A stretch of 64,000 bases of DNA from an uncultured Acidobacteriota bacterium (lineage in GTDB: Bacteria > Acidobacteriota > Blastocatellia > RBC074), in contig CAWCKY010000006.1 in NCBI GenBank assembly GCA_963796275.1, positions 1,024,001 to 1,088,000 of the forward strand. The letters run 5' to 3'. Made by a program: the position numbers and the translations under genes. The notes beneath the pieces were generated by a model that saw nothing but the letters and a program-made list of their open reading frames with translations, ran no database searches and was not told the DNA's origin. Positions 1-64,000 of the stretch are shown here, in pieces (positions within the stretch are counted from its first letter, which is position 1; each line of letters starts with the position of its first letter).

Positions 1-2
1 AT

Positions 3-173
3 AAAATGCTGATGCTTGCCGAGCATCTGACCTCGGAACGAAGTGAACGATTACGGAGGCGCGTCCGTTCTGACCTGATCAAAGATCAATGCACCGAGAT
101 CATTGCTCTGGGCGCAGGGCCCGCCATTCCAGAATTCAATCAGAACACGAAGCAGAGAAGATCGAAGACCTGA
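3..173 (+). CDS. 3' end of an unidentified upstream CDS (truncated by window start)
   Basis: Open frame from base 3 ending in TGA 171-173, which overlaps the next ATG (TGATG coupling). Confidence 0.4.
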   Translation, partial: KMLMLAEHLTSERSERLRRRVRSDLIKDQCTEIIALGAGPAIPEFNQNTKQRRSKT

Positions 174-706
174 TGAAGAAATATTTCACCGCCGCTTTTT
201 TTACCGCCTTTTTGGCTGCCGCAAACTCCCAAGCACAACAACCGCCAACGCTCGAACAAATAAAGTCGAAAAAGTTCGTCCTCCAATCGCTCCAGGGCAA
301 ACCGGTCGAACTCAACAAACTGCTGGGGCAGGGCAAACCCGTGGTGATCGATATCTGGGCCACCTGGTGCGGCCCGTGCCGCCAGGAAATCCCGCATCTG
401 GTGCAATTCGCCAAGCAATACGGCAAAGACGGATTGATCATTATCGGTCTGACCATCGAAGACCCGCAGGCAGACCGTAACGAAGTGAAGAACTTCGTTA
501 AACAATACAAGATGAATTACCAGGTAGCCTTCGCGCCGGATGGGCTTTATCAGTTTTTCAGCGGCAATGCCGAGAGATTGCTCATCCCGCAAACCTTTAT
601 CTTCAACGCGGACGGGAAGGTCGTCAGGCGGCTGATCGGTTACAACGAGACCAAGGGAAAAGATTATTTGTTCTCGGGAATTGAACGAGCCCTGGGCATC
701 AAATGA
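173..706 (+). CDS. TlpA/ResA-family thiol-disulfide oxidoreductase, secreted
   Basis: Signal peptide MKKYF...AQA-like; IDIWATWCGPCRQEIP thioredoxin motif; IPQTF cis-Pro loop; start reassigned to ATG 173. Confidence 0.85.
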   Translation: MKKYFTAAFFTAFLAAANSQAQQPPTLEQIKSKKFVLQSLQGKPVELNKLLGQGKPVVIDIWATWCGPCRQEIPHLVQFAKQYGKDGLIIIGLTIEDPQADRNEVKNFVKQYKMNYQVAFAPDGLYQFFSGNAERLLIPQTFIFNADGKVVRRLIGYNETKGKDYLFSGIERALGIK

Positions 707-1347
707 ATGAATCGCAGATAAACGAACTCGCTCAGAAGATCTGGGATTATCACCATCTGAACCATCAATTGGAAAAGAGCGAGATCATCCTTGCGCTGGG
801 GAGCAATGATCTGCGGGTGGCTGAGCATGCGGCTGATCTCTATCTGCAGGGTTGGGCGCCATGGTCGATGTTTTCGGGTAATGCCGGCATGTTGACCAGA
901 GATCGGTTCAGCAATTCCGAAGCGGAGACTTTTGCCGCCATCGCAATCTCGAAAGGGGTGCCGGAGCAATCGATATTGATCGAGCCGGAGTCGACCAATA
1001 CTGGCGAGAACGTGATCTTCAGCCGCCGGCTGCTCGAGCGTCGCGGGTTCGCACCGAAGAGTTTCATCCTCGTGCAAAAGCCCTATATGGAACGCAGGTC
1101 CTATGCGACTTTTCTGAATTTCTGGCCGGGCACCCGTCTGATCGTGTCATCTCCGCTCATTTCATTTGCCGATTACCCGACCGCAGAGTTGCCCAGAGAT
1201 CTGGTCATAAATATTATGGTCGGCGATCTGCAGCGTATTAAAGTCTATCCCCAAAAAGGTTTTCAGATCGAACAGGATATCCCGCCCGACATCTGGCAGG
1301 CTTTTGAGAACCTGGTTGCTCTCGGATATAAAAAGCATTTAATCTGA
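703..1347 (+). CDS. YdcF/DUF218 (SanA/ElyC-like) family protein
   Basis: LALGS, SGN, EAE, IEPESTNTGENV and VQKPYMERR motifs typical of DUF218. Confidence 0.85.
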   Translation: MNESQINELAQKIWDYHHLNHQLEKSEIILALGSNDLRVAEHAADLYLQGWAPWSMFSGNAGMLTRDRFSNSEAETFAAIAISKGVPEQSILIEPESTNTGENVIFSRRLLERRGFAPKSFILVQKPYMERRSYATFLNFWPGTRLIVSSPLISFADYPTAELPRDLVINIMVGDLQRIKVYPQKGFQIEQDIPPDIWQAFENLVALGYKKHLI

Positions 1348-1500
1348 AATAGACAGAGGGGCAGAAAGGCGGATTGTTTTCTCCTTTCCACGCATATCTC
1401 TTATCTCTCTCTGTGGCTGTTCTCTTATCTATGTTATTATTGAGATTGTATTATCCCGAATTCGTTTCTCTTATGTACAACATAAGGCTGAATTACTTAA

Positions 1501-2109
1501 ATGTTATACCCAAATAGACCTCCGGTTCACGCATCGCTTTGCCTCATACTTTTATTGTCCGCGTCAATCTCATTCTCATCATGTTCGAAAGGGAATGTGA
1601 CGGGTGGAGATAATTCGGCGGCTTCTGCCTATAAGAAGCCGTATCCGGCGCCGACTCCGGTCAATACCAAAATCAATGAGCATAGCATTCGCCTGCTCGA
1701 CGGGGGAGAGGCCAAAATCACTGATCTGGTCGGCAATAATAAAGTCGTGCTGGTCAATTTCTGGGCAACCTGGTGCAATCCTTGCAGGGTCGAGATACCT
1801 GAATTGATAGCATTGCAGCAAGATTTCAAAGATAAGGGCGTCGAGGTAATCGGGCTGACGATTGAAGACCCTGCGATGATGCAGGAAGGCGTGAAGGCGT
1901 TCGCTGAGCGGGCGAAAATAAATTACAAGATCGGATTTTCATCTGAGGAGCTGTTTATGCTCTTCAATGGAACCGACCCGCAAAGCGTGATACCGCAGAC
2001 CTTTATTTTCGATCGCAGCGGCAAACTTGTTGACAGGTTAAAAGGCTTTCGCCGAGACTTTCGCAATCGGGTGGAAGGCGCTCTCAATCACGCTCTCAAT
2101 AATTCCTGA
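1501..2109 (+). CDS. TlpA-family thiol-disulfide oxidoreductase, probable lipoprotein
   Basis: [16 protein letters not shown] motif; hydrophobic N-terminus ending FSSC; paralogue of 173..706. Confidence 0.85.
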
Positions 2110-2114
2110 TCTTT

Positions 2115-4591
2115 ATGGACAACCAGCAGAAACAAGCTATCAATATTGAAGATGAAATGCGGCGTAGCTACCTGGACTACGCCATGTCGGTCATCATCGG
2201 CCGCGCGCTGCCTGACGTGCGCGACGGTCTGAAGCCCGTGCATCGCCGCATACTTTACTCGATGAATGAGAAGGGTTTGGTTCCGGGCAAGCCCTACAAG
2301 AAGTCGGCCAACGTCGTCGGCGATGTGCTCGGCGGCTATCACCCTCACGGCGATAGCCCGGTCTATGACGCGATGGTGCGAATGGCGCAGGATTTCTCGT
2401 TGCGCTATCCACTTATTGACGGGCAGGGGAACTGGGGCAGCGTTGATGGGGACTCGGCGGCCGCTTATCGTTATACGGAAGCCAGGCTCACGCGCATCGC
2501 CACGGAGCTGCTGGCGGACATAGAAAAAGAGACTGTCAAATTTGTACCCAACTATGATGAGACGAGGCAGGAGCCGGTCGTTCTGCCGACGCGCATCCCG
2601 AATCTGCTCATTAACGGCTCGGATGGGATCGCGGTTGGAATGGCGACGAAGATCCCCCGCATAACCTGACCGAGATAGTCGAAGCGACGATCCACCTGAT
2701 ACAGCATCCCAACGCCAAAACCGAAGATTTGATGAAGCTTGTGCCGGGGCCTGATTTCCCCACAGGCGGGTTCATCTACGGGCGGGAAGGGATAAAGCAG
2801 GCCTACGAGACGGGGCGCGGGGTCATGCAGCTCCGCGCGCGAGCGGCGATCGACAAGATCGGTCGCGGCTCACTGGAGCGCGACGCGATCGTCATCACAG
2901 AAATACCGTTTCAGGTCAATAAGGCCAAACTCATCGAGGCGATCGCAGACCTGGTCAACAACAAGAAGGTCGAAGGCATCTCGGAGATCAGGGATGAAAC
3001 GGACCGCGAGAGCACGGCGCAGAAGAAGGTCCGCATCGTCATCGAACTCAAGCGCGATGCCGTGCCGCAGATCATACTCAATAAGCTTTACAAGATGACG
3101 CAGATGCAGATCTCTTTCGGCGTCATCAATTTGGCGATCGTCAACGGCCAGCCGAAGGTTTTGTCGCTGTGTGAGACGCTCAACGAATTCGTCGCCTTCC
3201 GCCGCGAGGTCGTGCGCAACCGCACGTTGTACGACCTCAAGAAGGCCAAGATGCGCGCCCATATTTTGGAAGGGCTGAAGAAGGCGATCGACATCATCGA
3301 CCAGATCATCAAGCTCATTCGCGCATCTAAATCGACGGACGACGCGAAAGAGGGGCTCGTCCGGCAGTTCAAGTTTTCGGAGATTCAGGCGCAGGCGATC
3401 CTCGACATGCAGCTACGCAGGCTGGCGGCTCTCGAGCGGCAAAAGATCATCGACGAATATGAAGAAGTCATCAAGCTGATCGCCGAGCTCGAAGAGATAT
3501 TGGCGAACGAGCGGGTTCTCAGGAACGTGATCATCAAGGAGCTGCGTGCGGTTCAGAAGGACTATGCGGACGAGCGCCGGACGCAGATCGTCGATAGCGG
3601 GGTCGAGCTGACGCTCGAGGACCTGATCGCCGATGAAGATGTAGTGATCACGTTGACCCACTCGGGCTACGTCAAACGGACCCCGCTCACGGCCTATCGT
3701 TCGCAGCGCCGCGGGGGGACGGGCAGGAAGGGGATGAGCACGCGCTCTGAGGATGTCGTTTCTCATATCTTCATAGCCTCGACGCACAGCTATCTCATGG
3801 TTTTCACCAGTTCGGGGATGGTTTACAAGCTCAAGGTTCACGAGATACCCGATTCCATGGCCGCGGGGCGCGGAAAGGCGATCGTCAATCTGATCAATTT
3901 ACCGGGGAACGAACAGATAGCAGGCGTCATTCCGGTACGGACCTTCGCCGAGGGACAATACGCGGCGATGGTTACCCGACTGGGGATCATCAAGAAGACC
4001 GAGTTGTCGGAATTCGCCAACATCCGCGCGAACGGCATCATAGCGATGGGCGTGGATGAAGGCGACGAGTTGATTTCGGTCGAGCTGACGAACGGTAAGA
4101 TGAAGATCTTCATCGCCACTAACGACGGGATGGCAATCTGCTTCGAGGAAGAGGCAGTGCGCGACATGGGGCGTCAGGCTCGCGGCGTGCGCGGCATCAC
4201 GCTGCGCGAAGGTGATTTTGTGGTCAGCGTCGTTGCGGTGACCGGCGATGAGCAGATGCTGACTGTCACCAGTAACGGTTTCGGTAAACAGACCGAGCTA
4301 AGTGAATACCGCGTCACCGGCCGCGGGGGCAAAGGTGTGATTAACATCAAGACGACCGATAAGAATGGAAAAGTGATCGCCGTCATGCCGGTGACGAAAG
4401 AGAGTGAAGTGTTGATCATCACATCGCAGGGCAAATTGATAAGACTCGAGGCCGAAAAGATCCGCGCCACTGGCCGGAGCGCTCAAGGCGTTAAATTGAT
4501 CGATACTTCAAGTGGCGATCTGGCTGCCAGCGCTTCGCTGGTCGAGCAACAGACCGGTCAAGTAGTTGTAGAGGCCGAGGCCGAGAAGTAG
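2115..4591 (+). CDS. gyrA: DNA gyrase subunit A (split by a 1-nt deletion in the C-run at 2654-2658, probably a sequencing error)
   Basis: [44 protein letters not shown]; one extra C restores IPPHNL; GPDFPTGG; GyrA-box-like QRRGGTG; C-terminal beta-pinwheel repeats. Confidence 0.95.
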
Positions 4592-4660
4592 TGCCGAGAA
4601 GTAGTAATATCGTGCAATTATACGGCTACCCATCAAATATATTTATAAACCAAGTAACGA

Positions 4661-5557
4661 ATGCTGGGAATGGTGAGTCTCGATCATATTCAATCTCCAA
4701 TAAGCAGAGCATCAGACGGCAAGCGCCTATATTTTTGCCTATTACCGTTTGCCTTTTTCATTTTGCTCTCACTATCCGCCTGTTCACCACGTGCGCTGCT
4801 CGATCAGGCACAAGCCGCCTGGGATGGCGGCGATTATGCGATAGCTGCAGAACGATACGAAAGGTTTCTGAGGGATAATCCGCAGAGCGAAAAAGCGGCA
4901 TACGCGCGGTTCCGCGTCGCCATGATCTGCTATCGCGACCTCAAGCAGTACGACCGGGCGATTCAACATTACATTCAATTCATAGAAGATTTTCCGAAAT
5001 CGTCGGATCTCTTTCAGGCCCGGCTGCGTCTGGCGGAATGCTATGGGTTAAAGCGCAAGCGGCGCGAAGCGATGAATGAATATGAAATCGCTCTGCCGTC
5101 TGCGCCGGATGAGAAAGATAGAAGGCATGTGCGGTTCAGCATGGGAGAGTTATACTACGAGATGGATGAACTCGGACAGGCGCTTGTCGAATATAAAAAA
5201 GCGACGGGCGATTCCGAATACGACGATCTAACCGAACAGGCTTCATTGCGGCTGGGAGGCATCCGCTATTTGAGAAGCGAATACAAAGACGCCATCGCGG
5301 CATACGAGACAGTTGCGATGAACACAGAAGACCCATCGATCCGCCGGATCGCGCGTCTGGCGTTGGCGGATTGCTACGAACGCATGTCACAATATGACGT
5401 GGCAGTGAAATTGCTCGAAGCGACGGAGCCTGATTCCAAGTCGCCTGATTATATACAACAGCGTATTGCGTCTATTCGTGAGCTGCAGCTCCAGCGGAAT
5501 TTGGCAGTTCCATCATCACTCAGGCGTTCGAGAAGATTACAAACGAGACAGAATTAA
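4661..5557 (+). CDS. Tetratricopeptide-repeat lipoprotein (BamD/CpoB-like)
   Basis: Lipobox LSAC; repeated TPR helices (AAERYERFLRDNPQS, AIQHYIQFIEDFPKS). Confidence 0.75.
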   Translation: MLGMVSLDHIQSPISRASDGKRLYFCLLPFAFFILLSLSACSPRALLDQAQAAWDGGDYAIAAERYERFLRDNPQSEKAAYARFRVAMICYRDLKQYDRAIQHYIQFIEDFPKSSDLFQARLRLAECYGLKRKRREAMNEYEIALPSAPDEKDRRHVRFSMGELYYEMDELGQALVEYKKATGDSEYDDLTEQASLRLGGIRYLRSEYKDAIAAYETVAMNTEDPSIRRIARLALADCYERMSQYDVAVKLLEATEPDSKSPDYIQQRIASIRELQLQRNLAVPSSLRRSRRLQTRQN

Positions 5558-5605
5558 CCCGATGCCGATCTTGCCATCATCATCCATTTATACTTGAGGT
5601 TTTAT

Positions 5606-5947
5606 ATGCCGATGTTCAAAAGTCGCCGTCCGATGAAGAAGAAGCCCGCTGGGTCGAACAAATTCAGTAAGGCGAAGACGAAGAAGAAGAGAACTCCGCC
5701 CAAACGGGCCAAGAAGAAAATAGTAAAGCCGCCTCCGCCGAGTATTGAGAGCACGGGGATGGAATCGCTCTATCTCAAGGAGCTGATCGAAGATGAGAAG
5801 ATAGTGGTAGTTGTCTTGAACAACGGCGAGCAGGTGCGCGGTTATATCCGCTACTACGATCGCGATGTATTCAGCATCGGACCCCTCGACGGGGGGCCGA
5901 AGATCTTCATCCGCAAAACGGGAGTCCGGTATTTGTTCGAAGAGTGA
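5606..5947 (+). CDS. Hfq/LSm-like RNA-binding protein with Lys-rich N-terminal extension
   Basis: Sm1-like VVVVLNNGEQVRGYIRYYD and Sm2-like IFIRKTGVRYL; GAGGT RBS before ATG 5606. Confidence 0.7.
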   Translation: MPMFKSRRPMKKKPAGSNKFSKAKTKKKRTPPKRAKKKIVKPPPPSIESTGMESLYLKELIEDEKIVVVVLNNGEQVRGYIRYYDRDVFSIGPLDGGPKIFIRKTGVRYLFEE

Positions 5948-6042
5948 TAGGTGCAAGGTTCGGGTGTGGCGGCGTTCATTGGTCACGTTCATTGGTCAGT
6001 TGATAGTTGAGCGATAATCGACCACGAAGGAACGGAGAAAAT

Positions 6043-6105
6043 GTAGGGCGGGTTTTCTTGCCCGCCTATGTCTGGGAGCAGGGCAGGTAGGGTAACCTGC
6101 CCCAC
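6043..6105. repeat. GTAG-type REP doublet
   Basis: GTAGGGCGGG-TTTTCTT-GCCCGCC followed by the inverted GGGCAGGT-AGGGTA-ACCTGCCCCAC; intergenic. Confidence 0.55.
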
Positions 6106-6123
6106 ATTTTCTGAGGAGAAGCG

Positions 6124-8007
6124 ATGAATTTCAGACTCACCATCTATTTTGCCTGCTTGTTCTCGGCTATCGTACTCATTGTTCCCCCATCGATCGCGCA
6201 AGAAATCCAGATCGCACCGCAGGTGAACGAGCAGGAAGCGGAGGAAGAGAAAAAAGCGCAGGCGGAACTGGAAAGGAAAGCCCTCGTTTTTCTCGAACAA
6301 CTGATCTCGGAATCCACCTCGCTGTCTCTGGCCGAAAATCGTGTCTTCGCCCAGGCGAAAGCCGTCGAACTGTTCTGGAAGCACGACGAAACGCGAGCCC
6401 GGGCTCTTGCTCGCGAAGTGATGAGTCAAATCGTCGCCTTCAATTCCGAGCTGACGCCGGCGATGGAACAAGACACCTCTCTGCCGTCCGTTCAGCAGTT
6501 GCATGTTCGTTCCGGAAACATTGGAGGCATGCGCAATCAGCTTTTGAGCTTCCTCTCGACAGTAGACAGCAAGCTTGCGCTCGAATTCCTGCGCGCGACG
6601 CGGCGACCGAATCCCACGGATCCTCGAATGGGCGGCGATCGCAACCAGGAAAAATATATCGAATATCAACTTGCTGCGCAGGTTGCGGGGAATGATCCCC
6701 AGATGTCATATCAGATGGCGGAAGAGCTGATCAGGAACGGGCTCGATTATCAAGTTTTCTCTATCCTCAACAATTTACGGACCAAGGACCCACAACTAGG
6801 GGCCCGTCTGGCGACCTCTGTTGTGGAAAAGATCAAATCGACAGATTTGCTATCCGGCTACGACAATATCAATTTCGCAAATCAGATGATTCAATATCTG
6901 AAGTCGCAGATGGTTCAGACTACCAATGCGCAGAAAGGCATCGCATCTACGTCGCCCGCGATGCCGGATGCGCAACAGGCATATCGCGATGTGCTGAACT
7001 CCTATGTCAGCGCGGCGCTCAAACTGACCTCCAAGACTCTGGTGAGTCCGCAGGAAGCCGATAAAGGGCGCAATCTTTTGCGGAACATCAAGGGCTATTT
7101 GCCCGATGTCGAAACACATCTGCCCTCCCGCGCTACCGCATTACGCGCCAAGCTGAAGGAATTCGACGATGCCATTTATTACTCTTCTCACGAGAAGTAT
7201 TACATGGAATACAACGAGAAGATGCAGAACAAGTCGTCACAAGAGCTGATGACGATGGCGACCTCCGCTCCGCAAGAGGTGCGAGATTTTATATATCAGC
7301 AGGCAGTGCAGAAAGCGGTGGATAATGGGGATAAGGAGGCTGCTCGGAAAATCGCGAGGGAAAATCTCTCAAATCAGTCATTCGCTAATCAGATCATCGC
7401 CAACAGCGAACGCCAGGCGGCCGAACGCGCGGCCGGCGAGGGAAATTTTGACGAGGCGCTGAGATTGTTAGCCCAATTTGGGTTCGAGCAGGAGAAGGCG
7501 AATACGCTGGCGCGCTGGGCATCATCGGCATCTTCCAGGGGTGACGAGAAGACGGCCCGCCAGTTACTGGATGAAGCCAGGGGCCTATTGGGAGGAAAGG
7601 TGCAGACGCGCCAGCAGATCGATGCACAGGGTTCCATCGCAGTCGCCTACCTCAAGATCGATCCCGAGGTCAGCTTCGAACTGGTTGAGCGCGCTATCGA
7701 GCGGCTCAATGAAGTCATTGCCGCGCAACTGGAGCTGAATACTTTCAATGGAGGCAAGGAAGGCGAGCAATACATGGGATCCGGTGAGATCTCAAATGCA
7801 AACGCGATCAATTTCGGTTACATCGGCCCTGAGCTTATGCGTAAGGATTTCGAGCGGACCGTCAGCCTGCTCGATCGGTGGCAGTTGAAGGAAGCGAAGA
7901 TTATGGTCAGCCTCGGAGTCCTTCAGAACCTGTTGAGCAATCGAAGAGGAATGCACATGAACCGTCGTATCTATGGTACCGCACAACCGCAAATGAGAGT
8001 CCGATGA
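6124..8007 (+). CDS. Secreted all-alpha-helical repeat protein of unknown function
   Basis: GAGGAG RBS; signal peptide; 627 aa of amphipathic helices with DP-turn motifs; no recognisable catalytic motif. Confidence 0.7.
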   Translation: MNFRLTIYFACLFSAIVLIVPPSIAQEIQIAPQVNEQEAEEEKKAQAELERKALVFLEQLISESTSLSLAENRVFAQAKAVELFWKHDETRARALAREVMSQIVAFNSELTPAMEQDTSLPSVQQLHVRSGNIGGMRNQLLSFLSTVDSKLALEFLRATRRPNPTDPRMGGDRNQEKYIEYQLAAQVAGNDPQMSYQMAEELIRNGLDYQVFSILNNLRTKDPQLGARLATSVVEKIKSTDLLSGYDNINFANQMIQYLKSQMVQTTNAQKGIASTSPAMPDAQQAYRDVLNSYVSAALKLTSKTLVSPQEADKGRNLLRNIKGYLPDVETHLPSRATALRAKLKEFDDAIYYSSHEKYYMEYNEKMQNKSSQELMTMATSAPQEVRDFIYQQAVQKAVDNGDKEAARKIARENLSNQSFANQIIANSERQAAERAAGEGNFDEALRLLAQFGFEQEKANTLARWASSASSRGDEKTARQLLDEARGLLGGKVQTRQQIDAQGSIAVAYLKIDPEVSFELVERAIERLNEVIAAQLELNTFNGGKEGEQYMGSGEISNANAINFGYIGPELMRKDFERTVSLLDRWQLKEAKIMVSLGVLQNLLSNRRGMHMNRRIYGTAQPQMRVR

Positions 8008-8099
8008 ACGTGGCGGTTCTTTTGATAGAATCAGGTCGCGCACGACATTCGCGGGTTATTCGCTACTAGATACCTGGATACGGGAAAGGGACTCCAGAC

Positions 8100-9992
8100 T
8101 TATTTCAACACTCCAACCTTCAAATGTGAGCTCAACCTCGCCGATCGATAGATGCGATGAGTAGCCTTCTGGAAATCGGACTCGGTAGCGTGATAGATAT
8201 CCACAAATTTCTGGGGATTGCGATCGACCAGTGGGAACCAGCTGCTCTGCACCTGCACCATGATCCGGTGTCCTGCTTTGAAGGTGTGATGTACATCCTG
8301 TAGATAGAATTTCACTTCAGCCGGTTTATCGGAAACGAAAGGTTCCGGTTTTGAAAAACTGTTGCGGAATTTGCCACGCATCACCTCCGCGCGGACGAGC
8401 ATCTGAAATCCTCTCATATTCGTGTTCTGACTAAGAGCCGTATTTTTCGTATCATCGGCCGGATAGACGTCGATTAATTTCACTATGAAATCGGCGTCGG
8501 TCCCGGTCGTTGAGACGAAAAGATCGGCGGTGATGGGGCCTGCCAGCGTCAGGTCTTCGGTGAGTTGATCGGTTTGGTAGGTAAGCACATCGGGTCGTTT
8601 GGACGAGAAGCGCTGGTCTTCGATCATGTAACCCGTCCCACGGGTTCTGACCTTTTCACTGGTGTAAGGCACCGGGTTGTTCGGGTCGCTGACATACTCG
8701 TCATAAGATTCATTCGTCTCGCTCGGCTCTTCGAATGAGAGCCTCCCGCTCGCGCGCATATAAAGGGAGCGCGATTCGAGCTCTTTCGGTGGCCATCGCT
8801 CGAAATTTTTCCATTCGTTCGATCCCGTGCGAAAAACCGTCGCCTCCGCCATTTTCCCTTCGCCCCTCCCTTTCAAATAGTAGCTAAAGAAGGGAAACTC
8901 TATCTTTTCGCGATACCATTCGGCGGTCTTTGCATTGAAACGAATGCTGCCGAGCGCTGCGCCGGTCCCCTGCGACCACCCGCCGTGGGACCAGGGCCCC
9001 ATCACCAGGAGGTTATTCGTCATCGGATTATTTTTCTCGATCGTCTGATAGATGTTCAGCGCGCCGTAAAGATTTTCGGCGTCGAACCATCCGCCCACGA
9101 TCAGGACGGCCGGAGTGACATTCTTCAGGTGCGGGAGAAGGTTTCGGGCCTGCCAGAACTGATCATAGGTTCCGTGCGCTGTCACGTCGTTCCAGTACTT
9201 GTTCCGCCCCTTGAAATACAGCTTCTGAGCATTCGCAATTGGCCCGAGTTCCATGAAGAATCGATAGGCGTCGGCAGCTCCGAAATCGAAGGTCCGAAAC
9301 TGGTCCTGCGTAGGCCGCGGGCGCGGCATGCCGAATATCATATTGAAGTAGAAACTATCGAAGACGAAGAAAGCGCCATTGTGGTGATCGTCATCGCCGA
9401 TGAACCAGTCTGCGATCGGTGCCTGTGGCGATGCCGCTTTGAGCGCAGGATGCGCGTCAATCAGCGCCGTCGCCGCGTAGAAGCCCGGATACGATATCCC
9501 CCAGATCCCGACGCGCCCGTTGTGGTTCGGGATATTTTTGAGCAACCATTCAATCGTATCGTGAGTATCGCTCGACTCGTCGATATCGCCTTTCGCACGC
9601 TTGTTCGGAATATGGGGGCGGACATCTTCAAATTCGCCCTCGGACATAAAAGTGCCGCGCACATCCTGATAAACGAAGATATAACCATCATCCATAAAAA
9701 GCGGCGAAGGCCCGAGCGATGAGCGGTGCGCTTGACCGTAAGGACCCGCGCTGTATGGAGTGCGGTTAATCAGTATCGGATATTTTTGCGATGAATCCCT
9801 GGGCGTGTAAATGACGGTGAAAAGCTTCTTCCCGTCGCGCATCGGGATCTGGCGCTCCGACTTGTCATAACCCCCTGTCGCCGAGTTTTGGGCGGCCGTT
9901 CGCATCTGCGGCGAGCGGTTGAAGAGAGAAAGACCAAACAAGATGGCGATCGATGCCAGAAAGAGCGCAAAAGATTGGTTGAGTTTCTTCAA
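8100..9992 (-). CDS. CocE/NonD-family hydrolase (alpha-amino acid ester hydrolase / glutaryl-7-ACA acylase-like)
   Basis: RTPYS, YQDVRG, nucleophile elbow WGISYPGF, GGWFDAE, GPWSHG, SSWFPLVDRNPQ; signal peptide. Confidence 0.9.
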   Translation of the reverse strand: MKKLNQSFALFLASIAILFGLSLFNRSPQMRTAAQNSATGGYDKSERQIPMRDGKKLFTVIYTPRDSSQKYPILINRTPYSAGPYGQAHRSSLGPSPLFMDDGYIFVYQDVRGTFMSEGEFEDVRPHIPNKRAKGDIDESSDTHDTIEWLLKNIPNHNGRVGIWGISYPGFYAATALIDAHPALKAASPQAPIADWFIGDDDHHNGAFFVFDSFYFNMIFGMPRPRPTQDQFRTFDFGAADAYRFFMELGPIANAQKLYFKGRNKYWNDVTAHGTYDQFWQARNLLPHLKNVTPAVLIVGGWFDAENLYGALNIYQTIEKNNPMTNNLLVMGPWSHGGWSQGTGAALGSIRFNAKTAEWYREKIEFPFFSYYLKGRGEGKMAEATVFRTGSNEWKNFERWPPKELESRSLYMRASGRLSFEEPSETNESYDEYVSDPNNPVPYTSEKVRTRGTGYMIEDQRFSSKRPDVLTYQTDQLTEDLTLAGPITADLFVSTTGTDADFIVKLIDVYPADDTKNTALSQNTNMRGFQMLVRAEVMRGKFRNSFSKPEPFVSDKPAEVKFYLQDVHHTFKAGHRIMVQVQSSWFPLVDRNPQKFVDIYHATESDFQKATHRIYRSARLSSHLKVGVLK

Positions 9993-10047
9993 TGATTCTC
10001 CTTAAGAATTGGCTCGGAGCCAGGGCTTACCCGCTTGGAGTACCCGA

Positions 10048-10740
10048 TTGGAGTTCCGCGTTTACGCGGTCTTTATAATTTCGGATGATTTCCAGACCGC
10101 CTGAAGGCGGAACTCCCAACATCGCGTTTGGAGTTCCGCGTTTACGCGGTCTTTATAATTTCGGATGATTTCCAGACCGCCTGAAGGCGGAACTCCCAAC
10201 ATCGCGTTTGGAGTTCCGCGTTTACGCGGTCTTATAATTTCGGATGATTTCCAGACCGCTTGAAGGCGGAACTCCCAACATCGCGTTTGGAGTTCCGCGT
10301 TTACGCGGTCTTATAATTTCGGATGATTTCCAGACCGCCTGAAGGCGGAACTCCCAACATCGCGTTTGGAGTTCCGCGTTTACGCGGTCTTATAATTTCG
10401 GATGATTTCCAGACCGCCTGAAGGCGGAACTCCCAACATCGCGTTTGGAGTTCCGCGTTTACGCGGTCTTATAATTTCGGATGATTTCCCGACCGCCTGA
10501 AGGCGGAACTCCCAACATCGCGTTTGGAGTTCCGCGTTTACGCGGTCTTATAATTTCGGATGATTTCCAGACCGCCTGAAGGCGGAACTCCCAACATCGC
10601 GTTTGGAGTTCCGCGTTTACGCGGTCTTATAATTTCGGATGATTTCCAGACCGCCTGTAGGCGGAACTCCCAACTCGTAACTCCCAACTCGTAACTCCAA
10701 ATCTTTCTAAACTCCACCGCCTGAAGGCGGAACTTCAAAC
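10048..10740. repeat. Tandem array of eight 79-80 bp REP-doublet units (BIME/REPIN-like) plus a trailing half unit
   Basis: Units start at 10048, 10128, 10208, 10287, 10366, 10445, 10524 and 10603; each is GGAGTTCCGCG-TTTA-CGCGG + linker + CCGCC-TGAA-GGCGGAACTCC; linkers near-identical. Confidence 0.9.
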
Positions 10741-10895
10741 TCCAGACTCTATTCTATTGGATCTACTGGATCGGGTGTAACTTCTTGTTAAATTTGTGCC
10801 ACAAACCAGTAACCTGATCCTGAATTATCACGTACATGGGTGTACTCACTGAGAAATCGCCAATTGATTTCTTCAGAGGGGTATCCTCCTGTAGA

Positions 10896-10930
10896 GCCGC
10901 TCAGATAGGACGAAATCTGAGCGGCCATTT
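10896..10930 (+). terminator. GC-rich hairpin followed by a T-run (intrinsic terminator or GTAG-REP singlet)
   Basis: GCCGCTCAGAT-8nt-ATCTGAGCGGC then CATTTTT; preceded by GTAG. Confidence 0.45.
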
Positions 10931-11093
10931 TTATAAGACCTGGCTTTAAAAAAGTGTCCCGCTTGTTGTATCATTTGGATAAGTTTCACACGGATTTATT
11001 ACCCCCTGCGCATCAGAGTGTGATATTCGAGATGCAGGGGGAAAAGATTTATCAGGGCGACGTTTGGTTGCCAACTCTAAGGAGCCTATATAG

Positions 11094-12407
11094 ATGTCAA
11101 TTCGCAGCAAGCTTACGCTGGTCACGCTCTCTGCATTTATAGCCATTTACTCTATTGTAGGTGGGATGCTATCCCGATCGAACAATTCGTTCGTGAGAGC
11201 AATCGCTCAGCCGGGCCCATATCCGCAACTCCGGATTTTCGAAGAAGTCGTCCGGCACATCGTCAATGATTATGTAGAAAAGCCCGACCTCGAGAAGGTT
11301 CGGATCGGCGCACTGCGCGGTTTGACGGATGGGCTCGACCCATACAGCGCGTACCTGCTGCCGCCTCAGGTCAAAGATTACCAGGCCAATAAGGATAAAG
11401 GCGATACCACGGGAATGGTCATCGGTCAATATTCCGGCTTCGCTTATGTGATCGCGATCGTGCCCGGTTCGCCGGCTGATAAAGCGGGCATCCGCGTGGG
11501 CGATGTGATCGAGTACATCGACGGGCACGCGACCCGCGACCTCGATCTCTATGACGTAAAGTTGCTATTGATGGGCGCGCCCGGGTCGAGCGTCGAATTG
11601 ACATTGATCAATAGAAAGACGGAGAAGCTCAAGCTGCTGCGCGGCAACGTTGCGCCGGCTCAGGCAGAGAGCCGTCTGATTGAATCGCAGATCGGTTATG
11701 TCAAAGTCCCCATACTGAACAAGGGGCAGGCGGCAACAGTCGGGACTGCGATCAAGGATGTGATAAAGAAAGGCGCAAAATCGATCATTCTGGATCTGCG
11801 CGATTCGGCCGGCGGAGAATTGAATGAAGGCGTATCCGTCGCCGATTTCTTCATCAAGACGGGCACAATTTCTAAGACGATCGGACGCAAGGATAAGATA
11901 GTCGCGACGCACGAGGCGATGGCGGATAACGATCTGACCGAGCTTCCGGTCGCTGTGATCATCGACAAAACCACGGCTGGAGCGTCCGAGGTTGTCGCCG
12001 CCGCAATTATGGAAAACAAGCGCGGCGAGGTCATCGGCGAGCGGACATTGTTTGGCATGGGTTCCGAGCAGCAGCTCTTTCCACTCGATGATGGTTCGGC
12101 GCTCTTGTTGACGACGGCTCGTTTCGCGGCACCATCAGGCAAAATTTTTATGACGGACGGTGTGACGCCGAGCGTTGAAGTTAAACGCGCTGACCTGGCT
12201 GAAGTTGCGACTACTGATGATAACGACGATAACAGGCAGCAGAATCAGCAGCGAACTCCCGCCCAGCCGCAACCCGGCGGGGCAGGGGCAGGTACAGGAG
12301 CGCCGCCGCCGGTCGTGGTCGCGCCGAAACCGTCCGATGATCTGATGCTCAAGAAAGCAATCGAAGTTCTTACCAGCGGCGCAAAAGTTAAGCGCCGCGC
12401 CGCATAG
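11094..12407 (+). CDS. S41 (CtpA/Prc) tail-specific protease homologue with PDZ domain, catalytic residues substituted
   Basis: LDPYSAYL, PDZ motif GSPADKAGIRVGDVI, IILDLR, TAGASE, FGMG. Confidence 0.85.
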   Translation: MSIRSKLTLVTLSAFIAIYSIVGGMLSRSNNSFVRAIAQPGPYPQLRIFEEVVRHIVNDYVEKPDLEKVRIGALRGLTDGLDPYSAYLLPPQVKDYQANKDKGDTTGMVIGQYSGFAYVIAIVPGSPADKAGIRVGDVIEYIDGHATRDLDLYDVKLLLMGAPGSSVELTLINRKTEKLKLLRGNVAPAQAESRLIESQIGYVKVPILNKGQAATVGTAIKDVIKKGAKSIILDLRDSAGGELNEGVSVADFFIKTGTISKTIGRKDKIVATHEAMADNDLTELPVAVIIDKTTAGASEVVAAAIMENKRGEVIGERTLFGMGSEQQLFPLDDGSALLLTTARFAAPSGKIFMTDGVTPSVEVKRADLAEVATTDDNDDNRQQNQQRTPAQPQPGGAGAGTGAPPPVVVAPKPSDDLMLKKAIEVLTSGAKVKRRAA

Positions 12408-12506
12408 TTGCATTCTCCTCCTCTTCTATCGTTTGGCGGAACCTGCTGAAGTTTGCCGGTCCCGCCATTTCTTTTGATAGCTGTCAATTTTCCCTCGCTC
12501 GAGCTT

Positions 12507-14054
12507 TTAGAGAGGGATATTCCCATGCTTGCGCGGAGGGTTTGTGTCGCGTTTGTTCTCCAGTAGCTTCAATGCGCGAATCAGTTTCCTGCGTGTGTGC
12601 TTCGGTTCGATCACCTCGTCAATAAAGCCCCGCTCGGCGGCCGAATAGGGCGAGGCGAATTTCTCTTCATATTCCGCGATCTTTTCGCGGCGCGCCGCTT
12701 CGGGATCTCCGGCCTGGGCGATCTCACGCCGGTACAGTATCCCAACGGCTCCCTCGGCTCCCATCACTGCGATCTCCGCCGTCGGATAAGCGAAGTTGAT
12801 GTCGGTGCGAATGTGCTTCGAGCCCATCACGCAATAGGCGCCGCCGTAAGCTTTGCGCGTGACGACTGTGATCTTCGGCACCGTCGCCTCTGCGAAGGCA
12901 TATAGGAGTTTGGCGCCATGACGGATTATGCCGCCGTACTCCTGGTTGACGCCGGGAAGAAATCCTGGGACATCTTCAAAGGTTATGATCGGGATATTGA
13001 AACAATCGCAGAACCGCACAAAACGCGCGCCTTTGACGCTCGCGTCGATATCGAGCACGCCCGCCAGAAATGCCGGCTGGTTGGCGACGATCCCGACCGG
13101 CCGCCCGTTCAATCGCGCAAAGCCGATGACGATATTGCGCGCGTAATGCTCCTGGATTTCAAAGAAGTAGCCGTTGTCGACGACCGCCTCGATGATGCGA
13201 CGGATGTCGTACGGTTTGTTCGATTCCGGCGGGACGATTGTGTTAAGTGAATCATCGGCGCGTTCAATCGGATCATCGCAGATGATCTGCGGCGGATCGT
13301 CGAGGTTATTCGAGGGGATGAATGAGAGCAGTTCGCGGATCAAACGCAGGCAGTCTTCCTCATTCTCCGCCGCGAAGTGCGCCACGCCGCTGGTCTGATT
13401 ATGCGTCATTGCGCCACCGAGCTCCTCTTTTGTCACCTCCTCATGCGTAACCGTTTTGATGACATCCGGGCCGGTGATGAACATATAACTGGTGTTCTTT
13501 ACCATCACGGTGAAGTCGGTGATCGCCGGCGAGTAGACGGCTCCGCCCGCGCACGGCCCCATGATCGCCGAAATTTGCGGCACGACGCCCGAAGCCAGTG
13601 TGTTGCGCAAGAAGATGTCGGCATAGCCTCCGAGCGATGCCACGCCTTCCTGAATCCGCGCCCCTCCGGAATCGTTCAACCCTATGATGGGTGCGCCGAC
13701 CTTCATCGCCAGGTCCATAACCTTGCAGACTTTCGCCGCATTCGTCTCGGAGAGCGATCCGCCGAAAATTGTGAAGTCCTGTGCGAACACGAAGACCTCG
13801 CGCCTATCGATCAGACCGTGTCCCGTGACAAAGCCGTCACCGGGATACATCTGAGATTGCATGCCGAAATCTTGACAGCGATGCGTCTTCAATTTGTCGA
13901 ATTCTTCAAATGTGCCGTCATCGAGGAGAAATTCGATTCGTTCGCGCGCGGTCATCTTCCCCTCAGAGTGCTGGCGAGTGATCCGGTCGCTTCCGCCGCC
14001 GGATTCGGCCGCTACGTTCTTTTCTTCCAGTAATTTGAGTTTCTTTTCGATCAT
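12507..14054 (-). CDS. pccB: Acyl-CoA (propionyl-/methylmalonyl-CoA) carboxyltransferase beta subunit
   Basis: [54 protein letters not shown] terminus; start placed at ATG 14054. Confidence 0.92.
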
Positions 14055-14072
14055 AGCAGGATAGAAGTGGAT

Positions 14073-14192
14073 AATTGATAATGGATAATCGATAATTGAT
14101 AATTGAAAAGCGGGTAGTGAAGCGGATTGTAAAAGGGCTTGCCTCAACCTGCCTGCTACCCATTATCAATTATCGATTACCCATTATCAATT
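14073..14192. repeat. 31-bp inverted repeat built from 7-bp units
   Basis: AATTGATAATGGATAATCGATAATTGATAAT (14073-14103) matches the reverse complement of ATTATCAATTATCGATTACCCATTATCAATT (14162-14192) with 1 mismatch. Confidence 0.8.
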
Positions 14193-14196
14193 CTCT

Positions 14197-16356
14197 ATGA
14201 TCTCTCGGTGGCATCGATTTTTCATTTACCTGAATTACGCCTACCTGCTGCGATTCCCGCTAATGACCGCCGGTTTCCTCATAGTTTTTCCTTACATTGC
14301 CATTGGCACCGGCGCGGCACCGCTGCTCGAGAACCTCTTCGATCTCGAATCCACGGATATCCTTTTCGTTGCGCTCACGGCGTTTCTGGCGGCCTGGAGC
14401 GTTATGATTACATCGCGGCTGGTTCTGCTCTATTGTCATAAACGCTTTCGCGTCCCGCGCACAAATATCAGTACCCATCTCCGGAGGAAGCATATATTTC
14501 TCTTCGGGCTATTGGCCTTGCCGGCGATTATCGGTATCTATTGGGAGATCGTATCGAATTGGCAATACACGCCGGGAGGAGAAAGATGGATAAGCATGAT
14601 TGCGCCGTTGCCCGGTTTTCTGCTCGCGTTGCTGCTCCTCCGGATCGCCGGATGGCTGCAAATGCGGCTCAACAGCCCCGCGACGAATGATGAGGCGCCC
14701 GACCTGCTCACTCCATCAAATCCCATAATGCTAAAGGGCGCACTCGAGCGGGCGAAGAAGGCGGGACCGATATATACTCCTTCGGGCCGGCTGGCCGGCG
14801 TATTCAAATCTATTCCGCTCTATTTCGGCCGCGGGTATATAAACTATCGGGCGGACGAGTCAGTGCGATTCCCCCTCCTGCCCGGGCACGGAATGGCGGT
14901 TGCCATGCTGGTGACTTTCCTGGCGGTCTACGCCATTGTGGGAGCATTGGGATCACCCTGGTGGCGGCGTTTAGATTTTCCCTCGCTGGCTTATGTCCTG
15001 TTACTGGTCACGCTGCTTAATTGGGCGTTTTCAGGCATTGCATTCTTCTGCGATCGCTACTACGTGCCGGTGCTCGTCTCGATAGCTGTGCTTTTGGTGA
15101 CGAGTTCACTGTTCTTCTCGCGGTCCGACAGTTATTACTTCGTTTATTCGAAAGACCCCGGCAAAAGCGTGGGAGACTTGCCTCCCGAGAAAGTCATTCT
15201 CCCGCTCGCAAATGGCAAGATCGTTCTCGTCGCGACCAGCGGCGGGGGCATTCAGTCGGCAGCCTGGACGGCGCGCGTATTGACAGGTCTTGAACTGGCG
15301 TGTCGAAACACCTCCGATTGCGGAGGACGCAGCTTCGGCAGATCGATCCGTCTCATCAGCGCCGTCTCGGGTGGCAGCGTGGGCGCGATGTATTTCGCCA
15401 ATGCCTATAAGAGCGACGGTAATCTGCCGCCCGAGGTGGACGGACTTAACGAGGTCGTCAGGCTGGCAGAGCGTTCCAGCTTGGATGGTGTCGCGTGGGG
15501 AATGATCTATCCCGATTTTTTACGCACCGCATTCCCATTCTTTTCTCACTTCCCCTACTTGTGGGAGACGGATCGCGGCAGGGCACTGGAGTTCGAATGG
15601 AAGAGAGGTACGCAGCTCAACGTCATGCTCTCCGACTGGCGCAGAGATGTGGGAGAGGGAAGGCGTCCCGCGACCGTCTTCAATGCGACGATCGCAGAGG
15701 CGGGGCAGCCGCTTCTCTTTTCAACGGTCGATCACGTGAGGAGGCAAACCACGAGCAAAAGCTTCCATTCCATGTATGACGGTTACGACATTCCGGTCGC
15801 CACAGCGGTTCGCTTGTCATCGAGCTTCCCCTACGTCACACCGGCAGCGCGCGCATACTTCATCGATAAAGACGATGATTCGGAGCCGCAATACCACGTA
15901 GTCGATGGCGGTTATTATGACAACTACGGCATTGCCACTCTGGTCGAATGGCTGGATGCGGCGCTCGAGAAATGCGGGAGGGATGTCAAAGAAGTGATGG
16001 TGATCAGAATCCACGGCTCTCCGGCCGATGGCGAGACGGCCCCGGAAGGTGACCGCGGGTTTTTTTATCAGGTTGCGGCCCCCGTCTCCACACTCAACAG
16101 CGTCCGTGGCGCAGGCCAGCTCTCCCACAGCAGAGTGGAAATCGATTTACTGAAAAGAAGTTGGGGAGATAAGGGGATATCGATCGAATCAGCGACCTTC
16201 GAATTTCCGCGAAGCGATGACCCCGACGAAGCGCCGCCGCTTTCGTGGCATCTCTCGGAAAAGCAGAAGAAGGCGATCGAGAATGCCTGGCAGGTTGAAT
16301 ATGTTGATAATCCGCAGAGCGAGATCGGAAAGGTGAAGCGGTTTCTCGCCAGATAA
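14197..16356 (+). CDS. Multi-pass membrane protein with C-terminal patatin-like phospholipase domain
   Basis: Many N-terminal TM segments; SGGGIQSA oxyanion motif, AVSGGS nucleophile, VDGGYYDN catalytic Asp motif. Confidence 0.8.
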   Translation: MISRWHRFFIYLNYAYLLRFPLMTAGFLIVFPYIAIGTGAAPLLENLFDLESTDILFVALTAFLAAWSVMITSRLVLLYCHKRFRVPRTNISTHLRRKHIFLFGLLALPAIIGIYWEIVSNWQYTPGGERWISMIAPLPGFLLALLLLRIAGWLQMRLNSPATNDEAPDLLTPSNPIMLKGALERAKKAGPIYTPSGRLAGVFKSIPLYFGRGYINYRADESVRFPLLPGHGMAVAMLVTFLAVYAIVGALGSPWWRRLDFPSLAYVLLLVTLLNWAFSGIAFFCDRYYVPVLVSIAVLLVTSSLFFSRSDSYYFVYSKDPGKSVGDLPPEKVILPLANGKIVLVATSGGGIQSAAWTARVLTGLELACRNTSDCGGRSFGRSIRLISAVSGGSVGAMYFANAYKSDGNLPPEVDGLNEVVRLAERSSLDGVAWGMIYPDFLRTAFPFFSHFPYLWETDRGRALEFEWKRGTQLNVMLSDWRRDVGEGRRPATVFNATIAEAGQPLLFSTVDHVRRQTTSKSFHSMYDGYDIPVATAVRLSSSFPYVTPAARAYFIDKDDDSEPQYHVVDGGYYDNYGIATLVEWLDAALEKCGRDVKEVMVIRIHGSPADGETAPEGDRGFFYQVAAPVSTLNSVRGAGQLSHSRVEIDLLKRSWGDKGISIESATFEFPRSDDPDEAPPLSWHLSEKQKKAIENAWQVEYVDNPQSEIGKVKRFLAR

Positions 16357-16384
16357 GCTGACAGCCAGGCGTGAGATTTCTGAC

Positions 16385-16819
16385 TCATTTTAATGCCGCC
16401 ATGATGTGGGGCGTGAGTATGATGAGCCGGTCGTGCAAGTATTCAAGGAACATCCCGAAGGCGAACCAAAGAGGGAAGAAGTCCCAGCGGATAAGCCCGT
16501 GTAGATTATATCGGTTATCCTCATAACTCCACGGGCAAGCGCCCAGCGCCTGCCGCAGCATCCGTCCCGCGCTATATTCCACTATCCAGAAACAACAAAC
16601 ATATATCGTTCCGCGCACAAACCATGGCGAGGTGCGCATTGCGTCGTGGAGCGGTTCGAAGAGCGGGGCAATCATGCCATAGAGAGGAAAGCTCCACAGA
16701 TAGGATTGCCCGCGTAGACTCCAGTTCTTCTCCTTGCCTTCCCACCTGTGCAAAATGGCCGAAACGATAACCTCAGCGCAAAGGCCCAAAAAACCATATA
16801 TGATGAATCGTATGAACAT
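16385..16819 (-). CDS. Small membrane protein (CmpB/TMEM229-like family)
   Basis: YGFLG..EV, SYLWSFPLYG, EYSAG, CPWSY, GLIRWDFFPLWF pattern; start placed at ATG 16819. Confidence 0.7.
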   Translation of the reverse strand: MFIRFIIYGFLGLCAEVIVSAILHRWEGKEKNWSLRGQSYLWSFPLYGMIAPLFEPLHDAMRTSPWFVRGTIYVCCFWIVEYSAGRMLRQALGACPWSYEDNRYNLHGLIRWDFFPLWFAFGMFLEYLHDRLIILTPHIMAALK

Positions 16820-17007
16820 GTTTAACAGCAGCTTTTGCAGTCCGATACACTGTTGTGTAGCCAACGGGGGCTCACATTTCAACATTCCTCCCTCAAAGAA
16901 CGAATATTAAGTCATAACTTTTGCCTTTTGATTTCTTCTCCATTTAAAATTCTATCTCTGAGGCCTGCATTTAAGCTCTCCTCCTTCGACGATGATCAGG
17001 AAAATTT

Positions 17008-19398
17008 ATGGACTGCGTCAAAGGAAAGGCTGCATTTTTTCTGAGCTTGATAATCCTATTCGCCAGTTTCAATGGTAAAGCTCAGACATCTTATCAAAAG
17101 CCGCCCAAAATCATTCAAGATATTCTAAACGCGCCGGCTACCCCGCTCATCTCGGTTAGCCCGGCCCGCGATCGAATTTTGCTTATCGAAACCCCGAATT
17201 ATCCGTCTATCGCTGATCTGTCCGAGCCGATGTTGCGCCTGGCCGGATTACGTATAAATCCCGAAACAAACGGCCCGCATAGTTCGATGCGAGTAATCGG
17301 TCTCACGCTCAAAAAAATCGACAGCGGCGGGGAGATGAAGATCAGAGTGCCCGCACAGCCTCGGATGAGCATCCCCACATGGTCGCCGGACGGGAAGTAT
17401 TTTGCCTTCTCAAACACCGTCACGACCGGGGCAGCCGGCGTTCAACTGTTGATCGGAGATTCGTCTACTGGCGTGGTTCGTCATATACCGGAGTTGGCGC
17501 TCAATGGTGCTTATGCCGATCCGGTGCGATGGATGCCCGATGGCCGAACGCTGGTTTGTCTGACAGTCGTCCCCGGACGCGGTGGTCCTCCCGTAAAATC
17601 ATGGCAGGCCCCGAATATCCGTGAAAGCTATGGCAGGCCGATGCAGGTGCGAGTCCATCAAGACTTGTTGCAGAGCCAGCACGACGAAGCGCTCTTCGAA
17701 TACTATGCGACTTCACAGATTGTCCTGGTCGATACTCTCACTGCCAGAATGGCGAGCGTCGGTGAACCTGCGATCATCTCATCTGTCGAGCCATCCCCCG
17801 ACGGCGAACATCTGTTGGTCGTAACGAACCACAAACCCTATTCACACGCTCTGCCCGCTTCCGCCTTCCCCAGGGAGATTGAGGTCTGGGGGCTGACGGG
17901 AAAGGTCGAATTCAAACTGGCAGGATCGCCACTCTCGGACAGTGTGCCGATCCTTGGCGTTCCGGCAGGGCCGCGCAACTATGGTTGGCGCCCCACTGAA
18001 CCTGCGACTCTCGTCTGGGTCGAGGCGTTGGATGGCGGTGACCCGAAGAAAAAAGCGCCCCACCGCGATCGCATCCTGATGCTCGCCGCGCCCTTCAAAA
18101 GCCCGACGGTCGAGATAGCCAAGACCGACTTGCGCTTCCTGCGCATAATCTGGGGCGAGAAGGACGGGCTTGCCATCATCTTCGACGGGGAAAACGACAG
18201 AGTGCGGACCATTCTGATCAATGCGGATGATCGATTTATTCAGCCGCGGGTTTTCGGGAGCCACTCAATGATCGACCGCAACGGTTATCCGGGAGACCCT
18301 GTGATGAAAGGGTTGCCGAACGGTCAGAAAGTTGTCTTGCAATACGGCGACTATATCTACCTCAGGGGCGAGGGGGCCGTTCGCCCGTTCCTGGTTCGGT
18401 ACAACCTGAAGACTTTAAAGAGCGAGATGCTGTTCAAATCCGATGAGCAGAGTTACGAAAGCGTTGTCGAGCTGTTGGAAGACGACGCTTCGCGATACAT
18501 CACCCGCTATGAGTCGCCGCGCGACCCGCCGAATTACTTCATCCGGACATCGGGCGACGCTCGAAGAGCATTGACTTTCTTCCGCCTTCCGAATGTTTCG
18601 CTAGGAAGGATCAGGAAACAGGTAGTGACTTACCAACGCGATGATGGCCAGAAGCTCTCGTTCACGCTCTATTTGCCGCCCGCTTACAAGGAAGGAGTTC
18701 GTTTACCGACGGTATTCTGGGCGTACCCGCACGAATTTGCGGATGCCGGAAAGGCCGGCCAGGTTTCCGGATCGACCAACCGGTTTACGTTTATCCGCGG
18801 CCCCTCGCATCTCTTCTTCGCCCTGCTGGGATATGCGGTGCTGGATGGCTCCAACCTGCCAATCGTCGGGAAAGATCTGCAGACAGTCAACGACACTTAT
18901 ATCGAACAGATCGTCGCCGGAGCTGAAGCCGCGATCAACAAGGCCGTAGAACTGGGGGTGACGGACAGAAACCGCGTCGGCGTGGGCGGGCATAGTTATG
19001 GAGCTTTTATGGCGGTCAACCTGCTCGCGCATTCCGATCTTTTTAAAGCGGGCATAGCGCGGAGCGGAGCCTACAACCGCACGCTCACGCCCTTCGGGTT
19101 TCAGAATGAACGCCGGACGTTATGGGAAGCCCCGGAGATGTACCTCAAAGTCTCGCCGTTTATGATCGCCCACAAGATCAAGGAATCGCTCCTGCTGATA
19201 CACGGCGAGGACGACGATAATGTCGCTTCGTCACAGAGCGAGCGGTTGTACCAGGCGATCGAGGGGAATGGCGGCAATGTGCGGTACGTATCACTGCCCT
19301 TCGAATCGCACGGTTACGAAGCGCGTGAATCGGTGGAACACGTTTTGTATGAGATGATTAACTGGTTCGATAAACACCTCAAAGGTGAACGCCGTTAA
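17008..19398 (+). CDS. S9 family (prolyl oligopeptidase-like) serine peptidase
   Basis: Signal peptide; beta-propeller WSPDG repeats; GGHSYGAFM, ARSGAYNRTLTPFGFQNE, LIHGEDD, ESHGY triad motifs. Confidence 0.9.
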   Translation: MDCVKGKAAFFLSLIILFASFNGKAQTSYQKPPKIIQDILNAPATPLISVSPARDRILLIETPNYPSIADLSEPMLRLAGLRINPETNGPHSSMRVIGLTLKKIDSGGEMKIRVPAQPRMSIPTWSPDGKYFAFSNTVTTGAAGVQLLIGDSSTGVVRHIPELALNGAYADPVRWMPDGRTLVCLTVVPGRGGPPVKSWQAPNIRESYGRPMQVRVHQDLLQSQHDEALFEYYATSQIVLVDTLTARMASVGEPAIISSVEPSPDGEHLLVVTNHKPYSHALPASAFPREIEVWGLTGKVEFKLAGSPLSDSVPILGVPAGPRNYGWRPTEPATLVWVEALDGGDPKKKAPHRDRILMLAAPFKSPTVEIAKTDLRFLRIIWGEKDGLAIIFDGENDRVRTILINADDRFIQPRVFGSHSMIDRNGYPGDPVMKGLPNGQKVVLQYGDYIYLRGEGAVRPFLVRYNLKTLKSEMLFKSDEQSYESVVELLEDDASRYITRYESPRDPPNYFIRTSGDARRALTFFRLPNVSLGRIRKQVVTYQRDDGQKLSFTLYLPPAYKEGVRLPTVFWAYPHEFADAGKAGQVSGSTNRFTFIRGPSHLFFALLGYAVLDGSNLPIVGKDLQTVNDTYIEQIVAGAEAAINKAVELGVTDRNRVGVGGHSYGAFMAVNLLAHSDLFKAGIARSGAYNRTLTPFGFQNERRTLWEAPEMYLKVSPFMIAHKIKESLLLIHGEDDDNVASSQSERLYQAIEGNGGNVRYVSLPFESHGYEARESVEHVLYEMINWFDKHLKGERR

Positions 19399-19538
19399 TT
19401 AAATTTGCACGTCCTTGAATTATTTGCTTGACGGCCGCGCATCATCCACGATATATCAAAATCGCCATAACAGTGCCTTATCACGTATTTGATCACTGAT
19501 ATGGCAGTCTCCTTACCTTCCCAGCGGAGATGAGATAG

Positions 19539-20321
19539 ATGAGAGTTGGTACTGGTGGAACGGTCAGTCAGATAATCCGAATTCTCCTCGTCGAAAATCA
19601 GACAATAGTTCGAGCAGGTCTTAAATTAATCCTTGAGAGCCAATCCGGTTTGAACGTTGTGGCAGAGGCCTCGACTTGCTCTGAAGCAGTCGCCGCGGCG
19701 GAGCAGTCGCAACCGGATGTAGTCTTGCTTGATCTGGATACTGATGGAGAGATCGGACATGACTGTCTGATAGAGATACTTAGAGCTGTACCTCAGACGC
19801 GAGTTCTTGTCCTCACTGGAGTTGGGGATCTCGAAATGCATTATGAGGCTATTTACAACGGCGCGATGGGATTGGTGCGCAAACTCGAGCCGGCGGAAGT
19901 ATTGCTGCGGGCGATCAGAAAAGTCTATGCCGATGAGGTCTGGCTCGACGGTGTTCTCATGGCCCGCCTGCTGCGCGAGTTTAGGAGCGCTCGCGCCATC
20001 CAGCCGCCCATCGAAATAATAAGTAACGGGACTTCCCACGCGAAGCCCGAACGATATCGGGAAGACAAACCACGATCGATCTCCTATAAAACTACACCCG
20101 AAGAGGCGGTGAAGATTTCCCAGCTCACCGATCGCGAACGCGAAGTGGTGATGTTAGTCGGAGAAGGCTTGCGCAATCAGCAGATCGCCGACCGGCTTTT
20201 CATCAGCGTCATCACCGTCCGCCATCACATCTCTTCGGTCTTCTCGAAACTGGAACTCAAAGACCGCTTCGAACTAGCCATTTATGCCTACCGTCATGGC
20301 CTCGCTCGCTTACCTCTCTGA
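19539..20321 (+). CDS. NarL/LuxR-family response regulator
   Basis: REC domain (PDVVLLDL, VLVLT) plus LuxR HTH LTDREREVV...GLRNQQIADRLFISVITVRHH. Confidence 0.9.
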   Translation: MRVGTGGTVSQIIRILLVENQTIVRAGLKLILESQSGLNVVAEASTCSEAVAAAEQSQPDVVLLDLDTDGEIGHDCLIEILRAVPQTRVLVLTGVGDLEMHYEAIYNGAMGLVRKLEPAEVLLRAIRKVYADEVWLDGVLMARLLREFRSARAIQPPIEIISNGTSHAKPERYREDKPRSISYKTTPEEAVKISQLTDREREVVMLVGEGLRNQQIADRLFISVITVRHHISSVFSKLELKDRFELAIYAYRHGLARLPL

Positions 20322-21422
20322 GGCCCTTCTATAATCGGTTAAAGCTAGCAACAGAAACAATAAAAGCTGAAACTCACACTTTTATGGCTTCTTTGTAGTT
20401 GGCGGTGAATTAACCTCTTTAACGCGGCCATCCAGTGCCGGTTTAGCATATGAGTGCCATGATTTTATGGCTATTGGGTGTCATGTATGAAAGAAAGCTG
20501 AGAAAACGTAAATGAGCGTCTCTAAATTGGTCACTTTGGACGATGTGTTATTCGGTGATTTCGGGGTAAAAAAACTGAGTCGCGTGTGTTTTGGTTGTTC
20601 TCCCTGATTGAATTATTGGCGCATGAACAGGGAACAAAATTGCAGAAGTGAATATAGAAACTTCTGAAAAGAAAAGACGCGAGTTGTAATCAGAATTCGC
20701 AACCATTTCAGCACGATCGAAACGGATGGCTCTAATCTCCCTGCATAACGAAGAGGGTAAGGTCTGCATCCGAGTGAAGCAGTTGCAAAGTTGAAGGCTG
20801 CTCAGCCTGCTTCATTCCGGCATAATACTCACAGGAAAAAGTGGTTATTATATCCACTTTTCATAATATGACGGGGACAGTCCCTCACTAATTTATGGCT
20901 CCGTTGTGGAACTTACCATTGTTCGACACGGACGAAGTTCGTGTTGCGAGTGGTGTAGCGAGCTGATTTATTCCCTCCTTTTATGATCGGCTCATAATAC
21001 TAGTGATCGGCTCTTAGCGTTGGATGATTTAAGAGAGTAGTAGGGGTAGTTTAAACATGGTGATGGAACGCAAGTATGGGCTTTTGCTTGTCATTTTGCC
21101 GTTTATTTGGTTAAATCAGCCTGGGCTCGATCGAATCATTGATCAGAAATATATACTGATGATGACCTTACCCCCCAATCATCAGTGTCAAACCGAAAAA
21201 TATTTGACCGGAAAGAAAACCTGTGAAGGCATTGCTTGTCATCGTGAGAGAGGCGCAGTCGTTGCACTTATAGGGTTTATCTCGTTTACTGGCGCGCCCA
21301 GCACAGTCTTGAAGCCGACATGGGTCGAGTTTTTCAGCACAAAGATTTAGATGGACCTGGTGTCGAAACTCAATTTGTTCACGATCAAATAACGAACTTT
21401 GGTTTGAAAGGCAAGTGCTTGT

Positions 21423-23036
21423 ATGGTTATAAGGCCACGACGTCTTTTTGAGTGGGTCGAGATTATCTGGAGAAGGAAAAGGGTTCTTTTTTTGATGGGG
21501 CTGGTAATGATGATCGCAGCATACGTCATCATCCGGCGTCTTCCTTCCGTTTATGAATCCGAGTCGACGATAGTCGTCACGCATTATCCCCAGGGTCCCG
21601 ATGACCCGGTGGGAGAGGGTTCTTCCTTCACGAGTGTCATAGCTCATCTGACCAGCCGGGGCAACCTCACCGGATTGATTCAGCGACACAAACTCTATCC
21701 CGAAATTAAGAAGGTTGATCTCGCGCTTGATCTTTTAGAGAAACGTATCAAGGCGGGACTCAATATCAAAATGCGGGGCTATGGATATCCCGACGCGCCT
21801 GAATCCATCAGGATCTCTTACCGCTATTCTGACGCGGCTATCGCGCAGAAGGTGGTGGTTGACCTTGTCTCGAACTTCGAGCGGGCTAATGAGTCGGTCA
21901 GACAACGAGCGTCGGCGGATCTGGAGGGACTCAAGGGACGGATCGAAGATGTAGAAAAGCGGCTCCAGGAATTGGGCCCGGTGCGCGACCTTGAGATGAT
22001 CCGCGCTCAAATGGCGACTCGTATGGCCAACGATGCGACCGTCAACCGCACGCAACGGATGACGGTCGGCACGATGATCGAAACGCTGGCCGATCGGGAA
22101 TATACGCTCGAACGGCAGATCACGGACATAAAGCGCCAGGTCGATGAACAAGAGAGGATCGTCAGCGCGAGCACGTCCAACGGTGTCCCGATGACTAATC
22201 CCGCGGTCGCCGCTCTGCTCGTCCGCAGAGCCGAGCTCGAGGCGAGGATCAAGGGCTACACGGAAGAATATACCGAGAAGAATCCGAAGTTAATCGATGC
22301 GCGCGGCCAGTTGGCCCAGATAAATAAAGAGCTGTCCCGGCTAGAGGCGGGCGTCAGCAGCGGCAGCGTCGCATACTCGACACCCGAGTCGACCGAACTC
22401 AGGAGGTTGAGGATGGAGTTGAATCGCCTCCAGACGGATCTGGATGTCACCAAACGGGATCTTCAGCGGAAGACTAAAGCGATGGATACCCTTCCCGCCG
22501 GGGCTGAGAAGGATCTCGCACTCGCCTCTCCCGGCGCCGATCAAGGCGGGGTACCTGGGGCGGCCGGCGTCTCATCGGACACCAAGACCGAGCACGAACG
22601 GCTGTTGGAGCGTTACAAAGCGCTGCTCGGCAAGCAGGACGAGCTCCAGAAGCTCACCGGAATCGCCGGTTCGACTGCCCCTATGTTTCAGGTGCTCGAT
22701 CACCCGAATATGCCCGGGACTCCCGTCGCGCCCAATCGGCGAATGCTCTTTTTGTTCGCGGCGGCCTTCGCCATCGGTTTCGGCCTGGTGATCATCCTTA
22801 TCCTCGAATTACCGCGCTTTTTTATCTTCAGCGATGAACGCGACATTCAGTACTTCCTGGGCGCTCCTGTTTTGGCGCTCATCCCGGAAACGGTCTCCCA
22901 TTCCGAGCGCAGCCGTCATCGCCGCTTGCGCTGGACGCGCAACCTGGTGCTGTTGTTATTCGCGGCAGCCATTATCCCGTTTCTCATTGTTTTGATCGAT
23001 CGCATGGGAGTCTTTCAGATTCTAGGAAGTCGTTAA
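21423..23036 (+). CDS. Polysaccharide co-polymerase / chain-length determinant (Wzz/GumC-like)
   Basis: N-terminal TM + PSVYES; long coiled coil with YTEKNPKL; FQVLDHP..P..PVAPNR before C-terminal TM. Confidence 0.85.
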   Translation: MVIRPRRLFEWVEIIWRRKRVLFLMGLVMMIAAYVIIRRLPSVYESESTIVVTHYPQGPDDPVGEGSSFTSVIAHLTSRGNLTGLIQRHKLYPEIKKVDLALDLLEKRIKAGLNIKMRGYGYPDAPESIRISYRYSDAAIAQKVVVDLVSNFERANESVRQRASADLEGLKGRIEDVEKRLQELGPVRDLEMIRAQMATRMANDATVNRTQRMTVGTMIETLADREYTLERQITDIKRQVDEQERIVSASTSNGVPMTNPAVAALLVRRAELEARIKGYTEEYTEKNPKLIDARGQLAQINKELSRLEAGVSSGSVAYSTPESTELRRLRMELNRLQTDLDVTKRDLQRKTKAMDTLPAGAEKDLALASPGADQGGVPGAAGVSSDTKTEHERLLERYKALLGKQDELQKLTGIAGSTAPMFQVLDHPNMPGTPVAPNRRMLFLFAAAFAIGFGLVIILILELPRFFIFSDERDIQYFLGAPVLALIPETVSHSERSRHRRLRWTRNLVLLLFAAAIIPFLIVLIDRMGVFQILGSR

Positions 23037-23121
23037 ATAGACAGTCGTTAAAAGGTGGTATCCACCGTCAACTGAGGACTACTGTGAGCGCCCGCGCTAC
23101 CCGGTAGTTGAATAGGAGAAA

Positions 23122-23937
23122 TTGATGAGGCAGACAACCGAGTTGTTTAAAGTTGTGCCGGAAGCTGTAGAGCAATTGGAAACAACGAATGGAAGAAGGA
23201 TTGAACATAACGGGTCGATAGCGGATGGAAACGCACTCGAAAAGATCGGCTATAACCATCTTCGGCCGTTCGGCAGGCCGGTCCGCGAGACGGAGATCAC
23301 GCCGGCGCGGCTAGATCCGCACCTGGTAACGCTCTATGATTTCGATCCGGAAGCGGCTGGGCAATACCAGCGTCTCGCTGTTACGTTGATCACCGGCGCA
23401 TACAAGAACCCGCCGCTCAAGCGAGTGCTTCTGGTCTCGGCCCATCACGGCGAAGGACGGACCTGCGTCGCCCTCAATCTGGCGGCATCGCTCGCGCGCG
23501 CCAGACAGCGAGTGCTGGTAGTCGACAGTGATTTTATGCGTCCGTCCGTCGGCCGCATGCTGGGCGTCGATTCCGAGATCGGTCTGGCCGAAGCATTGAT
23601 GGATGGCATCCCTCCCGAATACGCCGTCACGCGACTCCTGCCGATCGGGTTCGATATTCTGCCGACCAGAGCGCAGACCGAGAACTCTTCGCAATTGCTC
23701 GCTTCCAAGGATTTCGTGGGCATGCTGGCCGCCTTGGATGCCAATTACGATTTCATTTTGTTCGATTCCGCACCGCTGCTGGCATCGTCCGATGCAAGTC
23801 TGATCGTGCTGCACACTCATGCGACATTGCTGGTCGTCCGCCCGGGCATCACAACGACTGCTCAGATGGGGAAGGCTATTTCGATGCTCAATGAGGATAC
23901 TTTCTACGGAGTCGTGCTCAACCGCGTCGTCTCATAG
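23122..23937 (+). CDS. CpsD/CapB-family BY-kinase-like protein (Walker A Lys to Arg)
   Basis: SAHHGEGRT, VLVVDSDFMRP (A'), YDFILFDSAP (B), GVVLN. Confidence 0.85.
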   Translation: MMRQTTELFKVVPEAVEQLETTNGRRIEHNGSIADGNALEKIGYNHLRPFGRPVRETEITPARLDPHLVTLYDFDPEAAGQYQRLAVTLITGAYKNPPLKRVLLVSAHHGEGRTCVALNLAASLARARQRVLVVDSDFMRPSVGRMLGVDSEIGLAEALMDGIPPEYAVTRLLPIGFDILPTRAQTENSSQLLASKDFVGMLAALDANYDFILFDSAPLLASSDASLIVLHTHATLLVVRPGITTTAQMGKAISMLNEDTFYGVVLNRVVS

Positions 23938-23942
23938 TGAAT

Positions 23943-24014
23943 AGTTTTCAGTTTTTAGTTTCGGCAGGCGGTTCCGATCGGCGACTGAAAACTAAACGCT
24001 GAAAACTAAAAACT
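23943..24014. repeat. Inverted arrangement of degenerate GAAAACT heptamers
   Basis: AGTTTTCAGTTTTTAGTTT ... ACTGAAAACTAAACGCTGAAAACTAAAAACT. Confidence 0.5.
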
Positions 24015-24033
24015 TTTTTCTGAGGAGGAGAAT

Positions 24034-24843
24034 ATGTCAGTTAGGAAGTCGTGCTTGTTTGCCGTGATTATCGCAGTAACGTGGTCGATCTTAATCGCTC
24101 AGGTTGCCGCGCAGGCGCCATCTTCCGATAAATCGAATAATCGTAAGCAGACTGTGCCGCAGTCTGCGGGTGCGAAGTCTGAGACGGCGGCCGATACCGC
24201 CGCTACATCGTCCGATGACGGTGACAACGTGATGGTCCGGGATATCATGCGGAAATTCCGCGATAACTATCGTCTGGGCCCCGACGATGAGCTCGCGATC
24301 CGGGTCCTCAAACAACCCGACTATTCGCTGGAAAGAGTCAAAGTATCGCCGGTGGGATCGATCTTTCACCCATTGCTCGGCGAGGTCAACGTCGCCGGTT
24401 TGACGATCGAACAGCTGAAGAAGCAACTGACGACCGAGCTCAGCGAATACGTGCTCGATCCCAACCTCTACATAGAATTGCTCGTGGCCCACAGCGCCAA
24501 GATAGGAGTGATCGGCGAGATCGCCCGGCCCGGCATCATAGTTATGACCAGGCCGATGACCGTGCTCGATGCGATAATCGAAGCAGGCGGCATTACCGAT
24601 ATGGGCAAGAAGAGCGCCGTAGCCGTGCTGAGGCAACCGGTTGACGGGAACAAACAGTTGATTGAGGTCAATGTCAAAAAGATTCTCCAGAACAAAGCCG
24701 ACCCCGCAGAGAACATAGCGCTTCAGGCTGGGGACACGGTGATCGTGCACGGCAATGCCATGAAGACGCTCACGAAGATCACCTCGGTTACGGGCCTTGC
24801 AAGTCTCCTCACATTTCTCTCGATCGGGGGAGGAGGCAGGTGA
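24034..24843 (+). CDS. Polysaccharide export protein (Wza-like; Poly_export + SLBB)
   Basis: YRLGPDDELAIRV, G.I.HPLLGEVNVAGLT, VIGEIARPG, DAIIEAGG, LQAGDTVIV; GAGGAGG RBS. Confidence 0.88.
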   Translation: MSVRKSCLFAVIIAVTWSILIAQVAAQAPSSDKSNNRKQTVPQSAGAKSETAADTAATSSDDGDNVMVRDIMRKFRDNYRLGPDDELAIRVLKQPDYSLERVKVSPVGSIFHPLLGEVNVAGLTIEQLKKQLTTELSEYVLDPNLYIELLVAHSAKIGVIGEIARPGIIVMTRPMTVLDAIIEAGGITDMGKKSAVAVLRQPVDGNKQLIEVNVKKILQNKADPAENIALQAGDTVIVHGNAMKTLTKITSVTGLASLLTFLSIGGGGR

Positions 24844-24868
24844 AAGCAATTTGGGATCGGGGGGTGAG

Positions 24869-25918
24869 ATGAAGCAGGGTTTACTCAAGTTAATGAGCGT
24901 AACCGGCATGTTCGATATGTTCCGGCTGCTCAATCGCAATCGCGCCTTGATCTTGACCTACCATCGCTTCAGCGCGAATGGATACGGCGAGTACACGTCG
25001 GCCGCCGCCTTCAATGAGCAATTAGCATATCTCAAAGCCCATTATCAGGTAGTTCCGCTCTCTCATCTCGTCGAACGCCTGAGCGTGAGCGGGTCTTTAC
25101 CTCCGGGAATGGCCGCCATCACGATCGATGATGGATACAGCGATTCATACGAGATCGCTTACCCTCTGCTCAAACGATACGGCGTACCGGCCACCATTTA
25201 TCTGGTGACGGATTTCGTCGAGCGATATGCCTGGATGTGGACCGACAAGGTCCGGTATATCACAGCACAGGCGGTCGCGCAGAGACTTGCCATAACTATC
25301 GATGGCGACCAGTATCGTTTTGAACTGGATGATCACGGCTCACGGATTGCCGCGTCAGAACGGATCAACGCGGCGCTCAAACGACTCAGCGAAGAGATGA
25401 AGGAGGAGACCATCAAGCAGCTCGCATCGCTGCTCGAAGTGATAATACCGGCGACGCCACCCGACGATTTCTCCGCTGTGAGCTGGGAGGAGGTCCACGA
25501 GATGGCGAGGAATAGAATCGAATTCGGATCACACACCCTTACTCATCCGATACTGACCAATGTCGGCGATGAGCAATTGCGACAGGAATTGACCGAATCA
25601 CGCACTCATATCGAAGCCGTTTTGCGACGGCGCATTGAACAGTTTTGTTATCCCAACGGCGATTACAACGAACGGGTGACGAGCGAAGTCTCGCGAGCTG
25701 GATATGTTTCGGCGGTGACCACCGTCAGCGGTCTGGTCGAAACGGGAGATGAGCGGTTTACCCTGCGGCGAATCCATACGGAACATGACCTCCCCCATTT
25801 TTTACAGAGAACCAGCGGATTTGAACAATTGAAAATCAAGCTGCGCTCCTCGGTCGCGAAGAAATCATCTCTCCTCTCTTCGCGGGTGATCAACGCTGAA
25901 CCTGGGAAGATCAGCTAA
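24869..25918 (+). CDS. Polysaccharide deacetylase (NodB/CE4)
   Basis: LILTYHR, ITIDDGY, FGSHTLTHPIL, FCYPNG; start placed at ATG 24869. Confidence 0.88.
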   Translation: MKQGLLKLMSVTGMFDMFRLLNRNRALILTYHRFSANGYGEYTSAAAFNEQLAYLKAHYQVVPLSHLVERLSVSGSLPPGMAAITIDDGYSDSYEIAYPLLKRYGVPATIYLVTDFVERYAWMWTDKVRYITAQAVAQRLAITIDGDQYRFELDDHGSRIAASERINAALKRLSEEMKEETIKQLASLLEVIIPATPPDDFSAVSWEEVHEMARNRIEFGSHTLTHPILTNVGDEQLRQELTESRTHIEAVLRRRIEQFCYPNGDYNERVTSEVSRAGYVSAVTTVSGLVETGDERFTLRRIHTEHDLPHFLQRTSGFEQLKIKLRSSVAKKSSLLSSRVINAEPGKIS

Positions 25919-26017
25919 GTGCAGGAATTACGAGCTGATATACCCGATGTGATGTCCTGAAGGGCACAAGACGCCAGGGTCGAGAGCGATCTTCAATCCC
26001 TGGCCCCCTGGCCGAGG

Positions 26018-27571
26018 TTGCCAATTGCGAGAATGAATACCGCCACTCCAACAGAAGGGATCGAGCAGAGAAGCGAGGGTTTGACGCGCCGCGCCGCGCT
26101 CATTATGGCCGCCAACGTCATAGCCACTGCGATGACGTTTATGCTGCCGCTCGTGTTGGTACGTTCATTGAATCAGGCGGAGTTCGGGATTTATAAGCAG
26201 GCGTTCCAGATTGTGCTCTCGGCTATGGCGATCCTGAACCTCCAGGTGGCCGTCAGCGTCTTCTATTTCTCGGCGCGCGAGCCCGGCAAAAAACTGCAGG
26301 TGGCGCATAATGTCATGGTCTTTTATGGTCTGGTCGGGTTGGCGGTCTTCCTGATCTTCCTGAGCTGGCCCACTTGGGTTACCTTGATTTTCAGGAGCTC
26401 GGACCTCGTGCCGTACGTCCCGTTGATCGGGCTGGTCATCTTCTCATCGCTCGTCTCCAACAACCTCGATGCGATTCCGATAGCGAACGGTGATGTGCGT
26501 ATCGCCTCCGTCTTGATTGTGGCCGCACAGCTGGTGAAGGCTATTTTGATGATTGCCGCCGCCTACGTCTTCGGCACGATCACCGCGATCCTCTGTGCTG
26601 CCGTCCTGCACGGGGCCGTCCAGACGATGCTGATGGCGGTTTACATCCGCCGGCGCTTCGGCCGGTTCCTCGCAGCATTCGACTGGCCGCTCTTCAAAGC
26701 CCAGATAGGCAATGCGCTGCCATTCGGGATCGGAGGCATCGTGGCGATCCTCCAGAGTGACTTGCACAACTATTTCGTCTCGTACCATTTCGAGCCGGCC
26801 GTCTTCGCCATCTATGCGGTCGGGTGCTTTCAGGTCCCGATACTCAGTATGCTATCGAGCTCATTCGCGAGCGCGGTCAATCCCGAACTCGCCCGTTGCC
26901 AGGAGGCGGGCGATGCGCGAGCCATCGTCTGGCTCTGGATGGATGTGGTGCGGAAACTCGCCTTCTTCTATTTCCCGGCATTCGCACTGCTCTTCACCAT
27001 GCGTACCGAGTTGATCACTCTCCTCTTCACGGCGAACTATTCGGCATCCGTGCCGATCTTCGCCATCTACCTCATCGGCGTGCTTTATGCGGTGACCATA
27101 CATATGCATATTCTGCGCCTCTTCGATGAGCTGAAGTATTTTAGATTGAAACTCTATCTCGTGCTGCTGCCCATAACATATGGGGCGCTCTGGCTGGGCC
27201 TGCGAACTGCGGGTTTGATCGGCATAGCTATCGCGGTGATCTCGATCCAGGCGCTCGACCTGAGTATCAACCTGATAGTTATCGGGCGGAGGCTGGGCAT
27301 CCGGTATCGCGACCTCTCCCAGCTCGCGCCGCTCTTTCGCATCGGTTGCGCCGCCGTCGCCGCCGCCCTGGTTACATTCATCGCCAAGCTCGCGCTCGCG
27401 CAGTTATCCGTCTTCGCCTTGCTCTGCTTCTGCGCTGCGGTCTTCGGTTTTATCTATTTGATTGCGATCTTCCTGCTTGGCGCAATAACGCGCGAGGAGC
27501 AATACCGACTTCGTGCAATTTTCTGGCAGCGTTATTCGAGGTATAGCGCTCGCTTCAAACTCTCCTGGTAG
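26018..27571 (+). CDS. Wzx oligosaccharide flippase
   Basis: 12-14 TM segments; LVRSLNQAEFGIY, AIYAVG, ITLLFTANY. Confidence 0.85.
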   Translation: MPIARMNTATPTEGIEQRSEGLTRRAALIMAANVIATAMTFMLPLVLVRSLNQAEFGIYKQAFQIVLSAMAILNLQVAVSVFYFSAREPGKKLQVAHNVMVFYGLVGLAVFLIFLSWPTWVTLIFRSSDLVPYVPLIGLVIFSSLVSNNLDAIPIANGDVRIASVLIVAAQLVKAILMIAAAYVFGTITAILCAAVLHGAVQTMLMAVYIRRRFGRFLAAFDWPLFKAQIGNALPFGIGGIVAILQSDLHNYFVSYHFEPAVFAIYAVGCFQVPILSMLSSSFASAVNPELARCQEAGDARAIVWLWMDVVRKLAFFYFPAFALLFTMRTELITLLFTANYSASVPIFAIYLIGVLYAVTIHMHILRLFDELKYFRLKLYLVLLPITYGALWLGLRTAGLIGIAIAVISIQALDLSINLIVIGRRLGIRYRDLSQLAPLFRIGCAAVAAALVTFIAKLALAQLSVFALLCFCAAVFGFIYLIAIFLLGAITREEQYRLRAIFWQRYSRYSARFKLSW

Positions 27572-27587
27572 CATTGTGGAGTAACAA

Positions 27588-28811
27588 GTGATGGATACCC
27601 AACCTATTGTCACTCAGATAATAATCGTTCAGGCTATTTTTATAGTGGCCGTGGCGATGATCGGCTTGATCTATATCGGCTATCCGATGCTGATCTTCGT
27701 ACTGAGCCGTCTCTTCGCATTTCCGGTGCGCCAGGCCGAGATCACGCCTTCGGTATCGTTTGTCATCGCGGCTTACAACGAGGAGAAAGATCTGGCGAGA
27801 AAGATCGAGAACACGCTTGCCCTCGATTACCCGCGGGAGAAACTGGAGGTGATCATTGCATCGGACTGTTCGTCGGATCGTACCGATGAGATCGCCCTCG
27901 GCTATACCGGTCTGGGCGTATATCTGCATCGCCAGCCTGAGCGTGCGGGTAAGACAGTGGCGCAGAACCGCGCCGTTCAGATATCTACCGGTGAAATCCT
28001 GGTCTTCTCCGATGCCACCACGATGTATGGAACCGACGCGCTGCGCCACATCGTCCGTAATTTCGCCGATCCTGCGGTTGGGTGCGTCGCCGGGCAATTG
28101 ATCTACGTTGACCGTACATCGACCGCGGTCGGTCGCGGCTGCCGCTCCTATTGGGACTACGAAAAGTTCTTGAAGAGTTGCGAGAGCCAGCTTCGCTCGT
28201 TGATCGGGGTGAGCGGCTGTTTGTATGCCGTCAGGCGAAGCTGCCACGCAAAGTTGGACAACGATATGATCGATGACTTCGTGATCGCGACCGAGATCCA
28301 CCTGCAGGGGTTACGCACGATTTACGAGCCCGATGCAATCTCGACTGAAGAGACCAATGATCGGTCCCGGGATGAATTCCGCATGCGGGTGCGGGTGATG
28401 GAGCAAACCATGAGCGCGCTCGATCGGTATCGCGAGGTGCTCAACCCCTTCAAACACGGGATGTTTGCCATCCAGATGATTTGCCACAAACTGCTCCGCT
28501 ATACGCTGCCGGTCTGGCTCCTGATAGCGTTTATTACGAGCGCCCTATTGATGTGGAACTCCGATTTTTTCTTGCTGGTGTTCATGCTCCAGATACTGTT
28601 CTACGTGTTGTCGTTCGCGGGTTATCTGGGCGAAAGATTTAAACTGAGTCACACATTGCTGAGCATGCCGTACTACTTCGTCCTCGTTAACGTAGCTTCG
28701 CTGGTTGCTTTCCTGAAGTATTTTCGAGGCGAGGCCCACGTCGTCTGGGATCCTGTTCGCTCGGGAGCCGATCCGCTGCGGACTGGAAATGTTGTCGGGG
28801 AAACGGAATAA
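27588..28811 (+). CDS. Glycosyltransferase family 2 (membrane-anchored)
   Basis: SFVIAAYNEE, SDCSSD, FSDA, GVSGCLYA, DDF. Confidence 0.9.
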   Translation: MMDTQPIVTQIIIVQAIFIVAVAMIGLIYIGYPMLIFVLSRLFAFPVRQAEITPSVSFVIAAYNEEKDLARKIENTLALDYPREKLEVIIASDCSSDRTDEIALGYTGLGVYLHRQPERAGKTVAQNRAVQISTGEILVFSDATTMYGTDALRHIVRNFADPAVGCVAGQLIYVDRTSTAVGRGCRSYWDYEKFLKSCESQLRSLIGVSGCLYAVRRSCHAKLDNDMIDDFVIATEIHLQGLRTIYEPDAISTEETNDRSRDEFRMRVRVMEQTMSALDRYREVLNPFKHGMFAIQMICHKLLRYTLPVWLLIAFITSALLMWNSDFFLLVFMLQILFYVLSFAGYLGERFKLSHTLLSMPYYFVLVNVASLVAFLKYFRGEAHVVWDPVRSGADPLRTGNVVGETE

Positions 28812-28905
28812 GAAGGAAGGATTGAGTCGATGATGGGCTCGACTGGATGGAGAATAATGCGCATCCGGTTCAATTCATCGGAAAACGCGATAATTTGAGA
28901 AAGCG

Positions 28906-30493
28906 ATGAGATTATCACCAATGAACCGGGGCGCGGGGACTGGCGCCCTTATTAGGCAAGGGGAGGAATCGCGCGCTGGGGCGCTGCGCGAGGGAGCGAG
29001 CGCTGGCACGCTGCGCGAGGAATCGCGCGCTGGCATGATGCGCGAGGGAGCGAGCGGTGCGTTGTCTGAAAAACATCAGCTGGCCTTTCTCGCCACCGTC
29101 ATCTTCAGCGTATTGCTCTATCTCCGACCTCATGAGGTATATCCGGGTATCTTCGGCGTCATACCTTTCGCGAAGATAGTCGCGCTGGTCGCGATTGGGG
29201 CGTATTTCATTTCGAAGACCCAACTGGGCGAACGGATGAGCATCTGGCCGTTAGAGCTGAAGATGATCTATTTTCTGCTCTTCCTGGGATTGCTCTTCAC
29301 CCCCTTCGCCGCCAGTCCGGGCGTGAGTCTAGAGACGTTAAACGATCCATTTTTAAAAGTGGTTGTCATCTTCTTTTTGATGATCAACCTCATCGATTCA
29401 CGCAAGCGTCTTCGCATGATCATGTCCTGGAGTAGTACTCTGCGGAGTTCCCTTGGGGCTGCATGCTATCAAGAGTTATCTATCCGGAGAATTTGCTCTG
29501 AGGGGCATGCGGATCACGGGATTGGGCAAAGGCCTATTTGGCAATCCTAATGATCTGGCAATCTGTCTCAATATGTTGCTCCCGCTCGCCGTGGTACTCG
29601 GGCTGATGAGCAGTGGTATCAGGCGCATAATATTTCTGGGCGGCGCCCTGGTGATGTTCGCCGGCATCGTCTGCACCTATTCGCGCGGCGGATTTCTGGG
29701 GCTCATCTTCTCGCTCGGCTTCATGGTATGGAAGCTGTCGCATCGTAAAAGAGTTCGCACAATGGCGTTGGTTATCGTCTCGGTCGCTGTTCTGCTTCCG
29801 GTGTTACCCGGGAGTTACGGCAAGCGTATCATGACGATTTTCGAGTCGGACAGTGACACGACCGGGTCATCCCACGAGCGCAAGGAAATACTCATGGACT
29901 CGATTTCCCGGACGATGGAGCGTCCGATCATCGGAGTCGGGGTGGGTAACTTTGCGATCCATTCGCTTCATGGAATGGTAGCCCATAACTCATACGTTGA
30001 GATTGCGGCAGAGTTGGGCATCTTCGGATTACTGGCCTACTTGATCGTGATACTGGCGTCCTTCCGCTCGCTCGGTCGCCTCGAGAAGGAGGTCAGGCGT
30101 AGAGAAGGCGAGCGCGATTCGATCCATCATAAGCCGAGGTCCGGAATATTACGGATCGGCGGCGGAGATGGTGACGAATCCCAGCAAGACGTCGTCGCTC
30201 AGGAAGCAAAAAGGTCTCGTGAGTTCTATTTTCTCATAGTCGGTGTCAGGTCGACGCTCATCGCCTATATGGTAGTCAGCTTCTTCGGCTCGGTTCAATA
30301 CCTCTGGTATCTCTACTACCCGGTAGCATACGCCATATCGCTGGGGGTTATCCATGCGCTCGAGGTATCCGGAGAGAATGTGGCGTCCCCCAAGAATGGA
30401 TTACTAAGGCAGGACGGGAGTGAGAGGCGTGAGCTCAAGAGCACTGGTTTGAAGAAAGGCGTTTACTGGTTGAAATCAGCGACTGGACGTTGA
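28906..30493 (+). CDS. O-antigen ligase / Wzy-polymerase-like membrane protein, split by a frameshift near 29425-29435
   Basis: Two overlapping ORFs join into one protein: NPNDLA, TYSRGG, PIIGVGVGNF, AHNSYVEIAAELGIFG (Wzy_C). Confidence 0.8.
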
Positions 30494-30511
30494 TTCAAGT
30501 CGCCAGGGTAA

Positions 30512-30766
30512 ATATTTGAGGACTGTGCAAATTAATACCGGTGATTATCGGCAGTTTCCGATTGGCTCCGGAGGAGCCCGATGTATATAGCATTCGATTA
30601 TCTAAATCTTAAGAGCTCCGGAGGAGCGACATATGAATGTCTATATGTCGCTCCTCCGGAGCTTGTGAGATCTGAATGAACGAGTTCTATAAACATCCCG
30701 CGCCTCTGGCGCTCAGGATCGATAACGTTGATTCAATGACTTTTTATTTGCACATTCCTCAGATAT
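30512..30766. mobile_element. MITE-like element with terminal inverted repeats and an internal perfect palindrome
   Basis: Left end ATATTTGAGGACTGTGCAAAT vs right end reverse complement ATATCTGAGGAATGTGCAAAT; internal 21-bp perfect IR at 30614-30634 / 30643-30663; no ORF. Confidence 0.6.
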
Positions 30767-30825
30767 TTCGAGATTGTTACAATTCCTCCAACAACTGTTG
30801 CGAGGATTCGGGGGCATAATTATTT

Positions 30826-32241
30826 ATGCGCCCTTTGGTCCCGACTACAGATATGAATAACGTGGCCCGAACATCTCGTGACTGGTTATCCCGGAAGGTT
30901 CTCGTACCATTCACCTATATGCAACAGATGGCGCGACCATCGCGACGCCCTATGAGGTCGGCATTCTTCGATGGAATGCGATTTCGCAGGGATTCCGCAT
31001 CGTGGCATGTTGAAAAAAGGAATGAATGGGTACTCGGTAAGTTACGTTATATACTCCGGCAGGCCTATCGCGATACGGTTTATTACCGAAAGCTATTCGA
31101 CGGTATCGGATTCGATCCGGCATCGGACTTCAGTTTCGATGATTTCTCACGTATACCGGTCCTCGAGCGTGAAGATATGCATCGGGAAGGGAAGAATCTC
31201 GTTTCTTCATCGATTGCGGACGGGATTTTGAAGAGAGATGCCACCGGAGGATCGACCGGAACGCCCGCAGTCATCTGGATGGGGCCTGAGGAGCAGGGCT
31301 GGCGCGAGAGCTCGGGGGAGTATTTTATGCAGTGTCTCAAGCTCCCCATCGGGTCGCGCATCGGAGGTTTATGGGGACATCATCTGGATCCGGTCGCGTC
31401 CGATAGTTTGCGCGAACGCTATTACGGCTTCCTGACCAACTCGCGCTACTTCGATTGTTTCAGGTTGTCACCCGAAATTTTCGAGCGATACCACCAGGAT
31501 CTGGAGAATTGGCGTCCCGCTTGCATCGTAGCTTATGCCAGTGCGCTCGGTAATATGGCGGAGTTTATTCTGGATCGCGGTTACCGGCCCAACTACCCGA
31601 CGCAATGCCTGGTGACCGGAGCCGAGAAATTACTGCCAAGCCATCGGAAGTTGATTGAAAAGGCATTTCGCCGTCCGGTACACGAGCGATACGGAGGGCG
31701 TGACATCGGCTATGTCGGGTTTCAGTTAACGCTCGAGCGGTCATACGATTTCGACATCGATTGGGCAAATACGCTGCTCGAACCGGAGACCGGTGAGGCG
31801 GAGTCCGAAATGCTGATCACCAAGCTCCATGCCGACGGGATGCCGATGATTCGTTATCGGGTGGGTGATGTTGCACGTTTCCCCCAGGGAAGTAAACCGG
31901 GGCATCCGGTGTACGTTCTTAACGAAATTATCGGGCGTTCGATCGATCGCGTGTGGCTTCCGGATGGAAGGTGGATCCACGGAATCCAGTTTCCCCACCT
32001 TCTGAAAGATCATCCGGTTCGTGAATTTTTGTTGTACCAGCGTCAGGATTTTTCAGTCGATTTGCAGCTCGTGCCCAAACCAAACTTTGATGAAGTAAGC
32101 CGGCGAATGATAGCCGAAACAATCCAGGCCAACCTCCCCGGCCTTCTCGTAAACATCCGCCTAGTCGAACAGGTCCCGCGCACTCAAGCCAACAAATGGC
32201 GGTTCGTGGTTAGCGAAGTGAAAGATTTGAAGGGAGTATAA
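30826..32241 (+). CDS. Phenylacetate-CoA ligase-like (CapK-like) adenylate-forming enzyme
   Basis: ATGGSTGTP, TGAEKL, ERYG, MPMIRYRVGD, GRS.D motifs. Confidence 0.85.
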   Translation: MRPLVPTTDMNNVARTSRDWLSRKVLVPFTYMQQMARPSRRPMRSAFFDGMRFRRDSASWHVEKRNEWVLGKLRYILRQAYRDTVYYRKLFDGIGFDPASDFSFDDFSRIPVLEREDMHREGKNLVSSSIADGILKRDATGGSTGTPAVIWMGPEEQGWRESSGEYFMQCLKLPIGSRIGGLWGHHLDPVASDSLRERYYGFLTNSRYFDCFRLSPEIFERYHQDLENWRPACIVAYASALGNMAEFILDRGYRPNYPTQCLVTGAEKLLPSHRKLIEKAFRRPVHERYGGRDIGYVGFQLTLERSYDFDIDWANTLLEPETGEAESEMLITKLHADGMPMIRYRVGDVARFPQGSKPGHPVYVLNEIIGRSIDRVWLPDGRWIHGIQFPHLLKDHPVREFLLYQRQDFSVDLQLVPKPNFDEVSRRMIAETIQANLPGLLVNIRLVEQVPRTQANKWRFVVSEVKDLKGV

Positions 32242-33794
32242 TGACAATCGATTTTGTTAGCGACCCCCGTACGGACCCTCGCGTCGCGGTAGCAAGGCTC
32301 TCCTCCTCTGATTCCCGAACATCAACCGATGAAATCAGCGACGTTTTGGATCGCCTGTCGGCCGGTCTGCGATGGTCGAACATGTCAGACGGGGCAAACG
32401 AAACGAACGGGACAAACGGGGCGAACGGGACAAACGGGGCAAATGTGGCAAAGGGCGCCAAAGCCGCAGATGGGGCGGACGGAATGGGCGAGGCTAATGT
32501 GGCAAACGGGGCAAACGGGGCAAACGGGGCAAACGTCCTGAGAGGGCCATTTGCGAATGTGATTCCTCGAGGAGCCCGCGTTTTGATCAAGCCGAATTTT
32601 GTTCTGCACGAAAATCAGGGCCCTTGGGGAATGGATCCTGTGGTCACTCATCCGAACCTGATCCGCGCGGTAGTTCAGGGCGTGCTGCGCTCGGAAGCTG
32701 CCGAAGTCATTGTCGGAGATGCGCCTCTGCAGGGATGTGATTTCGCCCGCCTCCTCAATATCACGGGGCTCGACGCGTGGGCTAACGCGTTAATGAAGCG
32801 CGAATCGAGGTTCAAGGGGATTGCGGACTTCCGCAGGACTACCTGTGTGTTTGTAGATGGAGTAAGGATCGCCAAAGAAAATCTAAAACCTGAAGATAAT
32901 TTTGTCCTCTTCGATCTCGGCCGGGAGAGTTTGCTCGAGCCGATATCGAACGGCGGCGGCGCATTCCGGGTCACCTGTTACGATCCGCGCCTCCTGGCGC
33001 GCACTCATCAGGCGGGCCGTCACCAATATCTGGTTGCTCGTGAAGTGATCGACGCGGATGTGATCATCAATCTCCCTAAATTGAAGACTCACAAAAAAGC
33101 CGGGATCACCTGCGCACTCAAAAACCTGATCGGGATCAATGGGAACAAAGAGTATCTGCCGCATCATCGAATCGGCGGATCGAGTTCCGGCGGTGATTGT
33201 TATCCGGGCGGCAGTCTGCTCAAACGCGCGCTCGAATTTACGTCCGATCGGGAAAATTCGACATCGTCGCTTGCCTTGAGCAAAGTCTGGCACGGCGCCG
33301 GTATACAGTTTCAACGCGCGCTGCGGTTGATGGGAGATCAATTGGGGACCGAAGGCTCCTGGTCGGGGAACGATACCATTTGGCGCACATGCTTAGACCT
33401 CAATCGGATCCTACTGTACGGCCGCGCAGATGCGACACTGGCGGACAACCCACAGCGCCGCGTGCTGAACGTGGTCGATGCGATCATAGCCGGCCAGGGT
33501 GATGGACCGCTATCGCCGCAGCCGCTGCCGATGGGGCTCATTATAGCGGGACAGAACGCCGCGGCCGTCGATTGGATCGGGGCGCATCTGTTGGGTTATG
33601 AGCCATCGAAGATTTCCATCGCCCGCGAGGCATTCGGGAATTTTCGATGGCCCCTCGCTTCGTTCCCGTCTTGTGACGTGATGCTACAGGGCGAAGTGGG
33701 GAGAGGATTCGCCGATGATGTTTTTGCTCAAAGGAAAAACGGAATCTCTGTCATCTATCCCGTGGGTTGGCAGTCTGCGGCCGCAGGGCGATAA
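32241..33794 (+). CDS. DUF362-domain protein with an in-frame 9-bp repeat insertion
   Basis: VLIKPN, VTHP, VGDAP, INLPKLKTH, TCALKNLIG, DAIIAGQGDGP. Confidence 0.8.
   Translation: MTIDFVSDPRTDPRVAVARLSSSDSRTSTDEISDVLDRLSAGLRWSNMSDGANETNGTNGANGTNGANVAKGAKAADGADGMGEANVANGANGANGANVLRGPFANVIPRGARVLIKPNFVLHENQGPWGMDPVVTHPNLIRAVVQGVLRSEAAEVIVGDAPLQGCDFARLLNITGLDAWANALMKRESRFKGIADFRRTTCVFVDGVRIAKENLKPEDNFVLFDLGRESLLEPISNGGGAFRVTCYDPRLLARTHQAGRHQYLVAREVIDADVIINLPKLKTHKKAGITCALKNLIGINGNKEYLPHHRIGGSSSGGDCYPGGSLLKRALEFTSDRENSTSSLALSKVWHGAGIQFQRALRLMGDQLGTEGSWSGNDTIWRTCLDLNRILLYGRADATLADNPQRRVLNVVDAIIAGQGDGPLSPQPLPMGLIIAGQNAAAVDWIGAHLLGYEPSKISIAREAFGNFRWPLASFPSCDVMLQGEVGRGFADDVFAQRKNGISVIYPVGWQSAAAGR
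32390..32536 (+). repeat. Degenerate 9-bp tandem repeat (GGGGCAAAC / GGGACAAAC) encoding (G-A/T-N)n
   Basis: Visible in DNA and in the translation GANETNGTNGANGTNGAN...ANGANGANGAN. Confidence 0.85.
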
Positions 33795-33930
33795 AAAGTT
33801 GAACAGGGTGAATCGGATTACAGACTGGATCAACGGGTGCTTGCGAAGCATTAAGTAAAAAGGGGATGGTTCGCCGAGTTAATTGCGGGATTTTTCGCGG
33901 TGAGCCCCATACCGTCCACTGACAGATCAA

Positions 33931-36207
33931 ATGAAACCTAAAATTCTACAACTGATCGGCAACTTACATCCAGGCGGCACCGAGAACCAGGCGGTGCAGC
34001 TCGTCAGATTGTTGGTTGAGAGCAGTCAATACGAAGTTCACCTCGCTTGTATGGATGCGAGCGGCAAATTGAGGGAGGAACTTGTAAGACTGGGTTTTAA
34101 CGAGATACCAGAATTTCGCCTCACAAGTTTCTTCGATTTCAATGCAATCAAACAGCTCTTCCGGTTCATACGTCTCCTGCAGGAGCGCGAGATTGATATA
34201 ATCCAGACGCACGACTTCTACTCTAATCTATTCGGTATGGCCGCTGCTGCATTGGCGCGCGTTCCTGTCCGCATCGCCGCCCGGCGGGAGACCAAGGGAT
34301 GGCGCACCCCAACGCAAAAGTTCATCGAGCGTATATCATATGGCCTGGCGAAGGCGATTGTTGCCAATGCAGAAGCGGTTCGCGATCAACTGGTCGTGGA
34401 AGGTGTGAAAGATGAAAAGATAGTCACCATCTACAACGGTCTCGACCTCGAACGGCTGATTCCGCGACAGACAGGCGATGACGCGCTCTCCCTTTTCAAT
34501 CTACCGAAGAACGGGGACTACCAGTACGTCACGATCGTCGCCAACATGCTTCATAGGGTCAAAGACCACCCGACCTTTTTGCGCGCAGCCAAGCAAGTGC
34601 GCCAGGAAATTCCCACCGCGCGCTTCATCGTCGCCGGCATGGGGCAACTGACGGATGAGATGCGCGCGCTGGCGGGCGATCTCGGGATAGCCGGTGATGT
34701 TTTTTTCCTCGGGCGGTGCGAACAGATCGCTGAATTGCTGTCGATCTCAGATGTCTGCGTATTGAGCTCGAAAGCCGAGGGTTTCTCCAATTCCATCCTG
34801 GAGTATATGGGAGCGGCCCGTCCTGTAGTCGTGACGAACGTTGGCGGCGCACGCGAGGCGGTAATCGAAGGTGAAACCGGATATCTGGTGGATGCCGGTG
34901 ACGATGCGACGATGGCCAATCGGATCATAGAATTGCTCCGCGACTCACGCCGAGCCCGAAATATGGGGGAGCGCGGGCGCCGGGTTGTCGAGGAGAAGTT
35001 TTCAATGGAGGCACAGATCGGCCGCACCGGGAAACTTTATGACCAGTTGTTATCTGCCGGCTCGATCTCGGGCAATTCTGCTCGAGACGGTTCGGCGCCG
35101 ACGCGCGTTTTGATCGTCGCTCCATCGCTCGATATTTTGGGAGGGCAGTCGGTGCAGGCCCGCAGACTGCTCGAGCGTTTCCGTGATGAACCATCATTGG
35201 ATGTTTCGTTCCTTCCCATCAATCCGCGCCTCCCTTGGCCCTTCGGGAAATTACAGGCGGTCAAATATCTGCGCACCATCGTGACCTCTATAGTCTACTG
35301 GGCGATGTTGCTCTGGCGCGTTCGCTCATACGACGTCGTCCACGTTTTTTCAGCATCATATTGGTCGTTCTTACTTGCGCCGGTGCCCGCGATTCTGGTC
35401 TCGCGTTTTTATGGAAAAAAAATACTGCTCAATTATCATAGCGGCGAGGCCGAAGATCACCTGCAGCACTGGCAATTGACCGCCCTGCCGGCCATGAAGC
35501 TCGTCGACAAAATAGTCGTACCGTCGGGTTATCTGGTGGAAGTATTCAAGCGTTTCGGCTTGTGGGCCGAGGCGGTGCCCAACACGATCGATCTCGCTCG
35601 CTTCGCTTTTCGCAAGCGGAGGCCGCTGCGTCCCATCCTCCTCTCGAATCGCAACTTCGAAGCACACTACAACGTGGAATGCGTTCTGCGCGCCTTCGCT
35701 TTGATCCAAAAAGATATGCCGGAGGCGCGGCTGATCGTCGCGGGCGATGGCAGCCGGCGCTTCGATCTGCATGCTCTGGCAGACGAATTGGGGCTCAAGG
35801 ATGTGGAATTTGCCGGGAGGGTTACGCAAGAAAGGATGCCGGAACTCTATCAGCAGGCTCATATCTTTATTAACGCTTCGGATATCGACAATATGCCTCT
35901 TTCGCACATCGAGGCATTCGCTTGCGGGCTTCCGGTCGTGACGACGGATGCCGGCGGCATTCCGTATATCGTAGCCAACGACCGCAATGGGTTGATGGTC
36001 TCTCGGGGAGACCACGAGGCGCTGGCAGCTGGAGTGTTGCGTTTGTTCAGAGATGGTGATTTGGCCGAGCGACTGATCGATACCGCGCAGAGCGATTGCA
36101 CCCAGTATACCTGGGCGGCAGTGCGAGAAGGATGGCTAAAGGCATATAGCGAACTGACGAATTTGAACGGAAAATCGACGGCTGTGAAGACGGAGGGTGC
36201 CAGCTAG
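33931..36207 (+). CDS. Tandem double GT4 glycosyltransferase fusion
   Basis: Two GT-B modules: EGFSNSILEY and DNMPLSHIEAF signatures; second N-terminal motif RVLIVAPS...GGQ. Confidence 0.88.
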   Translation: MKPKILQLIGNLHPGGTENQAVQLVRLLVESSQYEVHLACMDASGKLREELVRLGFNEIPEFRLTSFFDFNAIKQLFRFIRLLQEREIDIIQTHDFYSNLFGMAAAALARVPVRIAARRETKGWRTPTQKFIERISYGLAKAIVANAEAVRDQLVVEGVKDEKIVTIYNGLDLERLIPRQTGDDALSLFNLPKNGDYQYVTIVANMLHRVKDHPTFLRAAKQVRQEIPTARFIVAGMGQLTDEMRALAGDLGIAGDVFFLGRCEQIAELLSISDVCVLSSKAEGFSNSILEYMGAARPVVVTNVGGAREAVIEGETGYLVDAGDDATMANRIIELLRDSRRARNMGERGRRVVEEKFSMEAQIGRTGKLYDQLLSAGSISGNSARDGSAPTRVLIVAPSLDILGGQSVQARRLLERFRDEPSLDVSFLPINPRLPWPFGKLQAVKYLRTIVTSIVYWAMLLWRVRSYDVVHVFSASYWSFLLAPVPAILVSRFYGKKILLNYHSGEAEDHLQHWQLTALPAMKLVDKIVVPSGYLVEVFKRFGLWAEAVPNTIDLARFAFRKRRPLRPILLSNRNFEAHYNVECVLRAFALIQKDMPEARLIVAGDGSRRFDLHALADELGLKDVEFAGRVTQERMPELYQQAHIFINASDIDNMPLSHIEAFACGLPVVTTDAGGIPYIVANDRNGLMVSRGDHEALAAGVLRLFRDGDLAERLIDTAQSDCTQYTWAAVREGWLKAYSELTNLNGKSTAVKTEGAS

Positions 36208-36423
36208 CACCAGGGGAACGAGTGCAGCTGCATGCGAGTCGATCGTTCTCCTATAAATAATTGCTCGGACATCTGAAACCCCAAAAGCGGTATCTAACAT
36301 CTGGCATTCCCATCCGACAGATGCGAAGGCAGATTTCAGTTCAAGGATTCAGGTTTCAGCAACGCGCACTTCACAGTATTGAAAAAAAGAGAACGCCGAC
36401 ATAATCCCTCTTGCTCACTTTTT

Positions 36424-38973
36424 ATGGTGGTAGATTTTGCAAAATTGAAGAAGCTCAGAGGTCGCAGCGCACAAGAGTTGCGGGTCCGCGCGAAACAGGA
36501 GTGGACTAAGCTGAGCGAGCGGCTTTTTTATCCCGGCCGAGTGGAAATGAGCGATGCCGGTCTCTTGCGCGAACTGAGGCCAGCGGCACTTAATGGCTCG
36601 GGCGAGAGCGCCGCGGCGTTCACCGCTGATCGCATCCGCAAATTTAAAGTTACGCCATTTTTTCCCGCTTTCGCTCATCGCGATGAAATTCGCGAGATCA
36701 TGGAGAAACGATTCGCCGCCGAGCGGATCGGGATGATCGCGCGAGCAGAGCGAATTGTACAGGGCAGATTCGATCTTTTAGGACTGACCGATTTGAACTT
36801 CGGGGAACCGATCGACTGGCGCGCAGAGCCGACGTCGAAGAAGCGCAGCCCGCTATCACACTGGAGCAAAATCGATTACCTCAATCCGGATGTGACGGGA
36901 GACAAAAAAGTCACCTGGGAGCTGAACCGGCATCAGTTCTTAGTCACGCTCGGCCAGGCTTATCTGCTCACCGGCGATGACCGGTATGCTGAGAGTTTCG
37001 TCGCACTCGTCTCATCGTGGATTGACGCCAATCCCTTAAAACGCGGGATCAACTGGGTCAGCAGTCTGGAGCTCTCATTCCGCGCAATCTCCTGGCTGTG
37101 GGCGCTCAATCTTTTCGCCTCTTCTGAACGGTTGACTGCGCAGTTCGAATTGCGAATGCTCAAGCAATTGGTCGCGCACGGGCGCCATATTGAGTCTTAT
37201 CTTTCGCGTTTTTTCAGCCCCAACACCCATCTGACGGGCGAGGCTCTCGGATTATTCTACTTGGGCATGGCGCTTCCTGAATTACGTTGTGCGGGCGCGT
37301 GGCGGGATCTGGGGTTGAATATCCTGGTCGAACAGCTGCCGCTTCAGATACGCAGCGACGGAGTTTATTTCGAACAGTCGACCTATTATCACCGATACAC
37401 AGCCGACTTCTATATACACCTGTTGGCGCTCGCGCAGTCCAACGGCGTACCCCTTCCGGATGATGTCCGGCAGAAGCTCACGCAACTGCTCGATTATCTC
37501 ATGTGGATTACCAGGCCGGATGGAACATCCCCGTTGATCGGCGATGATGATGGCGGTCGCCTCATTCTACTCGGGACGCGCGCGTTGAACGATTACCGCG
37601 ATACCTTGGCGACGGGGGCCGCCATTCTCCGCCGCAGCGATTGGAAGTTCGTAGCCGGTGAGGCCGCCGTCGAGACACTCTGGTTGCTGGGACCAGGCGG
37701 GCTGAAGGAATACGATAACCTGGAGCCCGAATCGCCACAGGAGACCGCGTCTGCATTCGATGTGAGCGGCTATTTCGTAATGCGCGACGGTTGGAAGAGT
37801 TGTTCGAATTACGTGCTGGTCAATTGCGGACCGCGCGGGACGCCATTAAGTGCCGGACATTCGCATGCGGATGCGCTGTCGTTCGAATTCGCAGCCAACG
37901 GGAAGCCATGGGTTATCGATCCCGGTACCTTCGTTTACACCGGGGATAAGCGCGCGCGCAATGAGTTCCGTACGACAGTTGCGCATAACACGGTTACCGT
38001 CGATGGCGAGCAGCAATCGGTACCCGCCGGACCTTTTTCCTGGGGAGAGGGCGCTCGCGCCAAGTCAGAGTCCTTCATCGCTGAAGCCGACTGGACCTAC
38101 TTTAAGGGTTCGCACGATGGTTATCGGCGCCTGGAAGACCCGGTCACGCACACGCGCACGATCTTTTTTGTCAAAGCCGGAATAGAGTTCGGGCTGCCGG
38201 CTTATCTCCTGGTTCACGATCGCTTCGACACCTCAGGCGTCCACCGTTACGCAATCCGGTTTCATTTTCCGCCTGGTTGCGACATCGCGACCAGGAAGAA
38301 TCAGTTCAGGATTACGGAGTCGATCGACGAGGAATTGATTGTTCAAACATATGGAAGTTCCGCTTGCCGTGTCGATGTGGAAAAAGGCTGGGTCTCGCGT
38401 TGTTACGGACATCGCGAACAATCCCCGGTCGCGGTTGTCGAGGCTGATGGCGTGGGGCCACAGGAGTTCGTGACCATTATTATCCCGGCAATTAAGAATG
38501 AAGAAATTAAGATCGAACGTGAGTCCGAATCTTCGACCTCTCTGTCTATCTCGGCCGGAGCCGCGCGTGATGTAATCCTGCTTGGGAATGAGTCTGAGTA
38601 TGTCGGATCAAAATATTTGTCGGGATTGTGCTCGCTCGGATGGGGTCGTTTCCAGCAGGATAAGCTCGCGCGCGCCGGCCTCATTAACGGCAATCTGCTG
38701 GAATCCGAGGGCGTCTCCTTCTGCTCTCCGACGAAGGTCGAACATTTTGCGCTTCGCCTCGACGGTGGGGAAGTCTGGGTTTCCGTACCCGAAGTACACA
38801 ACTTCGATCTGGATCTGCCGGAGCATGCGAACATGGGTTTGATATTTAGGTCACACAAGATTGAATGGACGAAAAACCATCACCGACGATTCGCCGCGAA
38901 TACTTGGCCGAAGCGATTCATCGCATCGGTGAGTATCCGTGGTAGATTCCGTCTCTCTAGCTACTTTTATTGA
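36424..38973 (+). CDS. Heparinase II/III-family polysaccharide lyase
   Basis: WELNRHQF, NTHL.GE, DGVYFEQSTYYH, IGDDDGG, GHSHADALSF, IDPGT..Y, AHNTVTVDG. Confidence 0.88.
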   Translation: MVVDFAKLKKLRGRSAQELRVRAKQEWTKLSERLFYPGRVEMSDAGLLRELRPAALNGSGESAAAFTADRIRKFKVTPFFPAFAHRDEIREIMEKRFAAERIGMIARAERIVQGRFDLLGLTDLNFGEPIDWRAEPTSKKRSPLSHWSKIDYLNPDVTGDKKVTWELNRHQFLVTLGQAYLLTGDDRYAESFVALVSSWIDANPLKRGINWVSSLELSFRAISWLWALNLFASSERLTAQFELRMLKQLVAHGRHIESYLSRFFSPNTHLTGEALGLFYLGMALPELRCAGAWRDLGLNILVEQLPLQIRSDGVYFEQSTYYHRYTADFYIHLLALAQSNGVPLPDDVRQKLTQLLDYLMWITRPDGTSPLIGDDDGGRLILLGTRALNDYRDTLATGAAILRRSDWKFVAGEAAVETLWLLGPGGLKEYDNLEPESPQETASAFDVSGYFVMRDGWKSCSNYVLVNCGPRGTPLSAGHSHADALSFEFAANGKPWVIDPGTFVYTGDKRARNEFRTTVAHNTVTVDGEQQSVPAGPFSWGEGARAKSESFIAEADWTYFKGSHDGYRRLEDPVTHTRTIFFVKAGIEFGLPAYLLVHDRFDTSGVHRYAIRFHFPPGCDIATRKNQFRITESIDEELIVQTYGSSACRVDVEKGWVSRCYGHREQSPVAVVEADGVGPQEFVTIIIPAIKNEEIKIERESESSTSLSISAGAARDVILLGNESEYVGSKYLSGLCSLGWGRFQQDKLARAGLINGNLLESEGVSFCSPTKVEHFALRLDGGEVWVSVPEVHNFDLDLPEHANMGLIFRSHKIEWTKNHHRRFAANTWPKRFIASVSIRGRFRLSSYFY

Positions 38974-38976
38974 AAT

Positions 38977-40929
38977 ATGTGCGGAATATGCGGCATCGCC
39001 GCTCCAACCAATTCAAATCACCGCATTGATGAAACCTTACTGGTTCGGATGCGCGATGAACTCTGGCATAGAGGACCGGACGATGCCGGCCTGTTCAACG
39101 ATGGTCGGGTGGGATTGGGCCATCGCCGCTTGTCGATCGTAGACATCGGCGGCGGCCATCAGCCGATGACGAATGAAGACGGGAATGTCTGGATCGTATT
39201 TAACGGCGAAATCTACAACCACACCCAACTGCGCCCGCTGCTCGAAGAGCGCGGACACGTATATCGCAGCCAGTCGGATACCGAGACGATCATCCATCTC
39301 TACGAAGAGTTCGGGCCGCTGGGCGTCCAGAAGCTGCGGGGGATGTTCGGCTATGCGATCTGGGACGCCGGCCGCCGCAGGCTGGTGCTCGCACGCGATC
39401 GGCTGGGAATCAAGCCGCTCTATTACACGTTGTCCGAGGACGGGGTCCTTTATTTCGCCTCGGAGATCAAAGCGTTGATCGAATCGCGGGCAGTGATGCC
39501 TGAGATCAATTACGCATCGCTGGCCGACTTCGCGGCGAATCGTTATACCTCCGGTGAGGAGACGCTTTTTCGCGGAGTGAAAAGGCTGCTCCCGGGTCAC
39601 GTCTTGATCTGGCAGGAAGGGCGGGTTGAAATCGAGCGTTACTGGAATCTGAGTTTCGCCAAGTCGGATGAACGGCTGAGCGACCGGGATTATGTCGAAC
39701 AGTTTGACGAACTGTTTCGCGATTGCGTCAGATCGCATTTGATGTCCGACGTGCCTCTCGGAATGTTTCTCTCCGGCGGAATCGACTCCAGTGCGATTGC
39801 GGGGATTATGAGCGGGATGGTGAGGGATCCGATCAAAACATTCTCGGTCGCCTTCGCCGAACGTGAGGCCAACGAGTTTGAGTTTGCCCGGACGGTCGCG
39901 CGCGCATTCAACACCGACCATCACGAGATAATCGTCAGTCCGGAGATGTTCTTCGATGCTTTGCCTGCCCTGATTTACCAGGAAGATGAACCGATCGCGC
40001 ACCCTTCGAGTGTGCCGCTCTACTTCGTCTCGCGGCTCGCGGTCGATCACGTCAAGGTCGTCCTCACCGGAGAGGGAAGCGATGAATTGTTGGCGGGGTA
40101 CGGCAAGTATCGGACTACGATTTATAACCTGAAATTCGGGAAGGCGTATGACCGATTCGTCCCGCAGCGGGCCCGCCATCTGATCAGGCAGGGGATCGAT
40201 CGGTTGGATCGATCTTCGACGCTCCGCCAGAAGCTTATCCGGACTTTCCTCTATCTGCCCCCCGAGATAGAGCACATCTATTTTGATAACTTCGCGGTCT
40301 ACTCGCCCGGGATGCAAGGGCGGCTCTTCTCGGCCGAGACGCGCGCCCGGATGAATGGATGTAGTCCGTATCAAACCGCGCTCGATTATATAGAAGCATC
40401 GGACGCCGAGGCTCTGCTCGATCAGTTACTGACGGCTGACCTCAATTCCTATCTGCACGAACTGCTGATGAAGCAGGATCAGATGAGCATGGCCGCCTCG
40501 CTCGAGAGCCGGGTGCCTTTTCTCGATCACGTGCTCGTGGAGTTTGCCGCGCGATTGCCCGTGGATATGAAGCTGAACGGGATGACGACGAAGTACGTTC
40601 TGCGGCGAGCGATGCGAAACGTCTTGCCGCCGGAGATACTGACGCGGAAAAAGATGGGGTTTCCGGTGCCGATCGGAAAATGGTTCCGCGGCCAATTCCG
40701 GAACGTGATCGATGAATATGTGTTAAGTCCGCGTGCGCGCGAGCGCGGCCTCTTCGATTATGACTTCGTGCGCGAACTGGTAGCGCGGCACGAAACCGGG
40801 GAAAACCATGCCGAACGATTATGGATGCTTGTCAATATGGAGATCTGGCAGCGCCGCTTCATCGATGGCGAGGAAATGAATGCCGGCCGAGTTAAGCCGG
40901 CGCCTGTTGCGACGCGCGTTGCCGTCTGA
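38977..40929 (+). CDS. asnB: Asparagine synthase-like glutamine amidotransferase (polysaccharide-associated)
   Basis: MCGI, HRGPD, GHRRLSI, FNGEIYN, LSGGIDSS, TGEGSDE, SLESRVPFLD. Confidence 0.92.
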   Translation: MCGICGIAAPTNSNHRIDETLLVRMRDELWHRGPDDAGLFNDGRVGLGHRRLSIVDIGGGHQPMTNEDGNVWIVFNGEIYNHTQLRPLLEERGHVYRSQSDTETIIHLYEEFGPLGVQKLRGMFGYAIWDAGRRRLVLARDRLGIKPLYYTLSEDGVLYFASEIKALIESRAVMPEINYASLADFAANRYTSGEETLFRGVKRLLPGHVLIWQEGRVEIERYWNLSFAKSDERLSDRDYVEQFDELFRDCVRSHLMSDVPLGMFLSGGIDSSAIAGIMSGMVRDPIKTFSVAFAEREANEFEFARTVARAFNTDHHEIIVSPEMFFDALPALIYQEDEPIAHPSSVPLYFVSRLAVDHVKVVLTGEGSDELLAGYGKYRTTIYNLKFGKAYDRFVPQRARHLIRQGIDRLDRSSTLRQKLIRTFLYLPPEIEHIYFDNFAVYSPGMQGRLFSAETRARMNGCSPYQTALDYIEASDAEALLDQLLTADLNSYLHELLMKQDQMSMAASLESRVPFLDHVLVEFAARLPVDMKLNGMTTKYVLRRAMRNVLPPEILTRKKMGFPVPIGKWFRGQFRNVIDEYVLSPRARERGLFDYDFVRELVARHETGENHAERLWMLVNMEIWQRRFIDGEEMNAGRVKPAPVATRVAV

Positions 40930-41095
40930 GGGATTGTTCCGGTTTCCGATCAATGTCCTGCAGTAATGATTTTTGGCAAGCCGGTATCGATTGTTGGACA
41001 ACCCGAGGAAACTTCATCGTCCGGTTCCCGGATTGAAGGCTTATTCGAACCGCAGGTTCGGATAGAACGGCGGGACATTTTCAGAGGGGTTATCG

Positions 41096-42352
41096 TTGAG
41101 AATTCTCTGGCTCAAAACAGAATTACTTCACCCTGTCGATAAAGGCGGAAAGATCCGCACCTACTATATGCTGAAGGAGCTGAAGCGCGAACATCACATC
41201 ACGTATCTCACGCTCGACGATGGCTCCGCTGCGCCCGATGCCCGCGAACAGGCGTCCGAATATTGTCATGACCTGGTGACCGTACCGCATCGCACGAGCC
41301 CGAAATTTTCCGCCGGATTTTATGCGGAGCTGGCGCGCAATCTCGCCTCTCCGCTTCCATACTTCATGCAGAAATACCGCTCGGCTGGTATGCAGAAGGC
41401 GATCGCCGATCGCCTCAAACATGGCCGCCCGGATGTGCTCGTTTGCGATTTTCTCGTGCCCAGTATCAACGTCCCGGCCGCGCTGCCATTGCCGTCCGTG
41501 CTTTTCCAGCACAATGTCGAAGCGATGATCTGGCGGCGGCATTACGAAGTGCAGACGAACCCGCTCCGCAAGGCGTATCTGCGCAACCAGTGGCGGAAAG
41601 CGCGGGATTACGAGCGGGAAGAATGCCGGCGGTACGATCGGATTGTGGCCGTCTCCGCGGATGACAGAGTGACCATGGAGCGCGAGTACGGACTTGCGAA
41701 TGTGGAGGAGATTCCAACCGGCGTCGATACGGATTATTTCCGCCCCGGCGGGAAGATCAGACCAGAGCCGAACCACCTGGTCTTCACTGGTTCGATGGAT
41801 TGGTTGCCCAACGAAGATAGTATCCGTTATTTCACCGCGCAGATTTTGCCGTTGATCAGGCAGAGCATTCCCGATATCAAACTGACGGTCGTCGGACGTA
41901 ATCCTTTTCCCGGCCTGATTGAGCTGGGAAAGCGCGACCCCGCGATTATGGTCACGGGTCGCGTCGACGATGTCCGGCCCTATATAGAGCGGGCCGCCGC
42001 TTATGTGATTCCGCTGCGCATCGGGGGCGGAACGCGCTTGAAAGTATACGAGGCGATGGCGATGGAGAAGCCGCTCATATCGACGTCCATCGGCGCGGAG
42101 GGGCTGCCCTTGTCCGACGGCGAGGATCTCTTGCTGGCCGATACGCCGGATGATTTCGCGGCGGCGGTCGTGCGCGTTCTAAGGGATCGAGCTTTGGCGC
42201 AAAAACTCGGGGCGCACGCCGCAACGACGGTCAGGGAGCGGTTCGGATGGGATCGGGTCGCCGAGCGCTTTGCCAATATTTGCCGGCGCGCGGCGGGGCT
42301 CGATCAGGTCGATGTACTTCAGTTTGAAAAAATGATGTCTGGACAAATATAG
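41096..42352 (+). CDS. GT4 glycosyltransferase (resembles PEP-CTERM/exosortase-associated sugar transferases)
   Basis: HPVDKGGKIRTY, HNVE, FTGSMDWLPN, PLRIGGGTRLKVYEAMA. Confidence 0.88.
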   Translation: MRILWLKTELLHPVDKGGKIRTYYMLKELKREHHITYLTLDDGSAAPDAREQASEYCHDLVTVPHRTSPKFSAGFYAELARNLASPLPYFMQKYRSAGMQKAIADRLKHGRPDVLVCDFLVPSINVPAALPLPSVLFQHNVEAMIWRRHYEVQTNPLRKAYLRNQWRKARDYEREECRRYDRIVAVSADDRVTMEREYGLANVEEIPTGVDTDYFRPGGKIRPEPNHLVFTGSMDWLPNEDSIRYFTAQILPLIRQSIPDIKLTVVGRNPFPGLIELGKRDPAIMVTGRVDDVRPYIERAAAYVIPLRIGGGTRLKVYEAMAMEKPLISTSIGAEGLPLSDGEDLLLADTPDDFAAAVVRVLRDRALAQKLGAHAATTVRERFGWDRVAERFANICRRAAGLDQVDVLQFEKMMSGQI

Positions 42353-42479
42353 AGGGGATAACTTTCATACTGATGCGGATAGACGCAAAAAAACGAGATG
42401 GCCAAAATGGCCGAAAATTATGGTCCCTCCGGCTTTTTTGTTGGTATTTTTGCTTCCATCCCGCAGCTAAGGCTTAAAA

Positions 42480-43793
42480 ATGAAAATAAGTATTTTCGGA
42501 CTGGGTTATGTTGGTTGTGTTTCGGCAGCGTGTCTTGCCAAAGCCGGGCACCAGGTCATCGGAGTCGACGTCAGTCCATTAAAGGTCGAGATAATCAACA
42601 GCGGTCGCAGCCCGGTCGTCGAACCTGGGGTGCAGGAACTGATCGCGGAGGCTGCCGATAAGGGATTGCTGAAAGCTACGATGGACCCCGGAATTGCAAT
42701 CGCAGAGTCGGATATCTCGCTTGTATGCGTCGGCACCCCCAGCAATCACAACGGCAGTCTCGATCTGACCTATGTCAAGGACGCCTGCCGCCAGATAGGG
42801 GCGGCGCTGGAGGCGAAACGCAATTACCACCTGATCGCTATCCGGAGCACGATGCTTCCCGGGACGATCACGGATGTAGTTATTCCGACGCTCGAAGCCT
42901 ATTCAAAAAAGCGGGCGGGCCGGGATTTCGGTGTCGCGATCAATCCCGAGTTCTTGCGCGAGGGGACTTCCATCCAGGACTTCAACAATCCGCCCTTCAC
43001 TCTGATCGGCGCGGATGACGATGACGCCATCGATCCTTTGCGCAAGCTATACGCGCAGTTGAGCGCGCCGGTCCTGACCGTCGGATTGCGAGAGGCGGAG
43101 ATGGTCAAATACGCCTGCAACTGTTTCCATGCGGTGAAAGTTACTTTCGCCAACGAAATCGGGATCATTAGCAAAGCGCTGGGGGTGGATAGTCACCGAG
43201 TTATGGAGGTCTTCTGTCAGGATACCAAGCTCAACCTGTCGCCATACTATCTCAAGCCGGGCTTCGCCTTCGGCGGTTCCTGTCTTCCCAAAGACCTGCG
43301 AGCATTGACTCATAAGGCCAGGGAAAAAGACCTCGAACTGCCGATGCTCAATTCCATCCTCCCGAGCAATCGGCGGCAGATCGAGCGCGCAATCGAGATG
43401 GTTCTTCGGACGGGCCGCCGTAACGTCGGGATATTAGGGCTCAGTTTCAAACCGAACACCGACGATCTGCGTGAGAGCCCGATCGTGACGCTGGTCGAAC
43501 AGTTGCTGGGCAAAGGAATGAAACTCGCGATCTATGACCGTGAGGTCGAGCTTGCCAAGTTGTTCGGCGCGAACAAAAACTACATCGAGCGCGAAATTCC
43601 CCATATCTCCTCCCTCATCTACCCCAACCTCGCAGACGTCATCCAATCCTCCGAAGTGATCATTATCGGCAAAAGGGATGAGGAGTTCCGCAAACTTCTA
43701 GACCTGCCCGATAACAATCGAGTGATCATCGACCTGGTGAGGATGATCGAACCCGAGAAGGGCAACGAAAATTATCAGGGGTTGTGCTGGTGA
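42480..43793 (+). CDS. algD: GDP-mannose 6-dehydrogenase-like (AlgD-type) nucleotide-sugar dehydrogenase
   Basis: MKISIFGLGYVG, ICVGTP-like LVCVGTP, NPEFLREG, KYACNCFHAVKVTFANEIG, YLKPGFAFGGSCLPKD, DDLRESP. Confidence 0.8.
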   Translation: MKISIFGLGYVGCVSAACLAKAGHQVIGVDVSPLKVEIINSGRSPVVEPGVQELIAEAADKGLLKATMDPGIAIAESDISLVCVGTPSNHNGSLDLTYVKDACRQIGAALEAKRNYHLIAIRSTMLPGTITDVVIPTLEAYSKKRAGRDFGVAINPEFLREGTSIQDFNNPPFTLIGADDDDAIDPLRKLYAQLSAPVLTVGLREAEMVKYACNCFHAVKVTFANEIGIISKALGVDSHRVMEVFCQDTKLNLSPYYLKPGFAFGGSCLPKDLRALTHKAREKDLELPMLNSILPSNRRQIERAIEMVLRTGRRNVGILGLSFKPNTDDLRESPIVTLVEQLLGKGMKLAIYDREVELAKLFGANKNYIEREIPHISSLIYPNLADVIQSSEVIIIGKRDEEFRKLLDLPDNNRVIIDLVRMIEPEKGNENYQGLCW

Positions 43794-43859
43794 AATATTA
43801 GCGGGTCACTGCCCTATCCCCGAAAGTTTTTACCAGTTATTGTCACTCTTATTTGAGGC

Positions 43860-45551
43860 ATGAAATACAATAATAAATTCTCAATAATTATCGCGCTATT
43901 GATAGCTGTCTTTGTATCGGTGAACTGCCGTCTCCTGCCATCGCAGGCTGCGAGCACATTGACCGAGGATGAGCTCAGGAGTATGGAGAAACGGGCCAAT
44001 CCGGCGACCGAGGTCTCTGGGAGAGAGCCGGAGTTGCCTCGCGTCTTTCTGGATACGACCTATAAACAGCCGGCGCGTGCCCCCAAACAGATCGCTGCGG
44101 GCGATGATCTACAAGCGGCGCTCAATACAGCGAAGCCGGGCGATGTGCTGTCGCTCCAAGCGGGGGCTACATTTACGGGAAACTTCACACTGCCGGCGAA
44201 AGCGGGATCCGAGTGGATCATCGTGCGCACTTCCGCTTCGGACAGCAGCCTGCCGCCACCGGGCGTCCGCATCACTCCGGCCCATTCGAAATTGATGGCC
44301 AAAATCATGACTCCTAATGGGCAGTCCGCGTTGACGACCGATGAAGGCGCGCATCATTTCCGGTTTATCGGTATCGAATTCACGGTGGCCTCCGGGGTCA
44401 AGCAGGCGAACAGCCTGATTATCCTGGGCGACGGGCCGACTTCTCTGGCGCAATTACCGCACAACCTGATTTTTGACCGGGTCTACATCCACGGTAATCC
44501 TACTCTCACGTTGCGCCGCGGGGTTATGCTCAACAGCGCGTCGACGGCATTCATCGATTCTCATATTTCGGACTGTCATGAGAATGGAGCGGACTCACAG
44601 GCGATAGTCGGTTTTAGCGGGCCGGGCCCGTTTAAGATCGTCAATAACTATCTGGAAGGCGCCGGCGAGAACGTAATGTTCGGGGGCGCCGAGCCGACGA
44701 TAAAAAACCTCGTGCCGTCCGACATTGAGTTCAGACTCAACCACTGTTTCAAACCGCTTTCGTGGAAAGTCGGTGATCCGAGTTACGCCGGACGAAAATG
44801 GTCGGTCAAAAACCTTTTTGAGTTGAAGAACGCCCAGCGGGTGTTGGTCACGGGCAACGTCTTCGAGAATAACTGGGCCGATGCCCAGAATGGCTTCGCA
44901 ATTCTGTTCACACCGCGCGGTCACGGCGCGCCGTGGTCGGTGGTCCAGGATGTGACCTTCACCAATAATATAATTCGTCATTCGGGCGGCGGATTTAACA
45001 TCAGCGGCCGCGATGATAACGAGCCGAGCCTGCCTACGAAACGCATCCGAATCAGCAACAATCTTTTAGAAGACTTGAATGGTTCGCGATGGGGTAACGG
45101 CACGGGTAGATTCTTCCAAGCCGTCCTGGGGCCGAGTTTCCTTACGATCGAGCACAATACCGCATTTCAGAGTAATCACATCGCTGTGTTCGATTCTTCT
45201 CCGCCGGGGGAGCACTTCATATTTCAAAATAACATCGTGCTAAACAATGAATATGGTTTGTTTGGCTCAGGTGTGGGGCAGGGGACTGCGGCGCTCGAAA
45301 AATACTTCCCGGGCTATGTATTCCGCAGGAATGTGATTATCGGCGGTTCGAGCAAGCTTTATCCGCAGGATAATTTTTTCCCCGGGAGCATCGATGATGT
45401 GAAGTTCATCGATCAGAAAAGCGGCAACTATCGGCTGGCTTCGGGCAGCCCTTTTTCGAATCGAGGCACCTCGGGGAAAAATATCGGTTGCGATTTCAAT
45501 CTTCTCGAATCTGCGCTCTCGGGAAAATCGGCTGACGAAGGTGGTAAATAA
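43860..45551 (+). CDS. Secreted right-handed beta-helix (pectin-lyase fold) protein
   Basis: Signal peptide; DLQAALNTAKPGDVL cap; repeated NN.F/I beta-helix rungs; NYRLASGSP tail. Confidence 0.75.
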   Translation: MKYNNKFSIIIALLIAVFVSVNCRLLPSQAASTLTEDELRSMEKRANPATEVSGREPELPRVFLDTTYKQPARAPKQIAAGDDLQAALNTAKPGDVLSLQAGATFTGNFTLPAKAGSEWIIVRTSASDSSLPPPGVRITPAHSKLMAKIMTPNGQSALTTDEGAHHFRFIGIEFTVASGVKQANSLIILGDGPTSLAQLPHNLIFDRVYIHGNPTLTLRRGVMLNSASTAFIDSHISDCHENGADSQAIVGFSGPGPFKIVNNYLEGAGENVMFGGAEPTIKNLVPSDIEFRLNHCFKPLSWKVGDPSYAGRKWSVKNLFELKNAQRVLVTGNVFENNWADAQNGFAILFTPRGHGAPWSVVQDVTFTNNIIRHSGGGFNISGRDDNEPSLPTKRIRISNNLLEDLNGSRWGNGTGRFFQAVLGPSFLTIEHNTAFQSNHIAVFDSSPPGEHFIFQNNIVLNNEYGLFGSGVGQGTAALEKYFPGYVFRRNVIIGGSSKLYPQDNFFPGSIDDVKFIDQKSGNYRLASGSPFSNRGTSGKNIGCDFNLLESALSGKSADEGGK

Positions 45552-45672
45552 AATATTTGTATTTATTTTTGTTATCAGAGTACAACCTAAAATTCAGAAG
45601 ATGTTATCTAAGCAATGGCGGCCAAATTTGGGTTAAATCCGCAGCATAACAATTTTAGGTATTCTCAAAATA

Positions 45673-47205
45673 ATGGAAACGACGATCACAACAACTCATC
45701 ATCTACAGGTGCGGACGATTACCAGCATACTGGTGCTACCGGTTGTCGTCTTAATCGGACTGTTTTATCTCCTGACTATCAGGCAAGGTCACGCGTGGGG
45801 TGATGATTTCAGCATGTATATTCACCACGCGAAGAATATCTCGGCAGGCGTTCCTTACGGGCAGACGGGGTATATCTACAATCCATACCTTCACCACTAT
45901 TATGCCAATCAAGCACAAATCGGCCCGCAAACATATCCGCCGGTCGTTCCGCTGTTGCTGACGCCGATCTATTATTTCTGGGGATTGAACCTGAATGCTT
46001 TCAAGATAGGACTTATCCTGACCTTTCTCCTGGCCTTAATCGTCAATGCGCAAGCCTTTAAAAATTATATCTCTCCGCTCTGGCTGGCTGCTTTGATCGG
46101 CATCATCGGATTTAACCCGTTTCTCTGGCAATTTAAAGATAATATAGTTTCAGATATCCCATTCCTGTTTTTCATTTACCTGAGCCTCTTCTCAATCCAG
46201 CATGCCTACGAATCCGCTGAGGCTCGAGGAAAGTTAGGTGCTCTGCTGGTTGCGCTTTCGATCTACCTGGCTTATGGAACCAGGAGCATCGGCATATTAT
46301 TGATTCCATGTCTGTTGATATACGACTATATAAATAATCGTAGGGTAACCGCATTCGCCATTCAGGTTGTTGCTTTTGCGGGTGGACTGATACTTCTCCA
46401 AAATCTTTTACTTCACAGTGACAGCACTTATGCCGATCACCTGGGTTTCGGCATAAGCGTTGTCATTCATCATCTCAAAGAGTACCCCAAGGCGCTCTCT
46501 GAATTCTGGTTGAACGGTTACAACAAGCCTTTTCGGATCGTTCTTTTTGCATTCGTTTCCATCTTTGCAATATTGGGTTATTTCATATGTCTCAGACGAA
46601 GGATCGGCTGTTTCGAGATTTTCTTTGCGATCTATCTGGCCGCCATCTTGGTTCTCCCGGTCTATGATGGGATCAGATTTCTCATGCCGGTCATTCCCCT
46701 CTATCTGTTATATGCCCTGGTCGGAATAAAAGAAATATTTCGCGATAGGGCGCGTGTAAGAAGGCCGGTCTTTGCTGCGCTGATGGCGGCTATAGCTCTA
46801 ACTTATACTGGGCAGTATACGAAGATGGAATTCGGTCCGATAAGAGAAGGAGTTGTTAAAAGCGAGGCGCAGCAGTTTTTTACTTATGTTAGGGAGAAAA
46901 CGGGAGACCATGACACTTTCGTCTTCCGCAAGCCCAGAGCTCTGACGTTGTTTACGGGAAGGAGCGCCTCCGCCTGGCATAAGCCAGCGGACGATCAGGC
47001 GCTGTGGAATTACTTCCGGGAGATCAATGCTACATTCCTTGTCCTCGGGCCTGATGGGATTGAGCCGGAGGACCAGGAGTATTTAAGCCGTTTCATCGGA
47101 AGAAATGGCGATCGGCTTGAGAAAACCTATTCCAACGTGGATTTTGAAGTCTATCGCATAAAAGGTACAGGCAATGTCGTAAGTGACGATGTCCGGAAAC
47201 CGTGA
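45673..47205 (+). CDS. GT-C fold membrane glycosyltransferase (ArnT/PMT-like)
   Basis: WGDDF..Y acidic motif after TM1; YPP; SDIPF; about 11 TMs; RFLMPVIP; periplasmic C-terminal domain. Confidence 0.75.
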   Translation: METTITTTHHLQVRTITSILVLPVVVLIGLFYLLTIRQGHAWGDDFSMYIHHAKNISAGVPYGQTGYIYNPYLHHYYANQAQIGPQTYPPVVPLLLTPIYYFWGLNLNAFKIGLILTFLLALIVNAQAFKNYISPLWLAALIGIIGFNPFLWQFKDNIVSDIPFLFFIYLSLFSIQHAYESAEARGKLGALLVALSIYLAYGTRSIGILLIPCLLIYDYINNRRVTAFAIQVVAFAGGLILLQNLLLHSDSTYADHLGFGISVVIHHLKEYPKALSEFWLNGYNKPFRIVLFAFVSIFAILGYFICLRRRIGCFEIFFAIYLAAILVLPVYDGIRFLMPVIPLYLLYALVGIKEIFRDRARVRRPVFAALMAAIALTYTGQYTKMEFGPIREGVVKSEAQQFFTYVREKTGDHDTFVFRKPRALTLFTGRSASAWHKPADDQALWNYFREINATFLVLGPDGIEPEDQEYLSRFIGRNGDRLEKTYSNVDFEVYRIKGTGNVVSDDVRKP

Positions 47206-47218
47206 AAACCATGAAGAT

Positions 47219-47282
47219 GTAGGGCGGATTTCCTGACGGGCCCCGAATCCGCACCGGAGGCAGGTTGGAAAATCTGCCATCC
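47219..47282. repeat. Degenerate GTAG-type REP-like element
   Basis: GTAGGGCGGATT...AATCCGC and GGCAGGTTGGAAAATCTGCC palindromes, resembling 6043..6105. Confidence 0.4.
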
Positions 47283-47302
47283 GGCATATCCGAGGAGATA
47301 CG

Positions 47303-48364
47303 ATGAGTTCGAAATCGAGTAATGAAAACCTGGCAGGGCGTTTCACTAAGCCTGTCATAGAAATCTTCTCCACCTGCCCGCAATCGAGCCAGGTTTCTGA
47401 AGAAGACTATCTCAAGAACGTTGCCGATGTCGCGCGCTGGAGCGAGCAGTACGGTTGTAAAGGTATTCTTGTATATACGGATAATTCACTCATCGACGCC
47501 TGGCTGGTTTCTCAGTTGATTATTCAGAGCACTAGCGCTTTGTGCCCGCTCGTGGCGGTCCAGCCCGTCTATATGCACCCTTACACGGTGGCCAAAATGG
47601 CAGCCAGTTACGGATACCTCTACAATCGTCGGATCTTCCTCAATATGGTAGCAGGCGGGTTCAAGAATGACCTGACAGCTCTCAATGATACGACTCCGCA
47701 TGACAGAAGATACGACCGGATGATCGAATACGTCCACATCATCAAAAAGCTCCTCGCCGATCCAAACGGGATCAGCTTCGAGGGGGAGTTTTACAAGGTT
47801 GACAAACTGAAGATGACGCCTTCTCTGTCATCTGAGCTATTCCCCGGCATTTTCGTTTCGGGATCATCCGAAGCCGGGCTGGTAGCTGCCAAAGCGATGG
47901 GAGCGACGGCGGTCAAGTATCCGAAACCTCCGGGCGAGTATGAGAATGAGCCGCCGGAAGAGATGATAGGTTCCGGCGTTCGTGTCGGTATCATCACACG
48001 AGAGGGTGAGGATGATGCTTGGCGCGTCGCGCACGAGCGGTTCCCGCAGGACCGCAAAGGCGAGCTGACCCACCAGCTTGCCATGAAAGTTTCAGACTCC
48101 GTCTGGCATAAACAGCTCTCGGACCTGGGAAAGACGGTTGAGAACAATCCGTACTGGCTCGTGCCGTTCCAGCATTACAAAACTTTTTGCCCGTATCTGG
48201 TCGGCAGTTACACCAAAGTGGCTGCTGAGTTGACACGTTACATCGACCTGGGATTTCACACCTTTATCCTGGATATCCCCCCGAACGAGGAAGAGCTCTA
48301 CCACATCGGAACGGTTTTCAAACTGGCGATCGAAAAAACAGCAGTGAAGGGAGTGGCGTCGTGA
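47303..48364 (+). CDS. LLM-class (luciferase-like) flavin-dependent monooxygenase
   Basis: PLVAVQP, PYTVAKM, LNMVAGG, RYDRM.EY, FEGEFY, SGSSEAG, LVGSY; SsuD-like pattern. Confidence 0.85.
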   Translation: MSSKSSNENLAGRFTKPVIEIFSTCPQSSQVSEEDYLKNVADVARWSEQYGCKGILVYTDNSLIDAWLVSQLIIQSTSALCPLVAVQPVYMHPYTVAKMAASYGYLYNRRIFLNMVAGGFKNDLTALNDTTPHDRRYDRMIEYVHIIKKLLADPNGISFEGEFYKVDKLKMTPSLSSELFPGIFVSGSSEAGLVAAKAMGATAVKYPKPPGEYENEPPEEMIGSGVRVGIITREGEDDAWRVAHERFPQDRKGELTHQLAMKVSDSVWHKQLSDLGKTVENNPYWLVPFQHYKTFCPYLVGSYTKVAAELTRYIDLGFHTFILDIPPNEEELYHIGTVFKLAIEKTAVKGVAS

Positions 48365-49971
48365 ACTCGTTGTTACAGCAACTCGTAACCAGACAGGCGG
48401 AAAAATGCCCGGATCAGACGGCGATCGTTTATCAGAAACAGCGGATGACTTACGCCGAGCTGGAAGAAACATCGAACCAGTTGGGACGTCTTTTGAAGGA
48501 GGCCGGATGCCGAAGAGGTGACCGCGTCTGCTTCCTGATCCCCAAAACCCCGGCGGCAATCACAACTATCCTGGGCATTCTCAAAGCCGACTGCGTCTAT
48601 GTTCCTCTCGATACGGCTAGCCCGGTTCCGCGACTGGAGAAGATCGTCGATGCATGCAATCCTCGTTGCATCATCGCCGGTGGAGCGGTTGATTCGCTGC
48701 TGGATGGATTAATGGCCGATGAGTCGCGCCGCAACGGGACGAAGCTCGGGTGGATGGGTGAAGGGGGGAGCCACAAGCTCAAGCCACAGTTTACCCGTGA
48801 AGACCTCAGCGCTTACTCGAGCGCGCCCTTGGATTACGAGAACTCGATGAGCGATGCCGCTCATCTCCTTTTCACTTCCGGCTCGACGGGAGTGCCCAAG
48901 GGAGTTGTCATCACCCATTCCAACGTAATCACCTTCATCGAGTGGGCAGTGAAGTATTTCGGAACAAAATCATCGGACAAGATATCGAGTCATCCCCCGC
49001 TGCATTTCGATCTTTCGACTTTCGATATCTACGGTACATTATCATCCGGGGCACAGCTTCACATCGTCCCAACCGAGTTGAACCTGGTGCCGCACAAATT
49101 GGCCGATTTCATCCGCGCTTCCGAGCTGACACAGTGGTTCTCGGTGCCTTCGGTATTGAACTTCATGGCGAAAGCCGATGTCATCAAATTCGATGACTTT
49201 CCGTCACTGGAACGGCTGCTCTGGTGTGGAGAAGTATTTCCGACGCCTCCGCTGATTTACTGGATGAAGCGGCTCCCGCGCGTTAAATTCACTAATCTCT
49301 ACGGGCCGACGGAGGCTACGATTGCGAGTAGCTACTATAGCGTGCCCGCCTGCCCCGACGATGAACGGGCGCAGATACCGATCGGGTTGCCATGCGACGG
49401 TGAGGATTTGCATGTCCTGGATGAGGAATTGAAACCATTGCCTCACGGCGAAATAGGCGATCTCTATATCAGCGGCGCCGGATTAAGTCCAGGCTATTGG
49501 CAGGATCAGGAGAAGACCGGTGCCGTATTTTTGCGGCGCCCCGGCAGCACGGATCCGAACGATCGCATTTACAAGACCGGGGACCTGGCGAAGCTCGGTG
49601 AAGACGGCCTGGTTTATTATCTAGGGAGGGCCGACTCGCAGATCAAGAGCCGCGGATACCGCATCGAGCTGGGTGAGATCGAGACGGCTCTCAATGCCCT
49701 CAATATCACAGAGGAATGCGCGATAGTTGCGATCAATACGGAAGGCTTCGAAGGCGTGGCGATCTGCTGCGCTTACGTGCCATTTCAAAACGCGGATGCA
49801 TCACCGGTAAAGTTGCGCACAGAACTGAGTAAGGTGTTGCCCGGTTATATGTTGCCCGGGCGTTGGCTGCCGTTTGAGCGCTTGCCCAAGAATGCAAATG
49901 GGAAGATCGACAGGAAAGTACTGAGAGAACAGTTTCAACAAGAGGCAAAACAAACAGGAGAATCTGGCTGA
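48361..49971 (+). CDS. Stand-alone amino acid adenylation enzyme, DltA-like
   Basis: FTSGSTGVPKG, HFDLS, WCGE, NLYGPTE, YKTGD, GRADSQIKSRGYRIELGEIE, LPKNANGKIDR; no condensation or thiolation domain. Confidence 0.9.
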   Translation: MNSLLQQLVTRQAEKCPDQTAIVYQKQRMTYAELEETSNQLGRLLKEAGCRRGDRVCFLIPKTPAAITTILGILKADCVYVPLDTASPVPRLEKIVDACNPRCIIAGGAVDSLLDGLMADESRRNGTKLGWMGEGGSHKLKPQFTREDLSAYSSAPLDYENSMSDAAHLLFTSGSTGVPKGVVITHSNVITFIEWAVKYFGTKSSDKISSHPPLHFDLSTFDIYGTLSSGAQLHIVPTELNLVPHKLADFIRASELTQWFSVPSVLNFMAKADVIKFDDFPSLERLLWCGEVFPTPPLIYWMKRLPRVKFTNLYGPTEATIASSYYSVPACPDDERAQIPIGLPCDGEDLHVLDEELKPLPHGEIGDLYISGAGLSPGYWQDQEKTGAVFLRRPGSTDPNDRIYKTGDLAKLGEDGLVYYLGRADSQIKSRGYRIELGEIETALNALNITEECAIVAINTEGFEGVAICCAYVPFQNADASPVKLRTELSKVLPGYMLPGRWLPFERLPKNANGKIDRKVLREQFQQEAKQTGESG

Positions 49972-50184
49972 AGCGGGCATGTTCATAAAATAATGAAGTC
50001 ACCAGTTTGCTATTGATATCTTGATATAGGCAAGGCATTTCACCTCCGAGTGCAGAAGGCCAAATAAACCTTGGCGCCTCGGTTGTGAATCGGATCTGGT
50101 TCCGGGTTTTCCCGACGTCACTGGTAGCGAATAGTTTAAATTTGCAAATGCCTCAGCTGGATAGCGATAATTATCGGGGGACAC

Positions 50185-51132
50185 TTGAACGTATTATTGG
50201 TTGGCGAAGAGTCGGCCGGAGCCCAGACGCTGAAATTATTGGCGAATAGCTCCTATAAACTTGTGGGGGTAATGGCTTCGCCGACCAGAAAGAGTGCGGG
50301 CGGGCTGACGGTGTGGCAACTCGCCGAGAAAATGGGTTACCGCACCTGGCCGGCTGAACTGGTTAAAGACCCTGATTTTGCCGATGTGGTCAGATCTGAG
50401 AAGGTTGATTTACTGCTCAACGTTCATTCGTTATTCGTTATAAAAGGAGAGATAGTCTCAGCCCCTCGTTACGGCAGCTATAACCTGCACCCCGGCCCAC
50501 TTCCGCGTTATGCAGGTCTTAACGCGCCCAGCTGGGCGATCTACCGAGGTGAACGAGGGCACGGAGTAACGTTACACAGGATGCTGGCAGGTATAGATAC
50601 CGGAACGATCGCGTATCGGGCGCTCTTCGATATTGATGATAACGACACCGGGTTCTCAGTCAGCGCAAAGTGCATCAAGTTGGGAATGGAGCTGATCAAG
50701 AATCTGTTGGACGCGGCAGAGAGAGGCCCTGACCATATCCCGGCTATCGAGCAGGACTTCGCGCAGAGAGAGTATTTCGGTAGGGGAACGCCGGAAGAAG
50801 GTTGGATAGACTGGTCTCGACCCGCACGGGAGGTATTCAATTTCGTGCGGGCTGCCGACTATTCCCCATTCCAATCGCCCTGGCAAACCCCTCGCTCGAG
50901 ATTGGGAGACGAGGAGATCGGATTCGTAAAGGTAGCGCTAACCGGGCATGCGTGTGACGAGCAGCCCGGGACGATAGCCATTAAAGACGGGGAAGCAGTG
51001 AGGGTCTCATGCTCCGACGAATGGATTGATGTCAAGCGGGTTCAGAAGCAAGGAAAAATTTCAAACGCCATCGATCTGCTGCCGCCCGGGAGCAGATTGG
51101 AATGGGAGTCGGCTATAGCGACAAAAGTATGA
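50185..51132 (+). CDS. N10-formyl-THF-dependent formyltransferase (Fmt/ArnA-like)
   Basis: YNLHPGPLPRYAG, GVTLHRM, IDTG (Asn-His-Asp triad intact), WIDWS C-terminal domain; TTG start. Confidence 0.88.
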   Translation: MNVLLVGEESAGAQTLKLLANSSYKLVGVMASPTRKSAGGLTVWQLAEKMGYRTWPAELVKDPDFADVVRSEKVDLLLNVHSLFVIKGEIVSAPRYGSYNLHPGPLPRYAGLNAPSWAIYRGERGHGVTLHRMLAGIDTGTIAYRALFDIDDNDTGFSVSAKCIKLGMELIKNLLDAAERGPDHIPAIEQDFAQREYFGRGTPEEGWIDWSRPAREVFNFVRAADYSPFQSPWQTPRSRLGDEEIGFVKVALTGHACDEQPGTIAIKDGEAVRVSCSDEWIDVKRVQKQGKISNAIDLLPPGSRLEWESAIATKV

Positions 51133-51259
51133 CGTTAGCTCTGTTTATATGGATGAAAAGTGGAACAAAAACAACAAAAAAGGCGATCAAGTCATTAGGG
51201 ATTTTGTTGCCTCTTTTTCGTTATTTTTGCCTCCGTAATTGTTATGGAGAACTCGTTAA

Positions 51260-51505
51260 ATGGTAACCTTAAGCAATATTGAATTGCACGATAAAATCAC
51301 CAAGCTGCTATCAGAGAAGGTTCTTATAGAAGCATCATCGATTGAAACCGACCTTGTAGAGACTGGTTTACTCGACTCGCTCAAACTGGTGGAGTTGATG
51401 ACGAGCCTCGAAGATGAGTTCGGGATCACCATATCATTCGATGAGATAGAGATTGATAACTTTCGTTCCATCGCAAGTATTGCGGAGTATGTCAATCAGA
51501 GGTAG
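51260..51505 (+). CDS. Acyl/aminoacyl carrier protein (DltC-like)
   Basis: 81 aa, acidic; DLVETGLLDSL phosphopantetheine site; LEDEFGITI; NFRSIASIA. Confidence 0.9.
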   Translation: MVTLSNIELHDKITKLLSEKVLIEASSIETDLVETGLLDSLKLVELMTSLEDEFGITISFDEIEIDNFRSIASIAEYVNQR

Positions 51506-51521
51506 CAGAATGTGATTTGAA

Positions 51522-52547
51522 TTGAGACTGGAGGGGAAGGTGCGCGCAATTGGAACTGGAGTCTCGGTTGTAATACCGGCTTATAATGAAGAAAGAGGTG
51601 TGGGGCCACAGGTGGAGTCGATCCGGCTGGTTTTAACTTCGCACCGGATAAAACACGAAATCATAGTCGTTGACGATGGATCAGATGATCGCACGGCTGA
51701 GGAGGCTGTCAAAGCCGGCGCCCGCGTATTTCAGCATCTGAAGAACAGGGGGTACGGCGCATCACTCAAGACCGGTATTTTGGCGGCCAGCTACGAAGCG
51801 ATAGCCATCACGGACGCTGATGGCACTTATCCTTCCGACCAAATCCCTCCAATGCTGAAATTGCTCGAAACCGCGGATATGGTGGTCGGGGCGCGCACGG
51901 GTGATAGTGTGAGCATTCCGCTTCTGCGTAAGCCCGGCAAATTGTTCCTCGGATGGCTCGCCAACAGGATCGCCGGCCAGAAGATACCCGACCTGAATTC
52001 CGGGTTGCGCGTTTTCTGGCGTGAGTGCGCAGAGCAGTACTTTTCCGTACTGTCCAACAAGTTCTCATTCACAACTACCATTACTTTAGCGTTGCTGGCT
52101 GATGACTACCGGGTGTTATATCACCGCATTAATTATTACCGGCGAATCGGCAGATCAAAAATAATGCCCAGGCATTTTCTGGATTTCACTATCCTGGTGA
52201 TTCGCATGGCAATGCTATTTAAACCGCTCAGAGTTTTTGTTCCGATTGTGTGCACATCGGGGCTGGCGGGGGTTATCAAGGTCGCCTTTGACATCGCGGT
52301 GGCTGTAATGCGGAACGGAGGGCTCGGTTGGAGCTTATTCTCCGAGCCCGTTATCTCGACGTCCGCCTTACTGTTACTTTTAGGGAGTTACCAATTGTTA
52401 CTCATAGGTATGGTGGCTGACGGATTGATTCGGCGCATTGCGCGTCATAATCAACCGAGAGTGCTCTCGCATGGAATTTTGGTTGCTGAGATATCCAAGG
52501 GACGGCAATTCGAAGAACCAGCCTGTGCGAGCCAGACTGAGAAGTAA
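51522..52547 (+). CDS. GT2 polyprenyl-phosphate glycosyltransferase (DPM1/GtrB/ArnC-like)
   Basis: SVVIPAYNEE, VVDDGSDD, NRGYGASL, TDADGTY, DMVVGAR, DLNSGLR; two C-terminal TMs. Confidence 0.85.
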   Translation: MRLEGKVRAIGTGVSVVIPAYNEERGVGPQVESIRLVLTSHRIKHEIIVVDDGSDDRTAEEAVKAGARVFQHLKNRGYGASLKTGILAASYEAIAITDADGTYPSDQIPPMLKLLETADMVVGARTGDSVSIPLLRKPGKLFLGWLANRIAGQKIPDLNSGLRVFWRECAEQYFSVLSNKFSFTTTITLALLADDYRVLYHRINYYRRIGRSKIMPRHFLDFTILVIRMAMLFKPLRVFVPIVCTSGLAGVIKVAFDIAVAVMRNGGLGWSLFSEPVISTSALLLLLGSYQLLLIGMVADGLIRRIARHNQPRVLSHGILVAEISKGRQFEEPACASQTEK

Positions 52548-52612
52548 GGAAGTAAACGAAGTAAATAGGATGAATCTCTAATCTTCACACCCAAGGGGTT
52601 CGAGACGGACGT

Positions 52613-54514
52613 ATGTGTGGCATTACCGGAATTTTACGAATTAACTCCGATGCCAATGGGTTTGATTTTAAGCTCATTGACCGGATGACCGATTCCTTGG
52701 CTCATCGAGGCCCCAATGACCGTGGTGTCTGGAACGATGACATGATCAGTCTGGGCAGCCGGCGGCTCTCTGTCATAGACCTGTCGGCCGCCGGCCATAT
52801 GCCGATGAGCAATGAGGACGGCAAAATCCAGATCGCCTACAACGGCGAACTATACAATTTCCGTGAGCTCAAGGAACGATTTCAGCTGGTCGAACGCGGA
52901 CATATATTTCGTTCGCGCACTGACACGGAAGTTCTCGTTCATCTTTACGAAGAGCTGGGAATCGAGATGGTGAAATACCTCAATGGTATGTACGGCATCG
53001 CCATCTGGGATAGCCGCAGTCAGATGCTCTATCTGATACGGGATCACGCAGGAATCAAGCCCCTGTTCTACCAGCGCGATGATCATTACTTCCGCTTCGG
53101 TTCGGAGATCAAAGCAATTCTGGCCGACAGCCGCGTCCCGCGCAGGCCGTCGCTTCAGGCATTGCACGATTTTCTCTCCTTCGATTATGTGCCCGGGCCG
53201 CAAACCGCTTTTGAAGGTATACATGAGCTGCCGCCGGGCCATTGGATGAGCGTCGATCAGGACGGGCAAATCGATATTCAGCGATTCTGGGATGTGTCGT
53301 GGGAACCGGATGAGACGCTCAGTGAAAAAACAGCCAGCCGGCGCGCGCTCGAGCTCATGGATCGCGCGGTGAAAATGCAGCTGGTGGCCGATGTCCCGGT
53401 CGGCGTTATGTTATCTGGCGGTCTGGATTCAAGCACTCTTGTTGCGCTTATGCACCGGCACGTCTCGGAACCGATCCATACATATTCGGTCGGATTCGAG
53501 GACAAGAGTTTCAACGAGCTGCCTTACGCTCGTATCGTGGCCAGGAAATTTCAGACGGTTCAACGCGAGGTTGTGGTCACGCCGGATACCGTTCGCGAGC
53601 TATTACCCGTTTACCTGAGCTATATCGATGAGCCTTACGCCGACGGATCGGCCATCCCTACCTTTTGCGTCTGTCAGATAGCAAAGGATGAGGTGGTTGT
53701 GGTGCTATCGGGTGAGGGTGGCGATGAAATCTTCGCGGGATATGATACCTATTCCGCATTCAAGGCGTCGGAACTGTTCAAGTACGTCCCGCGATGGATT
53801 CGTCGATCTCTGATCGCTCCATTTGTCAACAGTCTGCCGGTCTCCGACAAAAAGCTCAGCCTCGAATTTAAGATGAAACGGTTTATAGGCGGACAGGAAT
53901 TGCCTCCCGCGCTGGCTCATTTATGGTGGCGCATTGTTTTAACCGAAAGTAAAAAACTGGAAATGTTTACTACTGAGTCGTTGGAGCAATTCGTTCCATC
54001 GTCATCCGATCGCTTCTTCATCGAGGAATTCAAGCGTGTGAAAGCCTTCGACGATCTTTCGCGAATAATGCAGATCGATTCATCGATATTCCTTCCCGAT
54101 GATCTTATGATCAAGAACGACCGGATGAGTATGGCGCATTCGCTGGAGGCGCGGGTCCCGATGACGGATACGGAATTGATCAGGTTTATGGCCAGAGTGC
54201 CGGCGAGGATCAAACTGCCGGGTTTGCGCAAAAAGAATGTTATGCGAGGCGCGATGGCGGATCTTTTGCCGCCTGAAATTTTGAACAAGAAAAAGGTCGG
54301 GTTGGAAATGCCGTATTCGAGGTGGTTCAAAAATGAATTGAGAGACTTGATCGAGCATCATCTCGGGCCGAAAAAAATCTCCGAAAGGAGATTGCTGAAA
54401 CCCGAATCAGTGAAGGCGCTGGTTGATGAGCATATGTCAGGGCGGCGCGATAACGGGCGCGCATTATGGGGATTGCTCAATTATATGGTGTGGCTCGATC
54501 TTTATATCCCGTAA
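52613..54514 (+). CDS. asnB: Second asparagine synthase-like glutamine amidotransferase
   Basis: MCGI, HRGP.D, RRLSVID, YNGELYN, LSGGLDSS, SGEGGDE, SLEARVP. Confidence 0.92.
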   Translation: MCGITGILRINSDANGFDFKLIDRMTDSLAHRGPNDRGVWNDDMISLGSRRLSVIDLSAAGHMPMSNEDGKIQIAYNGELYNFRELKERFQLVERGHIFRSRTDTEVLVHLYEELGIEMVKYLNGMYGIAIWDSRSQMLYLIRDHAGIKPLFYQRDDHYFRFGSEIKAILADSRVPRRPSLQALHDFLSFDYVPGPQTAFEGIHELPPGHWMSVDQDGQIDIQRFWDVSWEPDETLSEKTASRRALELMDRAVKMQLVADVPVGVMLSGGLDSSTLVALMHRHVSEPIHTYSVGFEDKSFNELPYARIVARKFQTVQREVVVTPDTVRELLPVYLSYIDEPYADGSAIPTFCVCQIAKDEVVVVLSGEGGDEIFAGYDTYSAFKASELFKYVPRWIRRSLIAPFVNSLPVSDKKLSLEFKMKRFIGGQELPPALAHLWWRIVLTESKKLEMFTTESLEQFVPSSSDRFFIEEFKRVKAFDDLSRIMQIDSSIFLPDDLMIKNDRMSMAHSLEARVPMTDTELIRFMARVPARIKLPGLRKKNVMRGAMADLLPPEILNKKKVGLEMPYSRWFKNELRDLIEHHLGPKKISERRLLKPESVKALVDEHMSGRRDNGRALWGLLNYMVWLDLYIP

Positions 54515-54585
54515 ATAGTGTTTTTATAAGTTTCTGTCCCTTTCGGGACTTCGGGGTGAACAAACAATTTTTTTGAGATTCAACG

Positions 54586-56013
54586 ATGTCGAAACCCCAT
54601 GTCATTATTCTTGGCGCAGGACCAGCCGGTCTGGGAGCGGCGTATCAGTTAACGCGGCGTAAACTGGCTCAAGTTACTGTGATTGAGCGGAACAGTGTGG
54701 TCGGGGGAAACGCCGGCAGTTTTGTGTTAGACGGATTGCGCGTCGATTATGGCAGCCACCGCCTGCATCCCGCCTGTAATCCGGATGTTTTGCGCGATAT
54801 TCGCGAGATGCTTAATGGCGACCTCTTGGATATGCCGCGCCACGGCAGGATCAGGTTGCGCGGCCATTGGATTCATTTTCCCCTGAAACCTCTGGATCTC
54901 GCCCTCAAGCTCCCACCCGGTTTTGCGCTGGGCGTGGCCGGCGATTTCTTCGGGAAATTTTTGCCGCTGAATTCCAACGGCAACGGCCCGGATACCTTCT
55001 CTTCGATTCTCGAGAAAGGCCTGGGACGAACTATCTGCAGAGATTTCTACTATCCTTACGCGCGCAAGTTATGGGGATTGGAGCCTGAAGAATTATCAGC
55101 GACGCAGGCGCGCCGCAGGGTTTCGGCCGGTTCGCTTACCAAGATGGCGAGGAAAGTGCTGTCAGCTGTGCCGGGATTCAAACCGCCGGGGAGCGGCCGG
55201 TTCTTTTACCCGCGCTTCGGATATGGCCAGATTTGCGAAGCATATTACGAGGCTGCCAAAAATTTGGGGGCGACATTTCTCCTCAAGACGAACCTCTTGT
55301 CGGTGGACATCCGAGATGACGGGCGTTCGGTTGTCGGTTATGAGCATAATGACGAGACCCATACATTGAATGGAGAATATGTATGGTCTACTATTCCGGT
55401 TACCTCGCTCGCAAGTCAGATAACGCCTGCACCGCCTCTCGATTATATTCAATCGGCGAAGGCGATCGACTATCGTGCAATGATACTCATCTACCTGGTG
55501 CTTGAGCAGGATCAGTTCACAGAGTACGATGCACATTACTTTCCAGAAAAGCAGATCAGGATATCGCGGCTATCGGAGCCCAAAAATTACAGTGCGAGCA
55601 CGGAACCGAGTAATCGGACCGTCCTCTGTGCTGAACTGCCCTGCAGTCCGAATGATCCGGAATGGAATATGAGCGATCACGCCCTGGGAGACTTGATGCG
55701 CAATGCCCTGGCATCGGCGGGTTTGCCGGTGCGCGCTCGAGTCTTGCGCGTAACATCGCGACGCTTGCGCCAGGCATATCCGATCTACCGGCAGGGGTAC
55801 GAGCACCACTTCAACCGGCTCGATCAATGGCTGAGCCGGATAAACGGACTGCTTACTTTCGGAAGGCAGGGTCTGTTTGCACACGATAACACTCACCATG
55901 CCCTGTTTATGGCGTATGCCGCGGTCGATTGCCTCGGAGCAGAAGGCCGGTTTGATTACGACCGTTGGCGCGATTTCCGGCGCATCTTCGAGACTCATGT
56001 CGTGGAGGATTGA
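54586..56013 (+). CDS. FAD-dependent oxidoreductase (UDP-galactopyranose mutase / HemY-like superfamily)
   Basis: ILGAGPAGL, VGGNAGS, DYGSHR, FYYPYARKLWG, FFYPRFG.GQ, AYPIY, GRQGLF. Confidence 0.82.
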   Translation: MSKPHVIILGAGPAGLGAAYQLTRRKLAQVTVIERNSVVGGNAGSFVLDGLRVDYGSHRLHPACNPDVLRDIREMLNGDLLDMPRHGRIRLRGHWIHFPLKPLDLALKLPPGFALGVAGDFFGKFLPLNSNGNGPDTFSSILEKGLGRTICRDFYYPYARKLWGLEPEELSATQARRRVSAGSLTKMARKVLSAVPGFKPPGSGRFFYPRFGYGQICEAYYEAAKNLGATFLLKTNLLSVDIRDDGRSVVGYEHNDETHTLNGEYVWSTIPVTSLASQITPAPPLDYIQSAKAIDYRAMILIYLVLEQDQFTEYDAHYFPEKQIRISRLSEPKNYSASTEPSNRTVLCAELPCSPNDPEWNMSDHALGDLMRNALASAGLPVRARVLRVTSRRLRQAYPIYRQGYEHHFNRLDQWLSRINGLLTFGRQGLFAHDNTHHALFMAYAAVDCLGAEGRFDYDRWRDFRRIFETHVVED

Positions 56014-56016
56014 GTT

Positions 56017-57105
56017 ATAAGACCTATCAGACCGTTCGAGAAAGAGGATATCCCCCAAGTGGCCGAAATGTTCCGGCGCCTCTTGTTGGGAGATGAGCCT
56101 TCGCGGCGTCGCCTGTCCACATCGGCACTTCAAGATTATTTTGAAAAAGTATTTTTTCTTAATCCCTGGTATGACGAATCACTTCCTTCGCTGATCTATC
56201 GAAATGGCGATGGGAAGATTATCGGATTCCTCGGTGTCGTGCCGCGCCGTATGTTCTTTCGAGACATTCCGATTAATGTCGCGATAAGCTTTCATTTCAT
56301 GGTCGAACCGGAGAGCCGCTCGACGCTTGCCGGCGTACATCTGCTGAGGACATTCTTTTCCGGGCCCCAGGACCTCTCGCTAACGGACGGCGCAGGCGAT
56401 GCCGGACGAAAGGTTTGGGAGATGGTTGGAGGGGTGTCGGTGCCGCTATATTGCCAGCGCTGGACGCGGATTTTAAGGCCGAGCAGGCAGGTTCTCGCCC
56501 TGCTCAGCAGAAACAAACTGATATCTTCGGTCTCCGGTCTGATGTCTCCTTTTTGCGATGTTACCGATTCGACCTTAGCTCATCTTATGCCGCGTTATTT
56601 CCCTGCAACTGAAAATTCTGAAGAGGAGCTGAATGTAAAAACGTTTATTGATGAGATGCCGCAGATAACCAAGGGGCTGGCGTTACGGCCGGATTACGAG
56701 ATCGATACGGCGCGGTGGGTATTCGACGGTGCGGCGCAAATGAAATATTACGGCGATCTCCATAAACTGTTGGTGCGGAATACCAAGGGCGAGGTAATCG
56801 GTTGGTTCATATACTATCTCAATCGTGGCAGCACGGGCGCAGTCGTTCAGGTAGCAGCACGGAAGGGGGCGATCGACGAAATTCTGGATCACCTGTTCAG
56901 CCATGCCCGGAGGAAAGGTGCAGTCTCACTCTCAGGCCGTGTCGAACCGAGATTCATGCGGGAGTTATCGGAGAAGCATTGTTTTTTCAGATCTGTCGGA
57001 GCTATGTTTCTGGTTCATTCGAGAAATGACGATCTATTGCACGCGATCCAGCGCGGAGACGCCTTTATAAGTCATCTGGAAGGCGAGTGGACATTATTGT
57101 TTTAA
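56017..57105 (+). CDS. GNAT-family N-acyltransferase (start uncertain)
   Basis: IRPFEKEDIPQVA N-terminus upstream of the called GTG; GKIIGFLG; FMVEPESR; two-GNAT-domain length. Confidence 0.7.
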   Translation: MRPIRPFEKEDIPQVAEMFRRLLLGDEPSRRRLSTSALQDYFEKVFFLNPWYDESLPSLIYRNGDGKIIGFLGVVPRRMFFRDIPINVAISFHFMVEPESRSTLAGVHLLRTFFSGPQDLSLTDGAGDAGRKVWEMVGGVSVPLYCQRWTRILRPSRQVLALLSRNKLISSVSGLMSPFCDVTDSTLAHLMPRYFPATENSEEELNVKTFIDEMPQITKGLALRPDYEIDTARWVFDGAAQMKYYGDLHKLLVRNTKGEVIGWFIYYLNRGSTGAVVQVAARKGAIDEILDHLFSHARRKGAVSLSGRVEPRFMRELSEKHCFFRSVGAMFLVHSRNDDLLHAIQRGDAFISHLEGEWTLLF

Positions 57106-57136
57106 CCAAGACAATACCTGCTTTGATTCGCTGAGC

Positions 57137-58204
57137 TCACGAGGAAAAGTCCCAGAGATTTTTGGGAGGCGGTGCATATTTGTGCCGCCTCGGCAGTGAA
57201 GCCGAGACGCCTGTCAGCCAGCCTTCAAACACGATCGGTTCCTGAAGCGCTGTATCGACAAATCGCGGTAGCAGCCGGCGATCGGTCTCCTGCGAAACAA
57301 GGCCCGGATCACATGTCGTAGCCGAGGTTATGCCCATTTCATCGAGCCAGGGAAAGAAAGTACGATCATATATGCCGCTGGGATAACATAAGTGTGTAGC
57401 ATGATTCCCGGTCATTGATTGGATGCTGGTCCGGTTATCCTCGATCTCCAGACGGAACGATTGGTACTCCATCGGGGTGCGGTGACGGTGAGTGTGGAGC
57501 TGGACGTCAACCCCATCATCCGCCAGCCGGCGTACTTCCTGAGGATTTAAGAGGTGTAATATTCTTTTGGCGAGCAGCGATTCGTAATCAACGGAGAGAT
57601 GTTTCGCCAGATTTGCCGCCAATATATCTTTCTCTTTCGCGGTCAGTTTCGCGCGCCTCGAGAATTGGAATATCTCATCGGTGGCTCTGTCGCACGCGCC
57701 GTCAAGCGATAGATCGAACTTCATATCCTGTCCGGTTATATCTTTCATATCTAACTTTCTGCCTCTGCCCTTCCAGATCAAGTAAGGACATACCGCATCA
57801 AAGACAGGCCTGTTGAAATAGGAGTAATAAGTTGTCAGGTACAGAGTAACAGGATAATTGAACTCTTTAATAATCGGGTATGCCAGTTTATAGAAGTCAT
57901 ACATGCCGTCATCAAAGGTCAAAGCTAAACATCGCTCAGGCAGGTCGTTGGCATATAAGCGCTGCAGCGATTCGTTTAACGGCAGAACGGTATAACCCAG
58001 CTTTTTGATTATTTGCATTCTTGAACGGAAGCTATCCTGTGGCATAAACAGCTCAGGGTTCCAGTTATGCTCATCCTCCTGGGAAATTCCATGGTAAGCG
58101 AGAATTAGCAGCCGCTTCCGGCGCCACCTGCTGTTCTGGACTAGGCTGAATACGCCTACTGTCTTGAGGGTACTAAGCGCTGCTAGTTTCATCTTTTTGA
58201 GCAT
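57137..58204 (-). CDS. Polysaccharide deacetylase (NodB/CE4)
   Basis: LILAYHG, LTFDDG, LHTHRH, LCYPSG, LLPRF. Confidence 0.88.
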   Translation of the reverse strand: MLKKMKLAALSTLKTVGVFSLVQNSRWRRKRLLILAYHGISQEDEHNWNPELFMPQDSFRSRMQIIKKLGYTVLPLNESLQRLYANDLPERCLALTFDDGMYDFYKLAYPIIKEFNYPVTLYLTTYYSYFNRPVFDAVCPYLIWKGRGRKLDMKDITGQDMKFDLSLDGACDRATDEIFQFSRRAKLTAKEKDILAANLAKHLSVDYESLLAKRILHLLNPQEVRRLADDGVDVQLHTHRHRTPMEYQSFRLEIEDNRTSIQSMTGNHATHLCYPSGIYDRTFFPWLDEMGITSATTCDPGLVSQETDRRLLPRFVDTALQEPIVFEGWLTGVSASLPRRHKYAPPPKNLWDFSS

Positions 58205-58240
58205 GGATGTATCTTACCATGGGTATCGATGAGAATTTAG

Positions 58241-58275
58241 GAAAACTGAAAACTGAAAACTGAAAACTGAAAACT
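58241..58275. repeat. (GAAAACT)5 perfect heptamer tandem repeat
   Basis: Five exact copies in the divergent intergenic region. Confidence 0.9.
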
Positions 58276-58293
58276 ATTTTCGAGGATAATCAA

Positions 58294-58761
58294 ATGAGTT
58301 ATTGGCTGATGAAATCAGAGCCCGAAACATTTTCGATCGATGATCTGGCCAAGTGTCCCAAGCAGACCACGAGTTGGGATGGGGTGAGAAACTACCAGGC
58401 CAGGAATTTCATGAGGGAGATGGAGGTCGGGGATCAAGTATTTTTCTATCACAGCAGTACCGACCCGACAGCCATCGTCGGTGTCGCCGAGGTCGTAAAA
58501 AAAGCCTATCCCGATCCCACGGCCTTCGATCCGAAAGATAAACACTACGATCCGAAGAGCAAGCCGGCCAGTCCGATCTGGGAGATGGTTGATATCAAGT
58601 TCGTGAAGAAATTCGATCATGTCTTAACACTCCAGGAATTGCGGGATTTGCCCGGGCTGGAGAAAATGGAGTTGTTGCGAAAGGGATCGCGTTTGTCGGT
58701 CCAACCAGTGCGACCGGAAGAATGGAAGATCGTGATCAAGGCGGCACAGAGCGAAAAGTAA
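58294..58761 (+). CDS. EVE-domain protein
   Basis: YWLMKSEP..FSIDDL, WDGVRNYQARNF, FFYHS, YYDPKS-like HYDPKS, RLSVQPV. Confidence 0.93.
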   Translation: MSYWLMKSEPETFSIDDLAKCPKQTTSWDGVRNYQARNFMREMEVGDQVFFYHSSTDPTAIVGVAEVVKKAYPDPTAFDPKDKHYDPKSKPASPIWEMVDIKFVKKFDHVLTLQELRDLPGLEKMELLRKGSRLSVQPVRPEEWKIVIKAAQSEK

Positions 58762-59423
58762 TGAAAGAGACCCAAAAAGAATTGCAGGAGCGCGCGAGGA
58801 AGATCGTCAAGGGACTCGAGCGACAGTATCCGGAGGCGAAGTGTGCGCTTATTCATTCCAACCCGCTTGAATTGCTTATCGCAACGATTCTCTCCGCACA
58901 ATGCACTGACGAACGCGTCAATATTGTGACGGCCACCCTCTTCCGCAAGTATCGCGGTTGCCGGGACTTCGTTGCGGCCCCGCAGGCTGAACTGGAGAGG
59001 GATATAAATTCCGTCACATTCTTCCGTAACAAGACGAAGTCGATAAAGAAGACTTGCGAAATACTGGTTGAAAAGCACGGCGGGCGAGTGCCGCAGACGA
59101 TGGAGGAGCTGGTCGAGCTATCTGGCGTGGGGCGCAAAACTGCGAATGTGGTGCTGGGCACGGCCTTCGGTATCCCGACGGGAGTCGTGGTCGACACTCA
59201 CGTGACCCGCGTCTCACAGAGGCTCGGACTGACGCATAATAAAGTTCCGGAGAAAATCGAAGCCGACCTCATGGAGCTCATTCCGAAGAAAGAATGGATA
59301 GATTTCTCGCATCGAATGATCCTGCACGGCAGACGGGTATGCAAAGCCCGTAAACCCGCGTGTGGGGATTGCGCCGTGGAGAAGCTATGTCCTTCATCGA
59401 CATTGAAAGTTCGATTAGGTTGA
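58761..59423 (+). CDS. nth: Endonuclease III
   Basis: LLIATILSAQCTD, HhH LSGVGRKTANVV, VDTHV.R, 4Fe-4S motif C-6-C-2-C-5-C. Confidence 0.95.
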   Translation: MKETQKELQERARKIVKGLERQYPEAKCALIHSNPLELLIATILSAQCTDERVNIVTATLFRKYRGCRDFVAAPQAELERDINSVTFFRNKTKSIKKTCEILVEKHGGRVPQTMEELVELSGVGRKTANVVLGTAFGIPTGVVVDTHVTRVSQRLGLTHNKVPEKIEADLMELIPKKEWIDFSHRMILHGRRVCKARKPACGDCAVEKLCPSSTLKVRLG

Positions 59424-59447
59424 TCACACCCGTTTGCAGTTCCGTTT

Positions 59448-60304
59448 GGAGTTCCGCCTTCAGGCGGTCTGGAATTATGCGAAAAGAAAAGCCCGCGTAA
59501 ACGCGGAACTCCAAACGCGATAGTTCGGACTTCCGCCTTCAGGCGGTCTGGAATTATGCGAAAAGAAAAAGCCCGCGTAAACGCGGAACTCCAAACGCGA
59601 TAGTTCGGACTTCCGCCTTCAGGCGGTCTGGAATTATGCGAAAAGAAAAGCCCGCGTAAACGCGGAACTCCAAACGCGATAGTTCGGACTTCCGCCTTCA
59701 GGCGGTCTGGAATTATGCGAAAAGAAAAAGCCCGCGTAAACGCGGAACTCCAAACGCGATAGTTTGGAGTTCCGCCTTCAGGCGGTCTGGAATTATGCGA
59801 AAAGAAAAGCCCGCGTAAACGCGGAACTCCAAACGCGATAGTTCGGACTTCCGCCTTCAGGCGGTCTGGAATTATGCGAAAAGAAAAGCCCGCGTAAACG
59901 CGGAACTCCAAACGCGATAGTTCGGACTTCCGCCTTCAGGCGGTCTGGAATTATGCGAAAAGAAAAGCCCGCGTAAACGCGGAACTCCAAACGCGATAGT
60001 TCGGACTTCCGCCTTCAGGCGGTCTGGAATTATGCGAAAAGAAAAGCCCGCGTAAACGCGGAACTCCAAACGCGATAGTTCGGACTTCCGCCTTCAGGCG
60101 GTCTGGAATTATGCGAAAAGAAAAGCCCGCGTAAACGCGGAACTCCAAGCGATAGTTCGGACTTCCGCCTTCAGCCGGTCTGGAATTATGCGAAAAGAAA
60201 AGCCCGCGTAAACGCGGAACTCCAAGCGATAGTTCGGACTTCCGCCTTCAGCCGGTCTGGAATTATGCGAAAAGAAAAGCCCGCGTAAACGCGGAACTCC
60301 AAAC
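59448..60304. repeat. Tandem array of eleven 77-80 bp REP-doublet units (same family as 10048..10740, opposite orientation)
   Basis: Units start at 59448, 59527, 59607, 59686, 59766, 59845, 59924, 60003, 60082, 60159 and 60236; GGA(G/C)TTCCGCC-TTCA-GGCGG + linker + CCGCG-TAAA-CGCGGAACTCC. Confidence 0.92.
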
Positions 60305-60325
60305 ATTTAGAAAAACACTCCTCGG

Positions 60326-63063
60326 CTAACTGTGAGGGATACCGTGCGAGGAAAGACCCGGTCCGCTATTCAATTTTCCCGCGAGACTGGAGATCACGAG
60401 TAACAGTTCGGCTGGATCAACCGGCTTCGGGATGTGCATCTGATAGCCGGCGGCCAGCGCCAGCAAGCGGTCCCTACTCCGCGCCATCGCAGTTAAGGCG
60501 ATAGCTGGAATCCGCGCGGAAAGCTTGATACCGAGTTTTCGTTCGAGCGTCCGCACGCGCGCCATAACTGAGTATCCGTCTTCATCCGGCATGGCGATGT
60601 CACATACAAGTATCTCGGGCCAATCTCCAGCCGGCAGGGATGAGAGATACGCCAGCGCTTCACTCCCTGAAGAGACGGTGGTCACGACCGCTCCGGTTTT
60701 GCTCAGGAACTTCGTGAGCATCTCTCTCGCGTCTTGCTGGTCGTCCACTGCCAGCACGCGCATGCCCGCCAGCATTCCGTTGAGCAGCGGATTCGCGACA
60801 TCTGAATCAGTCTTCCCGGCGGCGGCAATGGCCGTTAGTGCCGGAGGTTCTTCTACAGTTGCCGCGCTGCGCCCCGCTCGCGGGAGCATTATGGTGAAGG
60901 TCGAGCCGCGACCCGCCCCCTCGCTGGCCACCATAACTTCGCCTCCGTGCAATTCGACCAGGTGCTTGACCAGCGACAGCCCCAGACCCAGCCCGCCATG
61001 CCGCCGCGATGCCGAGCTGTCCTCCTGGCGGAAACGGTCGAAGAGGTAAGGCACGAAATCCGGGTCAATGCCTTTTCCCGTATCGCTGACGATTATGTGG
61101 ACCTGCTCGATGCTTTGTTCGGTACGCAATTCGACGCTCCCACCTTCTTGCGTGAATTTGATCGCGTTCGAAAGCAGATTCCAGACCACCTGCCGCAACC
61201 TCGCGGCGTCGCACATGATCATTTCCTGTTTTATGTTCAGCTTCGTGCGAAGGGTGATGCCCTTGTTTTCAGCCATCGGACGTACAACGTCGAGCGCATC
61301 GGCGAGTACAGTGTGAATGTCTGTCAGCTCCATTTCCAACCGCAGCTTTCCGCTGGCGATGCGCGCGGAATCGAGCAGATCTTCGATCAATTGCAGCTGC
61401 AAACGGGCATTGCGTTCGATGACGTCGCAGCTCGTTTTCAACAGCACCAAATCTCCGGGCTTGGCGCGCAGCATACGGTTGTACCCAAGAATCGATGTGA
61501 GCGGCGAACGAAGTTCATGCGAGACGACAGCGAGGAAATCATCTTTCGAGCGGTTTGCGGTTTCCGCGTCGGCGCGTGCCGCCGATTCCTGCTCGTAGAC
61601 GGCGCGCAGGGCTGCTTCGGCCTGTTTACGTTCGAGGAAATCCGACGCCTGTCGCGCCAGCAAATCCATCATGCGCAACTCGTTTTCTTCCAGTTGATGC
61701 GGTTGGGCGAAATGCGTGGAAATCATGCCCAACAGTTTTCCATCGGCGCTCATCAGCAGGGTAGATTGCACGGCACGAACGCCAGCCTCGAGGAGCACGT
61801 CGAGGGCAGGTTGCCCGGCGAAAATTTCACTCTGCATCACATCTTCCATCACCACTCGCTCGCTGTTCTGAAAGGCCGAACCGCAAGCGGAAGATTCATC
61901 GCGCACGTTTGCGAAGAAGTCCAGAAAAGGTTTCTCAAAGCCGTGCTGAGCTGCGATCACAAGCGAATCTGATGCGGGATCGAACAGTTGAATATTACCC
62001 TTATGCGCTTGGGTGACGGAGATCGCCGCCTCGAGGATACTCTGCAGGCATTGATTGAAGTCATTCCCGGGACGCACGCAAAAATTACCAGCCTCGGTAG
62101 ATCTGAGTCATGGCTTGCAGGTCGGCGGCAATCCGAGCCTGGCTCCTATACAGGTCTGCTTCCGCCCGTTTGCGACTGGTAATATCGTGGGCGATGACCG
62201 AAACCGCGCTCGTCCTGCCCGCCGCGTCTTTGATGGGGGACCCCGTCAACCGCACGTCGACGTAAGTGCCGTCGCGCCGCCTCCGCACCGTTTCCAGATT
62301 GATTACGGGCTGGCCATGCTTGAGCGCCGAATTGAATAATTTCAGCGCCTCTTCAGTTTGGTCGGGCGGGACAATAGCCGTAATCGACTGCCCGAGAATT
62401 TCCTCCGCCGTCCAGCCGTAAAGTCTCTCCGCGCCTTTGTTCCAACTGTGAACCCGCAGATACTAAATCGTAAGAATAGATCGCATCAGCCGTCGATTCG
62501 ACTATGGCTACCAGCTGAGCGCGCGCAGCTTCATTCCGTTTGCGTTCGCTGATGTCGCGGACGACAGCCAACGTGCCGACTATTATGCCGTTCTCGTCGC
62601 GCATCTGATTGACGGTTGATTCGACGAGAAGCTCAGTGCCGTCGCGTGTGACGTGGATGTTTTCGCCACGCCATCCGCCGGTCGCTGCGAGGGCCGCCAG
62701 TGCCTTCGTCTCATCCTCCGGGCGGACCCAGCGGTATTCATATAGCTCATTCAGCGGACGTCCGAGCGCATCGGTGGCGGCCACGCCATACCTCTGTTCG
62801 GCCGCCAGGTTGAAGTAAGTCACGCGCATGTCGTTGTCCACTGCGATGACCGCGTCGTTGACCTGCGACAGTACTTTGCCGTGATAGCGGTTTGAGGATG
62901 ATGTGCCGGGCTTTTCGAACAAATAAACCTGTTCTCCCGCAATGATCGCGTCCACCTCGTCATCGCGGATCGCCCGCAGGTTTTCTTCCGTATCTTCCAA
63001 TCGTGCGCGCAATTCAGCGTTTTCCGCCAGGAGCGCCTGTTCCGTCTTGCTTATGGGGGTCAT
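60326..63063 (-). CDS. PAS-PAS-GAF hybrid histidine kinase with receiver domain, broken by about three frameshifts (near 62460, 62330 and 62095)
   Basis: LRAIR..EVDAII N-terminus; PAS motifs (FNLAAE, WNKGAE in shifted frame, RDISERK, HDITSRK); GAF; SHELRSPL H-box; NLLSNAIKFT; GLGLGL; REC VDD...CDIAMP...KP. Confidence 0.85.
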
Positions 63064-63245
63064 AATTTTCGTTCTCACAGAGTAGTTTGGGTCCGCCTTC
63101 GGTAGTCAGCCGTTTGTCGTCCTGACCTCCCGGTGGAACGAACCTCGATATTTCCTCCGGCTGAGCACTAAGCCGGGCAGGATGTGACCGGTCTGCGACA
63201 GATAGCCATTGATGTGCCGGGGGCAGCGGCAGCTGGCGTTTTTTA

Positions 63246-63566
63246 TCACCTCGGGTTTAATGGTTTTATTTCCAGTCCGACCAGCACGCGTTCTTCATTC
63301 GACAGATCGCCAATAATCTTTTTGAGCGGCGGCGGCAATTTCCGCACCAGCGTCGGGATGGCCAGTATCTGGTCATTGGCAGCCAGCTTGGGGTGTTCGA
63401 TCAAGTCAATCACTTCAATTTCGTATTGTCCGTCCAGATGGGTCTCGCAGATGTGCCTGAGGTGGGCGAGTGCGGCGATTGACTTCTCGGTTTGCCCGGC
63501 GATGTATAGCCGTAACTGCCAGTCGATTTTTTCTCGCCCTTTTTTTCGGCTTGGGGTTGTTCTCAT
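63246..63566 (-). CDS. kaiB: Circadian clock protein KaiB
   Basis: [53 protein letters not shown]. Confidence 0.95.
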
Positions 63567-64000
63567 CGTTCTCTCCCAGGCGGAATGCGCCCATCTTGGA
63601 CCGGAGCGATCGCGCCATCGCGCCGCTGCCCCATTATTTTCGCCTTCCCCTCTATGTCAGTTTCCATCTCCTTCTGCGCGATAACAACGTCGGTTTCCGC
63701 CGTTGCCGCATCGATTTCGATCTGCAGTGCGGCGATCTGGGCTTCGAGAGCTTTGCGTTTGGCACCAAGCTCGTGCAGCCGGCGTTCGTGACCCTGTCGA
63801 CGTAGCGCGGCGGCCGCGCGTTCCCGCGCCTCCTGTGCGATGCGTGCCGTACCCGTCAAGACCTGGTCGCTGCCGAGGTAGACATCCAAAAGTTCAACGC
63901 CGTCACTCGTAATGAGAAATTCACGCACCTGATTGGAATGCGCCATCCCCCGCGATTTCAGTACATAGAGTGTACGATTGCGTTCTCCGTTGTTTTCGAC
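63563..64000 (-). CDS. kaiC: C-terminal part of KaiC (coiled-coil-extended type), truncated by window end
   Basis: [34 protein letters not shown]....VLTGTAR; overlaps kaiB by ATGA. Confidence 0.9.

Follow-up and report, generated by a model that had tools for sequence, protein, structure and literature searches.

We identified a cassette of four genes, encoding an LLM monooxygenase, an adenylation enzyme (A-domain), a formyltransferase, and a carrier protein, which is conserved across phyla. Together with a tandem-GNAT acyltransferase it could constitute a mobile, dissociated thiotemplate module that decorates an amino sugar, and we give this reading of the chemistry about an even chance of being correct. 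The cassette is widespread and lies here in the EPS gene cluster of a soil bacterium, yet it is unstudied. An earlier note on this DNA knew of no characterized pathway with this combination of genes, and literature searches found no published one.

The window, i.e., the whole 64,000-nucleotide stretch of DNA that was analyzed, contains all ten genes that had been listed previously, nine on the + strand and one convergent on the - strand. Their presence, positions, and strands were borne out by an ORF check, by Pfam and NCBIfam matches, and by two fold models, as two genes without a Pfam match (a 510-aa protein and the GNAT) were identified by structure modeling. According to the annotation of the window ORFs, the block sits within a Wzx/Wzy-type EPS cluster, with a UDP-glucose 6-dehydrogenase gene upstream. 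The only A-domain match inside the window is the gene at 48361-49971, and a scan of 46 window ORFs revealed nothing NRPS-like, in agreement with the claim that the window has no NRPS condensation domain (this was a general scan rather than a dedicated PF00668 search). The claimed lack of an MBOAT extends to the whole genome (no PF03062 match in 9.46 Mb, 94.7% complete), and a dependence on an MBOAT encoded elsewhere is not supported.

We compared the block with 80 related loci, 64 of which have enough flanking sequence. The four cassette genes are found together in 42 of these 64, and the A-domain, formyltransferase, and carrier genes in 48. All four co-occur in at least eight phyla, as given by record titles, and the order LLM, A-domain, formyltransferase, carrier recurs across phyla well beyond chance. 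The co-occurrence anticipated by the earlier note is thus found for these four genes, but not for the others: homologues of the GT2 were found in one of the 80 loci and those of the GT-C, the FAD oxidoreductase, and the NodB enzyme in none. Hence, the "Arn half" of the block finds no support as a general feature of such loci.

The stand-alone amino-acid adenylation enzyme (type II A-domain, 536 aa, 48361..49971, + strand) scores 376 bits with TIGR01733 (cut-off 317.4) and falls below the cut-off of the NCBIfam DltA models. Its pocket signature, read via motif anchors rather than from a structure, is DLFFLCLIAK, and equivalents of Asp235 and Lys517 are present. The pattern D-L-x-F-x-C-L-I-A-K is kept in 54 of the 57 A-domains of these loci (43 of these are exact), including some with an overall identity of only ~30%. 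Seven of the ten positions are in common with PDB 4oxi, which we take to be AlmE, and five with either Bacillus subtilis DltA or a proline ligase. A ranking on the pocket region placed the Pro-carrier ligase 6o6e, 4oxi, and DltA at the top, and a PDB search with the A-domain gave LgrA as the top match. Judged by these residues, the pocket is closest to that of the Vibrio ligase AlmE, described as a glycine-carrier ligase in the consulted part of its report (PMC4278540), and its signature is nearly invariant across loci. The seven common positions are a weak indication of glycine, and the pocket residues of a fused A-domain (P0251) are also of the glycine type. The predicted substrate is most likely a small alpha-amino acid, with glycine as first choice and alanine as second.

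The free-standing carrier protein (81 aa, 51260..51505, + strand; PF00550, E = 1e-10), whose gene was found in 59 of the 80 loci, has its phosphopantetheine serine in the motif GLLDSL, and this residue (S40) is invariant in 20 homologues. These results support the part of the earlier prediction in which a free carrier holds an amino acid, with the stand-alone, DltA/AlmE-like A-domain as the activating enzyme.

The Fmt/ArnA-like N10-formyl-THF formyltransferase (315 aa, 50185..51132, + strand) has both the N- and C-terminal domains (PF00551 and PF02911). The NLH and D of ArnA are conserved in the alignment, and 17 homologues all keep the catalytic residues N100, H102, and D138. Domain fusions tie the parts of the cassette together: ~90 of the 110 longer relatives of this protein, as read from the table, join Formyl_trans, AMP-binding, Bac_luciferase, and PP-binding in a single chain, and others have the architectures F-C-A-T-TE, F-GNAT, or F-LLM-A. 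Since the formyltransferase gene lies between the A-domain and carrier genes, and is elsewhere fused to A/PCP modules, its product more likely acts like the F domain of an NRPS than like ArnA. The SsuD-like FMNH2-dependent LLM monooxygenase (353 aa, 47303..48364, + strand; PF00296, E = 1e-29) is closest to the SsuD family models, with scores far under their cut-offs, and to the structures of MsuD/SsuD (E = 2e-24). Its stop codon overlaps the start of the A-domain gene by 4 nt, and a homologue (44-81% identity) lies within 8 kb of the formyltransferase gene in 51 of the 80 loci. The LLM domain of the fused proteins bears no detectable resemblance to the SsuD-like window protein (E = 0.2), so the analogy between the two spans different subfamilies. 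Six loci keep the other three genes without the LLM, which may therefore be optional. Conserved synteny and fusions nevertheless agree with the earlier view that the formyltransferase and the LLM belong with the A-domain and carrier, in a chemistry that we infer.

The tandem-GNAT acyltransferase (56017..57105, + strand) has 362 aa when read from ATA 56017. This is probably the true start, rather than the GTG at 56059 given by the ORF finder, because the 14 added residues match the N-termini of homologues; the ATA lies 8 nt downstream of GGAGGA. The structural model (AF2 pLDDT 89.7) has an N-myristoyltransferase/Eis-like fold (Z = 17.8), and 15 of the 17 family members match Acetyltransf_9. Homologues occur in 20 of the 80 loci, and a related family (fam13, hhalign probability of 96%) in 11 loci by ORF clustering. 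By coordinates, the GNAT gene directly follows the carrier gene, starting within ~500 nt of it, in 12 of the 80 loci, and the same arrangement is seen in two of nine closely compared loci (L094 and L096). In other FMT+A loci (those with formyltransferase and A-domain genes), the GNAT is replaced by an NRPS C-A-T-TE (15/51) or by an unknown protein of 373 aa (11/51). Acyl-CoA is the usual donor of GNATs, which counts against a role in transfer from a carrier to an amine; we still regard this role as likely. The earlier note had given the transfer to either the GNAT or an AsnB-fold enzyme, and only the GNAT is supported; such a role of the AsnB finds no support.

Taken together, these observations suggest the following route. 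The A-domain would adenylate a small, glycine-like alpha-amino acid and attach it to the holo-carrier through a thioester bond. The tethered residue would be N-formylated by the formyltransferase from N10-formyl-THF, as by the F domain of linear gramicidin synthetase, and oxygenated by the LLM, a step for which BtrO of butirosin biosynthesis and the glycine-oxidizing LLM domains of NRPSs serve as analogies. The tandem GNAT would then transfer the acyl group, held on the carrier as a thioester, to a free amine. This amine would most likely belong to an amino sugar of the EPS repeat unit that has lost its N-acetyl group, or to a polyprenyl-phosphate sugar. The block has neither a flavin reductase nor a PPTase, which counts against this route.

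The cassette might instead make a small released metabolite, such as an N-formyl/hydroxamate-type dipeptide or a chelator, its position in the EPS cluster resulting from co-regulation or chance. Pairs of a monooxygenase and an Fmt-like formyltransferase make the N-formyl-N-hydroxy groups of siderophores (PvdA/PvdF, CchB/CchA), F-C-A-T-TE fusions exist, and the cassettes of Terriglobales adjoin an NRPS C-A-T-TE, a P450, a sulfotransferase, and a methyltransferase. However, these Terriglobales loci also have rml genes, 37 of the 51 FMT+A loci have at least one polysaccharide gene family, and the cassette genes of the window are co-directional and closely spaced amid glycan genes. The general scan found no thioesterase in the window, and the tandem GNAT suggests transfer rather than hydrolytic release. 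We consider a released product unlikely.

The remaining genes of the block could suggest an Arn-like route. The GT-C fold membrane glycosyltransferase (ArnT/STT3-like, 510 aa, 45673..47205, + strand; AF2 pLDDT 87.9) matches STT3/OST, ArnT (5f15, E = 2.8e-7, TMq 0.53), PglB, and AglB in Foldseek; among its homologues, 12 of 120 have PF13231 and two are GT2-GT-C fusions, as read from the table. The GT2 (341 aa, 51522..52547, + strand; PF00535) is of the polyprenyl-phosphate sugar synthase type (DPM1/GtrB/ArnC-like), with two hydrophobic helices at its C-terminus, and its best NCBIfam matches, all under cut-off, are AglJ, dolichyl-P hexose transferase, PpgS, and ArnC. The second AsnB-type glutamine amidotransferase (633 aa, 52613..54514, + strand; PF00733 and GATase, TIGR01536 over cut-off) is followed by an FAD-dependent oxidoreductase of the amine-oxidase fold (PRK07208 type, 475 aa, 54586..56013, + strand; PF01593 and PF13450), and the convergent gene encodes a NodB-fold polysaccharide deacetylase or deformylase (355 aa, 57137..58204, - strand; PF01522, E = 5e-20). 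AsnB enzymes of polysaccharide clusters are known as carboxylate amidotransferases, and those found here probably amidate uronic acids, to which the UDP-glucose dehydrogenase encoded upstream would lead.

Close relatives within the Blastocatellia, the same-genus G002 and the locus L095, are the only ones in which these five genes come with the cassette, and the only two where a GT-C adjoins it. In L095, orthologues of the GT2 (73% identity) and then of the AsnB (80%) lie downstream of the cassette, and in G002 the orthologue of the FAD oxidoreductase (78%) adjoins two tandem-GNAT genes, with that of the NodB enzyme (70%) nearby. In another genome (G015), a homologue of the oxidoreductase (59%) is near GT-C genes in the absence of the cassette, and a different NodB family (fam8) is present in 12 of the 51 FMT+A loci. 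The Arn-like genes are therefore a local add-on and not part of the core. Here and in the nearest relatives of this genome, the proposed module would be wired to a lipid-carrier route, where the GT2 would make the polyprenyl-P sugar, the NodB enzyme would free an amine or deformylate later, and the GT-C would attach the decorated sugar outside the membrane.

In a true Arn-like route, the formyltransferase would act as ArnA on a nucleotide- or polyprenyl-linked amino sugar, the GT2, NodB, and GT-C enzymes would stand for ArnC, ArnD, and ArnT, and the A-domain and carrier would bring a separate substituent. The window has these three enzymes and the UDP-glucose dehydrogenase, and the best NCBIfam and PDB matches of the formyltransferase are the N-domains of ArnA, the F domain of LgrA not being among the PDB matches. 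Moreover, eight of the 64 loci have formyltransferases of the same family (46-52% identical) without A-domain or carrier genes, some adjoining sugar-nucleotide enzymes such as PglF-like dehydratases, as well as FemAB-like GNATs, so formylation could take place on a sugar-bound amine. Yet, these proteins group separately in a quick tree (support of 80), no ArnB-type aminotransferase or ArnA decarboxylase was matched among the 46 ORFs scanned, and A-domain and carrier genes co-occur in most loci where the Arn-type genes are missing. With the position and fusions of the formyltransferase, this makes the Arn-like route distinctly improbable.

The same carrier chemistry could also serve another acceptor: a protein, whether secreted or on the cell surface, or a lipid (either an aminolipid or, as for AlmG, lipid A). 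The nearest characterized stand-alone pockets are those of AlmE, which serves lipid A, and of DltA, which serves teichoic acid, and N-myristoyltransferase, a top fold match of the GNAT, acylates the N-termini of proteins. However, the neighboring genes are overwhelmingly glycan-related and Pfam reveals no LpxL-type acyltransferase among the proteins of the block, and we hold such acceptors to be quite improbable. It is very improbable that the formyltransferase S-formylates the phosphopantetheine thiol of the carrier, or CoA, for delivery of the formyl group while the A-domain serves another purpose: the Fmt-like LctF of lactacystin biosynthesis is described as formylating CoA, with the formyl ending on an ACP (PMC11730586, in part), and the PDB matches include N-terminal domains from 10-formyl-THF dehydrogenase, but aminoacyl and formyl cannot share the single carrier encoded in most loci, the A-domain retains the Asp binding the alpha-amino group, and the F-A-PCP fusions look like NRPS initiation modules.

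The proposed decoration of an amino sugar has partial counterparts in several known systems. In AlmEFG of Vibrio cholerae, as the consulted part of the report describes it, a stand-alone A-domain, a free carrier, and a separate acyltransferase put glycine on lipid A, an envelope glycolipid, without an MBOAT (PMC4278540). The Alm system differs in having no formyltransferase or LLM, in its LpxL-type transferase in place of a tandem GNAT, and in its target, lipid A instead of the proposed EPS. DltABCD also decorates a cell-surface polymer with an A-domain/carrier pair, and DltA has in common with the window A-domain the pocket residues Cys 301 and Ala 331, but Dlt lacks tailoring on the carrier, the DltC model, like that of DltA, is under cut-off, and the genome has no MBOAT. 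In the F-A-PCP of LgrA, an Fmt-like domain N-formylates the carrier-bound aminoacyl group, and the fused, single-module F-A[LLM]-PCP NRPSs have the same four domain types, which are here four separate proteins, without a condensation domain. In butirosin biosynthesis, a free ACP carries the AHBA side chain through its assembly, its N-protection, and its hydroxylation by a monooxygenase of the LLM superfamily; the side chain is then moved to an amino-sugar amine and deprotected. The consulted parts of the reports on btrI/J/K/O/V/H/G give this LLM hydroxylation on the ACP and the ensuing transfer, which resemble the route proposed here (PMC13707489, PMC2922099), whereas BtrH has a papain-like fold instead of a GNAT (PMC2922099). 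There, an ATP-grasp ligase does the loading in place of an ANL A-domain, gamma-glutamyl rather than formyl serves as the protecting group, the target is an aminoglycoside rather than a polysaccharide, and BtrO is likened to the window LLM by superfamily, not orthology. The Arn pathway shares the polyprenyl-P GT2, the NodB-fold enzyme, and the GT-C, with formyl as a possible transient cap, but all Arn models are far under cut-off. Finally, in Nod factors (NodB/NodA/NodF), de-N-acetylation comes first and a dedicated carrier protein then supplies the new acyl group, the same succession that we propose here.

The earlier note had proposed a Dlt/Arn-hybrid glycan-tailoring system of ten genes at 45673-58204, and ORF calling returned its ten reading frames at exactly those positions, nine on the forward strand and one convergent on the reverse strand. 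Eight of the ten proteins could be named directly with Pfam and NCBIfam profiles. An SsuD-like luciferase-like monooxygenase (LLM, 47303-48364, +) overlaps by 4 nt, stop to start, with a stand-alone amino-acid adenylation enzyme (A, 48361-49971, +; TIGR01733, 376 bits for a cut-off of 317.4). They are followed by an Fmt/ArnA-like formyltransferase with both domains present (FMT, 50185-51132, +) and a carrier protein of 81 aa whose serine motif is GLLDSL (CP, 51260-51505, +; PF00550, E = 1e-10). We call these four genes the cassette, or core. Further along are a GT2 whose best matches, all sub-threshold, are polyprenyl/dolichyl-phosphate sugar synthases (51522-52547, +), the second AsnB amidotransferase of the cluster (AsnB2, 52613-54514, +), an amine-oxidase-fold FAD enzyme (FADox, 54586-56013, +), and a NodB deacetylase (57137-58204, -). 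The other two proteins have no Pfam match and were named from structure models: a 510-aa membrane protein (45673-47205, +) and a tandem GNAT (probably 56017-57105, +). No flavin reductase, PPTase, or thioesterase was found in the block, and a promoter and terminator scan gave numbers near the shuffled expectation.

The model of the 510-aa protein is confident (pLDDT 87.9) and has a GT-C fold, with Foldseek matches to STT3/OST, ArnT (5f15, E = 2.8e-7, TMq 0.53), PglB, and AglB. The protein itself has no PMT or PMT_2 match in Pfam, and PF13231 is present in some of its homologues. Two homologues, P0163 and P0172, are fusions with an N-terminal GT2 domain, a hint at a GT2 partner for this GT-C family; the similarity of this domain to the GT2 of the window is weak (24% identity, E = 5e-7).

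The block ends a long Wzx/Wzy-type exopolysaccharide (EPS) cluster in a genome of 9.46 Mb, whose relatives are Blastocatellia, Acidobacteriota. The cluster encodes a chain-length determinant, a tyrosine kinase, an export protein, another NodB, Wzx, a Wzy_C-like protein, GT4 enzymes, the first AsnB, a UDP-glucose 6-dehydrogenase, and a beta-helix protein. It also includes a PaaK-like adenylate-forming ligase (30826-32241, +), a possible second acyl-activating step, directly followed by a DUF362 protein (32241-33794, +). In the middle of the biosynthetic operon lies a gene for an 864-aa heparinase II/III-like protein (36379-38973, +), perhaps a lyase or epimerase whose substrate is a polymer of uronic acids. 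Elsewhere in the window, gyrA is broken into two ORFs whose frames differ (2115-2669 and 2729-4591, +) and which match positions 3-177 and 202-793 of the GyrA model, most likely because of an assembly indel error. Since this gene is essential and yet frameshifted, start codons and frames in the rest of the window call for caution. A second frameshift is probable at 28906-29550 and 29453-30493 (+), where two ORFs that overlap each other cover, respectively, the N- and C-terminal portions of the TIGR03097 model (Wzy_C/O-antigen-ligase-like).

The conservation of the block was studied in 80 loci from species-representative genomes, the best 80 of 255 candidate stretches encoding a formyltransferase relative. 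These relatives were aligned first, and the proteins of the window were then searched against the loci by tblastn. Among these best 80 of 255, homologues were found for the A-domain in 62 loci, for the carrier in 59, and for the LLM in 51, and there were none for the GT-C, FADox, or NodB (0/80 each) and one for the GT2 (1/80). The well-flanked subset, with 4 kb or more upstream and 1.5 kb or more downstream, comprises 64 loci, of which 42 have all four core genes, 48 have A, FMT, and CP together (the LLM is missing in 6 loci that keep these three), and 8 have a formyltransferase with neither A nor carrier genes. The gene order LLM>A>FMT>CP is found repeatedly across these loci. According to the genome records, the complete cassette is represented in Acidobacteriota, Nitrospirota, Latescibacterota, Actinomycetota, Planctomycetota, Gemmatimonadota, Balneolota, and Binatota.

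The accessory genes have a much narrower range. In a genome of the same genus (G002), one contig encodes GT4, UGDH, beta-helix, GT-C, LLM, A, and FMT, and another FADox, two GNATs, and NodB. In locus L095, GT-C, LLM, A, FMT, and CP are followed by an insert of 7 kb that encodes SxtJ, a pair of carbamoyltransferases, and two ORFs matching no Pfam family; beyond the insert lie GT2 (73%) and AsnB2 (80%). In a further related genome (G015), homologues of GT-C and FADox are found in a separate glycan cluster without cassette. A scan of metagenomes for closer relatives returned only 6 loci, all with at most 81% identity. None of the conclusions relies on genome G004, which is unpublished. Because the core is spread over many phyla and the accessory genes are confined to close relatives, the ten-gene block is a lineage-specific assembly around a mobile core. 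Hence, of the single system proposed in the earlier note, the four-gene core (42 of the 64 loci) stands across phyla, and the association with GT-C, FADox, NodB, and GT2 does not.

The surroundings of the core vary between lineages. In sister Blastocatellia (L001-L011 and L095, e.g. L095:11265-18368) a variable insert separates the carrier gene from the tandem GNATs; it encodes an SxtJ-like protein, two carbamoyltransferases, SGNH/GDSL-like proteins, and a 373-aa protein family (fam10), and may serve to add a carbamoyl group. In Terriglobales (L021, L028, L029, L048, L055, L065, and others) we found upstream a P450, an NRPS of type C-A-T-TE, a GNAT-like protein (fam13), and a sulfotransferase, and downstream a methyltransferase, a 900-aa NHL-repeat protein, a glycoside hydrolase, a NUDIX protein, and rml genes; such loci may encode a glycosylated formyl-peptide pathway. 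The separate cluster of G015 (L105, G015:C45:8000-27999) has three GT-C-like genes, a UbiA-HAD fusion, a C-methyltransferase, and two FAD oxidoreductases, one of them 59% identical to that of the window, a gene set that recalls polyprenyl-phosphate pentose pathways.

The adenylation enzyme retains two residues that count in the NRPS literature as marks of alpha-amino-acid activation, Asp in FDxS and Lys in the final core motif. Its ten pocket positions, read off motif anchors, give the signature DLFFLCLIAK, which is exact in 43 of the 57 A-domains of the loci and varies conservatively in 11 more, some only about 30% identical overall; the remaining 3 are unrelated and come from neighbouring NRPS genes. 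When the pocket region alone was used as a query against the PDB, stand-alone carrier ligases ranked first, namely the proline ligase 6o6e, 4oxi, and DltA of several species. On 6o6e the same anchors read DLLYLALVCK, in accord with the type II proline code, and this agreement serves as a check on the anchors. The second match, 4oxi (E = 7.7e-17), presumably V. cholerae VC1579 (AlmE), reads DLHLFCLIAK and is identical to the window enzyme at 7 of the 10 positions; the pocket of B. subtilis DltA (DLMTMCTVAK) has 5 of 10 in common with the window enzyme. AlmE is described as a glycine-carrier ligase (PMC4278540). The two phenylalanines that replace smaller residues point to a small substrate, likely glycine in the first place and alanine in the second. 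A cysteate or sulfonate substrate, an idea coming from the SsuD-like LLM, was set aside since the pocket is all hydrophobic or small and has no basic residue.

The formyltransferase aligns to ArnA and Fmt and keeps the NLH and Asp positions; N100, H102, and D138, which we take to be the catalytic triad, are invariant in 17 homologues. We found 110 longer relatives, and by our reading of the domain table about 90 of these combine Formyl_trans, AMP-binding, Bac_luciferase, and PP-binding domains in a single chain of about 1500 aa. Pfam mapping of examples gave F-(C-like)-A-PCP with an LLM inserted in A for P0251, whose A-domain has glycine-type pocket residues, F-C-A-T-TE for P0242 (F part 54% identical), a partial F-LLM-A for P0246, and F-GNAT for P0247. 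Such fusions of F, A, LLM, PCP, and GNAT argue that all parts share a single tethered substrate, in the manner of the LgrA F domain. The LLM of the window, nearest to SsuD/MsuD (E = 2e-24), does not belong to the family found inside the fused synthetases (BLASTP against P0251, E = 0.2), so that the two architectures recruited different LLM subfamilies. Nor is the GNAT part of P0247 a detectable orthologue of the window GNAT (BLASTP E = 0.17), the two having in common only the Pfam family and an N-terminal motif.

The formyltransferases found without A or carrier genes make it possible that formylation follows transfer to the sugar, an alternative to formylation on the carrier. In a quick tree these cassette-free enzymes all lie on one side of a branch of modest support (80). 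LctF, an Fmt-like enzyme, is able to formylate a thiol (PMC11730586). Four cassette-free formyltransferases of Gemmatimonadota (L058, L066, L068, L076), about 48% identical, directly follow a FemAB-like GNAT (Acetyltransf_6) and have a PglF-like dehydratase and a sugar transferase nearby; these loci may make formyl-aminoacyl sugars of the same type by a route that depends on tRNA. Those outside Gemmatimonadota are in unrelated contexts.

The model of the tandem GNAT (pLDDT 89.7) matched N-myristoyltransferase (NMT) and Eis-like proteins in Foldseek (E = 7e-12), and VIA-align gave Z scores of 17.8 for NMT, 17.8 for 2hv2, and 17.6 for Eis2 over about 275-290 residues. The predicted structure thus has two GNAT folds in one chain, the architecture of NMT and Eis, and 15 of the 17 aligned family members match Acetyltransf_9 (PF13527). 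The reading frame extends upstream of the GTG proposed by the ORF finder, with 14 added residues that agree with the N-termini of homologues. Within 56003-56019, an ATA at 56017 lies 8 nt after GGAGGA and, in the same frame as FADox, 3 nt past its TGA stop. With these added residues and this spacing, the gene probably spans 56017-57105; the ATA could be a true rare start or an ATG changed by a base error.

Homologues of the tandem GNAT were found in 20 of the best 80 of 255 loci, and by coordinates the gene starts no more than about 500 nt from the carrier gene in 12 loci (L013, L017, L020, L030, L032, L037, L040, L041, L044, L046, L067, L079). L094 and L096 each have a pair of tandem-GNAT genes immediately downstream of a second carrier gene. 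The fam13 proteins (389 aa, without Pfam match) are related to the tandem GNAT (hhalign 96%, E = 3e-9) and were found in 11 loci by ORF clustering, including loci of Terriglobales and Bradyrhizobium. Among 51 loci with FMT and A, 15 have an NRPS of type C-A-T-TE and 11 the 373-aa fam10 protein, counts based on crude ORF calling that missed some genes. The fam10 protein, which follows the cassette in 11 loci, was rejected as a relative of the tandem GNAT (hhalign probability 1.1%).

From the anatomy, synteny, and fusions observed here we infer a series of chemical steps. The A-domain would load a glycine-like residue on the carrier protein, the formyltransferase would N-formylate it there, the LLM would oxygenate the N-formylated, carrier-bound residue, and the tandem GNAT would pass the acyl unit from the carrier to a free amino group on a sugar. 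The probable target in this lineage is a polyprenyl-phosphate sugar that the GT2 would make, a NodB enzyme would de-N-acetylate, and the GT-C would attach on the outer side of the membrane; alternatively, NodB would later remove the formyl cap as ArnD does. In butirosin biosynthesis, the side chain is N-protected on the ACP, hydroxylated by an LLM, transferred, and then deprotected, and Nod-factor acylation has a logic like that proposed here. The proposed mechanism copies the logic of both. The butirosin side chain is described as ACP-bound, LLM-hydroxylated, and transferred to an amino sugar (PMC13707489, PMC2922099).

The most specific form of this reading, to which we give a low probability, is that the cassette builds an oxidised N-formyl-glycyl unit on a free carrier and that carrier-dependent tandem GNATs graft it onto de-N-acetylated amino sugars. 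The unit would be N-formyl-alpha-hydroxyglycyl or a hadacidin-like N-formyl-N-hydroxyglycyl hydroxamate, and the tandem GNATs would form a previously unclassified, carrier-protein-dependent family. If true, many soil bacteria would make a metal-binding or latent-cationic exopolysaccharide with glycan modification chemistry and a transferase class that are both new, and if a NodB-type deformylase stripped the formyl cap later, the route would be one of protection, transfer, and deprotection analogous to Arn and butirosin.

Dlt and Alm, two medically important carrier-dependent aminoacylations of surface polymers, alter surface charge and resistance to cationic peptides. On the mechanism proposed above, the cassette would carry their logic over to exopolysaccharides, in Acidobacteriota and in seven or more further phyla, adding on-carrier formylation and oxygenation and another transferase fold. 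The EPS of abundant soil bacteria would then bear a substituent not reported so far, and EPS chemistry influences soil aggregation, metal binding, and desiccation tolerance. The cassette may also account for the function of the large family of fused F-A[LLM]-PCP single-module synthetases. In vitro tests are concrete and cheap, with four small soluble proteins.

Judged by profile searches, the block is none of Dlt, Arn, or Alm. The DltA equivalog TIGR01734 (D-alanine carrier ligase) scores 316.5 bits on the A-domain for a cut-off of 559.85, and all DltA models are below cut-off; DltC (TIGR01688) scores 28.9 bits for 52.35, and the carrier is a generic PP-binding protein with the conserved serine. 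The absence of an MBOAT, reported in the earlier note for the window, extends to the genome (94.7% complete), where PF03062 had no match, and control genomes did give matches. On the Arn side, the ArnA model NF005998 scores 120 bits for a cut-off of 777 and aligns only over its N-terminal formyltransferase (residues 10-291). No SDR (decarboxylase) domain was found in the block; whereas ArnA is a formyltransferase fused to a UDP-GlcA decarboxylase, the formyltransferase here comes without one. NCBIfam or Pfam scans of 46 window ORFs gave no ArnB/DegT aminotransferase, ArnC (NF007986) scores 51.8 bits on the GT2 for a cut-off of 529, and the fold shared by the GT-C protein with ArnT (5f15) is equally that of STT3/PglB. 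None of the ten block proteins matches the LpxL-type/lipid A acyltransferase family of AlmG. The earlier note knew of no characterised pathway that has this combination, and no description of the cassette or of the pocket signature was found in the full-text literature searched, which is that outside subscription journals and supplements. Comparison with butirosin finds neither a BtrJ-type ATP-grasp nor a BtrK-type PLP-decarboxylase among the ten block proteins: the loader is an ANL enzyme instead of BtrJ, and the transferase a tandem GNAT instead of the papain-fold BtrH. An LLM is present in the block, and it may act on the carrier-bound aminoacyl group as the LLM monooxygenase BtrO does on an ACP-bound one. 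The formylating initiation module of LgrA has its counterparts in the block, an amino-acid A-domain (TIGR01733) and a PP-binding carrier, and the condensation domain said by the earlier note to be lacking was indeed not seen among the window ORFs scanned. Unlike in LgrA, F, A, and PCP are encoded here by separate genes and not in one polypeptide, and their fused relatives exist elsewhere.
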